Source: Gnetum montanum
Taxonomy: Eukaryota > Plantae > Gnetophyta
Reading direction: 5' to 3'
NCBI GenBank assembly: GCA_015680685.1
Contig: MNCI01000125.1
Location: forward strand, 47,548 to 111,547
Length of the DNA: 64,000 nucleotides
Notes under the pieces: model-generated
Databases searched by the model: none
What the model was told of the DNA's origin: nothing
What the model saw: the letters and a program-made list of their open reading frames with translations, nothing else
Shown here: piece by piece, positions 1 through 64,000 of the stretch
Numbering within the stretch: the stretch's first letter is position 1
Layout of the letters: every line of letters starts with the position of its first letter
Program-made: the position numbers and the translations under genes

Positions 1-380
1 AAATGCAACTATCCAACACACATCCAACTCGTGCCAACTATCCATGGGACACATGTCACTAGATCTGCTTTCCTCTCATCTCACAGCCGTTGATTCCATT
101 CTTGAATTTCGTGCCTGAGCCCGATCCAACCTTATAAATACCCTATCAATTCACATAACCAGGGGAGGAGCCAGAGTCTACATCGACCATTTTCAGTTCT
201 GCTGGCAGGCAACACCGACAGTGGAGGCATTTTCGGCAGTCTTCTCTCTTCTACCGGTAGGCGGCAGAACATGGCAGGAGCGTGAAACGCGCAGTGAACA
301 TCAACAGCAGTTGCAGGCATATTGCAGATGATAGTGTGCTTGCCCTACAATAGTAATTGTTGAACGACGATTTTCTATTT

Positions 381-830
381 TCTCATACAGAAATAGACAC
401 ATTTTCTTTTCTTTTCCTTTTCTTTTCTGCCCACGCGGCAAAGACCAATGCCCAACAACGGCAGTGCGAACGCAAACACCGTGAGGGGTGCCAATAGAAG
501 CCTTTCTTTCTGCCTATAAACAGAAACCTGGCAGAGACAGATTGTATGCACATCATTTTGTTCTTTATTTATTTGCTTTCAAACAACAGGACAGATTTTT
601 CTCTCTACCATCTCCAAGCGAGGAAGCAGCTCCGGTGGCAGATAACTTTTACAGTTTTCAATATTATTATTTGCATTTTATTTTGAATTATTTATTGTAC
701 TCTTTTAAATTGCACAAATTATTTAACTTTTCAATATTCTCATTAAATTTAAAGCTTTTAATATTTTGTTTAAAATATTGTCATTATTGTTTTATTACAT
801 AGCCCTTTCTAGCTGAGACTATTCCCGGGT
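381..830 (+). repeat. Upstream diverged copy of the TMK promoter/5'UTR segment (pairs with 1700-2120)
   Basis: Colinear match to 1700-2120 (gaccaatgcccaaca...caccgtgaggggtg...ctataaacagaaacct...caaacaacaggacagatttttctctctaccatctccaagc...gagactattcc). ORF-track ORFs 488 and 1794 are near-identical by-products of this duplication. Confidence 0.9.
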
Positions 831-1699
831 TTCTGTACCCATACGGGAGGCACCCTAAGCAATAGTCTCCTAAAATGAGTTTTCACAGGTGTTGGCGGCG
901 TGTCCAAAATTTACGCATCAACAGTTGGCATGGCATGGCATTGAAATTTCTGCAACGACTTCCAACTTCCAACCGCTCATTTACTTGCCCCAAATCAACG
1001 ACATTCTAAGTCATGCCATACTTTTTGTGCTTTAAATACAACGACCTTCCAATTCATGCCATACTTCGGTGTATTTTAAATACAGATAATATTTGGGTTT
1101 CTACATAAGAGGTAAAGTTTACCAAGATCTATAAATGGAGATGGATAGCTATCATGCTTTTGACGCTGCTTCAATATTCACAGTGCTCTGCATCCTCATT
1201 AGCAAGGATGTTTCTGATGTAGGGACACAACTAACCTGCGCAGGGTACAACTTGGTGATAGTTTCTAATAACTCGGGGACAGTTTCTACGAACTCGGTCC
1301 CTAAAACAGATGCACAAACTCTCGTAGAATTTAGGAAACATATTACTGTTGATCCATGTCAATGTCTTTCCAACTGTACAATGAAGAATGATGCATTAGT
1401 TTGTTCTTCCTGGAAACTATTGAAAGTCCTAACACATTATCAGTACAAAACGTGAATAATTCCATGTCTAGCAAAAGGACCATTCCCCTTTCCTAACCAC
1501 CTTAATTATTTTAGGAAAGAATGTCCATAACTGTTTAATGGATTCCGGTGCAACTATTAGTGTTATGCCCAAGCTGTTTCTCCCATTCAATCAACTCAAC
1601 CTTTAAGTAATTATTCACAAAGTCCCATGTCCTCTTCATTCTTACCATCCAACACTAGTTTGAATGATGACCAATCAAAAGCCTTAATTCAATCCATTA

Positions 1700-2120
1700 T
1701 CTCAAACAGAAACACGTTTTCTTTTCTTTTCTTTTTCTTTGCTGCCCACGTGGCAGAGACCAATGCCCAACAGCGGCGCGGACACCGTGAGGGGTGTCAG
1801 TAGAAGTCTTTCTTTCTACCTATAAACAGAAACCTAGCAGAGACAAGTTATATCTACATCGTTTTGTTCTTTATTTATTTGCTTTCAAACAACAGGACAG
1901 ATTTTTCTCTCTACCATCTCCAAGCAAAGAAGCACCCGCAGTGGTCGATAACTTTTACCGTTTTCAATATTATTATTTACATTTTCTTTTAAATTATTTA
2001 TTGTACTCTTTTAAATTGCACAAATTATTTAACTTTTCAATATTCTTATTAAAATTTAAAGCTTTTCATATTTTGTTTGATATATTATTATTATTGATTT
2101 TGTCAGGTGAGACTATTCCA
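1700..2120 (+). promoter_or_regulatory. Putative TMK core promoter and 5'UTR: G-box/ABRE CACGTGGC at 1747, CCAAT at 1760, TATAAA at 1821
   Basis: Motifs are seen directly, upstream of a candidate 5'UTR intron (AG|GTGAGA at 2107, ending tttgttctttcAG at 2433) and the ATG at 2450. Confidence 0.5.
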
Positions 2121-2148
2121 GGTTGGCGGCCTATTCCAGGTTGGCGGC
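2113..2148 (+). repeat. Perfect 18-bp tandem duplication (ctattccaggttggcggc)x2
   Basis: Read directly. Confidence 0.9.
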
Positions 2149-2449
2149 CTGTGCTTATTCACAGTGATTTTGGTGTTGCTATGGTGTGTTTGAACTTTGA
2201 AGGTTTGAAAGGGACGTTTAAGGTTCAAAATGGAACGCGTCTTGGCGATTTTGGTTCTAATAACGTGCTTAAAAGCTCTGAAAGGGAGAAGTTTGTCGAT
2301 ATTCTTTGCATTCAAAGGCCATAGGGGGCCACAGATTCTGCACTTTAGGGCCAAAAGAACATGCATTCTGTTCTGTGAGCCCTCTTTTGCCAGCATTGAA
2401 GTAGCCATTGCTGCATCAAGTTTGTTCTTTCAGCTTGGGTGCTGAGAAA

Positions 2450-5400
2450 ATGAGACTGTCGCTGGCAATTTTTGCTTTATACAGCGTTTTGTGCAGGGTG
2501 AGATGTGCAATTGATCCCGGAGACGGGAAGGTGATACAGGATCTTGCCCAGGCTATCGAAGCGGAAACGGCCCTGGGTTGGAATTCATCGGTTGATCCCT
2601 GCTCCTGGAATGGCGTGACCTGCGCCGGAGGCAGGATTGTGGGCATCGATTTGCGGAGCAAGTCGCTGTCTGGCATACTACCTTCCAACTTGAACCAGCT
2701 CTCCCAACTCACCTCACTCTCCATCCAGAACAACAGCCTCTCCGGGTCCCTGCCCACCTTCGCCGGCATGAGCAGACTTAAAAGCGTTTTCGTCGACAAC
2801 AACACTTTTTCCTCCATTCCCAATGATTTCTTCAAGAATTTAACGTCTCTGCAGGTACACTACTCAAGTTCTTTGTTACGGACGCAATTCGGTTTCGGCA
2901 ATTCCTTTTTCCTGGTGGAATGTACGTTAAAAAACAGGTTTTTTGCGTGTTTTCCCAGTTCTATACGAAATTCTGACAAGTTTGTTGACCCTGCGCTTAT
3001 CATTTGGTATTTTAGTTTTTTTATCTTTCTTCACGTTTTTCTTTTTATTGTACCTTGCGCTGAAATCTGCGTTTAGTTTTGTGTCGAGTTGGAAAACTTT
3101 TCCTTTCTATTCTGGACAGGTTCTGTTTGGTTTTTCAAGTTTGCCCTTTTCCTCCAATTTTGAACGTGTGGGTATAAAATCTATTTCTTACTGAGACACA
3201 GTGGTTGCCTTCTCAATGAGGTATAACTTATTTATAGGTTCTGAGTCATTTATGATGATGGCGGAAACTTAACTGGCCTAACATATACTGGATATACAGG
3301 ATAGAAAAGTGTTTAATTCAGTGCATTTACCATTGGTGTTTCTTTTTAAATAAAATTTTTAATATGAGATTGGACAAGGATTTTTGTTGGATTATTTGAT
3401 TCTTTACTAGAAGGTGTGTTTTGGCAGGTTATTGCGATAGACGGCAATCCATTCGGGCCATGGACTGTGCCTCGAGATCTTACCGACTCCTCGAGCCTTG
3501 TAAATTTCACTGCAACAGCAACGGGACTAACCGGCCCAATTCCCAGTTTCTTCGGCGACCATTTTCCCAACCTCCACACGCTTTCTCTGGCCCTGAACAA
3601 TCTGTCAGGTTCCATTCCTCCGAGCTTCGCCTACTCGAACATGGCAGTTCTGTCCCTCAACGGCCAGACGGGCGAGACACTCTCCGGCAACATAAACGTC
3701 ATCGCAGAGATGACTTCTTTGGTACAGGTCTGGCTTCAGAACAACGCTTTCACGGGCGCCATTCCAGATCTCAGTAAACTTGTTTCTCTGAAAGACATCA
3801 AGCTCAGCAGCAACAAATTCACAGGGCCACTCCCACAATCTTTAATGAACCGTCCATCACTTACAGGTGTTTCACTGTTTGACAATGTTTTGCAAGGCCC
3901 CTATCCCTCTTTTGCGAAATCCGTGGTTGCTGAGGTGCCTGCGAAGGTGGGCGATCTAAACACCAATAGCTTTTGTCTGCAGCAACCTGGCCCCTGTGAT
4001 CGCCGCGTGGATACCCTGCTACAGTTTGCAAGTGATCTGGGCTATCCATACGTTTTTGCCTCGATGTGGAAGGGAAACAGTCCCTGCAATTTCTGGATGC
4101 ACGTTTCCTGTTCTGTGGATGGGAATATCAGTGTTCTGGATATGGGCAGCCTGCAGCTAAGTGGCACATTATCCCCGGCATTGGCGAATTTCAGCAAGTT
4201 GTCCACCATTATCTTGGACAATAATAATTTAACAGGAACGATTCCAACTGAGCTCACCAAATTGCAGAAGCTGACGAAGCTGGACCTCAGAAATAATAAT
4301 TTATCAGGAAAGATACCGCCCTTTGCTCGTACCGTGCAGGTGCTGGTGTCTGGGAATCCCAATATTGGCAAAAATGTTGCTTCTACGCCTTCTGGGTCTC
4401 CTTTCACACCAGGTACACCAGGAGGTTCATCCAACAGCAGCGATTCGCCAGGTAATGATAAAATTGACGCTCAAATTCTTTCTTACGACATGAAACCATA
4501 CTAGTTAAGTGTCCGTAGCGTCATCATGCAAATGGAGATGGTTTTCTGTAGATTTAATTAATTATCATCGGTCTTGAAGATAGAGAGATGAAGGAGAATG
4601 CACCCGTGTGAATAGATTTGATTTTTTTTGTTGGTCTCGGAATGCGAGAGGTGGTGTATTTTTTATATTTTTACTTTGTGCTTGTTCAATTTTTAATATC
4701 ATTATAATTGAATCAATCATTCCACAGCTGTTTACAAAGCTCGTGTATCGTTTTTAATTATAGCTTTTGTTTGAATTGAATTCATGTGCAGTAGGAACTG
4801 TTCTGGTCTATCACTTGTCTCTTAATGCAGTGACGCTCTTACAATTTAGGTCTTTCTTTTTTTTCAAAAAAAAAAAAAAACTTATCCGAAACTTGAATTT
4901 GAGTTAACTAGCTGACAATGGAGCATTGATTTCGAATGGAAAGGCAAGGGAGGATCATCTTCTAATGTTGCTGCAATTGCTGGTGGGGCGGTAGGAGCGA
5001 TTGTGGGTTTGGCACTGATTGGGTGCTCGTGCTTCTGCTGTTTGAAGATGGGTAGAAAATTTGGCCATGTTCAGAGCCCAAATACGTCAGAGTTCAATCC
5101 TCCGGCTACCACCAAAGAAGCAGGAAACATGGTTTTCTCCATGCAGGTTAGAAATTTTCTGATTCTGGATTCCAGGTTATGGGTTGCATAATTCTAAAAC
5201 TTTGTTTTTCTTGTTTCGGATGCCTACTACTCAGATGACCTTTCCCTGTTTTTGGAAAATTTTAAGTACCAAAACTTTTATTCTGTTCCTGCTGCATTTT
5301 TCAGACTTAGGCTAAAGTACTAGGGTATTCCCTGCAACGCGTTTCACTTCAATTTTGCCTTGATTTTCGTCTCCCGTAGAATATTCGGTCCATTAGGGTT

Positions 5401-7265
5401 TTACTTGCTAACCTTTTCATTCCATTGCTAAGCTATTGATGTTCCATGTTCGTTTGAATCTTAAAAGTGATTTACTATGTTCATGTGGAGAACACCGAGA
5501 CCATGGTAAGCTATTTCAGAGTTCTGTTTGGACCATTTCTTTTAACTAATTTTAGGAGATGTCAATGCAACCCACCGGGAATGAACATACGATAGGATGC
5601 AAGTGGGAGTTTTTCTTTTAATGAATAGTTTCCTCTGAATCTTAATTACATGGCTGTCATTTCTTGAATCTTAACCACTAACTGTTTTATTTTCTTCAGG
5701 TATTGTGCACAGCGACAAACAATTTCAGTGAACAGAATGTACTGGGCCGTGGTGGATTTGGAGTGGTCTACAAGGGGGAGTTGCATGATGGAACACAGAT
5801 TGCTGTAAAGAGGATGGAATCGGGAGTGATGAGCAGCAAGGGACTGAATGGATTTCAGGCTGAAATCGCTGTTTTGACCAAAGTTCGTCATAGGAATCTT
5901 GTTGCTCTTTTGGGCTATTGCACTGAGGGTAATGAAAGGCTTATTGTTTTTGAGTGCATGTCACAGGGTCCCCTCAGCCACCATCTTTTTGAATGGGAGA
6001 GTAGGAATTTGAAGCCTCTGGATTGGACCAAGAGGCTTGCAATTGCTTTGGATGTTGCCAGAGGAGTTGAATATCTGCATAGCCTTGCACAAAAGAGTTT
6101 TATTCACAGGGACCTTAAACCATCCAATATACTTCTGGGAGATGATATGAGGGCCAAAGTTTCAGATTTTGGCCTGGTTCGGGTTGTTCCTGATGGGAAA
6201 TTCTCTGTGGATACTAGACTAGCGGGGACGTTTGGCTACCTTGCACCGGAATACGCATGTAATTTTTTGATGAACAGTTTAAATTTGTCTTTGATCATAA
6301 ATTGGCTTTGCAATTTTCATCGCTATGTAAGAAATTCACCATCACTGCTTTGAATTTGCGAGGTATATTGGAGTTCTATTAGGGTTTAATCTTATGTTTC
6401 AACCCACATTATCTACCGTTCTTGGATGGGTTTTTCAGATACATCTTATTATTACGCAGGGAGTACATACACCTTATTATTACGCAGGAAGTACATGAAC
6501 AATCCTTTTAGCAGAAGCTTAAACCCTAGGAGCCACTAAATATCATGCATAAACTTGAATGATTTTTTTCACACTTCATCTATGGTTTTGTGCCCATTTT
6601 CTTGAGGCAGTGTTTTTTCCATGTTTAATTATCAACCGATTATGCCCAATAGATCATTTATTCTTGTTCTGCAAATCTTAGTTATAATTGTCGGAATATT
6701 TTTTAAATGCTCTGTTAAAATAAACCATGCTAGTCTCAAATCTATATTCTTTTCCAGTGGTGGGATGTTTTCTGTTACCTGATGTTTGTTTCATGCAGTC
6801 ACAGGCAGAGTGACTACAAAAGTGGATGTGTTCAGCTATGGAGTGGTGCTTATGGAGCTCATCACTGGAAGAAAGGCTCTTGACTATTCCCAGTCCGAGG
6901 AAAGCATGCATCTTGTAACATGGGTTGGCAGAATGCACATGCAGAAGGAAAACTTTATCAATGTTCTGGACCAGAACATGGATGTAACTGAAGAGACATT
7001 CAAGAGCATTTGCACGGTTCCAGAATTGGCAGGCCACTGCACTGCAGATGAGCCACGACAGAGGCCAGACATGGGACATGCTGTTAATGTTTTATTATCT
7101 CTTGTTGAGCAGTGGAAGCCCTCTACAGTTGATGACGATGAAATCTTCAGAATAGATTTGGAAATGTCACTTCCTCAGGCACTGGAGGATTCCAATGTTG
7201 ACATACCCATGACAAGCATGGATGACACACACACAAGTATCCCACCAGGCCCTCCGGTTTGGTAG
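2450..7265 (+). CDS. TMK: TMK1-like LRR receptor-like kinase (LRR-IX). Exons 2450-2854, 3428-4451, 4944-5146, 5700-6258, 6799-7265; 885 aa
   Basis: Signal peptide [27 protein letters not shown], LRRs, TMK non-LRR island ([23 protein letters not shown]), S/P-rich stalk, TM helix, [11 protein letters not shown] juxtamembrane motif, and a kinase with [29 protein letters not shown] introns with consistent phases sum to 2658 nt. The exon-3 acceptor is weak. Confidence 0.93.
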
Positions 7266-8559
7266 ATTCGTTTCCCTTAGCACTTAGCAGATGGTCTATA
7301 AACCGGAGAAAATGCCAAAGATGAACAGAGGAGATGGACAGTACTAAGAATGGGGAGATTTTTCAGTTTTCTAGGGGGTTTTCTTGGGGGGATAGAATTT
7401 GGTGTTATTTTGATTAAAGGTACATGGAATTTATGTTTTAAGAATGTTCTTTTCCCGGAATTGAATATAAAAACGGACGGATTGTGAATGAGTGCTTGCT
7501 GGTAAGTGAAAGGCTTCCCATTTGGGTTCACTGTAGAGGATGAGAACAGGATTGGATAGCTAAGGAAATCCAGTTGTGGGGTAGTGATTCAGCTGCAACA
7601 GAAGGAACAATGGATGGACAGCAGGTTTTTGTTTGAACTGGAATTCCTTTTTGTTACCTGTAAAACAGCAAATAAAAATAGTAAAACAATAAAATACACA
7701 ACAGAATTTATGTGGAAAACGTTTAAAATAAATTTCATGATGTAACATTCCGAGTAAACAATAACTTCAAACTGAAATTTTGGATAAAATAAATTATGGG
7801 CATGAAGTAAATCAAGCAGTAATAATACTAAGCCAAAAATCATTAAAATGATTTAAACTTATATTATACTTGGACATACTGTTTAAGCTAACAAGATTGA
7901 TATAGACTATATGTGCCTCGATAGCACGATGACATTATGTTTGCAGTCAGGTCTTCGAGGGTCTTGGTCTCTTTTCGCTTTTTTTCCTTACCATGCATTT
8001 TAAATCAACGATGATGTGAGCGTGAAAGTGAAATATGTGCTCCGTGAGATGCTCCAGTAAGGTCGTTGCAAAGGCATGAGTAGCGTAGGATGTGTACAAG
8101 ACACGTTCAGGAATAGAGACGCCCTCCCTTGGATCTGAAGCAGCAGCAGCTATACTATGGCATCCATGAAGGCATCCTTAGTGCTTCAGCGCCAATGCTG
8201 GATAGCCTTGTCTCTGCATTAGAATAAAATCAACACATGCCGCTTACCTTGCAGGCCATCTTCCGATGTCACCGTGGAGGGTACCTTCTTCCGTGAGGCC
8301 TGAAACCATGGCCATTGCACAATGGTTAGCCATGCTCCTGTTTTCACCTTGGTGCCCATGACTGAACTGCTGCTTGCTCTGTTTACCTTTTATTATTTTC
8401 AAATCTTACCGTTCATGCATACCAACGGCTGTCCAGGCCAATAAATTTATAACTTGCTGGAATGTTTCAATTTTTTAGCTTTGCATTCCATTTTTTTCTG
8501 GAAACTCCCGTCTAGCAAAACTCTTGCCGACAATGTAAGTTTTACCACAAGTTTAGTAG

Positions 8560-8677
8560 GATATTATGCTTAGAATATGCTTACCTAAAACTTTACATTT
8601 AGATCAGGCTAGGCTAGGGATATTATGCTTAGAATATGCTTACCTAAAACTTTACATTTAGATCAGGCTAGGCTAGG
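8560..8677 (+). repeat. 59-bp tandem duplication
   Basis: gatattatgcttagaatatgcttacctaaaactttacatttagatcaggctaggctagg occurs twice. Confidence 0.9.
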
Positions 8678-8715
8678 AATATGATAAGTGATGAGCCTGG
8701 AGTATTCCCAATACC

Positions 8716-11700
8716 CTATGCACCAAAGATTCGTGATTTTGAATGAATTCAGGAATTGTTCATGCTGGAATCAGGAGTGCATACAGAAGCACATTAACTC
8801 TGCAATAGGTACTTATTTCATAGTTTCCAATGAAATTTTGTCTCAATTTGCACATATACATTGAAATGTTAGCTTTGCTTCATATTATTCATTGTCATTT
8901 AATTGTTACCTTCTTTTCCTGGATTTATCCAGTTGTATTGAATTGGTTCTTGTCTTTTTCTGGATGTATGCATTGTGCATTAAAATCTTATTTATCTTTT
9001 CCTAGTCCTCAATCTTACTAAAATCTTACTAAAAATTTTGTTTCACTGTTATAAATTTCATTGAGACTTGATTTCATTTCTAGAAAGACTGGATTGAGTA
9101 ACAAAAGGGTCTTATTTTATTGCTGTGATTTTGGTTGTTGCAGGAAATTATATGTTTGGCTCAATTATGGCTCTTGAGTAAGGAGATGGATTCAATGCTC
9201 TTTATACCTTTGTTGTAAATTTTCTTGCTTCAGTTTAGTGGTGATATTGCAAGTTGTTCTGTGTTGCAAGTTGCAATTCTCTATGTATTACATATTACAT
9301 ATTGTGATATTATTTTGTATTGAAGGTTATGGTATTGCTATGCAATTTACAATATTAATTTTGTATTACATTGTTGTANNNNNNNNNNNNNNNNNNNNNN
9401 NNNNNNNNNNNNNNNNNNNNNNNNNNNNNNNNNNNNNNNNNNNNNNNNNNNNNNNNNNNNNNNNNNNNNNNNNNNNNNNNNNNNNNNNNNNNNNNNNNNN
9501 NNNNNNNNNNNNNNNNNNNNNNNNNNNNNNNNNNNNNNNNNNNNNNNNNNNNNNNNNNNNNNNNNNNNNNNNNNNNNNNNNNNNNNNNNNNNNNNNNNNN
9601 NNNNNNNNNNNNNNNNNNNNNNNNNNNNNNNNNNNNNNNNNNNNNNNNNNNNNNNNNNNNNNNNNNNNNNNNNNNNNNNNNNNNNNNNNNNNNNNNNNNN
9701 NNNNNNNNNNNNNNNNNNNNNNNNNNNNNNNNNNNNNNNNNNNNNNNNNNNNNNNNNNNNNNNNNNNNNNNNNNNNNNNNNNNNNNNNNNNNNNNNNNNN
9801 NNNNNNNNNNNNNNNNNNNNNNNNNNNNNNNNNNNNNNNNNNNNNNNNNNNNNNNNNNNNNNNNNNNNNNNNNNNNNNNNNNNNNNNNNNNNNNNNNNNN
9901 NNNNNNNNNNNNNNNNNNNNNNNNNNNNNNNNNNNNNNNNNNNNNNNNNNNNNNNNNNNNNNNNNNNNNNNNNNNNNNNNNNNNNNNNNNNNNNNNNNNN
10001 NNNNNNNNNNNNNNNNNNNNNNNNNNNNNNNNNNNNNNNNNNNNNNNNNNNNNNNNNNNNNNNNNNNNNNNNNNNNNNNNNNNNNNNNNNNNNNNNNNNN
10101 NNNNNNNNNNNNNNNNNNNNNNNNNNNNNNNNNNNNNNNNNNNNNNNNNNNNNNNNNNNNNNNNNNNNNNNNNNNNNNNNNNNNNNNNNNNNNNNNNNNN
10201 NNNNNNNNNNNNNNNNNNNNNNNNNNNNNNNNNNNNNNNNNNNNNNNNNNNNNNNNNNNNNNNNNNNNNNNNNNNNNNNNNNNNNNNNNNNNNNNNNNNN
10301 NNNNNNNNNNNNNNNNNNNNNNNNNNNNNNNNNNNNNNNNNNNNTTCTTGATGAGAGGTATGAACTTGGCATGAAAAAGTTGAAGGAATGAAAGAAATTT
10401 TGGTAGCAAAGTAGTTATTTTGTTATAATGGATGGATGGATTGATATTCATCAACATCCATTAATTAATATTATAATTAGTTGTCAACTTGGACCATTTT
10501 TTCTTAAAGCTACAAACTACTCCAATCATATAAAATATGCTAATCTTCAAGCCAAATTATTAGAGACAGCAAATGTAACTATTAATTCAAGTAACATTAT
10601 TCAAGTCATAATAGATGCAGCTCCTATTTATAGGCATGTAGGAAAAATGATAAAAATGATTCATTCAAATATATTTTGAACTCCTTGTTATGTTCATTCT
10701 CTAAATAATACACTTTGTGATATTGGTAAAATTGATTGGGTGAAAAATCTTATTATAGATGCAAGAGGCATACAAATTTTCATTTGTAATCATCACTATT
10801 CAAATTCTTTGTTCAAAAAATGTAACATAAATAAGACTTAATCAAAAAATCTATATTGTGTGTTTTTATAAGATTTGATTTATTAATGCTAAACTAATTA
10901 TAAATTTTTTGAAACAAGTTTGCTTCATATTTTATAATGTTTGAGAGAATGCAAGAGATACAAGAATCATTACAAACAATGTTCATAACCAGTAAATGGA
11001 AGAATTGAGAGGAAGCAACACAAATATAGGAAAATGTGTTAGAGAAAAGATTTTATTATATAAGTAGTGGAAAAAGTGTTAGAGAACTATATTTTATCAA
11101 CATGCTACAATCTATTGTTGATTTCATTCATTATGCTGATACAGATACACCTGCGTTAGAAGAAATTTATGTAATTTTATGTAAACATGTTAGCAGAAAT
11201 TAAAGGTTCTAGAAATGCATAGCTCTTTTGATTTTTACAGTGGTCAGCTACTTCTATCGATTCTAAAAAGATAGAACGCTATAAATATCCCATTGCACAT
11301 GGTTGCATATGCATTAAATATTAAGTAGCATTCTTCAAAACACAGACAAAAATCCAACAAGGCCTTGTGATGATTTTGATGTAAGAACAAGTTTTTAAAA
11401 ATATGTTAAATAGTTATATTCATCTTGTGAGGCTAGCTTAATTAGAAAGAAATGGCTTCAATTTACTAAAGGACATACAAAAGCATTTAAATTTCAAGAT
11501 GTTGTATTTGATATGGCTAAAATAGTTCAAGAAGATCCAACTAGATGGTGGAGTTTGTATGATGGAGATACTCCTAGACTTCAAACTTTAGCAGTGAAGC
11601 TTCTTTCTTAGGTAATAATATCAGTTTTTCATTAAACATGTAATAAATATAAATACACATTAATTTCCTTAATAGATTTATGCAATGTGATGTTTGAAAA

Positions 11701-12677
11701 CTTGAAATAGTGATGGTTTATATATCATTTTGCATTCTCTAAACACCATGATTAGTAGGCTATCAGGTCTAAAGCTTCAAATGAGTTTGTTTATTGATGA
11801 AGTTTTGAATGATTTATAAAATGAATCTTTTAACAACGCAAAATTTCATTCTTGTTTTTATCATTTATGTAGGTTGCATCTTCTTCTTCTGCTGAAAGAA
11901 ATTGGTTGACATATTCTTTCATTCATCTTATAAAAAGAAATAGTGTTACTCCAAAAAGAGTTGAACAATTGGTATTTATTCATAGCATGATTAAATTGGA
12001 AGAAAGAAAGAAAATAAAGTATAGGCAATCACTTGCTCTTCATTGGGATGTTAATCCAAAAGATGATGATGTTGCAATAGTTGATGATAGAGAAAGGTAT
12101 TCTAATGACTTAGTTAATGTACCTGGAGCAATGAATCTTAATATTGATGATTCAATTCTTGATGAAGATGATTACCATGCAAATGATATTAATGACACAG
12201 AACAAAATAAAGTAGGTTTTACAAATTTACTCTTTAGAGAGCAAGAAGAGAAAATAGGCTAAAAATCAAAATTTGAACAATGTAATAGCTTCTAAGCTTT
12301 GGCAAGAAAGTTTTTTGTGATTTGGAAAAAGATAGATAATTTTGTAACATTATCACACACACATATATGATAATACTAAAATATTTTATAACAAATATGA
12401 GACTCAATACTTAATGTTTCATTACAATCTTTTATGCAATTTTAAGCATTTACAATATTTTGAATTTACATTGTACTTATTCTATATTCTACAATGTTTA
12501 TTGTGATATATGAGATTTAATTTTTTTAAAAAAAAAACTAATATATTTAAATTTTCTCTATCACGTTCCTAGCTACGAACTTGTCCCCAATTTTTCTTGA
12601 AACACATATCCAAAAATGTTTAGAATCATGATCCCTTGATTCCTCACTTCCACGAATTGGATTCTTTCAATGCATAG
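8716..12677 (+). mobile_element. Degenerate hAT DNA transposon with imperfect TIRs (CTATGCA..AAAGA) and 8-bp TSD CCAATACC/CCTATACC
   Basis: DUF659-type segment DGWIDIHQHPLINII..GPFFLKA at 10428. hATC dimerisation motif LLS|VASSSSAERNW.TYSFIH spans an intron at ~11612-11872. TIRs and the 7/8 TSD were read directly. Many stops; spans a sequence gap. Confidence 0.88.
9379..10343. other. Assembly gap (N run)
   Basis: Run of N. Confidence 0.99.
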
Positions 12678-15600
12678 CCTATACCCAACCATATGAATCA
12701 CAAGCATGTACACATGATCTAGTCGAATTCCATGGGCACCTTCTAACTAAGTGGCCTATGTCTTAGATAGTAAAAATGTACGGTTATTGGTTATTATCTT
12801 CCCAATCATCACTTGTGTTAACTTCATCCATATGGCTCAGTGTGATTGAGGTGTAAGATATCTATACTTATTATTTTATTATTTTAAAACATACTAAGAA
12901 AGGAAGTGGGTAGAATATTAAACTTTAACTGATTAACAACTAAACTATCTTAAATGTGGAGCATCCATTCCTACTTTTTGTGCACATTCTCAACATATAC
13001 ACTAACCATTGGTTTACCAAGTGCTTACTGTTGGACGTACCAAGTATTTACTACTAGGATTACAAATCATTAGTACATTATGCTCAAAGTGGTCATACTC
13101 ATGTTACTTATGAAGTAAGATATTAACACTTAAGTACAAGAAAGTAAACTAAACTTAAACTAATCCAAGTGTTGCAATGGAGAGAAGAAATCTTGATTTT
13201 TTTTTTCATTCATGTAACTATGTCTAGGTACATCTTACACTTGAATAAAATTCTATATAATCAATTCAATCCACACTATAGGTACTTAGAAGAAAATTTC
13301 ACTAAGTCCTATAGAAAAAAAATGCAAGAGTTTGGCTAAGGGGATGAACAAAGATGCCTTAAATGTGGTTGGTGTGTGTGCTTATATAGGCTTTGGAAGG
13401 GTCAACATTGACACACATGTGTCAATGCATCTTAGGATGCATTGACAAGGCTACGTTAACAAGCATGCATCGACACAACTTATTGATTATTTATTATACC
13501 CCCATGACTAACTAAAAACTCGCACATGAGTGAAGAAAATGGGATTGAGTTTGTTATAAAATTTGAGAAAATATGGAGCTAACTAACTGACTTTAATAAA
13601 CACAACTCTTAAGTGCTATTTTGATTTATAATTTACATGGATATAAAATTAATGCAATGTACAAAGAATTGGGACACTTTGACAAAAATGATAGATGCCT
13701 ATTAGATGGATTAAGATGAGATAAATTTTTCACACCATGCTTGGAGGTGAAGGCTCCTATGGTGTAGAGGGTTCTTCGCTAGGTCCTTGCTTTGCTAGAG
13801 GCCTAGGTTGGCCTATTGCTACTGTCAAAAGTTGGAAAGCACCTAGAAGTGCCTTCATTTTTTTCTCCTTACCCTATGGGTCATGAATGATCCAAGTTGC
13901 TTCACCTAGATGTGCTAGCACTAGTATATCCCATGGGGTATGGTAGTGTGAAAAACATCTTCTTCATCTTAACAAACCAAGCTACAAATTGTTAAATTTG
14001 AAGTCAAACATATGGACAAGGTTCTGAAACTCTTGGTAGTAACTTATTCTTCTGGCCAAGTTCTCAAAAACTAATCTTTGGTAAGTGAATTTGCTTTTAA
14101 GAACTTCAAGATTTGCATTGACCATTTCTAACTTTTGTTTAGTATCCTTGTGGAGCTTGAACTTTGCCTCATAGAGGAGGTAAGAGCTGTCACTTGCTTT
14201 TCCAATTCTGATTTTGGCCTTCCTTCCTATTGTCAACATTATCAAGTTTACATATCATAGTTTGTAGAGTTCCATGTATTCTATCATCTCTTCAATCTGC
14301 AACTCTTTTAGGCAGAGTTTTGCTTAGTTGTATGTGTTAAAGCCATCAAAGATGGATTGCCACACATCACCTCTTTGTTAGAGTTGCTAAAGGGCCTCAT
14401 TCACCTTTGCCTTTGCTAACTTGATTTCTTTCTCATTAATTCTTTAAGCATTCCAACATCATTCCTACAATGATTTTTAACTTATTCATACTTCAAGACC
14501 TCATTTTTTCACGCAGTGACCTCAATTGTAGTCTTTTAGTCAAGGGCATGAACCTTTTTCATTGAGAGATTTCTATTATCCATAGCCAATCTTCTCAAGT
14601 TAAGGTTTACCTTGGAAAGCTGTTCCTACTAGTGGTGGATGTATTCAACCATTTGGTCCTTTTATTGTTCAACATTTCACAAGTAATGATTATCTTGGGT
14701 TAGCACTTAATTTTCCTCGTGAACTTGTTAAGGCCATGGCTAAAGGAATTCATCATTTCCTTCAACAATGTTGCATCAAAGATCACCATATTGTTTGCAT
14801 TTTGGGCCTCTTGTGATCTGTGCTAAAGCTATTGGAAAGCTTTCTCTCTAGTAAGCTCTAGCCTGAGGATGGCAAGGTCTGATAAGCAAGCTTTGAATGT
14901 TGCAACCTTGATGGCTGCAACCTTGATGGCCAATCATCAATTGCTAACGGTGGTCTCCTCAAGTTTTGCATTTGCGATTAATAGCTTACCTCTTATCTTT
15001 GGCAACTGTGAGTGACTAGTTGAAATATCTTTTGGGAGATTAAATATTTTCAAAATCAGTTGCTTGGCTTCCACTAGGCACTCCAATACTTCTTCATGTT
15101 GAGCTACACTGATCCCTTTGCTCCCTACTCCTACTAATGCTTGTAAATCTACCATGGCAACAACATCAGAGATAGATGTTGTAGGAGCATTTAGAGCTTC
15201 TTTAATTTGATTCACCACCACCTCTGCTACTGTCTCTTGGCCCTTGTGTGGCATAACTAGGATCGTCACTCCCTCACCTTCGTCCAATATCATAGAGAAG
15301 ACTACTGCATTTCTAGAAATTTCAAGAAATGCTTATCTTGGTATTGACATAGTGAATTTTCTAGTACTAGGATTAGAGTAAATGTGTGCTCATTTCTCTA
15401 TGAAGAGAACGACGAAGTCATTTCTATGTCAAACCAATTGATGGTTCTTGTAACCTTGTTTTGATGGCTCATAACTGGTCTATAAACTAAAAATTCTCCA
15501 CCACCTCTAGAGGCTAATTGTTGTTGCAAATTATGTTCTCAAAATTTCTTGAAGCATTGTGCAACTACTAGCATTTCTAGTATCATCTTTGATGCTATAG

Positions 15601-18600
15601 GTGGTGGTGGTTGTTGTTGTTCCTCTTGTTAAAGTTTGGTAGGTGCTTTTTCTTTCATCATTTCCTACCATAATTTGGAAGGAGCTTTGCGAACCACATC
15701 ATTAGAGTAGCAGGATATGCCTTCCCTTGTACAAAATTTTCTAAGAAAACATCAAAAGAGGAGTGTCTGCCTATCCTTCTCATTCTCCTTAAAATGCCTC
15801 TTTATTTCAAGGAAGATAAGCTAGGGTAGGTTGACTCTCATGAAATGTGTCCAGGTACAATGCCACTTGAATAAGACATCATACAATTGACTCAAATCTA
15901 CACTATAGGCATTCATTGACTATTCTCTAGGATTATAGAATAAAAGTACAAGAGTCTGGCTACAGTGTTGACTAAATGATGCCAAATACATGGTGGGTGC
16001 TTGCATATTTATAGGAAAATACAGGCATTGCATCAAGGGGGATACATTAACACATTTAGTTGTATCGACGGGGATGCATCAATGAGGCTACGTCAACACA
16101 TCTAAGATGTGTTACTAGTATATGCATCAACATATCTTCATTGACATATATGCATCGATGTATCTAAGATGTATCAACGAGGATGTGTTGACGAGGCTTT
16201 GTCGATGAGGATGCATTGATGTAGTTGCCTGACATATTAGGTCTCATCAATATTTCTACAAATTCTAGTAGGAAAACAAAGATAAAAAAAACCTTAAAAA
16301 AAAACATCTAGAAGATGACATTACCTTTGTTGCAACCCCTTAATAAGTTTGGGATGTCTAGCTAGAGGTCATGACACAAGTCACAATAAACTCTAATAAC
16401 CAACAGTAAAAATTCATCATAAGCCCTACCTAAAATTGTTGTTTCACCAATCCAATAAGGGTGCAATGCATATCTACACTCCATCAAAACCATGGGCAAG
16501 GACTTTAAAACAAGGAAAAAACTAGAAATGCAACTTAGAGCATAAAATAATAATGCTTTGATAAGGATTACAATCATAAAATTGTCATCTAACAAAACTA
16601 TGGAATAAATGCTAATCTAAAACTTTAATCTATCAATATTATGAAGAAGAAAGCTACTAAAATTTCAAACTAGGCCTTACATTTAGATCAAAACCAAAAG
16701 CCACAATTGTGCAAAAGATAAATCATTACAAATACACTTGATCTATGCACAAGTAGAATGTACACGCCCACGCAACAACATGAGACCATAAACCAACAAC
16801 AAACAAGAGAACTCACATATGCCATGCAACATACGCAAAAACACAAAAACTAATAGAACCATTAAGGACAAGCCTCTCACTTGGTTAACACCACATGAAG
16901 ACTAAAGAAGATGCGTACACAAAAACGCAACACCTAATACATCCATTAATGATAAGGCTCTCACTTGGTTAACATTACATGAAGACTTACAAAGACACAC
17001 ACAATAATGAACTAACTATGACATGCATGCATAGCAATCATGAACACATATACAACTATACTTGCACAACTATTAGAACTTTCACCTGTTAATCCAAAGG
17101 ATATCACAATGTACTACCTAGGCTTTAGTGTTGGACAGACATAAGTTTAGGCTTTCTAACCCTAACCCTAATCAACTTTTTTCATACTAAAGTAACTTGT
17201 AAAAAGCTAGCAAAGCCTAGATGTAAATTTTTAACTCATTAGAGCAACTTTCAAAAAGCTTGCAAAACCTAGATGTAAAGTTCTATCTTCCACACGTAGG
17301 TTGAAACCATAAGATAAAAGCTTCCTATTCTAACTAGCCATGTTGCTCTCTATAGAAATAAAAAAACTGCAACTTAGACTTTGCATACAAGATCTATTAA
17401 TTTTAACACAATTAACCAACTCTTTCACTACTAATGTAAACATAAAACAAGCAATATAAACTAATTAAAAACTTAATAAAACTAACCCATCTACATATAA
17501 GATATTCATCTATCAAAATCACATACATTGGACCATGATGCACATGTTGTTCATAATATAGATACGATCCTAACATTAAAATAAAATTCAAAGCATAAAA
17601 CCTCATCATCACACCTAATCAAGCATAATTAGGCTCAAGAGCAAATGCGTAACAAGCATAATAGATATATACCTATCGAAGTGAAAACTCATAAGCACTG
17701 GTCAACATGCATGGTATATGTCAACTCATTCAACTAGGTTAATGCAAAAGCATAAAATATCATAATGCATAAACAATACAAATGCATAATCAACACATAA
17801 TTACTTTAGCAAATACCACATCAATCTATCTAGCAAAAGCCTCCATAAGACTAGCATAAGAGAAATGCATATAGAGCTTAGAACTAAGGCAAAATGTTAC
17901 ATTTGTTTTTTATGGTCCATAATCATTTTTACTATTTTGCTCCTCCTAGTTTTTCTTTGTTATACAACTATTTCAACATTTTGTAAATTATTTTTTCTTT
18001 TTCCTCCACATTTGACTCATTTTTGTGCTTTTTTTTTCTTTAAATTTTCAACTTTCTCAATTTTTTGTGGCCTTGGTTTTGTTCCATCTTAGTATTGTTT
18101 TTAGTTTAATGTTTACTTGAGCAACAATGGTTCCATTGTGTGACAAGGAAGTTCACATAGCACTAAGAAAGTCTTATCATATTTATAATCTATGAAAACT
18201 ATGCTAACAAACATAATAGGTTGTTAAAACATTGTGTGAAGAATGCTTTCATATAACATGATCCTAATTTGGACCAACAAATTTATCAAGAAAAAACACA
18301 CTTCAACGTAACATGACGAACAAAATAATGATTCACAGGTGAAAGGAAAACTTGCATTTGCCTATATTTCAAAATCTGACTTTTAGTACACTAAACCCAA
18401 ATCTATTGTGATATTTTAATTCTAGCATTTATTAAAAAAATACTTGTATACTCAATAGAATTTATTAATATCAAACTTATGAAGTGTAATTACTGTGACT
18501 CTTTATACATTCGACTCTCTTAGAAAAAAAATTCCTAAATTTTGAAATCAATAAACAAAATATCCCTATTACCATGGTAAAAAAAAACTTTTTCTTTTAG

Positions 18601-18993
18601 CTTGATTATTTGGCTTGAAATCTATATTTTGCTAAATATTTAATGGTATTTTTAATCCAATATTCTAAGGATAACGGATTCCAATGAGAACCAAATCCTA
18701 TACTGCTCACCTATAGATTAAATATAAATTATACTAAAGAAAAAAAATACCATGCTACTGAATTAGCTATTGAACCATATAATAAAAGTTTAACATTTAC
18801 ACCATGATCAGCTTATATAGTGGATAAAGTTTCATGGATCAAATTTCTGAAGTCCCAAGTGATTTGGTAGGAAAGTTATTGGAGCGACGTTTTACAAAAT
18901 ATTTTAAATATTTTTTATTTCCCAATTTTTTATCTTTGGCTGTAAACCTGCTTTAACTGAGTCACAGCCAATGTGCTACATTTGTCCTAGTTA

Positions 18994-19383
18994 TAGCCAT
19001 CTTTGGGCACATTTACATAAATCATTAGCACTGTTGAATGTAAGAAAATAATTATGCAGAAAACCAAATGGCATGAGTAATCAAAGTACAAAATGTAGAA
19101 GCAAATGGCACAAGAAATTCACATGCAGAAATAACTAAAAATGCACAATTCTTGAGCAAATGGAACTAACCTCTAGCCATTGATGCCTTAGCCATCTTTG
19201 GGCACATTTACATAAATCATTAGCACTGTTGAATGTAAGAAAATAATTGTGCAGAAAACCAAATGACACGAGTAATCAAAGTACAAAATGCGGAAGCAAA
19301 TGGCATAAGAAATTCACATGCAGAAATAACTAAAAATGCACAATTCTTGAGCAAATGGAACTAACCTTCAACCATTGATGCCT
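18994..19383 (+). repeat. 195-bp diverged tandem duplication spanning the copia flank/LTR junction
   Basis: 18994-19188 vs 19189-19383. Both contain ttgaa|tgtaagaaaataatt, with several substitutions between copies. Confidence 0.9.
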
Positions 19384-22300
19384 CAGAATAAATTTGGCCC
19401 TTTGATTCTTCTTTCACACAGGTGCTTTGCAACAATGGTGTATGTAATCTTTAAGCGTCTATGAAAGGGGCTAGAACCGCAATCCTGCTATGTTTTGTTA
19501 TGCTTTTGTTCTCTTATCAAGAACGAATTTATAGGCCATGAGATCAGTTACCATAAGAGACCCAATGCCCATGCATAAAAAACCTGTTACTAAATATGGC
19601 GACCACATTGATGCATTAACCAACTCATAAAAACATGTTAGTGGGCATGGTGACCACTTTCATGCATTAACTAATCCATAAAATGCATTACTGAGCATGG
19701 TGGCCACTTTGATGCATTAACTAATGCATAAAGCACGTTAGTGGGTAACACATGCTACGATCTACCACTTGGTTTCCATGTTTAATCAAGTCCAAAGTTT
19801 AAGAAATAAGTGCACGAACAATGGCAATAGTTCCACTTAATGTAAGTATTATCTTCTATGTATTACAATGCTTTATCTCTCAAATGTAATTCATTATATG
19901 TTAACTTAACTTTATAAATAAACCCAATGTTCATTTTAGGTCCTGCCATATGTGTATTTTCTCTAATAACTATATGCACAAATCATATGAGAAAATAGCA
20001 CAAGTGAATAAAAGTTTCATTAAGATTGTAAGTTGCACATACAATAAATTACATTATAGAACCAAGTCTCATCCAAACTACATGATCCTTAAATGACTTC
20101 AATGGCATTCCTTTTGTCAAAGGATCAACTATCATTAATTTAGTGCTTATATGCACAATGACCACTTTATTTTCCTTAATACGTTCCCTTATGGCTAAGT
20201 ACTTGATGTTGATGTGTTTACTTCAACTGCCACTCTTATTATTCTTAACCATGAAGACAATAGCTAAATTGTCACAAAACATTCTTAATGACCTAGATAT
20301 AGAATCCACAATTCTATGCCCTGGCATGAAACTCTTTAACCATACACCATGTGAAGTAGCCTCAAAACAATAAACGAACTCTGCCTCCATGGTGAAAGTA
20401 GCAACCAAAGTTTGCTTTCCACTCCTCTAGGATATAGCTCCTCCAGCTAGCATAAAAACATAACTAGATGTTGATTTCCATGAATCAACACAACCAACAA
20501 AGTTTGAATTGGAGTAGCCAGTCACCTTCAAGGAGTCAGTTTATTTATACATCAACATGTAATCTTTTGTACCTTGAAGGTACCTCATCACTTCCTTTGC
20601 AATCGTCCAATGGTCAATACCTAGATTACTCTGATATTTGCCCAACATTTGCACAACAAATGCAATGTTAAGTCTTTTGCAAACTTGAGCATACAGAAGG
20701 CTTCTAACAACTGAAGCATATGAAATGTTGCTCATCTAACTTTTCTCTAAATCATTCTTAAGGCACTAGTTTAAATTGAACCTGTCACCCTTCACAATGG
20801 ATGCTGTACTTGGTGAACAATCTTTCATCCAAAACCTTTCTAAAACTTTATTGATATAGGTTTCCTACGACAGTCCCAGAATACATCTAAATCTGTCCCT
20901 ATGGATTTGTATGCCAATGACATAAGATGCCTCACCCATATCCTTCATGTCGAAATTCTTAGAGAGAAAATGTTTCACCTTGTATAGAAATCCACTATTA
21001 TTGATTGCAAGAAGGATATCATCCACATATAGAACAAGGAAATAGATTTTTCTCCCACTAACCTTTTGGTATATACATTGATCCATGATGTTTTCTTCAA
21101 AACCAAATGAAGTGATTATATCATGGAATTTTAAGTAACATTGACAGGAGGCCTATTTCAATCCATATATGGATTTCTTGAGCTTACATACCAATTGCTC
21201 ACCATCATTAAAAAAAATCCTTCAAGTGGTTTCATATAAACCTCTTCCTTTAGATCACCATTAAGGAATGTTGTTTTCACATCCATTTGATGTAATTCAA
21301 GATTAAAATGGGCAACCAATGCCATGATAACATGAAGGGAGTCCTTCTTAGATAAAGGAGAAAAGGTCTCTTTGTAATCTATTCCCTCTTTTTGAGTGAA
21401 CCCTTTAGCAACAAGTCTGGCCTTATATCTTTCAATGTTGCCTAATGAGTCTTTCTTAGTCTTGAAGACACATTTGCATCGAATGACTTTGACACCATTA
21501 GGCAACTTGACAAGATCCCAGACACCATTAGATGACATAGAGTTCATTTCATCTTTCATGGCATCATACACAAGTTAGATTCCTTACAACTCATGGCTTG
21601 TGAAAACGTTTCAGGATCATTTTCAGCTCCTATGTTGTAGTTAGACTCCTATAGATACACCACATAGTCACTAGGAATCGCTGATCACCTTAGTCTAGTA
21701 GATCTTCTTAATGTTGGTTCATCATTCTCATGAGGATCATGATGTTCAACAAGTTCTAGTATTTGTCGTTTACCTAGATCTACTACTTCTTGATCAGCAA
21801 TTTGTGGAACTTCAATGACTGGTTGTTGTTCAATACGCATTTGTGCTCTAGGAGTATTGTGCACAACAATCAATTTATCATTTGAAATAGTGGGTTGAAC
21901 ATCTGTATGATCTATCTCAGGAACAATGTTCCAAGATCTACTACTCCCACTAATCAAGTCATTCTCAAGAAATTTAGCATTCTTTAATTTCACAAACTTA
22001 GTAGTATGTGATGGGCAATAAAATCTATATCCCTTAGACCATTCAGGATATCCAACAAAATAGCTACTTATGGTCCTTGGGTCTAGTTTCTTTTCTTGTG
22101 GATTATAAACTCTTACTTCAAATGGGCATCCCCAAACACGTATATGCCACAAACTCGGTTTTCAACCTTTCCATAATTCAAATGGTGTCGTTAAGACAAC
22201 CTTGGCTGGAACTCGATTTAATATATACATGATTGTCTTAAGAGCTTCAGTTCACAAGGACTTAGGAAGCTTGGAGCCACTAAGCATACTTTGCACCATG

Positions 22301-25300
22301 TCCAATAATGTTTGGTTTTTTCTTTCTACCACATCATTCTCGTTTGGAGAACTAGGCATAGTGTACTAGGCAACAATTCTACGCTCTTGAAGAAACTTAG
22401 CAAATGGACCATGTGCTTGTCCATCATCAGTATATTTACCATAGTATTCACCACCTCTATCAAATCTCACTATCTTTAGTTGCTTACCACATTGTTTCTC
22501 TACTTCAGCCTTAAACACCTTAAAGGCATCTAAAGATTCACTCTTGATATGAAGCAAGTAGAGATACATATATCATGAGTAATCATCAATAAAGGTAGAA
22601 AATAATTTTGATCATACGCATCCATATCTAAACTACAAATATCTATATGTATGATCTCTAATATGTCTAAACTCCTCTTGGCATCTTTCTTTGACATATT
22701 AGTTTACTTTTCCTTTATGCAATCCACACAAGTGTCAAAGTCAATAAAATCTAGAGTGCTAAGTACTTCATCATTTACTAATCTTTTTATTTTCTCAATA
22801 GAGATATGTCCTAATCTACGATGCCACAACATAGAAGATTCATCGTTCATAACACATCTCTTAATGCCAGCATGAATATGCATAGAAGTATAAGAAGTTT
22901 CATTTTGTAAATTAATATTGAAAAGATCATCTATCAATGTACCATTTCTAATAAGTTCAGATCTATAATATAAACTAAATATAGCATTTGAAAAATTAAA
23001 GAAAAATCCCAATGATACAAGCCTTGAAATAGAAATTAAATTGCTTAAAAAAACTTGGAATATAAAATGCCTTTTCCAATTCTAAAATAAAACTACTACT
23101 TAAAACTAATATGCATGTTCTAATTGCCTGCACATGTGAGTGCATCTTGTTACCTGAATAGATGCATGACTCACTTCCCATTAGCTTTCTTAGGTTTTTC
23201 ACCCCTACAAGGAATTAGTAACATGAATTGTAAAACCAAAATCAATCCACCATGTATCATGGCCAACATCAACCATATTAGATTCAGAACAAACAAGTGA
23301 GAGTTGAGTACCTTTCTTGTCAAGTCATTTTTTATATTTAAAACAATCCTTCTTTATGTGCCCTTTCTTTTTGTAGAAAAAACATCTAGACTCTTCCAAC
23401 TTGTTCATGCAATTTAACGTTCCACTTGCCTTTGGCTTGTCCTTTATTCTTTCCTTGTGTAGCCAGATGCACACTCTCTTTTACTTCCATAGCAAGTCTC
23501 CCATTTTTTGCACACACATGGTCATTAGTTCATTGATTGACCATTTGTCCTTATGTGTTATAAGAAATCTTAAAGGGTCCATAATTACAATGGGAGCATG
23601 TTTAAGATATAGTGCACAAGGAATGATTCTAGCATCTCAACCTTAAGTGTTTTGAGTTGAGCTACTATATCCCTCATTTGCATGATGTGCTTATGCACAC
23701 CACAAATTTTAGTGAGCTTCATGGATGAGAACTTCATTATCAAGGTGCTAACCAACGCCTTGTCCAATGACTCAAATTGTTCATCAATGGCCTTTAACAA
23801 AGCGCACACATTGTCATATTGTTCTAGTAAACCATGTATACCAACCAAAATCTTGATTTTTATGAACATGACACAGAGACGATTAGATATCTTCCATTTT
23901 TCATAATTACCAATATCATTCGAACGACTAATTATTGTAACAACAAGTGGTTCATCCTTACGAATAGCATAATCAATGTCCATCTAGCTTAAATAAAAAA
24001 AAATTCTCTCCTTACACACCTTATAAGTATCACCCTTTAATTCAGGAATGTCACATTTAAAATCAAAGTAGCTTACAAGTTGTATAACTGCATAATCAAA
24101 CATGCTTATGTTACTAAATTTGAGGTTAAAATACCATAAAACATGTTTACCAATGTAAATCATGAAAAAAAAATGAATCAAATCACATAAAATTGCCTAT
24201 GGGCTAAATTTTAATTCAAACAAATTCATATATCATTACGATGAAACTATTAAATTATATTCCTTTTCTAAATCCCTGTGGGTAAATTAAGAAAAATAAT
24301 TTGAAACATCATCCTAATTAATCATATTAAATACAATAAAAAATCTTGTAGAATAAAATTTATCATATTACATATGATTAATCACAATTTTTAATGTTGT
24401 GTACCATATGTGATCCAAAAGCTCTTAGTACATAATTTGGCATAATTAAAGATCCTATGGCCACTCTCTAATTATACAAAATTATATAGCTCACTTGTTA
24501 TCATTCATATGCAGAAATTGATGCATACATATACAAAAATATCCATAAAATTGATAAATTACCAAATTCAACATGGCATAAACATAATTCATTCAATTAT
24601 TCCAACCCAAAGTGCCCAGGTGGAGGCCAAAGTGCCAAACAAAAACCCTATAGAACGAGGCTAATTCATTAGCTGACATGAAAAAACACAAGAAATCATA
24701 ATAACAATGATGAATGCTAGATATGCAAGCTAGAATGGAAAAAGCGCATACATAATTCACAAAATCTAGCTATGCGCAGAGGGAATAAACATCTTTTAAT
24801 CTTAAGACCACTCAAGTTAAACTAAATTGTGCTCAACCTTTGAAAACATTTACATAAGGAAAGGCTATTGCAGGCCAATGACGCAGACAATTGTCACACA
24901 AAGAAAATTGTAGACAACACAACCAGATCAGCTCTTCAAAACAACAAAAGAAAATATCCTCATTACCACAGCAGTAATGGTTTCTATTTTCCAAATTTAC
25001 GAAATGCAACAAAATGTGAGTGAAATCTCTTTCACTAGGAAAAACCAAAAGTAAGCGATCTTCCTCAAACTACAAAATGCAGAAATATTTATAAAAAAAC
25101 ACTATTTCCAAATTGCACCATCATCAAAAACCACATCAAAACAAAGATCTAACACTTCAATATCAAATGTAAGAAAATAATTGTGTAGAAAACTAGATGG
25201 CACAAACAATCAAAGTACAGAATGTAGAAGCAAATGGCACAAGAAATTCACATGCATAAATAACTGGAAATGCACAATTCTTGAGCAAATGAAACTAACC

Positions 25301-25711
25301 TCTTGCCATTGATGCCTTAGATTAAATTTGGCGTTCTGATTCTTCTTTCACATAGCCGCTCTGCAACACATAGCCGCTCTACAACAATGGTGTATGCAAT
25401 CTTCAAGCGTTTATAATAGGGACCAAAACTACAATCCTGTTGTATTTCGTGGTGCCTTTGTTCTCTAATCAAGAATGAATTTATAGGCCACAAAATTGAT
25501 TACCATAAGAGACCCAATGCCCATGTGTAAAAAATGCATTACTAGATATGAAGACCACATTGATGTGTTAACCAACTTATAAAAACACGTTAGTGGGCAT
25601 GGTGGCCACTTTCATACATTAACTAACCCATAAAACACATTAGTAGGCATGGTGGTCACTTTCATGCATTAACTAATGCATAAAGCACGTTAGTGGGTAA
25701 CGCATGCTACA
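19234..25711 (-). mobile_element. Full-length degenerate Ty1/copia retrotransposon (TAR/Angela-like). LTRs 19234-19759 and 25168-25711; TSD TTGAA
   Basis: Matching LTRs TGTAAG...GCTAC(A/G), PPT-like ccaagtggtagat, degenerate Met-type PBS. Domain order on -: gag (MDIDYAIRKDEP), protease, GAG-pre-integrase (LWHRRLGHIS), INT (DRGGEY), RT (ARLVAKGF, QMDVKT, LYVDD), RNaseH. Many stops and frameshifts. Confidence 0.95.
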
Positions 25712-25840
25712 TTGAAAGCTATAAATACACTGCTATGAACCAATTCTGTACCCTTCATCCTCAAAATTCTGTAACTGGAATTGAGTAAATTCAAAGCACA
25801 TTTTACTATACATTACATTAGCTTTTGCAACATGGCCATC

Positions 25841-28800
25841 TTAATCTCCCCTAAAATATGGAGCAGTGTAGAACAGACTGGTGTATGTCCCTGCAGTGTT
25901 TGGAAACAGTGTAAGGAAGCAAACCAGAGCAAGAACAAACCCAAATATGTACCGTCCATCCCCTAGTGGAATAATTTCATCTTTTGCAGGAAGCTCTTCC
26001 CCTCCTCACAAAAATGTTGCAAGCAAACCCCAAGCCAAGCAAAGGACACTCCCACTAACTGCTCCAGCTCCAAGTAAGACTGAAGTTGCAAAGGAAAGCA
26101 AAGTTGCAGACCTCCTTCCAAACAAGGCCTGAGCTATTCTCCCACCTTCAAGTCTTCCACATAGCAGAAGATTCAAAGATGTAACAGCTATTCCTGCCAA
26201 AATTAAAATGCTAGCATGTTATTGTTACAAAAAAGTGAAAGATGCATTTCTGTTACTTCAATTCTGGTCAATCACAACTTCTCACTCTGAGGTCAAAGAA
26301 GCTTCATGAAGGAAATCTCTGATACTGAATTGTTCAATAGATCAATAGGGTAGTAAGAAATTTCATTTTTAAGTTCTATAATAATATTTGGTAATGATTC
26401 TCACAAAATTGTGGCATGGATGTTTATTAGGGTTGTGAATCCATCCAGTCAATTTGCCACTGATTTACATGTTATTTGATTAGCCGTATATCTGAGGAAA
26501 TAGTATGGATCCAAGTATAAAGTGTATTTTTGAATTCTTGATCAGTCACAACTTACCTAAAAGACCAGCAAATGCCAGAGGATCCACAGGAACACCAACT
26601 CCTTATACTGCTTGAGGAAGAACATTCCCCAGTTCATCAGCATATGGTCCAATAAAATACTGGATGAAGGAAAGAAATGGATTATTGAAGAAAAATTGAG
26701 GTCTTATGTACCTGAAAATGAAGCAAAAAAATTAAATCAGACTTTTCCCTCGCCTATAACAAAATCAAATATCTGAGGGTAGGGACAGCTGAGCAGACAT
26801 GATTATTGCTATTTATATTTTTAAATGGTCAGAACAGTCAGGTGATAAAATTCAATTCATGCATTATTCATGCATCCTGCTCTCTAATTGCATATGAAAG
26901 TTGAAAACACTAACACGGCATTATCACCACCATTGAAAGTGCCATCCAAGAAAAATGCTGTGGCAACCAGTGCAATAGAAGCAACATATGCACTGGCAGT
27001 CCTGGCAGCAGGAATATCAAAAAGTGCTTTCTGGTTTGGCAATATTGATTCATAATTGTTCACAACCCCAAGGCAACCTGTCCAGTTGGAAGGAATAAAA
27101 AATGACGGGCTTAATTTTACACAATACCGAGCAGCAGTTAAACGTGTTGCAATCTGCCAATATACGATAATGTAAGAATCATAGCATCATTTATTATTTA
27201 TAAAGCATTGAAAGAAAAGTCAACTATCGAAGAATGTTGTAGTACCTAAAATGTTAAAAACACAAGTATTGCAAGCACAAAGAACCCATGCAATTGAATC
27301 AATATTCATTATTCCTTTTTGAGATATCCTGCCCTATAATTTCAGAGTATGATGCATGCACGTTTGTATAAAGTTGCAAGTCAAATATAGAAAAGTTTGA
27401 CCATAAGCTTGTGTCATTTTTAAAAAACTCCTACCAACTGCTCCCAACAAAATATCTATTAGACTGTTTTCTTCCTTGTGCAAAATGTTACAATATAACC
27501 ATGCATCCCCATTTTCTTTTTACTAGGTCATAAAATGAATAGTCATCACAGTTCTCTATGCTCAAATAAGAATAAACACATAATGCAGAGGCCACCATTT
27601 AGAATTATGGTAAGATGCTAGTTTTTTAGGTCATAAGGCCTACGTTCAAGCCTGGACATGGCCACTATAAAAGAGGTTAAGCTTTTGCTTATCTACCAGA
27701 GTTGTTAGACTTTTGCTAGTAGAGCATTTGCTCATCTACTTGCCCTCCTGGGTCTGTTAGCAGAANGCTTTTGCTAGTAGAGCATTTGCTCATCTACTTG
27801 CCCTCCTGGGTCTGTTAGCAGAAACATTGAGCCTCTAAATGATGACACTTTTTTAAACACATAATACACAGGAATTATGTAAGAGTGGAAAAAAAAAATT
27901 GCGTTTTCATAAGCAGGGTTGTAAGAACTAGGTGCTTATTTATATATCATCCAATGTATTATTGTTCTAAAGCTTGGATCTACCAGAAGATTAAATGTAC
28001 ATTAAATTTGATGTTAAAACCTTGTAAGATAACTACAATGCCATGTTCAAGATGATGCAGAAAATCAAACTCAAATCCATGCCATAATTCATTACATAAC
28101 TCAACATTTGATTAACAAGCACCAATGTGTCAGAACAAAAATAGAAATTACCTATGAAACCCCTAGTATAGTGAGGAATCCACCAAAAAGGGGTATGACA
28201 TCAGTCAAATAGTCCTCAAATGTAGCATCTGGTTTAAGGAAGAATCCGCTGGTGATAGCAATTGTACCCAGAGTGGTAACTCCAAGAAGTAGTGCCGTAA
28301 CATAACCAAAAGGATTACTGAGTTTACTGATTTCAAGCTGCAGATCAATTTCAGATTTGGGTTGCACCATGCAAACCTGGTAAGCAGAAGTTCAGTGAAA
28401 AACAAAAATCAGCATGTCAAATTAACATACTAAAGACCCCACACAGTCCTCTTTGTCCCCTATTATTTTTCATTAAGCAATAACAAACATACGCGAATGC
28501 TTTCTAGAAATACAAGACAAAATGTATGTACGTTTGAACTGTAATTTGTAAAACAAAATGAAAAGAAAAACCAGAAAAGAAAAGAAAACCTGCTTTGTTA
28601 TATCATCCACTCTTTCTTCCATGAACCAGAGAGCAACTTCCCTCCCAGCTGCATCGGCCAGCTTCTTTTCAAGCTTAGGTATTACTTCTTCAATTGGTCT
28701 TCGAAGATTCCCCACAAAAATCCCACCATCACCAAAACGGCGAACATCAACAGCAAAGAAAGTGTCATATCCAAAACAACGTTTCAGCTGCAAGAAACAT

Positions 28801-30049
28801 AATGTTAGTCAGAAACGCAATGTGCCTGTATGTCCTTCCCTAATATAGTTTGAACACATCAAACTCATCAAAACATATCCAAGAACTAACGAAACAAGCA
28901 ATAAATTTTAAAAGCTACTACAGAAATTATAAATTCCTCCTCCCCGTCAGAAACAAAATTACCAGGGAAAACTAAAACAATATTTGTCAGCAACACAATC
29001 CAGTGCGTATATTTATAGCAATCGAATATTATTGTACAGAATTCCAAGTAACTTGTAATCCTTAGAAGATGGTTAAGAAACCAAGAAAGCAGAGAGCATG
29101 CCTGAGTTGCAGGAAAAAGGAAAAGATTGGAGCAATAAATCCCACTAGTTCCAATAAAACAATTAACAGTGGCCACCTAAGCACTTCAACATGTGATTTT
29201 GCTGTGCAAACTGTCATATTTGTTCCAAACAACAAAAAATAAAGAACCATTCAGAGTGCCCATTTGTTCATTTGGCTGCTATTCTAGTTGTAAATTATAG
29301 GAATTTAGTACAGTCAACATATGGATGATAAAATGCACGTTGAAATATATCTTTCCGGTTCTAATCCCTAGAAAATCACTTGCACATCCGGTATTATCAT
29401 AAAAGAGAAAAACAATAGTTGAAAAATCTTATAAGCAATTCCAAGCATGAGATACAACAATCTTTGCACCAAACAAAAGTTTCAGAAAAAAAAAACCGAA
29501 AGCATTAAGAAAGGGACATACTTTATTGAGATCCAGTGCTTTGAACTTCTCCTCGACTTGTTCCAGCCTCTCCTTTTCTTTGGCCAGAGAATTCCTTTGA
29601 AACTTAGCCAACAAACTCTGGAAGATATTGCCCCCTGCTTCTGTCTCGAGCTCTTTCAGCCTCCTCTCAGTCCTCTTCTTCTCAAGCTTAACTGCTGCTT
29701 CAATGGAAGGGTTGTCCATAAACTTCTTGAAATCCTCATCCCCTTTCCAGTCCTCCTCCTGTTTTTGTTTCTCTTCTTCGTTTTGGGTCTCACTGTTGCC
29801 CTCAGAATCAGTGCTCTTCTTCTCCTCTTCAACAATGGCGGTCGTTGTTGCAGAGGAGGATGTATCATCATCTGCGGATTTGAGTACGAATTTCGAGTTG
29901 GACCTGCTGCAGAAACTGTAATAGGAAGACCGCTGGATTTTATTGGGCAAATTGGTGGACTTGGATGATATGGGTTTTCTGAAGGACAGAAAAGAATAGC
30001 TGGAAACGAAAGAATTGGGTGAAAAAACTGTGACAGAAGCAGCAGCCGT
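25841..30049 (-). pseudogene. EGY3: EGY3-like chloroplast M50/S2P zinc-metallopeptidase pseudogene. Exons 30049-29522, 28787-28590, 28376-28152, 27153-26915, 26711-26557, 26193-25841
   Basis: FKKFMDNPSIEAAVKLEKKR, FKALDLNK|LKRCFGYDTFF, IPSNWTGCLG, GVPVDPLAFAGLLG, CGRLEGGRIAQ, TLFPN..FRGD*. GT-AG sites and phases are intact. Probable start reads ACG; in-frame stops at 28152-28154 (TAG), 26603-26605 (TAA) and 26006-26008 (TGA). Confidence 0.9.
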
Positions 30050-32499
30050 GGCGGTTGTTGCACTGTATTCTGGGCGAAATCCGATGCTGCCGATGTAGCA
30101 GTGCAGGGAATTTTTAGTAGAGCCACGGTGGATGAAGACAAGCTGACTTGGACACTGGAATCTGCTCGAAAAATGTAGAATGACGTAGTATGCTGCTACC
30201 ACGTTTTGCCACAAATGCTGCATCCTCCATTTCTGAACACATGCCACCCGAAGATTTGAAGCGTAACAAATTCATTGTTTATGAGTGAATGCCATTGGTC
30301 CTTTCAGGATTTTGGTTATAAGACTTTTTGGTGAGAATATGCGATGCTGGTGCGTTGAACAGAGTACAAGGCTCAGACGAGCATGTGAGCAACTTATTTT
30401 CTCTTGGAATTGATAGCTGCAGCAATATTTTGGAGCTTTGTGTAACTAAAACGTTGTTATGTGTATGGGAGGATGGCTTCTTGGGTGGCTTCTGGTTGGT
30501 TTAGCCTCTAGTCGTTTCTATTTCATCATAGGTGCTTTGGTGGGCGGGTCCTGTTTTTCAGGTTTTTAGCCGTAAAATAAGGTTACAAATCATGAACAAA
30601 CCGTACAACTGAATAGGTATTTGTCACTGCTACCTGTATTTACCAGCTACCGCATGTGTTTTTGAATTTAACTTAACATTGATGTATATTGTCAGTCTGT
30701 AAACTCCGGTGTTTTTAGGTGTATTTGTTTGCCTCTTTCCTGGCTTCAAGGGAGATTTAAAAAAAAAAATTAGAGACAGTTCTTGGATTTTAATTTGTAT
30801 GAACTTTGCTCAATTTTTTTTATTTTTTGTTTTAACATTTTGCCTATGCAGATTGAAATAATGATTTCCTTCACAAATATTTAGGAGAGTTGTTAAGGTG
30901 AACTACTAACTGTAAAAACATAAAATCCAAACTTAATTGAGCTACCTAAAAAGCAAAGGCCAATCGCACTTGTGGGAGGATTGCTAATAAAACCAAATCA
31001 AACCATTAAAATTGCACTTCTCAAGAGAATTTAATATTGTTTTCAAAGCCTACCTCAGGACATTGAAGGTGAACTAAGCTAGCAATAGACTTTATTCCAT
31101 AGTCAAACTTAGTATAACTTATGTTTTGATACAAGTATCCAATTTGCATTTCTATATGAAAAAAATGATCTTAAAAAAAACTTTTCAAGCCTTTTAAAAA
31201 TACCACTTAACATAATCAGCATTGAAGACACATAATGAGAAACCAACAAACTGACTTACTCACTTCACTAGAACAAGACTAAGATAATGAGGTTATAAGA
31301 ATGTACATTACAAGACAATCCTTGAAATTACGTATAACATGAATATTGTTCAAGACACCCTTGGTCGGAAATCACTTTGCCTAAGCGGGATGATTTCTGT
31401 TACTAATCTAACGTATGACATATTTAATATGATTGTTGAGTAATGGCAATTGGGTTGTTGATTGTGTGCATTTGACAATGGATACTCGAGTAACTTGTGC
31501 ACTATTTTGAGCTTGTGCAATTATTATTTCCGTTCATTGTATCATTTTTAGTAATTCAAGGAATGGGGATATATTTACATTTACATGGTAGTTAAATTAT
31601 TACATCCTTTCACATAGGTGTGGGATGTGAAACTCTGTAATTATAGATACACTTCATGATGTATAGTCTAATTACAATTTTATACCTCAACATTACTCAT
31701 AGAATCAAACGTATGACTTAGAGCTTTCAAGTCAAGAATCCACATATAAAGAGGCTTAGACCTAATCTCTACAAATCCACATATAAAAAGTCTAGGACCC
31801 TATCCGAAAACACCATGCTTAGTTGTGGTCTTGGTTCCCAAACACTAATTCGAGTTGTGGGTGTACCTTATACACCAATCTTTTGGGCCTTTTTATATTG
31901 TAACAATGAAGTGTTAACCTAGTGGTATGGGTCTTGGCTTGGTAACCCTAGGTCACATTTTTTATTCTACCAAGTAGCATTGAGTTATACACTTTTACCT
32001 ATGTTTCAAATGCATACGATTATTCAACTCACTTTAGTTAGGAACAAAGATGTTTTTTATAATATTTAAATATGTGTTCTTAGGTCCCACCCTTGACTGC
32101 CAATAGGCTAGCTTGCAGGTAGGTAAGGATGGGACCCAACAAAGGTTATAATATATAATTGGCTAAATGTAAATCTTCTCATCTACTTGTAATACAATTT
32201 TTTTATGGTTTAAAAATATTGATTTCAACCAAAAAATGGCTACAAGCACTAAATGGTATGGAAATAAATTTTATATGTTTAATGAAACCAAGAAGACTAA
32301 CAATTTGTTGCTTATATCTCTAAAAAAATCAATGAAAAATTAAATAGCTTAACAAAACATGGAACTTTGGGATATTCTCCAAATTGAACATTAAAATCTT
32401 GAGTTCACTTATAAATGATCACATTATATGCTTATGTATAAATAATCCTATATCTAGGGCACATTACACCATTGAAGCATTACTTAGCTTAAGAAATAA

Positions 32500-33436
32500 A
32501 AGAAAATGAGAATAGTACTTAGCATGAATGACTTGAATTTTATGTTTTTGTATCGTATCATTTAATTGCAAAGTAAAACTTGATTATGAGTCTAGTAATC
32601 TAAAATTTAAATAAATACAAATTATGATATAAGATGAGTAACTAATGACTCACATACATCATCATGATGAAAAAAATCAAGTGTCTTATTTGTAACAATA
32701 TTACTAGAAGAAGGTGTCATAGATTTTTATTTGTCAACTTAGAAATCTACATGCTAAGAACTAATAGAAATTTTTGTATAAGTAGAAGAAGTGGAAATTT
32801 CAAAATTGATAAAAGAAGTTAGCAATAATTTAGATTCCATCATGGGGGAAGATAATTCCAAAGAAATTACTTCCACTAATGAAAACTTAGCATAAAATAG
32901 AGAGAGAAACATTCCCTTGGTAAAATCACTAATGTGTTGGTGTAATGAATATGACTCGAGGGTAGTAAAATATAATTATTGTGCTTATGATTATGATATG
33001 TATGTGCTTATACTAAGAGCATGATAGGTCCTGCTCTAGTGGGAAGTCATTTTCTTATATGCTTACATGATTATTTGATTGGTATTATGGCATGATTAAT
33101 ATGATTTACTTGTGTATTTATGGAATACTTAAGGCTTAATTCAAATATTGTGATTTACCTCTAAGATTGTAGTAGAAATGTATACAAGTTCAAGGCATAA
33201 ATCACTCTTTGTCCATCCTCATAATTTTATCTTACTAAAAAAGCTAAAACATAGTAGCTTGAAATCCTTAAGAATATGCATGATGGAAATTATCTAAAAT
33301 CCTATTCTTCAGAGGAGTTTTAGAAGGCTTACTTCTTCTTTTTTTAAGTAGGTATGGGTTAAAGATTGATGAAACCTTATATGTCAAGTAGCTAAGTCAT
33401 GGGGATATGATAAAGCATCATTTTATCAAGTGTATT
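32500..33436 (+). mobile_element. 3' fragment of an Athila-like element (internal PPT ~32840, PPT ~33395-33407, first 29 bp of its 3' LTR from 33408)
   Basis: catgggggaag and aagtcatggggata|TGATAAAGC match the PPT motif of the other Athila-like copies. The left boundary is approximate. Confidence 0.45.
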
Positions 33437-36400
33437 TGATGAGTGGCGAGTATACCCTACGTCCAACCATATGAATTACAAGCATTCACCCATAATTTGG
33501 TCAAATTTTGTAGACCTTAAGTTCTCATGTACATTGGTTCTAAGACATGAAATCTAATTGTGACAATTGTTGTCTTCCCAAGTACACTTGTGGAGCTTTG
33601 TTCTATGGCTAAGTGTAGTTGAGGCACATGATTTTTATTGTTTTATATTTTATTCGTCTATGATTAACAAGAAGTTTAAACTTAAATTATGAACCAATTT
33701 AACTAAATTTATTGCCAATTAATAACTAACTATCCTAACATAAGCACCCAGTCCCACTTTTCGTACACATCTTGAACACATACAATACTACTAAGTCACC
33801 AAGCATTAAGTGCTTCTAAAATTACCAAGTGTTGTATGTTATGCTCGAAGTGGTCGCACTTATGTATTAAATCTATTTAGCTTAATTAATTAATCAATTA
33901 AAGTCTAGTGTATCTTAATTAATTACATAATTAATGAGAATATTAAATGTAGAAATAAATCATTAATCTATTCTAAGTGCTACAAGGTTTGATCAAAAGG
34001 CTCATCTTTATTGTCTTTTACATTGGTGTGCTCAGGTGCATTAGTGCTTGAATAAAGATCCGTACGCTTTCTAAATCTTGTTGTGGACACTCAGAAAAAT
34101 ATTTTAACCCTCAAATGACAAAATTGCAAGAGCTCTACTACAACTATCATATGACATCCATAAACATAGTTGGTGAGCATGTATTTATACATGTTATTGT
34201 GGAGCTATGTTGATGGGGCCTCCTAAACATTGCAAATACTATGTTGATGCAGCCCTATCAACAGGGTAACACCACGTCAACAAGGACTCGTCCATGAGGG
34301 CTTATCGACATGACACTTTGATGCTTCATCGCACCCCATGACTAAATAAAAACTCATCCTCAAGTTCCTTTACAAAATTGGGAAGGTATGGGATTATTGA
34401 TTGGCTTTTAACATAACAAAACTGAGTGGCCAAGTGTACAAATCAACATCATTACAAAAAGTTTTGGTGTTCATGACACAAAATTGAGCACCATGACATG
34501 ACTACTTAAACTAGACATCACATCCTCTAATGGCATGAAGGTGGTTGAGAAGATCAAACAGTCCCAGGTGGTGGAGGCTTTTGAGGTTTTGAAGGATCTT
34601 TGCTAACTTTAGGTGTGTGCGGTGGTTGAGGTAGCTTTGGCTATCCTACTGTGACTTCTACCTATGGTGGAAGGTGAAAGGCATCTAATAATGCCTTCAT
34701 CTTCTCCTTCTTACTCCAAGGATCATTCACAATCCACACAGCATTGCCAATGTGGGCTAGAATGGGAATATCCCATGAACAAGGCATTACTGCGAACAAC
34801 TCCTTGACATTGATAAACTAGGCATCAAATTTTTTGCATTTGACATTGAACACCTTGACTACATTTTATAGCTCCTAGTAGTCATTCATTCTTTTGTCCA
34901 AGCTCTCAATAGTGGATCTCTAATCAGTGTATTTACCCTTGAGAACATTGAGTTCAGTGTTTGCTTTTGCAAGCTTTTTCTTGGTGTCCTTGTGGTGCTT
35001 AAACTCAACCTCATACAACAAGTATGAGCTAAGAAGTTAGCCTCGTACATTGACAGAAATGCACAATAAGTACGAGTAGGTTCAACATTTCACAGGTAAT
35101 GGGTTTTTGCAACTAGTTGCTCCTACTTGTACTTCTTGTATGTTTCTACCAGTGTGAGTGCATCATACTCCTTGCAGTTGACACCATAGCACCATTGAAC
35201 CCATTTCTTTTTTATGCTAGGATCTACCTACATTGGAATCTTAGTGAGATTTGTCCCATTTTTAGGCAACCTAAGTGCCTCTGTAATGGCCTGCACCAAG
35301 TAGGACACTGGAATTTCCTTGTTTTTGACTATTGAACAGACTTGCTTTTTGTTCCAAAATAAGTATGTCTCTCCCATACACCACTCCCCACTAGAAGTGA
35401 TAATTGACCACTTAGGAGAGGCCTTCAATTGATCCTATACCTCTTTAGGTGCTTGCTCCAAGAAAGAGTTAAAGTTTAACTCTTAGAGCATTGTTTTCTA
35501 GACCTCTCTTGATCTAATTTGGCTTAGGCAAGCTTCCATCAAGGTTACCTCAAGGTTTTTTTGCTAAGCTGGTGCCTCATCCTGGTGGGAATGTTCTGTT
35601 GCTACCACTTGTTTTGGAATCTGATGAATAGGCTCCACTTTAACCTCTTCTCTAAAAGGTCCTGTGGCATGGGTTACAATTGGTTCTTCCTAGGCCTATT
35701 CTTGGCCCCTTCCCATTCTTGGCCATTTCTCCCATGGTTGAGATGGTTCTCCTTCCTACATGTGTTTGCCTTTTGGTGCCATTTGTGGGCACAACGCATC
35801 CGCAAATTAGTAGATATAATGTGTAACTTAGAATATTTGGATACCTTATCTCATTAGTTGGTTACACTTAGCTATGGTTGGACCATGGTAGATTGATTAA
35901 TTTATTCTCATTTTATTAATTAAGTTTTATTATAAGTTTCACTGGAGCTCATTGGCAAGTTTAACTTTTGTAATTTGGTGTTTAAATGTTAATTTCTTAG
36001 TTAAACCTTTGTGGGAGTTAGAAAAATGACAAANATCCAAAAATGGCACATTGTGGCCCCCATGACTAAGAGCTTATCTCTAGGAACAATAGGATTAAAA
36101 GAATAAAGTGATTTGGATAAACGATTATGAAGTTATGGGCTTTGAAAATTTGAAAAACTCCCTTGAAGTTTATGAGCAAATGTGAAAATTTCTAAGGGGG
36201 GTCGTGCATATTTATAGTATTTTTGCACTGCATATACAAGGCCTTGTATATGCATGGGCTTCATAGACAAGGCCTTGTTTATGAGATTCAGAAACAAAAT
36301 TTTCAAACTTGAATATTTTGAAAAATATAAGGAAGTTTTGAATAAATTTGGGATCTATGGAGTCTTAGAAAAGCTAAGAATATGATGAAATTGTTGAAGA

Positions 36401-37352
36401 GGATCTTTGAAAGTTCAAAATTCAAAAAGTTGATGAAGAATATGTGATTTGAACAAAATATGTTGAAGGAGCATGTGGTTGGATGTAGAAGATGTATGCA
36501 CAAAAGATTCTAATTGTAATAATGCCTAAGGATAATGTGCTTAATGAACCGAACCAAGAGATATGCAAGTGGGTCCTCCCCATAGCAAGCACAGGCCTTG
36601 TTTACCTTTGCATAACCTGAACCAAAGGAGTCCATGGGCCCCATAGGCAATTAATGATCGATTAGAAGTTAAGGACCAAAATCCAGAAGATTCTACCAAA
36701 GAATTTAAGTACGTCAAACAAAGACACTGAACAAGAACATGGACATCGATAGTGAGGTGACTTATGGCAGCATGGACGAATGATGGAGAATGTGGAATGG
36801 AGTTCTAAATTGAGGTCATCAGAAGTTCCTTATGGATTTTTTTAAATGACCTAATAAGATCTATCCTTAGTTTAGACCAAAGCCAATTGCTTTCAATGAC
36901 TTTGCATCATCACTCCAAGATTGATCCACCTCCTCAAGACACAAGAGTGCTCCCATAGAACAACCACCATTCCTTAAGAAGAAGAAAAGAGAAATAGGAA
37001 GTGGGAGAGGGCCTTAGCTAGAGGGGACCTTTAGGCATGGGTAACATGTCTTTCTAGTCCCATAACTAGTGCTTGTATCCCGTTTATTTGTCTAAGGGTT
37101 GTGCTTTAAATTCCCATTATGTTTGTTTTTTTTATTTTGTTTTTTTTTCTTTTCTCTTTTTCTTCTTTTTGGATGGGAACCACATCATGCAAAAACTTAT
37201 ACAACTTCCTATTATAAATCAATACAAAATGGTAAGAAGTTTATAAAAACACTCATGCATCCAAGTAAGTAGAAGAGTACAAAGAGTATTAAGTCCCCTT
37301 AAAGTCACACCTTGTGCAAACCTTGGAATCCTTCCCAATTCTAGAAACTACC
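33437..37352 (-). mobile_element. Truncated Athila-like copy 2: 3' LTR 33437-34331, PPT, degenerate extra ORF (~34560-35800), second PPT-like motif at ~36057, 3'UTR-like segment 36500-37352
   Basis: LTR end tgatgagtggcgagtataccctac. caccccatgactaa follows the LTR. 34670-35030 is homologous to 13830-14190, and 36540-37352 to 49570-50430. Confidence 0.8.
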
Positions 37353-37359
37353 AAGATCA

Positions 37360-39727
37360 TAAATGAAACATCACCAAATTCGGGCCACTACATCTTAACT
37401 ATAAATTTGTCTAAGTGTCAACACAAGGAAAATTTTTTCTAAGTGTTGGGCCTACGCTCTCCACTACTGGGACTATGCTCTAGAGCATAGTTAGTGTAGT
37501 TTGCAACATAAGTCCAGATTTGCAATATTTTTCTAAGTGTCGATAGTAGCTACAAAATTTTTTAAGTGTTGGACTATGCTCTTAATGTTGGGACAACGCT
37601 CTAGAGTGTAGTCAACACACAAATGGCCAATTTTGCAAACTTTCCTAAGTGTCAAGCTTGCTTGGCATGGAAGAAATAGTTTGACAAAATTTCTAATTGT
37701 TGTGACTACACTTCCTACTATCCTCTAGAGTGGAGTTAGCATAGTCAGCACTCAAGCTCAAGTTTTGCAAAATTTATCTAACTGTTGGAACTAGTAGTCA
37801 TGTAGAATAACCTCTAGAAGCCTCCAAAATGCAACATCTGCCTTCACCTCAACTTTGACACTCCTTCAACAAGCAAGATCAACAACTTATATTTCTTTTG
37901 CATCCCCCATTTGTCCTAAAATTGTACGTATGCTCAACACTACTTGAGAGAGTGGATAGCATAGTCCTAGAGCATAGTCTCCAAACTTGCACTATTTTGC
38001 ATTATTTTTAGGTACATTGTGGTTTATTTGACATTTATGCATGTAGTTTGGTAGTCTCACAAGGTCCATTAAAGCATACCAGCAGAACACCATTTGCTTC
38101 AGTGGGAGCATAGTTAGGTACAACGTAGTCTCAACTGCCCCTCTACCATGTGGTGCTTGATCCACAATTCACAACCCTAGCCCTATAAATACCCCAATGC
38201 TCTACATTTTAGGGTTTAGCAATTTTTTCATCCAATTGGCAAATCTAAGCATCTATGAGCATTTTGGCATTTCATTGTGCAAGAGCAAGTTCATGGTAGA
38301 GCATCAACAAGCACCTTTGCATACCACCTAGGACACCATAGACCACTATAGTCCATAAGACACCATGGTAACCAACTCAATAGGCATAGATACCATGGAA
38401 GATGTTAATCTTTATAGCCCAAACACCCTAAGATTATGACTACATTGCCTACTATGCCTGTTTGTCCACTATGTACCTCCTCATCTTTCTTGTGGTTGAC
38501 TATGCTCTTCCCATTTAGGGTGGTGCTACTTTCTTTCTTGCTCTTTCCTTGCACATTTTTCAACATTTTTACTCGCATTCTGGCATTTACTTGCATTTCG
38601 CTATTTTTTCACATAACCACACATTGACACTGATGAATCATGGTTTGCTAGGCCCTAATATCAGGTACACAATATCGGGTATGTGATATCATAGCCTAGA
38701 TATGATATTGTATACACGATATCATGATTCTTGTGTTAGCCTATAAATACAACACTCAGGCACATAGCGAGGGAGTCTTTTGAGTTAGATTTTAGTCTTC
38801 AATTCTTATAGTCAGTTTAGTGTTCTTTCCAAGTGCATGCCCGTAGTGTGATGCTTGTAATTGTATGGAACCTTTGTTTGAGTGTGATGTACTTGGACAC
38901 GCACACAATCAGCAATAATGATTGAGATTACTTGATAATTGTAGCATTTACTTAAATTTTAATTATTTTAATTGTTGATTATTTATTGTTGTTTACTATT
39001 CATGTTGTTAATGTGAAATAAGTATGCCTTAATCATGAACATTTAAGTGTAACTATGCGGTAACCCAGTAGCATATTGAGTAGTGCTTTGAGTGTTGTGC
39101 ACTTGGTAATCCCAAAAGTAGTACATGAAGTTCAAGATGTGCATGAATGATTAGGGATGGATGCTCATTGCACTTAGGCTAGCTTAGATCTTATTTCCTA
39201 TTGCTATTAGCTTAATTAAATTATCTCTTATTGTCCTTAGGAGTAGCATAGTAGCAGGGATCATATGATACACCTCACTCTAGACTAAAGCATAGGTGAC
39301 AAAGTAATTACTAGTCCAAATGGAAAGACAGCGAACTACGATCAATGTATAACTATTTAGATGCTACAACTAGTCTATCTGCAGAGTTCGACTAGATCGT
39401 GCATACACATTCATATTCATATGATTGAGCATAGGGGTACCTCACCGCTCATTAGAAACCTTTGTTTTTGGGGGAAACCCTTGACTACGCTCACCCCCAT
39501 TGACATTATAGATGCTGCAAACATTATGCAAGCACTTAACAACATTTTAGCATCGCATCCCATAATTCGCAGTCTAATCAACAAGATCATTCTAGGCATC
39601 TCGTCTCTACCTCCAATAGCCCCTCACATGGACATGGGGTTAAGTTGTATGCACTATGAACCTTTTAGTGTACTATTCCAGTCATTGGCATTTTTAATTA
39701 CTACATTTTTTGGTACTAGAAGAAGGG
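37360..39727 (+). mobile_element. 5'-truncated Tat/Ogre-type LTR (ends ..ACTACA at 39705) followed by a PBS-like sequence TGGTACTAGAAGAAGGG (39711-39727)
   Basis: Reverse-complement homology to 39865-41510 (TATA ctataaataccc, ctaccatgtggtgcttgat, U5 end). Interrupted by the solo LTR at 38631-39454. Confidence 0.75.
38631..39454 (+). mobile_element. Solo LTR of the Athila-like family; TSD GACAC/GAAAC
   Basis: Starts TGATG and ends ggtacctcaccgctcatta, the reverse complement of the family LTR end. GATATC U3 repeats and TATA at ~38741. TSD matches 4/5. Confidence 0.85.
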
Positions 39728-42700
39728 CCAGTGCCATTTCCTTCTATGGTCTTCATTGGTTACTATCTCACGTGCTCTCTCCACCACTGTTGCTAGCTTC
39801 GAGCTAGCATAGGCTCAACACCCTTGTAGACCTACAACGACAATAGTTGGATCTAAGGCCAATGTGTAGCAACTGAAAACATCAAAGAATAGAATGGGAC
39901 ACCAAGAGGTCCATGGTTGCACAGTCTTGACCCTACTTCTACACAAGGGATTATCGGGAATGGAGGTGGGGTGCCCAAAATGGTCTTATTTATTGAATTA
40001 GGACTTATAGGTGTTACAATGAAATAAGTGTTAAAGGGGGATGTACTGTTTTGCAATGTTTGCGATGTCTACAGGTGTGAGCATAACAAAGATTTCAAAT
40101 GTGAGAAGAAAGGTTCAAACATGCAAATACATGCTTGAACAATGCAAAATGAGAGTAAAATGCTAAAAATATAAGGAAAAATGCATAGAATGTAAGTAAG
40201 AGAGAAAAGCACTACTCCAAATAAGGGAGCATAGTCAATTACAAAGGAAAGTTTAGGAGGTACATGATGTACAATAGGTGCAGTAAGCAAGCATAGTCAC
40301 AGTCTTAGGATGTTTGGCTGTGAAGAACTAATGTTTGCCCTAGAGTTTGAGCCTACTAGGTTGACTGCTGTAGTGTCCCACAAAATGCAGTGATATATAA
40401 TGTGTTAGGAGGTGTACAACAGTGTCACGGTGGTGTCCCAAATTTTGTCAAGTTTTTAAGGATTCTTGGATGTAAGAGTGTCAATGCCAAAATGCCAACT
40501 ACTGAATGAAAATGTCAATCTCTAAAATGTGAAGTGTAGGGGTATTTATAGGATTAGGGTTAGCGTGAATCATGAATCAAGCACCACGTGGTAGAGGGGT
40601 AGTTGGGACTATGTTAGCCCTTGACTACACTCCCACTGAAGTAAAATGATGTTCTACTAGTGTGCTCTAATGGACTTTGTCAGACTACTAGACTATGACT
40701 ACGTTGTTGAGACTACAAATGTGAATGCCAGATAGATCGCAAAGTACCTTAAAATAGTGCAAGTTAGAGACTATACTCTAGGACTACGCTGCCCACTCTT
40801 TTGAGTGGTGTCAAGTGTAGGTACAATTTTAGGGACAAATGGGGGATGCAAATGAAATGCAAGTTCCTGATCTTGCTTGTTGAAACAATGTTGGAGCTAA
40901 GATGTAGGCCAGTGCTAAGTTCTAGAAGTATCTGGAGATAGTTTCGGTAGATTGTGCTGAATATGCTCTAGAGTGTAGCCCAAGGAGTTAGGCAAATCTT
41001 GCCAAAAAATGATGCTCTATGTAGGCTATGCTTGCTACACTCTAGAGTGTAGTCTCAGAGGTGTGAGAATAGCCTTGACACTTGGAAAAGTTTGGCAAAG
41101 TTAATGTGCTCATGCAAAGTATGCTAACTATGCTTTGGAGCTTAGTAGGGAGTGTAAGCTCAGGAGTTAGAAAATCTGCCAAACTGGTCATTCCATACAT
41201 TCTTTGTAGCCTCTGACCTAATTCTTAGGAAAAATTGCAAATTGGTCATTCCAAGGCTAACTACACTCTAGAGTGTAGTCCCAATAGGGTGAGTGTAATT
41301 AGGGCACTTGAAAAAATCTACATATACTATTAACATTTAGAGAGATTTTGCAAATCTTGACTATTAGTGTCACCTACGCTGACTATGCTCTAGAGCATAG
41401 TTCTAGCAATGGAAGCATAGTCTTAACACTTAGAACAAATTTGCCAAGTTTTGACACTTAACCAAATTTGTAGTTGAGACTTGAGAGCTTGAATTTGGTG
41501 GTGTTTCATTGACATTTCTTTGTTGACATCTGGAGGAGTAGCTCAAGAGATGTCAACAAAGAACACAAAAACACCACATCAGGCCTAGTACCAACATCAC
41601 TTATCAGTACTTGACTGAATGTTGTTTCACCATGCTCAAGAGTGCTAAGGGTAATGGTATGCTGGGGATAAAGGGTATAGGGAGTATGCTAGGAGGTGAT
41701 AAGGGAATGAGAAGTGAAGGGTGCATGCCATTACAAGATGTAGAGTCAACACAATTGATGGGGATTGTGGCACCAAAGGTATCTTATCATCAAAACAATA
41801 ACCTCTCATCAGAGTGCTTGTAAGAGAGTCAACATCCATGGCACCAAAATGGTTTGCCCCTAAATGATAACCTCTCATTGGAGTGCTTGTGAGAAGGTCA
41901 ATGCAGATTCAGGGTTGGACCGGTTGCGAAATTGCAACTCTACTAGTTGTGCTTGGGGACTTATTTTGTTCCATTTCTTTTTTTTTTTGTGTTTTTTTCT
42001 TTTGTAACTATAAGGAAAACCTACTTTAGGTTTTGCACATTGTGAGAGGCTAGTTGCAGGATGCTTTTTGTCAAGTGGACTATGTGCCATCTAATGGGCT
42101 TTACCTTAGTGAAACCATGTAGCATTTGTAGGATAGGTGTTTCCTTCCTAGGATGAGTTGCATTACATCCACTTGGGCTTTGACTAGCCCATAGAGGCTT
42201 CCTAGAGGATGAGTTTTGTTATGTCTACTATGGGTTTTATGGTTGACAAAAGAGAATGCCATGTGCATCGGAAGGGTTGCAAGCTTGGAAATGCAAGGAA
42301 AGGTAGGGAAATGCAAGGGGTAGATTCAAGTAAGCGATAGCGGGATAATAGGGATGTGCACTCTTGAGCAGTTTAGCTAGCTTGATTGTTCATATTAGAT
42401 TGATGTGAAATCTTGCCATTGTGATGAAATGCATCTTTGCACAACCGTCTTTGGAGCTTCATCTTGTAGACAGAACATAGAGAAAACAAGCAAAATAACC
42501 ACACAACATAAGATGAGAGAAAACTACTAGTTGTAGGGGTGCTGAAAGTGCCATGAGTGCTAGAATAGTTGCAAGAGCTTGTAGCACTAGTGCAAGAAAA
42601 CTAGTGTAGGTGTTGGAGCAAGAGAGCTACAAAAGCTTTAGTAGCCACATTAGAGGCAAGTACTCAAGTAATGAGAACTTGATAGGATAGGTGAGATGGT

Positions 42701-43059
42701 CAAGGTCCTAATGATACCATTGCTTCAAAAGGTTGTGCTAACCTTGAGAGATCCAACCAATAATGAAATACCTAAGGCTAGTAATGCTATCAGTGTGGCT
42801 TGGGGTTGATACTACTAGCGACCATGGTAGGAGGCTCGAAATGTGAACAAAATGCTCAAAGGAATTTCTAGAGGATTAGCAAAATGCCAAGGATGGTAAT
42901 GCTGCAAATGTTCCATAGGCTTCTCTTGATGATGTAAACTCTATTCTAGAACTACAATGCCCTGCCTTGCCCTACCCATGAGGTGTGGGTAGATGATGGA
43001 AAATCAAAATTATTCATGCTTGCTTGTCCACAAAACTATGTGCGTTGAGCTACAAACCT

Positions 43060-43500
43060 AGTTTAAGGTCCTAGTAGATTGCATGCCATGCTAGCTTATA
43101 GCCCTACCAGATTATTGTATGTTAGTTTAACATCGTAGTGGACAATGGATGTTGTGCTAGTTTAATGTCATGACACAAGGATGGGCTATGCCAGTTTAAG
43201 CATTATGGCGAACAAATGTTATGGATGCTAATTTTAGCATCATGGCCCAAGGATGGTTTGTGCTAGTTTAGCTTCATAGCAGACATGCTATGCTGGTTTA
43301 TAGTCATAATGGACTATGTTGTGCTAGTTTATAGTTGTAGCAAAGTATGCTATGCCAATTTATAGTCATAACAAACTAATATATGCTAGTTTATAGTCAT
43401 AGCGGACTATGCTGTGCCAGTTTATAGTCACAGTGGACTCTACTATGCTAGTTTATAGTAGTGGTGGACTAATCTGCACTAGTTTATAGTCATAGTAGAC
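43060..43500. repeat. Tandem array of ~14 units of 30-37 bp, core TGCTAGTTTA(TAGTCATAG), just 3' of INT
   Basis: Units read directly, e.g. ctagtttatagtcatagcggactatgctgtg. Confidence 0.85.
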
Positions 43501-43530
43501 TCTTACTTACCTTGCTTTGTTATTAATGCA

Positions 43531-46500
43531 CTATGTGTAGTACAAATTCAGCTACAAGTGGTTCACTAGATTAGCAAATTTATTACCATCATGGTCAGCA
43601 AGATTGAATGCTCCATTACCATAAGCCTTAATGACTAAGAAAGTCCCTTCCTAGTTGGCTGAGAATTTGTCCACAGGTTTATGAATAGCCTTGAGGACCA
43701 AGTCCCCCTCCTTGATTAGGCATTGATGCTGATTGTGATGGTGCTTTTGCCATTGCATTTTTTGGTACTACTTGATGTGACCAAGTGTTTACATGCACTT
43801 CTCCTCTATTGAGTCAAGGTCTATGTCCCTCAACTCATCATTTTGATCCTCATCTATGAAGCTTGAGAAGTTTCTGTAGAGTGGCAGGACTTGCAATTCA
43901 AGAGGCAAGATGGCTTTAGACCCATAAACCAAATTGTATGACATCTTACCTATTATAGTTCTTCATGTCATGCGATAGGCCCAGAGTGCATAGATCAACT
44001 ACTCATGCAATTGTTGCTTACTGCTATGAAGCATCTTCTTTAGAAGGTTGACGATGACTTTGTTTAAGGCCTTTGCTTGGCCATTTTCTTGTGGATAGTA
44101 AGGCAACGAGAAGGAATGTTTAATTTTGTGGCATTTGCAAAAGGCCTTGATTTTAGCACTACTAAACTGTGGCCCATTGTCTATGACTATGGCCATGGGT
44201 AAACCAAAATGGGGCACTATGTTATCAAGTATGAATTTGCAAACCTACTATGATGTGGTCCTCCTAAGGGGAATAGCTTCAACCCACTTCATAAAATACT
44301 CAGTGGCTGTTATAATGAAACTATGCCTTGTGGAGTATGTAGGCATTATTAGTCCTATGATGTCCAATCCCCAACGTTGGAATGGCCACATGATCTATGT
44401 GGTATGCAATTCAGGAGGTGGCACATGCATGAGGTTACCATGTTGTTGACATGTATCATACATGTTGACCTTGAAGATGTAATCGTGCTCCATGTAAGGC
44501 CAATAGTAGCCTAAGTGTCTGATTTTGTTGCTATTGCCCTGGGTGCTATGTGACCTTTGCAGAGTCCCTCGTGGACTTGTTCGATGATCGTCTATGCTTC
44601 ACTATCATTGATGCATGTCAACAATATGCCATCATAGGATCGGTGGCACAAACTTCTATCACCTATAATGACATACTGCTACAATTGCTTTTGCATTGCA
44701 TCCTTTTGGGTAGTGAGTAGATGTTGCGAGGGTTTACCTTATAGAATGTGTGACTTGATGTCATCATACCACTCTACTGTGTGGGTTGTGCTTATTGTGG
44801 TGATGGATGCAATGTTAGTTGTTTTCATGATAGGCATAATGCAATCCACCATTGCAATGGGTAATGTGCAAAACATTTCATGTGTAATGCTTAAGGCTAA
44901 TGTAGCTAATGCATTGGCGATGGAATTTTTTTTGTGGGGGATATGATAAACATCACCAGTTGTAAATAACTTGACTAGGTGCTTCACCAAGTCATAGTAA
45001 GGCTTCAAGTGTTGGGCTTTGTAAGCATAGACCTCTATGAATTATTTAACAACTAGTTGTGAGTATCCTTGGATCGCTAGGTTCTATATTCCTAGGTCAC
45101 AAGTTGCTAAGATACCTCGAAGGAGACCTTCATAGTCCACCACATTATTAGTGCATGGAAAGACAAAGTGATATGCAAAGGATTAGATCTCCCTAGAGGG
45201 AAACATGATTATGGTAGTGACACTAACCCCTTGGGAGGTTGAAGCATCATCGAAGTGTAAAAGTTCCTTGAAGTTGTTAAGCACTTGGCTTATGCTAGTA
45301 ACATGCTCATCTAGAAATTCTAGATCTATTGTTGCTTGGTCATTGATTAAGAAAGCTGTAAGTTGTGTGGCTATTGCTTGACCTTTAGTTGATGCTTGTG
45401 TAATGTAATGCAAGTCAAACTTTGTGGTTATTACTTTCCAATGCATAATGTGACTGCTCTCATAGATATTTGTTGTAATTGCTTGGAGTACATTGCTCTT
45501 GTAGATGATGTTTACTTAGCTGTAGAAAAGATAATGCCTCCACTTCTTAAGTGTGAAGAATAAGATGAGGAAAGTGTTTTCTACATCATTGTACTTTGCT
45601 TCATAGTCCACTAATGCATNATGAGAAAAGTGTTTTCTACATCATTGTACTTTGCTTCATAGTCCACTAATGCATGGCTTAGGTAGTACATAGGAACCTT
45701 GTTATCATCATCTTGCTTTTGAAAAAGTAGCAAAGCAATGGATGCATTAGAGATAGCAAGGTAGATGTAGAATGGTTTATCTCATTGTANGAAGCAATGG
45801 ATGCATTAGAGATAGCAAGGTAGATGTAGAATGGTTTATCTCATTGTAGAGGGTAGACTGTTGGAAGTTGAGCCAAGTCTTGCTTAAGGTTGTGAAATGC
45901 TACTTGGCATTGAGCCATCCACTCAAAGTGGATTTCTTTTTTAAGTAAGTGTTGCGTTAGCTGCAACTTGTCGATTAGCTATGTATAAACCATCATTTGA
46001 ATTACAATCTACCTTGTAACCCTTGTAGCCCCTTAAGGTTGGTCGATGGTGCTAAGTTAATAATGGCCTTAACCTTATTGGGATCTATGTGTATGCCTAC
46101 TTTGTATACTACAAAACCTAGCATGCGACCCATCTTTATGCTAAAGACATATTTCTTAGGATTTAGCTTAAGTTCATGCTTTAGTTAGCGTTTGAGCATA
46201 AGTTCTAAGTCATCTGCATGGTTTTGTGATGCCTTGGATTTAATTGCTATATCGTCAATGTAATCATTGAGCAGACCTAATAGGTAATCACTAAAGATGT
46301 ACATCATGGCTCGTTGATAAGTTGCTCCTATGTTCTTAAGTCCAAAGGGCATCATGGTGTATCAAAATGTACCCCAAGGGGTCATGAAGATAGTACTAAG
46401 TTGGTGCTCTAGGTTGATCTGAAGTCAGTTGTACCCTGAGAACCTGTCCATAAAGGACAACAACGCATGGACAATTGTAGTATCGACTAGTTTATCAATA

Positions 46501-47147
46501 CTAGGCAATGGGACATCATCTTTAATGGTCACCTTGTTGAGGTCTTGGAAGTCTATGCAAATTCGTATACTTCCATTTTTCTTAGGAACAACAACAATGT
46601 TGGAGATCCAATCAGTGTAGTTAATTGTCCAGATAAAATTAGCTTTGTAGAGCTTGGTGATTTCATTGTAGGCTACCAACACCACCTTAGGCCTAACCTT
46701 GTGGGCCTTTTGTTTGATTGGTTTCATGTTGGGATTGAGGATTATGTTGTGTTGCACTATGTGAGGATTTAGGTCAGGAATATCTTCATAAGACCATGTG
46801 AATGCCTTGATGTTTTCATTAAGTACCTTTGCAATGTTTTGGGCATGTTGAGGCTCTAACAAAGAACTAAGCTTCAATGTTTTTGCCTCGTTACTAGATG
46901 TTGCTATAAGGACTTCAACAAGGGGATCCTTGGTGATGTCTCTTGTCTCTAGATCTATAGCCTTAACTAGGTGGTTTGGCTAGTTTAGTGGTACCTCTAT
47001 GGATGTTATGTATTCATCATAGGCTACAGGCTCAAGGTCCAAGCATTAAGGATCGATGCATCACGTAAGATCATCATGTGGCCCAGTAATGGCCAATGGT
47101 GGATGGAAATGCTTATACATAGCCATGTTGTGAATCCTACAATAATC
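43531..47147 (-). pseudogene. Degenerate pol (RT-RH-aRH-INT) of the Tat/Ogre element
   Basis: AFTWSYEDIPDL, WISNIVVVPKKNGSIRICIDFQDLNK, LSFMD.FSGYN; aRH LHFDDAS; INT IVIDNGPQF, YYPQENGQA; KFSANWEG-like GPY/F domain. Numerous stops. Confidence 0.92.
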
Positions 47148-47274
47148 CTACAAAAACAACCAAAAAAATGTCAAGCTGCATTTGTCTTAATGAGAGCAAT
47201 ATGCATAATTAAACAAAACAATGTGATAAAATTTTTCCTAAGTATGTAGATTTGATTGTAAAAGCAAGGAATGC

Positions 47275-47465
47275 ATGGGCTAATTTTAGGCCTTGGTAGG
47301 ATACTAGGTTGCTAGTTTGAGGTCTAGCAGATCATGAAGCACTGGTTTAAAGTTTGAGAAGATTGTTGAATGCCAGTTTAATGTTGTGGAAGATAGTGAA
47401 ATACTAGTTTAACATTGTAGTAGATGGTGAAATGCTAGTTTAACATCATAGCGAATAGTAATATG
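47275..47465. repeat. Tandem array of ~6 units of ~31 bp, core GCTAGTTTAA, just 5' of pol
   Basis: ctagtttaacattgtagtagatggtgaaatg and related units. Confidence 0.75.
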
Positions 47466-50400
47466 CACTAAATGCACTGTTGAGGCAAGGTTGGACACAT
47501 TGGAAGAGTAAAATTGGCTTGGGTGCTAACTGGGTGACAACAAAAATTCAAAATTTTTCTAAGTCTAGAGACTGCTAGAAAAATTAAAAATTTTTCTAAC
47601 TCTAGTAACTATGCTTACACCTAGCTATGCTCAACACTACTGAGCATAGTAATGGGTAGGTGAAAATTTAAGTGGTTCCTAGGGGTATATAAGTGCATTT
47701 TACCCTTGGTGAATTTTGTTATTGTCAAAGGTAAAAATGAACTTTCCAGAGTGTAGCATAGTTGCCAACATGTTGCATTGATGTGGATGCCAACACCCTA
47801 GCCTAGCCAACATGGAGGAGGGAGAGTGAGTCTTGGAGTGCCTACCACGAGCATGTGTGGAGGGGAGGAGAGCATTGTTGATTGCTAAGTATGCTTGACT
47901 ATGCTTTCCTCCTTGTCATTGTCCTTGCATTTTCTTTTGGCTTCATGCACTAGGTGTTTTCAGGGTTTTGGGGTTTTATGGATGGTGTCCTACGTTGGTG
48001 ATGAGTGGCGAGATACCCCTACACTCAACCATACAAATACAAGCGTAGCATGCATGATCTGATCAAACTCTGCAGACTAAGTGCCTACATGCCCCATGGA
48101 ACACTTAGGGTTAATCATTCATTGTCTTCCCAGACTTACTTGTAGTTGTTACGATGTATGGTTACGCAAGTCTAAGGTATATGATTTCTATGCTTTTTAT
48201 GTTTTATGTCTCCTATGCTAACAAGGTGAAGGGTTGAGAAGACTAATTAACTAACTCTAACTAATGAACTAATTCTAAATTAACCTAGCTTCAGCATTCG
48301 TTTCCACTTACCGTACACACCTTGAATCGATGCAACCTTGGCTACCAAACGCTAATCGTTGCTGGGATCACCAAGTGTAACGCACATGCTCGAAGTGGTC
48401 GTACTGAGGCACTTAACTAGGAGAGAAGGGTTGAGAAGGATTTAATAACTAATAAAACATGTAAATAATAGATAACAAATAACAGTAGTAAAATCCTATT
48501 CCATGCACTACAAGGTTTATCCATGAAGCTTGTCTTTATTGCCGTACACAAACTTGTGTTTAGATACAATGTCTGCTCGAATAAAGATCCGTTCACTTTG
48601 GGACTCCTACTGTGGGCACATGGAAAATATTCTATCTCTAGAGCGATCAATCTGCCAGAGTTTCCCTATTGTCTAGCCTAGGATGAGGAAATAAGGGAGA
48701 CCCATCTCTTATTTATAGATATGACGACACACTGTGATATTGCGTATGCGATATCGTAGGAGAAGACATGATATCGCATATGTGATATCACGAGGGATGC
48801 AATTTCGTGACTGCCGTGATATCATGTACGTGATATCGCGGTCCATGTGATATCGTGTCCCATCATACCCCCATGACTAAATGAAAACTCATCCTCGAGT
48901 TCCTTACAATAATATTGGGAAGATATGGGATTATTGACTCAAATGAAACTAATGGGATGATGTGAACAAATCATCATTACAAGACACAACAAACTGGTGT
49001 TCATGAAAACAAGGGCGAACACCTTATTACATTGTTATTAGGCCTCATTTGGTAGCTTGAGAGAAAAGAGAAGAGAGAATAGAGAAGAACTATTGCTGCT
49101 GCCAATGCTAGGATTACGCCTTTCATTGTCCATCCGTAAGTGTGCCATCGATCTTACTCCTTGCATAGCTACTTTAGCACTGCTCCATTCCAAGTGCTCC
49201 CTCTCGATCCAATTTGTTATTGCATGATTTCCATCTGCACACACAAAAAAATCTTATATTAGCAAGGGTAAATGAATTATCATGTAATTGATACCTTGCT
49301 TTGGTGAACGATCAATTGGCTGGGTTGTGGTATGGCTGATTATGGATATGGAGATATATTAATGATGACTACCGAAGGTGTAGGGGTTAGGAGAAAATTG
49401 AAAAAATTGGGTCTCATACCTCCATGACTAATTGCGAGCCTTCGGTAGCGAGAGAATGAAAAAAGAAAAGTAATAAGAAAGATGGATAAAAAGAGACAAC
49501 TAAGACATCAATAAAGTGGATGTCAAGATGGAAATGAACAAAACAAAATGGATTGCAAAATGTTAAGCGAAAGAAGTTAACTGGTGCACCAAATAGGAAT
49601 GCCAATGGGTCCTTCCCAAAGCAGGCTCATGCCCTTAATGCCCTAACAAACCTACATTCAAAGAGTCTATAGGCTTTGGGAATGTCCTTTAGAACAAGAG
49701 TTAAAGTCTTAATCATAAGAATTTACCAAAAAGAAAACGATGCATTTACCAAAATATACACTAATGATATAATCGGTAATGAGGTGAACAATGGAGAGAA
49801 GGATGGAGAGAGAAGAATGGAATGGAATCCCAAGGACAAGGTGGTGTACAACCCCTTGTGGATTTCATGATTAACGTGACTTGGCAAATCTCATTCCAAC
49901 TCCAGCCTCAAACAAACCACATCCAGTGACTTCACATCAATGTATTTGGCCAATGCATCCTCGTGAATAACAAGAATTCCTTCACCCAAGAGCCACCACC
50001 ATTTCGACGAAAGANGCATCCTCGTGAATAACAAGAATTCCATCACCCAAGAGCCACCACCATTTCGACGAAAGAAAGGAGAAAATGGAAAGCAAGAAGG
50101 GCCTTAGTTAGAGGGAATGTTTTTAGTTCCATAACCAATGCTTGTAGCCCAAGAGATTATTTTGTTTAAGGGGTGTGCTTTGAATTCTCACTTTCTTTCT
50201 TTTCTCTCTTTTTTTTGTTGTTTTTATTTTTATGCATGAGAACCACACCATGCAAAGACTTCTTATTTTTATAGACTCAGCTTTCGATAATTGGGTAACA
50301 TCAGAACAGTAAGAAAACTTAAGAAGAAAACATCCAAGCACCCAAGAGAATGGCCAACGCAAATGCATCAAGTTCCCTTGAAGTCACACCCTTTGCAAAC

Positions 50401-50660
50401 CTTGAGTCCTTTCTTAGTTTGAGAAATACCCAGTCACCGATTCGTTAAAGTTATTATTAGGAAGGGACTGTACATTTCCAAGCCAAGAGAGACCATAGAA
50501 CTTGTGGGGAAATGGATGAAGTGAACTCATTGCCTACGATATCAAAAGAAACATACCTTAGTATCAACATCGTAACTTAAAGGTAAAAACCAAACATTAG
50601 CAATCAAATGGAAAAACAGTTCATACCATCGTGAAGAACACTTATTGGGTGACAAACTTA

Positions 50661-50865
50661 NNNNNNNNNNNNNNNNNNNNNNNNNNNNNNNNNNNNNNNN
50701 NNNNNNNNNNNNNNNNNNNNNNNNNNNNNNNNNNNNNNNNNNNNNNNNNNNNNNNNNNNNNNNNNNNNNNNNNNNNNNNNNNNNNNNNNNNNNNNNNNNN
50801 NNNNNNNNNNNNNNNNNNNNNNNNNNNNNNNNNNNNNNNNNNNNNNNNNNNNNNNNNNNNNNNNN
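50661..50865. other. Assembly gap (N run)
   Basis: Run of N. Confidence 0.99.
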
Positions 50866-51045
50866 AAAAAAAAATGTGTAAGACAAAAATGTGTAAAACA
50901 AAAATGTGTAAAACAAAAATGTGTTAAAAAAAATGTGTAAAACAAAATTGTCTTAGAGAAAAATGTGTAGAACAAAAATGTGTTAAACAAAAACATGTAA
51001 AACAAAAACTTGTAAAAAAAATGTGTAAAATAAAAAATGTAAAAG
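50866..51045. repeat. 15-bp minisatellite (aaaaatgtgtaaaac)n
   Basis: About 11 degenerate units adjoining the gap. Confidence 0.85.
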
Positions 51046-51133
51046 AACTGAGGGCGTCCAATGATTAGCATAAGTGGCCATCTCCCCCATGACTGAATTT
51101 TAAGGGAGAGATTCGAAATTATGAATATCTATT

Positions 51134-54111
51134 TTAATTTCGTAAAAGTTCCGAACTTCCCCCTATTGATGTTCTTAGATTAAGGGGTGGAAGTTGGCGA
51201 CGCACATATTCCAATGTGTCTATGCCTTTGTTGTTAACATGAGTTGTTTCCTTGGTTCTTTCCATGCATATTAGGTTGCTCTTTTTAGTAGCTGTCAACC
51301 ATGGGGTATCTACTACTGGTGTGGTTGCTACATACAGGCACCTTTGAATTTGTATTTCTTGGACACACAGATTACATGGAAGAGATGCTGAACATTCTTC
51401 CATGTCATCATCCTTTGAGTCACTGTATGTAATGCATGAAACTTTCTTCTTCTCTATCTTTGCATATATGTTTACCTTAGATATTTGCAAGGAAAGATCG
51501 CGGATCCCTAGGTACGCATCTACTGTACTTAGCCATGGCCTTCCCACTATAATTGGGAAACCCCCGTTGTTACTGTTAACTTCTATCACCAGGAAATCAG
51601 CTAGGTATGAACACCCACACATAGTGGTAATGATTTCCTTCACCAATCCCAAGGGAATGGTGATGGACTGGTCAGCCAGCTCTAGTTGAATGTTACTCTT
51701 CTTAAGTTGGGACAGGTTCCAGGCTTGATACATTTCTCGTGATATTAAGTTGACCCTAGAACCTGAGTCAAGAGGAGCCTTATGTGGTGCATTCTCGATG
51801 ATTTGTAAATAGATTAAGGGGCTCCCAGGGTTAGATAATTTCCTAGGAAGGTGGCCTACCTTGATCCAGTTGGTTACGGTATGCGTTAACATAACTGTAT
51901 GCGTATAGCTTTGTTGTTGGACTAAAGGGTGCTTCGAAGTTTTAGATGGTGGAGGAGTATACACATACTCAACCACTTATTGTTGTGAGAGCTTGTTTGG
52001 GCTTTTGGTTCTGAAGAAAGGCCTTCTCTTTTTACAGTTGTCAGAACCATAAGCAGGTTGAATATTTACAGCTCTTGCAACGTTACTTTTTTGCGGCTGA
52101 GTGGGGAGTTCCCCTTGCATTGTTGAAGCAGGAGGTATGGGAACTACAGGTGGAAGAGGTGCAGATGGAGTTGGAGGATGGTATGAATGTGAAATGTCTC
52201 CCAAAGGAGGAGTCCTCCTAAAGTACTCTCAAACTTGGTAGTGACGTTGGGGAGTTGTGTGACCCATAGAGTCACTTGGAGAAATTAACTGCTGCACATA
52301 ATATCCATATGGGTCTGGCTACCGGTAAGGGTACTGTTGTGTTGGTGGTGGCATCCCCCATGATTGTGGGCGTTGCCACTACTGATGTTGTCTGATGGGT
52401 TGTGGTGGATTTCCACTTGGATAGTATGTTAATGGTTGGTGGAACTACCTTGGGTTACCTTGAGGATAAGGTAACCTTCGGGGTGTTTACCATTGGTTAA
52501 GTCTCAGATTAAGTGCATACACCCCAAACTCCTGTAGATGTGAGATGATTGGACAACATCCCTTAGGATGATCATATTGGTAGATCTCACATCCACCGTC
52601 ATTGTCTGTGTCAGAATCCACAGCCTCATTGGAGATAGTAATTTTTCCCTTACCCTTGTTATGTGTAGGGCCTAAATCTCTCCACTTTGTCTACCTTTGT
52701 CACTACTTTGTTCCTTCTTAGACTCTTCTAAGATTTTCAATACACTTTCAAGTTTGGAGTCTAAGGAATCCCACAATTGGTCTACCTTAGCCGATACTTC
52801 GGTTGTTAGTTTTTGAATTGGCAAGGTTTTTCTATTCACCAACTCTTCATGTGGTGACTCATCCTCCTCGTCACAAAATCTTACTCCCTTCTATCGAAGG
52901 GCAGGATAACGGTTGTATTCTTCTATACTCTCTCTTTTTTGTAGCTCACCTTATTCTTTTACTACTTGTTCCAACAAGTGATGAACATCATGGGCTCTAA
53001 GTTCTCATAGTCTCCCTTGGGCATAAGTCCCAAGGGTTCCTCTAGTTTCATGCCTTAGCCCATCCATGATGTGGCAAAGTTGGTCCCATTGTGCGTAACC
53101 ATGGTCCGAGCAATGATGTAACAATGTGTAGTAGCGGCCCATGGCAGCATCCAAGGGTTCATGATTACCTTGCTTCCATCCTTGGATCTGCTTATGCAAA
53201 TTAGACACTCTGGAGCACGTTTGATATTTATCATTGAAGAGTTCTAACATCGTACTCCACCTCCTGATGGTTTCCAATTCTAAAAATTAGTACCAACTCT
53301 CTACTTCTTTAGTGAGTGTCCTGGGAAACAACTTAAGTTTTTACCACTCATTTTCTATGTTCTACAAGGTGCAGGCATCATGAAATGCCTGTAAATGATG
53401 TTGCAGATCTAAGTTGTATTCCCCTTCAAAGCGTGGGATATTGTTCATGTCTAAGCGTTTGATCTGGCTATCTCTTTGATGCCTTGTTGGAATCTTAACA
53501 GCCTCCATTATGTTGAGCATACTTCGGGTTGCAAGTAGGGGCTTGTCATGATCATCTCTTTCATGATGCCTATGATGTCTTCGTTATTCCCTACTTTCCC
53601 TTTGGTCATGTCCTTGTCCTCTCTCTTGACTTTCCTGTCAAGGTCTCTCATTTTGCCTACCTCTATCTTCATCATTATGTTCATGGTGGCTGCACCCAGA
53701 TGTGGAAGGAGAGGGTGAGTGGTGAGATGAAGGGGAAGAGGAAGGAGAACCATCTCCATGATGATGCTTCTTTCCTTCTGTTCTGGTGCTATGGCCCTGA
53801 TCGTGATGACGATCTAAGTGCCCTTCCTTATCATGAGTTGTTGTTCCCTCTATGAATAGTTGGAGTTCACAGGGATTAGAACCAGTGTTTTGTATCATTG
53901 ATCGTAAGTTCTGATACCCAACCTCCTTACCATAGTTAGGAGGGGGAACATTATTTGATAAAGAACCTGTTATAATGGGTTCATCATCTCCTATTTCCCT
54001 AAGGATGTGTAGGGCTTTGCCCTTCAACAATGTATGTTGGCTCTCCTGCCTTGAGTCCCTCATATGTTGCACTGCTGTGGGATGATAATTCCTCATGTCA
54101 AAGTCTTTCAA
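51134..54111 (-). pseudogene. Degenerate gag-protease of the nested Athila-like element
   Basis: W..MLELFNDKY...IQGWKQGNHEPL...CSDHG (gag). LSNPGS...LDSGSRVNLIS...LELADQS..PLG...DFLVI...PIIVGRPWL (aspartic protease). No RT follows the stop at 51134. Confidence 0.88.
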
Positions 54112-56941
54112 AACATATTCAGCAGTTCTTTCATGCCAATCTGTGCCAAAGCATGGAGGAGCATGTTAGCGACTGATCGATCTGGGGGTAACACAATGTT
54201 ACCTTGCAAATCTCTCCATCGCAGCTATTTGTCTTGATGGAGGATAAAGGTAAAGTTTGGAATATACTCATCAGGATGAGTATAGACTATCTAGTATTGT
54301 TGAGGACTTGGCAAATTTCAGTTATGTGTTTTTGATTGCCGATTGTTTCGTGTATTATCCCTAGGTGGTGAGTTGCTTTTGTTAGAAGAAGATATTGTTA
54401 TTTATCGATGTGCTAATTGACCGTTTATAAATTTCTATTTAATTAAACCAAAGGTTTGTTTAGGCTCCTAATGATGTGAGTGATATCCTATGTTCTATTT
54501 AGTGCACAAACACTTAGTCCCCAGCAATGGTGCCAATGATGAGTGGCGAGATACCCATACACTCAACCATACAAATACGAGCATAGCACACATGATTCGG
54601 TCAAACTCTGTAGACTAACTGCCTACATGCCCCATGGAACACTTAGGTTTAATCATTCGTTGTCTTCCCAGACTTACTTGTAGTTGTCACGGTGTATGGT
54701 TAAGCAAGTCTGAGGTATATGATTTCTATGCTTTTTATGTTTTATGTCTCCTATGCTAACAAGGTGAAGGGTTAAGAAGACTAATTAACTAACTCTAACT
54801 AATGAACTAAGTCTAAATTAACCTAGCATCAGCATCCATTCCCACTTACCGTACACACCCTAAATTGGTGCAACCTTGGCTACCAAATGCTAATCGTTGC
54901 TGGGATCACCAAGCATAACGCACGTGCTTGAAGTGGTCGTACTGAGGCAATTAAGTAGGAGAGAAGGGTTGAGAAGGATTTAATAACTAATAAAGCATGT
55001 AAATAATAGATAATAAATAATACTAATAAAATCCTATTCCATGCGCTACAAGGTTTATCCACGAAGCTCGTCTTTATTGCCGTACACAAACTTGTGTTCA
55101 AGTACAATGTCTACTCGAATAAAGATCCATTCACTTTGGAACTCCTACTGCAGGCACATGGAAAATATTCTATCTCTAGAGTGATCAATTTACCAGAGTT
55201 TCCGTATTGTCTAGCCTAGGATGAGGAAATAAGGGAGAGCTGCCTCTTATTTATAGATATGACAGTGCATCGCGATATTGTGTACGTGATATCGCAGGGG
55301 AAGATGCAATATCACGTACGTGATATCACATCCCATCAGTTGGCAAGGGCCACCACTACCATGGCCCTTATGGCCATTATGGTAGTGAGGGAGTGCATGC
55401 TAGGTAGGGGTTTCATTTTCTATTTTGGTGCTATGGTTTGAAGGCAAGGATTTTGATGATTGTAATTACTACAATTGTCTATGTACCCACAAATGTATTT
55501 TTTTTATTATTTTATTATTTTCTTAATTCTATGGCATGCATAGTGGAGGGTTTACTAGTGCCACCTTGGTGTGGTAGGGGCGATCGCCACTACACCTGTC
55601 ATGGCTATGTGGAAAAGGGGAGGATTAGCAGCAAGCTTGTGCATGACTATACGTGAGGCAAGGGGCTTGGGTTGCAGTGGTTGTAGCTACTATGTTGATC
55701 AGAGCAACCATGGGGGTGCTCAGGGTAGTAGATCAAGGTTTTGGTGGTGACCATAGGGCTGATGCCTATAGAATCGAGGCTTGACGAGTCACCATTGTGA
55801 TTATCTCTGTTTGCCCCACAATTTTGACTATGCATGGGGCAAGGACAACAATGTTGACAATGTCCATGGGTGGCCATCATAGGGCAAGGGTGATATTAGG
55901 GATTTTCATCATTATTATTTTTATCCATCTATGTGGGGTCTAGGATTGCAACAATGATGGATGGACATGTTGTAGGGGTAGGGAAGTGGTGGTAGGGATG
56001 AGGGTTCAAGGGTTGCTGTTACCTGTAAGGTAGGATGTGTAGCGAAGGCCACAACGAAGCACAAGGTAGGGCAGTGCTGTGGGGCATAGTGGCGTAGCCA
56101 CTGTGGTAGCGACCACAATTGTAGGAGGTGTAGGGATGTAGAGCATAGACTATTATTTCCTTCTGTAAAAAAAAAGATCATTGTTGGAGCTATGCTCCAT
56201 GGGAGTGTAGCCAATAGTCAATCAAATTTTTTAAAAAGAATTTGAAGACTTTGAGGGCTATGCTCCTTGGGAAGCATAGTTGACAATTAGAAAATTTTTC
56301 AAGTTTTTGGACTACACTCCTAGAGGTAGCCTAGAGCTAGAATTTTTTGTGCCTACTTCAAGTTGTGCTACTTGGAGTTAGAAAAAATTTTAAAAATTTT
56401 GTTGAATGTAAAAATATGCCCACAATGCTAAAAACTACGATAACGTTAATCTTGCAAATTGAAATAATGCCAAACTACTAAAACATGTAAACCAAAATAA
56501 TGCGAACATGCACATGTGTGAAGAAAAATACTTTTGCTATGTTAATATGCTATACCTTGATGAGTACCAGCCACATCAAATGTATATTCTAATGTCCTAT
56601 ACTTGCGGGGCCCAAGGGGCCTTATGATATATTTTTTCTAAGTTATGCTATGCCATGGTAGTTTTTGCTAAGTGTAAACTAATGTGTTTTTGACAAAATG
56701 CATCTATTTTATACTAGTGCTACATTCACTTCATTTGTGTGATTGCATGGTGTTGCTAAAGGTAATCTTGGTTGTTGTGGAGCTTGTTAGCATCCTTTGC
56801 TACATGAGTGAGCCTGTGCCCAACACGCCTGCCTTAAATATGAAGTTGGGTCACTAAGTGGTATGGTTTCAGCTAGGGGGATCTAAGTTCTTATCATTCT
56901 TGCTACAGTAGTTTAGTGTGATCATGTGGTTATACTTGGCA

Positions 56942-59900
56942 ATGGAGGCTATGGCTGCCATCATCGAGACATTGCTACCTGGGGCCAATCGAGACATACT
57001 AAGGTTTATGCTTGATGAACCAAAGACCAATGATCATAGAGCAAGTGGTTTGCGGCAAAGCCACAGGGGCTCTCATCCCCTATCCAGGATCTATGGGATG
57101 CCAGAGTTTTCTTGTTATATTAGGAGCAACACCCTCTTCGTTGCTCTGCATGTGCATACCATGTTCCAGAATCCACCTAGAACTATATACTATGCTGGAG
57201 GGTAAGCGCTCTTATGATTCTGCATTATGTTTCTTGTGATCAACCCTTGCTAGATTTGCTAACTGCTAAGTGCTCATGCTTTATGCCAAATTTAAAGTTG
57301 ATGATAAGGGGCTCCATGATGAGCCAGAGGCTCTTGCCTTGACCTACACCACCCTAGAGGTGTTCTTCTCTAGTATGAACTTTTGGCAGGTCATTATTGA
57401 GTAGGTGGGAGAGGACTTAAAGAAATACTCTACCTGGTACTTGAAGGAATTCGAGTGGTGCAAGACTCTTGATTGGCTTGATGAGGGATGGGCTAGTGGC
57501 AAGCCCAACTTTAAGGAGCTAGTTGCACCACCATCACCAATGCGTACACTATTTGTTCCACATAAGCACTTGTTGCTTAGCTTTTAAGCTTGCTCACATG
57601 CACTCATGGATTTCCCCTTGCATAATGATAACATTAATTTTGCCTATGTTACAGCTACAATTGCTTTAGGAGAGATGATGGTGGTTACCACTGGCCATAG
57701 TGAGGCCACCTTCATAATCAAGTACAGTGATGTAGAGGGGCACAACATTGGTTGTGCCATTGAGCCTCAAAGGCATTGACTAATTAGCTCACACGTGTTG
57801 TGTTGATGGACCTTTTTTTGGTCCTTAGCCCAAGCATTTTAGTGGCCAAGATGGTTACCATTATAGAATCCTTTAGCAGCAACACCCACCACTTTGTCAC
57901 CAATGTGCATGAAGTGAGGGTAGTCTTGGACCTTAATGATGCCTTCTTTGCTAATCTCTTTGGCTTCTCCTCTAAGGGCCTATTAGTCATTGACAAGGCT
58001 AGTAGAAAAATGGACAAAAAAGGAGAGATTGAGAAGTGGTTGGAAACGAATCAATCACGTAAAAGCATCATGGTTAAAGACATGCATGTGCCTAATGTCC
58101 AGCAGCTCTACCCTCTTTTTCATGCAAGTGCCTTTCCAAAGTTGCTCTCCCAAGGAAAAAACCTTGGGGTGGAGCAAGCACAAGTGATGAGGGAGGTATT
58201 TGAGGAGGCCAAAAGGTTTAATTAGGCCTCCTTTCTCACTACCAGACTATAAGCCAAGATCACCAGACTTTGCTACAACCTCTAGGCAATGTCTCACGTG
58301 CAATTGGCATTCTTCGTAGCATATTTGTGAAGGTTTGCGGAGGTCTTAGTGGTCCAGGATAGAGGGCACTAGGTAGTGAAGGATTGTGAATAGCTATTGA
58401 AGCCTTGGGTTAAAAACTTGTTCACCACCTCTCACATGTAGGACCCCCTAGAAGGGATCAATGAGTCATATTCGGTTATGACTAAAGGTGATTTGGGAAG
58501 GTCACAGTCACATTACTCCTATGACAGTGTGGGCAAGTGTCCCTCAACTATTATTGGGGATGTGAATATGGTTGATTGTTACATTGTAGAAATAGTGGGG
58601 CCTTCCAAGACAAAGATCAAGAGGCCATGCCCAACAGAGGAGGTTTCCCTTGTAGTTGGCTAGGTAGGTGCAAAGAAAATCCATCTCAAGATACTGACTT
58701 TGCATGTGGATGTTGCAGGTTAGTTCATGTGTAGATGCATTTGTTCTTAAAATTATCTATGTTTGTAATTTTTTATGTTTTCTTATTATGTTACACTAAT
58801 GCAACTATGTTATTTTCATGCATTAGGTGAGAGGGTTGCCAAAGCAATGGTAGTGACAACGGTAGAGATAGCACCTCCTTAAGCTGAGGAGGAGGAGGCA
58901 CCATGGGAAGAGCTACACAAGGCCACAGAGGCCTTCCAGTAGTTTGATATATAGGGGCTATTCTACCTTGATGAGGGTGATTTTTCTAGCCTCTTTGATG
59001 GTGTGCAACTGGGGGATCCTCCTACTCTCACACCTGAGGGCTTACTTTGTAAGTGCTTTATGTTGCCATATATTTTTGTTCTTTTGCTCTTGCATCTTTG
59101 GCTATTTAGTTGTTGCTAAACATTGCATCATGTTGGGTTATAGCCTCGAATGTTCCTGCTAGTGATTCACCACTCGCACTTGTCCACTGCATGAAGCTAT
59201 GGGTTGAGACGCCAGATAAATTTGCCTTCATGGAAGGCATAGTTGAGCACCACATATAGTAGATAGATCCCAAGCTCAGCATGCATGTTTTTTTGCTTAC
59301 ATTTCTTTACTAATTTTATGCTTAGTTTGTGGCTAATGCTGATTTGCTTGTTGCATGCCAATAGGTTCTAAGCTCCTCTAGGATCCGAACCAGGTGATCA
59401 AAGTGGATGCCATCCCCAAGTATCCCCTTGAAGTTGAGCAAGTGCCTTGTTGCATGTACGAGGTAGCTAGCAAGTGCATGCTTTCCAATGCAAAAGCTTT
59501 ATCCAACTACAAGCACTTGAATGAGCAGCTATTGAAATGTGTGCATGAGCTTCAGGAGATAGTGGAAAGGCAAAACTAGAAGATCAGGGAACTTCAATCT
59601 CTATATGGTTTTTTGTTGGCTCGGGCATGGGGAGATGATAGTTGGTGGACTACAGAGATCAATTATGCTAGGTACTAGTTGGCAATCTGGGGCAAGAATG
59701 AGGCCACTTGGGAGGTCATCAAGTAGAGGTTATAGATGGACCTACTTGCTCAGAAAGGCTAGAAGTGAAAGAGCTTTAGTGCTAAGGTGTGCAAGTGGGG
59801 GCACATGTAGAAGGACCACAAGCACCATTACAATTGTGAGTAAGACACATATCTATAACAACTTAAAGAGGGGTTCATCAAAGCTTGCTACCTTGATTTG

Positions 59901-60372
59901 TTCATTGAGGTGATTGGCAGGAGTTGAGCTTTTGAGAGATTTGCTTGCCACATAGTCGTTAGTGATTCTCCTGAGTAAGAGATTGCCATACCTTTAAGGG
60001 AGGCTTTGTTTGCTACCTTTTCTATGCAACTATCCACATGGATCACTATGGATGAAGACAAGACCCTTGCGGGTATTAACTTCAACTAGGAAGACTGGGA
60101 GACTGGGCATAGCTATTAGAGGCTAAGGTCCTCTAATGCTTGGAGGAGAGCCTTGATAGAATGGCCCTAGACATGGTCGATGTGGGACCCTCTTAGGTTA
60201 GTTCTTTTATGTTACTTTTTATGCTTTTTTCTATTAGGTGTATATTGTACACTTGCTTACATTTTTTATGTTTTGATGTTGTCATTGTTGACAGGCACTA
60301 GGCGATGCTGTAGGCCCCAACAACATGATGGAAGAAGAGGAGCCTCTACCCCCACCTGGCACCATTAGTTAG
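56942..60372 (+). pseudogene. Decayed multi-exon accessory gene, antisense within the Tat/Ogre element. About 7 exons: 56942-57201, 57298-57543, 57655-58718, 58827-59048, 59144-~59278, 59365-60196, 60295-60372
   Basis: GC-richer coding-like blocks alternate with 86-111 nt AT-rich introns, five with GT..AG ends. Phases match at three junctions checked. Stops are mostly TAG/TAA. Exon 3 (LNDAFFANLFGF..G...FN*ASFL..RL) resembles plant TE accessory proteins; exon 6 looks coiled-coil. Confidence 0.65.
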
Positions 60373-60559
60373 GTAAATCCTAACATAGCCCTGCCACTGG
60401 GCACTTCTATATTTTGTATATTTTTTTGGTGTAATGCAGGTGATATGTACTACTATGTTTTATGAGATGTAGTGGATTTTTGCTATGTGGAGTGTATGAT
60501 GAGTGGCGTTGTGTATTTATTTGCTATGTGCTGTGGAAATCATGTGATAGATAATGCAA

Positions 60560-60840
60560 TTGCTAGTTTTATGTCATTTCAAGACACACATGTAGATAAT
60601 GCTTTGATAGTTTTAGGCCATTTCAGGCCTTGATGATAAAGAAAATTTAATTGTTACTTTTAGGCCATGGCAGGCCATGCACTATTTTAAGGCCTTTTTG
60701 GGTCATGCGACTTAAGAGAGATTAGTAGTTTTAGGCCATGGTGGGCTGCATAGTAGTTTAAGGCCATTTCAGGCCAGAGATTGCTAATTTAAGGCCATGG
60801 CAAACCATGTGTTGCTAGTTTAAGGCTATAGTGGGCCGTG
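60560..60840. repeat. Tandem array of ~8 units, core (G)CTAGTTT(T/A)AGGCCAT, 3' of gag-protease
   Basis: gtagttttaggccatgg, gtagtttaaggccattt, gctaatttaaggccatgg and related units. Confidence 0.75.
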
Positions 60841-61079
60841 GTATTTCTTTTGTAACTTTTTCATTTTATGGTGTTTATGTATTTTTAAGTTTTATATGTA
60901 AACTAACTACTAAAAGCAACTAAATGAAAATGTAAACTTAGTGCAATGCACAAATAGAGAAAATGCATAAAGAAAGGAATAATGCAAAAGATGCAGACAA
61001 CCAAGCTCATGTAAAATACAAAAAAAAATGTAAACAAGCAAAGTGTGCAAAATTGGGGCAGGCAAGAACCTAATGCCTA

Positions 61080-63600
61080 TTAGACCAAGGGGATACCTTA
61101 GTCACATAGTTGTTTCCAAATTTTGTGTGGGTTAGGAGGTGTGTAGGGTTTGGAGGGTGCAATATGGTATTTTCTCTAAACTTTGTCAACTATGTTAAAG
61201 GGAAATTCTACCCACAAAGTGTCTTCTGAAGGATCAGGGGCTTTTGTTGGCTCTTCGAGTTAGTTTGCTTCACATTTTTCACCTTCGTCCTTTATGGGAG
61301 GAATGTTATCGAGGAACTCCACCTCTAACCCTTACTCAACATTAATGTTGCTAATGATTAAAGGGGCTACATTTTCACCATGTATGATAACCTCTCCACC
61401 TTTGTATAGGAGGTGGATCTCCTAATGGATTGGGGAAGAGACAATCTACAATTGGGCTAACCAGGGCCTACCCAAGATTAGGTTGAAACCTGGCATCTCT
61501 TCAACCACTATGAATTTGGCCGTGGTGGGGTATTACTCCTCTACTACAAAGGCTATTGTGATAGTTTCCTGTACAAAAACAAGAGATCCATTGAAGGATT
61601 TCAAGTAGGTTTTCTTTGTTAATTGAATTTGGTCAGTAAAACTAAGCTTGTTAATGAGTGTGTATGGGATGACATTGGTTGCCAACTTGTCATCGACATG
61701 CACCCTTTGAATTTTTCATTCCCCCATGTAGATGGTAATGAATATCAACACAGTAATGACTTAACCCTTCTTAGGATCCATCTTAATCATCTCATCACAA
61801 AATCCTAGGGGCCTTGAACTTGATTCCTGCGAGGGAAGAGGCAACATCATAGTGTGAATGGACTGTTCGTCCACTGGAATGTCCTCTGTAATGGAAATGA
61901 AAGTCAACATGCATACTAATGCTTCATAATGGGTGGAGGAAGTCATTACCAAGTCATACAGGCTGCTTAACCTATGCTAATGCATCAAGGAAGTCTTTGC
62001 CATGATCTACCACTTTGTTGTTGGTGGCCTTCATCTTCTTCATTCATCCTAAGAGATAAATCTCTCATGGAGTGGATTTGAGCCTTGCTTGTTTTGTTTA
62101 CTTTTGAGCCTCAATGCTTCATTTTTGGCTACTCGATTATTTTAGAGCCTCTGTGCTCCTTGGTTGACTACTTTTTGTTGCCTATTCAACTGGTTGGACC
62201 ATTATTATGGAGGACAAGGGAATAGGACTTGGTGGACCTAATGTCCTTTACTCCTGGTGTTGCCTAAGCATTTGATTAGTGAGGTGCTCGTTGGGCCTCC
62301 TAGTTTGCCATCTCATTTGCTTGTTGGTGTTCCTTGCAAGTTGGGATCATGGTCAAGCAAGGACCAATGCATTACCCACCATCAGGCTTCCAACAAGTGG
62401 GGGGCCTGCATGCTATGACATCCTCATGACGATTGCAACTATAACGTGCTATTGGGCCCTGATCACAAAGGGTGTTATGGGCACCTAAGGTGATGCTCTT
62501 ATGAAAAAAGGGGTTCTTAAACTAGCTGGTGTTGAGGAGGCCCTAGTGTTACTAGAAGGCACATGAACCACGAATGGCTCTTGTTTTGATTTTGCATTGT
62601 CATCAATGTTGATGGCATTGATGATGTACCCTACACTGCCTACATTAATTAGGTCCTTGTAAACCCTCATTGACTAGTTCTAGTGGAGCATCAGGTTGGT
62701 AGCATCAAGGACCAACTCACTCTTGTTAATCATGCATTAGGTGTCATCATACAAAGCCATGCAAAAGTCTATGTCATGACCTTGTAGTTGGTGATACTAG
62801 CACTAAATTGGTATCATGGACACTAAATTTAGTGTATGATACCAATTTAGTGCACCATGGACATAACACTTGGACCCCACAATGTGTTCATGGATTGGGC
62901 CATTGTAAGGGGTGCCAGCATGATAGTTGATATGAATGACACCCGAGTCAAGTATAACAAGCAAGAAATGTGCATGGTGTGTACTTAAGGTTGCATAGGT
63001 GCATTGGTTATTGCTATGGAAGGTTGGACAACCTAAATAGGTCTAATGGGCTAAATAGGCTGAATAGGTTGTGAAGGCTATGTAGAGATGGTAAAAGCAA
63101 CACTAAAGGAAAGAATAAAAGGTGGAGCTACATCTTGGTGTGCCTATGGCATCTGTTGGGTTACCACCACAGGTGTTGACCTGGGCAGTGATGCTAGGCA
63201 GTGGGGACATTAGAGGAATGAAAGTAGAGGCTATTTACTAGAATGAGGCATGGAATGGGTTCTCATGCTTAGATTGAGTCTCAAACTCTTTCAACTTCTC
63301 TTGGAGGGGCTCCTCATTGTCCATTCCTTCCTCACGGCTCATGTTGCAGACAAGGTTGTCCAACATCCACTAGTAATCTTTTGTGAGTGGGACATAGTCA
63401 AAATCAGAGGGGAGCCATTCCATCTTATTTTGATACATGATATTATAACTATGTTTGGCTTTCATTTCTTGGTAGTCTAAAGGCAAACCCATCTGGAGTT
63501 TTGTAGAAATAAAGTGATACTGCTCATCATTGAGCACCATGACCTCAGGAGGTAGGTTGCGTTGCCTAAGAGATTACCTTTGTACTAGGAAAGGACCCTC
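61080..63600 (-). pseudogene. Degenerate gag-protease of the Tat/Ogre element
   Basis: C*YHQLQGHDIDFCMAL zinc knuckle; EMPGFNLILGRPWLAQL*IVSSPIH*EI protease C-terminal motif. Many Gln-to-stop changes. The 5' boundary is approximate. Confidence 0.75.
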
Positions 63601-64000
63601 AGCCCTAGGAAGGTTAATCTATATTTCCTACTGAACAAGTTAAACAACAATCACACTTGGGATGGAGGTCAAATGTTGTTTGGGATTCATGATGCATGGG
63701 AGAATGCCAAGATTTGCTTATGAAAAATAGGAAGAAAAAGGGCTAAGTGCTAAAATGCAGAAAAAGGGCTAAGTATGCAACTATTGAGAAAACAACTAAG
63801 TGTAAAAATGGAAGATAATAGCTAACTATAAATTACTAAAAAAATGCTAACTTTGGGACTATCCTTAGAGCTTAGTATGCTCACTACATTAGAGCTAACT
63901 ACACTCTGTCAAGAACCTAGAATATGGTTAAGTGCAAGTTATGAACTTTGGTGTTGCTTAACAGGGTTACAAGGGAACCAACAATGGGGTCCACTCCACA

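Follow-up and report, generated by a model that had tools for sequence, protein, structure and literature searches.

The window, a 64,000-nucleotide stretch of the Gnetum montanum genome (contig MNCI01000125.1, positions 47,548 to 111,547), contains a Tat LTR retrotransposon that reads on the minus strand (Table 1). The 3' LTR is flanked on its outer side by CAATG (39860-39864), a candidate TSD, with the window ending at 64000, before the 5' LTR, and is 64–75% alike to an inverted relative at 37362-38597. Pfam searches of pol identified RVT_1 (E 8.7e-18), RT_RNaseH followed by RVT_3/aRH (RVT_3 E 1.7e-10), and rve (E 2.3e-12). The protease frame closes at 61082-61077, and this region matches Ogre-type polyprotein proteases (phmmer iE 6.7e-14), with no match in Pfam. 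The region 61900-63700 had no Pfam match and a best iE of 0.008, and hence was assigned to gag by position. Frames and profile matches agree with the earlier note, which had placed the end of the protease at ~61080 and the start of RT at ~47147 on the minus strand. All modules are similarly decayed, with stops in 8 of 266 codons for PR, 28 of 927 for an antisense gene in the PR-RT gap, 8 of 386 for RT, 7 of 360 for RH-aRH and 9 of 317 for INT; the Tat copy in this window is dead. After INT, 41600-43100 contains no Pfam match in three plus frames, no long ORF and no accessory frame.

Table 1. Coordinates of features of the Tat element and its PR-RT gap within the window.
Feature	Coordinates	Strand	Remarks
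Tat 3' LTR	39865..41508	-	1,644 bp, TG...CA on minus strand
31-nt tandem array just after integrase	43058..43501	.	Unit TGCTAGTTTA
pol (RT - RH - aRH - INT)	43520..47147	-	Decayed: stops in 2-3% of codons, plus frameshifts
Sense splice-acceptor-like site	47147..47175	-	T-tract and TAG; pol frame opens at 47147 right behind
31-nt array before RT	47250..47466	.	Unit and orientation as in post-INT array; E 6e-9 to it
U3-like block; palindromic motif, TATATAA at 47686-47692	47500..47780	+	Candidate antisense-gene promoter
Left leader/core part	47781..47998	+	Cut by Athila; depth 40-106 past 47878
Athila-like insertion	47999..55338	-	LTRs 90.4% over 793 bp; TSD GTTGG both sides
Right leader/core part	55344..56120	+	Low-copy at 80% likeness, depth 37-58
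Second U3-like block, inverted relative to first	56120..56400	-	Score 50 vs 24±3, 0/100 shuffles
Exon 1, ATG at 56942	56942..57201	+	Junction 1 off phase by one base
Exon 2	57298..57543	+	
Exon 3, short	57655..57721	+	Followed by 107-nt intron, 57722-57828
Exon 4, largest globular-looking block	57829..58718	+	Homologs: none found
Exon 5, acidic, Pro-rich	58827..59048	+	
Exon 6	59144..59258	+	Junction 6 off phase by one base
Exon 7, heptad-patterned helical stretch near start	59365..60196	+	Frame of second half uncertain; pLDDT 35, weak
Exon 8	60295..60372	+	Ends TAG
Third repeat array, between antisense gene end and protease	60560..60835	.	Loose ends and joints in other copies' contigs
T-rich intron-like sense sequence 3' of protease	60840..61096	-	Candidate donors present
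gag (by position) and protease	61077..63700	-	Both decayed

Protease and RT are separated by 6,594 bp when the Athila-like insertion is subtracted; this insertion came later and lies outside the Tat family layout. Apart from the TSD-bounded Athila, no LTR, PBS or PPT lies between PR and RT, as had been claimed from the sequence earlier: the gap contains neither a PBS-like site nor a purine run at any LTR-like edge, and BLAST gave no match between the gap and the Tat 3' LTR. A TIR or TSD belonging to the spacer itself had been named as a sign against the claim of a single element, and we found no TIR pair in the gap and neither a TIR pair nor a TSD at the edges of the cassette within it. We also considered and rejected the possibility that the spacer is a decayed LTR, since the likeness is at the level of motifs only and the depth is low.

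The gap contains, on the plus strand, a gene with eight predicted exons (56942-60372) and seven GT-AG introns of 95–111 nt. T content is 33–56% in the introns versus 17–28% in the exons, and a crude intron scan returned 13 candidates on the gene strand versus 0–3 on each of five control strands. Five of the seven junctions are in phase, including the three for which this had been reported (57543/57655, 58718/58827 and 60196/60295), and the mismatch reported for the first junction amounts to one base. The earlier note had described ~7 exons and introns of 86–111 nt; the spliced gene stands, and the number of coding exons is revised to eight by the extra intron at 57722-57828. A change of frame near 57780 was initially a candidate frameshift, and was rejected because this in-phase intron explains it. 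A further GT-AG candidate intron, of 67 nt, follows exon 8 (60373-60439). In this copy the gene is a pseudogene, its 927 codons including 28 stops. RNA runs X10, X13 and X14 gave 346, 86 and 29 reads on 55339-64000, mostly less than 90% alike, with no splice joint among those listed; X10 reads, whose direction is uncalibrated, lean to one strand over the gene and gag-PR alike. A fourth run, X11, had next to nothing on the promoter block.

Tandem arrays flank the gap, and two inverted U3-like blocks the leader/core. Allowing one mismatch, TGCTAGTTTA matched 23 times versus 7.3 expected, with 17 of the matches in the three arrays on one strand; one 31-nt unit marks both ends of the gap and the site after the integrase. 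The array before RT differs in length among copies. Upstream of the gene, the plus strand of 47500-47780 resembles the LTR U3 in sense orientation (score 53 versus 26±3, 0 of 100 shuffles), and contains the TATATAA that had been noticed at ~47685. A minus-strand promoter at the 47686 TATA is less likely, because the LTR-sense match is higher on the plus strand (53) than on the minus strand (32; 12 of 100 shuffles).

We examined contigs from public DNA runs for other copies of these features. One run (X1) yielded 26,937 contigs on 55339-64000, most less than 90% alike, and its summed depth, which is not a copy number, was 1,074–5,748 over the antisense gene versus 335–9,016 over gag-PR; judged by the public DNA runs, copies of the antisense gene are as numerous as those of the protease region. 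Overlapping contigs from three organisms (X1, X6 and X7; 24 pieces listed of ~61,500) form chains from pol to the promoter in diverged copies: 46993-47208 and 47029-47256 connect the pol N-terminus to the strong acceptor-like site at the start of pol, 47152-47300 and 47542-47659 cross the variable array, and 47404-47714 and 47550-47750 reach the TATA block. The 47500-47780 block is thus many-copy and linked to the acceptor region in other copies, and a contig at 56190-56512 from a diverged copy covers part of the second U3-like block. Some of the bridging contigs that have identical coordinates in different organisms are probably one locus. Depth falls to 37–106 over 47878-47983 and 55339-56205. 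Intron 1 and intron 5 regions are kept in the DNA of other copies and, among the 12 of 33 indels listed, four of the five within the gene fall in introns, these being 21% of the gene's length (P 0.008, or P 0.02 when the intron proposed after seeing the indel is left out). A metagenome scan with RT returned 10 loci at 30–47% identity, none a close relative.

These data bear on the earlier suggestion that gag-PR, antisense gene and pol form a three-module family layout. The many-copy gene, the pol-promoter link and the shared repeat unit speak for it; the join from promoter to gene across the spacer middle (~1 kb) was seen in no other copy among the run contigs, and a bridge at the protease end is absent from the eight pieces listed. 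PR, antisense gene, RT is likely the usual order in the family, and the gap is likely one giant intron. Taken together, we consider it probable that the locus is a copy of a many-copy gnetophyte Tat LTR retrotransposon in which 6.6 kb with an antisense gene separate PR from RT, the Ogre-type PR-RT intron, which is short in Ogre itself, having been enlarged around this gene. The LTR transcript would be read unspliced to give Gag-PR, and the same RNA would be packaged whole; joining a donor downstream of PR to the 47147 acceptor would splice out the whole gap and open pol, in the manner of Ogre. Transcription of the accessory gene would start on the opposite strand, from its own U3-like promoter, and its introns would outlast retrotransposition because they lie in reverse orientation in the packaged RNA. 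Speculatively, the cassette may once have lain 3' of pol, and template switching between 31-nt array copies may have carried it into the intron.

An improbable variant keeps the family layout and makes pol its own transcription unit, with a sense promoter in the spacer (e.g. 56120-56400), a leader intron ending at 47147, and PR never joined to RT. Two inverted U3-like blocks do flank the core, the pol frame has an ATG eight codons in, the gag-PR frame closes with two stops, and the candidate donors after the protease (60840-61096) include none whose phase clearly fits the 47147 acceptor. However, by eye there is no TATA-like site on the minus strand downstream of the 56120-56400 block, the sequence after PR is T-rich and intron-like, and Ogre splices at the equivalent position (PMC4408406).

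Less probable again is a one-off fusion, in which a gag-PR element with a 3' antisense gene (Retand or Tat III/V style, with pol lost) was joined to the pol half of another copy by deletion or recombination between 31-nt arrays. The arrays at the gap ends and after INT would permit such recombination, the middle link is low-copy, the 5' LTR is outside the window, and non-autonomous Retand elements without pol domains exist (PMC11963269). By contrast, other copies have an outward-facing promoter block rather than a protease upstream of pol, the antisense gene is followed by no LTR or PPT remnant, no accessory frame lies after INT, and decay is equal across modules. We give very little credence to the antisense gene being a functionless passenger, either a mobile element in its own right or a gene captured from the host, which inserted into an ancestral PR-RT intron: no function was found for it and multi-intron genes are more typical of DNA transposons or host genes, but the cassette edges have no TIR pair or TSD, the promoter motifs are common to the element's own LTR, indels among copies avoid exons, and no host or transposase homolog was found among 1.84 billion representatives.

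As for its product, the antisense gene would likely specify a protein that helps the element. We found no homolog of exon 4 (read as 57788-58717, with stops as X) among 373 word-sharing candidates of 170–543 amino acids, and, with E up to 0.001 allowed, no match among the same 1.84 billion representatives; in metagenome contigs, none of 90 pattern matches holds up as a homolog. Against 126 retroelement proteins the best iE was 3, and a Transposase_32-bearing protein was not significant (iE 7.7); a likeness of the exon 4 product to PMD and Transposase_32 motifs, suggested by eye, was unsupported. No exon matched a Pfam family at its cut-off, and kinship with PMD or Transposase_28 was tested and not found, the gene having no PF10536 (plant mobile domain) match at E up to 10 and no PF04195. 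Single-sequence fold models reached pLDDT 35.4 and 35.5, and a look-up of the accessory protein in the ESM Atlas returned nothing. The role in anti-silencing or targeting proposed in the earlier note therefore gained no direct support, with no homolog, Pfam family or usable fold found; an anti-silencing role is a guess, by analogy and from the LTR-like motifs shared by the LTR and the spacer blocks. Tentatively, and leaning somewhat against it ourselves, we suggest that the ~900-amino-acid product may be a nuclear globular-plus-coiled-coil factor, PMD/Tr28-CC- or VANC-like, that counters silencing by binding palindromes common to the LTR and the promoter of its own gene.

Plant LTR retrotransposons are generally without introns (PMC12786077), and surveys of their extra genes class these as lying either 5' of gag or 3' of pol (PMC6317226, PMC7264820). 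We found no description of a multi-exon antisense gene between PR and RT for this retrotransposon class. A multi-intron gene in reverse orientation between protease and RT adds a third position for extra genes, and is a natural counterpart of the orientation rule for retrotransposition reporters. The locus in this window is itself a fossil; if the arrangement is general, it would account for the missing gag and protease annotations of gymnosperm structure-1 (RT-RH-aRH-INT) Tat elements, would make the Ogre-type split between gag-PR and pol older than the angiosperms, and would point to a family of accessory proteins that is abundant, has not been annotated and has no known homolog. It is unlikely, in our estimate, that a deep gymnosperm Tat branch (clusters J/K: Gnetum, perhaps Ginkgo, yews and cypresses) has three modules, with pol opened by splicing of a 6–7 kb intron around a multi-intron antisense gene for a VANC-like, sequence-specific anti-silencing factor for the element's LTR palindromes, missed by annotation tools that lose gag-PR over such a distance.

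Among known systems, VANC proteins, which act against silencing for VANDAL elements, bind motifs of their elements. VANC (VANDAL) and PMD systems may serve as a functional model for the present one, pairing an element-encoded factor with short motifs repeated in non-coding DNA (PMC13547354, PMC5418596), here the motifs common to the LTR and spacer blocks; VANDALs are DNA transposons, and single-sequence models at pLDDT 35 and the searches gave no sequence or fold link to the present protein. Retand, Grande and RIRE2 share an antisense gene with its own promoter beside tandem arrays, in an internal region of 3–6.5 kb, and the product of Grande gene23, antisense and with its own promoter, is nuclear (PMC11963269, PMC7264820). 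However, those genes lie between pol and the 3' LTR, have been described as ORFs and not as genes with many introns, carry TRP28 and are from eudicots and monocots only (PMC11963269, PMC7264820), whereas the present gene has no TRP28 (PF04195) and the plus frames after INT no Pfam match.

Ogre has an intron between PR and pol (PMC4408406), and shares with the present element gag-PR parted from pol, aRH between RH and INT (Tat IV/V; PMC4408406, PMC6317226), and an extra gene with a globular domain plus a coiled coil (putative here); an acceptor-like site precedes pol here, and the splice donor and junction are candidates. Ogre is described from angiosperms, with its extra ORF either in sense 5' of gag or in antisense 3' of pol, whereas our host is a gnetophyte and our gene lies between PR and RT with no PMD detected (the region 5' of gag is beyond the window). 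The aRH after RT_RNaseH places the element in the Tat clade, as does its RT-RH-INT order, and the position of aRH between RH and INT differs from TatII/TatIII, where aRH precedes RT or follows INT. The best RT matches are aRH-bearing polyproteins (39–49% identity). In a 37-row quick tree without a cluster K reference, RT falls on a long branch with a Cryptomeria RT (support 97), outside the clade of legume, Malvaceae and Populus rows. For this nearest RT relative, from Cryptomeria (P0002), the gene model gives a single protein that holds both a protease remnant and RT; the two could be contiguous or joined by splicing.

Published accounts of Tat cluster K do not describe the spacer or its gene: the main texts (PMC10508981; Prokopeva et al. 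2026, PMC13468544) do not contain 'antisense', 'intron' or 'eORF', and the Gnetum representative was annotated without GAG/PR (Biryukov and Ustyantsev 2023, PMC10508981). Table S3 of PMC10508981 has no protease annotated in six of seven gymnosperm structure-1 Tat representatives, Gnetum included, versus one of 29 other gymnosperm aRH representatives, and the annotation tool searches 7.5 kb around RT (PMC8775202); the rows are related, so this offers just a hint of the family layout. Structure 1 makes up ~90% of Tat elements in Gnetum and Welwitschia (PMC10508981, PMC13468544), and the present element shares with cluster K its gnetophyte host, its RT-RH-aRH-INT order and a nearest RT from a conifer II species. 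In a quick tree of 24 rows, EGY3 of the host is sister to Welwitschia (SH-aLRT 99; 79% identity). The label 'Ogre' in the earlier note was therefore too narrow and, because the host is a gnetophyte, the element likely belongs to Tat cluster K rather than to Ogre proper.

The protease and RT of the minus-strand Tat-type element, described in the earlier note as split by a spacer of ~6.6 kb, are 6,594 bp apart with the Athila-like insertion subtracted, and profile and phmmer matches support the domains on either side. With the insertion left out, this gap lacked any PBS-like site, any PPT bordering an LTR and any TIR pair, and its alignment with the element's LTR was restricted to short motifs. 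Hence, the claim that the spacer holds no further LTR, PBS or PPT stands, and the lack of a TIR pair argues against the spacer being an element with its own TIRs. The 5' LTR of the Tat element lies outside the window. Stop density in protease and pol is 2–3%, the same as in the antisense gene; the locus is a fossil.

Features of the Tat element and its surroundings (window coordinates)
Feature	Position	Strand	Evidence or remark
Gag-like frame, decayed	right of protease	-	by position only
Protease	frame ending in two stops, 61082–61077	-	phmmer against Ogre-type polyproteins, iE 6.7e-14
Antisense gene	56942–60372	+	seven GT-AG introns, 95–111 nt
Athila-like insertion	47999–55338		LTRs 90.4% identical, GTTGG duplication
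RT, RH, aRH, integrase	47147 to ~43520	-	RVT_1 E 8.7e-18; RT_RNaseH, RVT_3 and rve matches
Non-coding stretch, 1.9 kb	between integrase and LTR	-	
Hairpin, 16 bp	41515–41565		directly before 3' LTR, at expected PPT place; z -4.1, 0/200 shuffles; no classical purine tract
3' LTR, 1,644 bp	41508–39865	-	
Athila-like LTR end	near 39450		
Inverted LTR of related Tat family	37364–38600	+	64–75% alike to 3' LTR; within second Athila-like element (33437–37360)
EGY3	25844–30232	-	host gene for chloroplast metallopeptidase; six exon blocks, closest to Welwitschia
Near-perfect two-copy tandem duplications, 56–61 nt	8559–8682, 27710–27823, 45565–45675, 45733–45850, 49955–50075		four of five around single N; probably scaffold artefacts
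Unrelated direct-repeat pairs	374–793/1693–2100, 19037–19758/25166–25710		83–91% alike

The Athila-like insertion encodes gag (PF03732) and a protease-like frame. Its readable part has neither RT nor integrase, and an N gap of ~200 bases (50661–50865) may hide further domains. Its LTR is extremely abundant, at a summed depth of 4–5 million, and attracts RNA reads on both strands.

The spacer does carry an intron-containing plus-strand gene, as proposed. T content is 33–56% in the introns versus 17–28% in the exons, and a crude intron scan returned 13 candidates on this strand versus 0–3 on each of five control strands. Junctions are in phase at 5/7 introns and off by one base at 2/7; an intron newly recognised here (57722–57828) accounts for what looked like a frameshift. 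In total, the exons comprise ~900 codons. With 28 stops in 927 codons, the window copy is dead; 19 of the stops are TAG, which would fit decay of methylated cytosines.

Public DNA runs contain the stretch in five organisms. On 55339–64000, run X1 yielded 26,937 contigs, mostly <90% alike to the window copy, with summed depths of 1,074–5,748 over the antisense gene versus 335–9,016 over gag-protease. On 46500–48060, contigs 15–20% different (runs X1, X6 and X7) form a chain from the pol N-terminus through the splice-acceptor-like site and a length-variable array to a TATA-containing block, indicating that an outward-facing promoter-like block, rather than protease, precedes pol in other copies. 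This chain is pieced together from different copies that overlap (24 of ~61,500 pieces are listed), and some of the pieces are probably one locus seen in different species. Depth drops to 37–106 over ~1 kb mid-spacer (47878–47983 and 55339–56205), and none of the 8 pieces listed for 55339–64000 bridges the protease end. The proposed conservation of the order gag-protease, antisense gene, RT is borne out for the pol-to-TATA-block chain and the many-copy gene, whereas the mid-spacer and protease-end links of other copies are putative. One 31-nt repeat unit occurs in a single orientation after protease, before RT and after integrase. Among copies, 4/5 listed indels in the antisense gene fall in introns; the sample is small, and homopolymer runs might have biased it. 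Overall, the layout very probably represents a family architecture. A contig from organism C matches low-copy 47739–47969 with 2 differences and 4 gaps, so the insertion itself is probably common to two species.

A strong splice acceptor lies at the start of pol, T-rich sequence follows protease, and two inverted spacer blocks each resemble the U3 of the LTR. In Ogre, splicing across the protease-pol gap opens access to pol, and unspliced RNA is packaged (PMC4408406); the same route would apply here. None of the candidate donors proved to be in phase with the acceptor at 47147, and RNA reads on 55339–64000 and 46500–48060 gave no listed splice joints, so a separate pol transcript is possible instead. 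We consider the layout and splicing across the gap, taken jointly, to be likely. Transcription of the antisense gene would start from the U3-like block in plus orientation at 47500–47780, for which Grande gene23, transcribed from its own promoter (PMC7264820), is a model; its introns would persist because they face backward in packaged RNA.

The accessory protein has no homolog or family in homology and Pfam profile searches and no usable structure model. The two LTRs and the two spacer blocks share clusters of a single palindrome type, with 12/12 matches there or at 39280. Based on these shared palindromes and on analogy with PMD and VANC (PMC5418596, PMC13547354), our best, tentative guess is an anti-silencing factor; integration targeting and export of intron-retaining RNA are alternative roles.

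In a quick tree, the neighbouring EGY3 is placed with Welwitschia (SH-aLRT 99), indicating a gnetophyte host. Gnetophyte RT-RH-aRH-INT elements constitute Tat cluster K, ~90% of Tat copies (PMC10508981; PMC13468544). In a comparison without a cluster K reference, the nearest relative of the RT was from Cryptomeria, on a long branch; Cryptomeria gene model P0002 joins a protease remnant and RT within one protein. Table S3 of PMC10508981 lacks protease annotation for 6/7 gymnosperm representatives of this domain order (structure 1), 1/29 other gymnosperm aRH rows and 3/9 angiosperm rows, and lacks GAG for 7/7 gymnosperm structure-1 Tat representatives. The annotation pipeline searches 7.5 kb around RT (PMC8775202). 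Missing protease annotation would follow from wide spacing, and equally from diverged protease sequences; the pattern may mark like spacing in Ginkgo, Taxus, Sequoia, Sequoiadendron and Thuja.

Tat accessory proteins are globular-plus-coiled-coil, and a heptad pattern in exon 7 is the sole reminiscence of them in the gnetophyte protein. In the full-text literature searched, a scope outside which Steinbauerova 2008, 2011 and the Gnetum genome papers fall, extra ORFs are described only upstream of gag or downstream of pol (PMC6317226; PMC11963269; PMC7264820), with none between protease and RT. Ogre and EVADE are the intron exceptions named in PMC12786077. The organisation of the element is a variation on the Tat/Ogre plan, not a new class.
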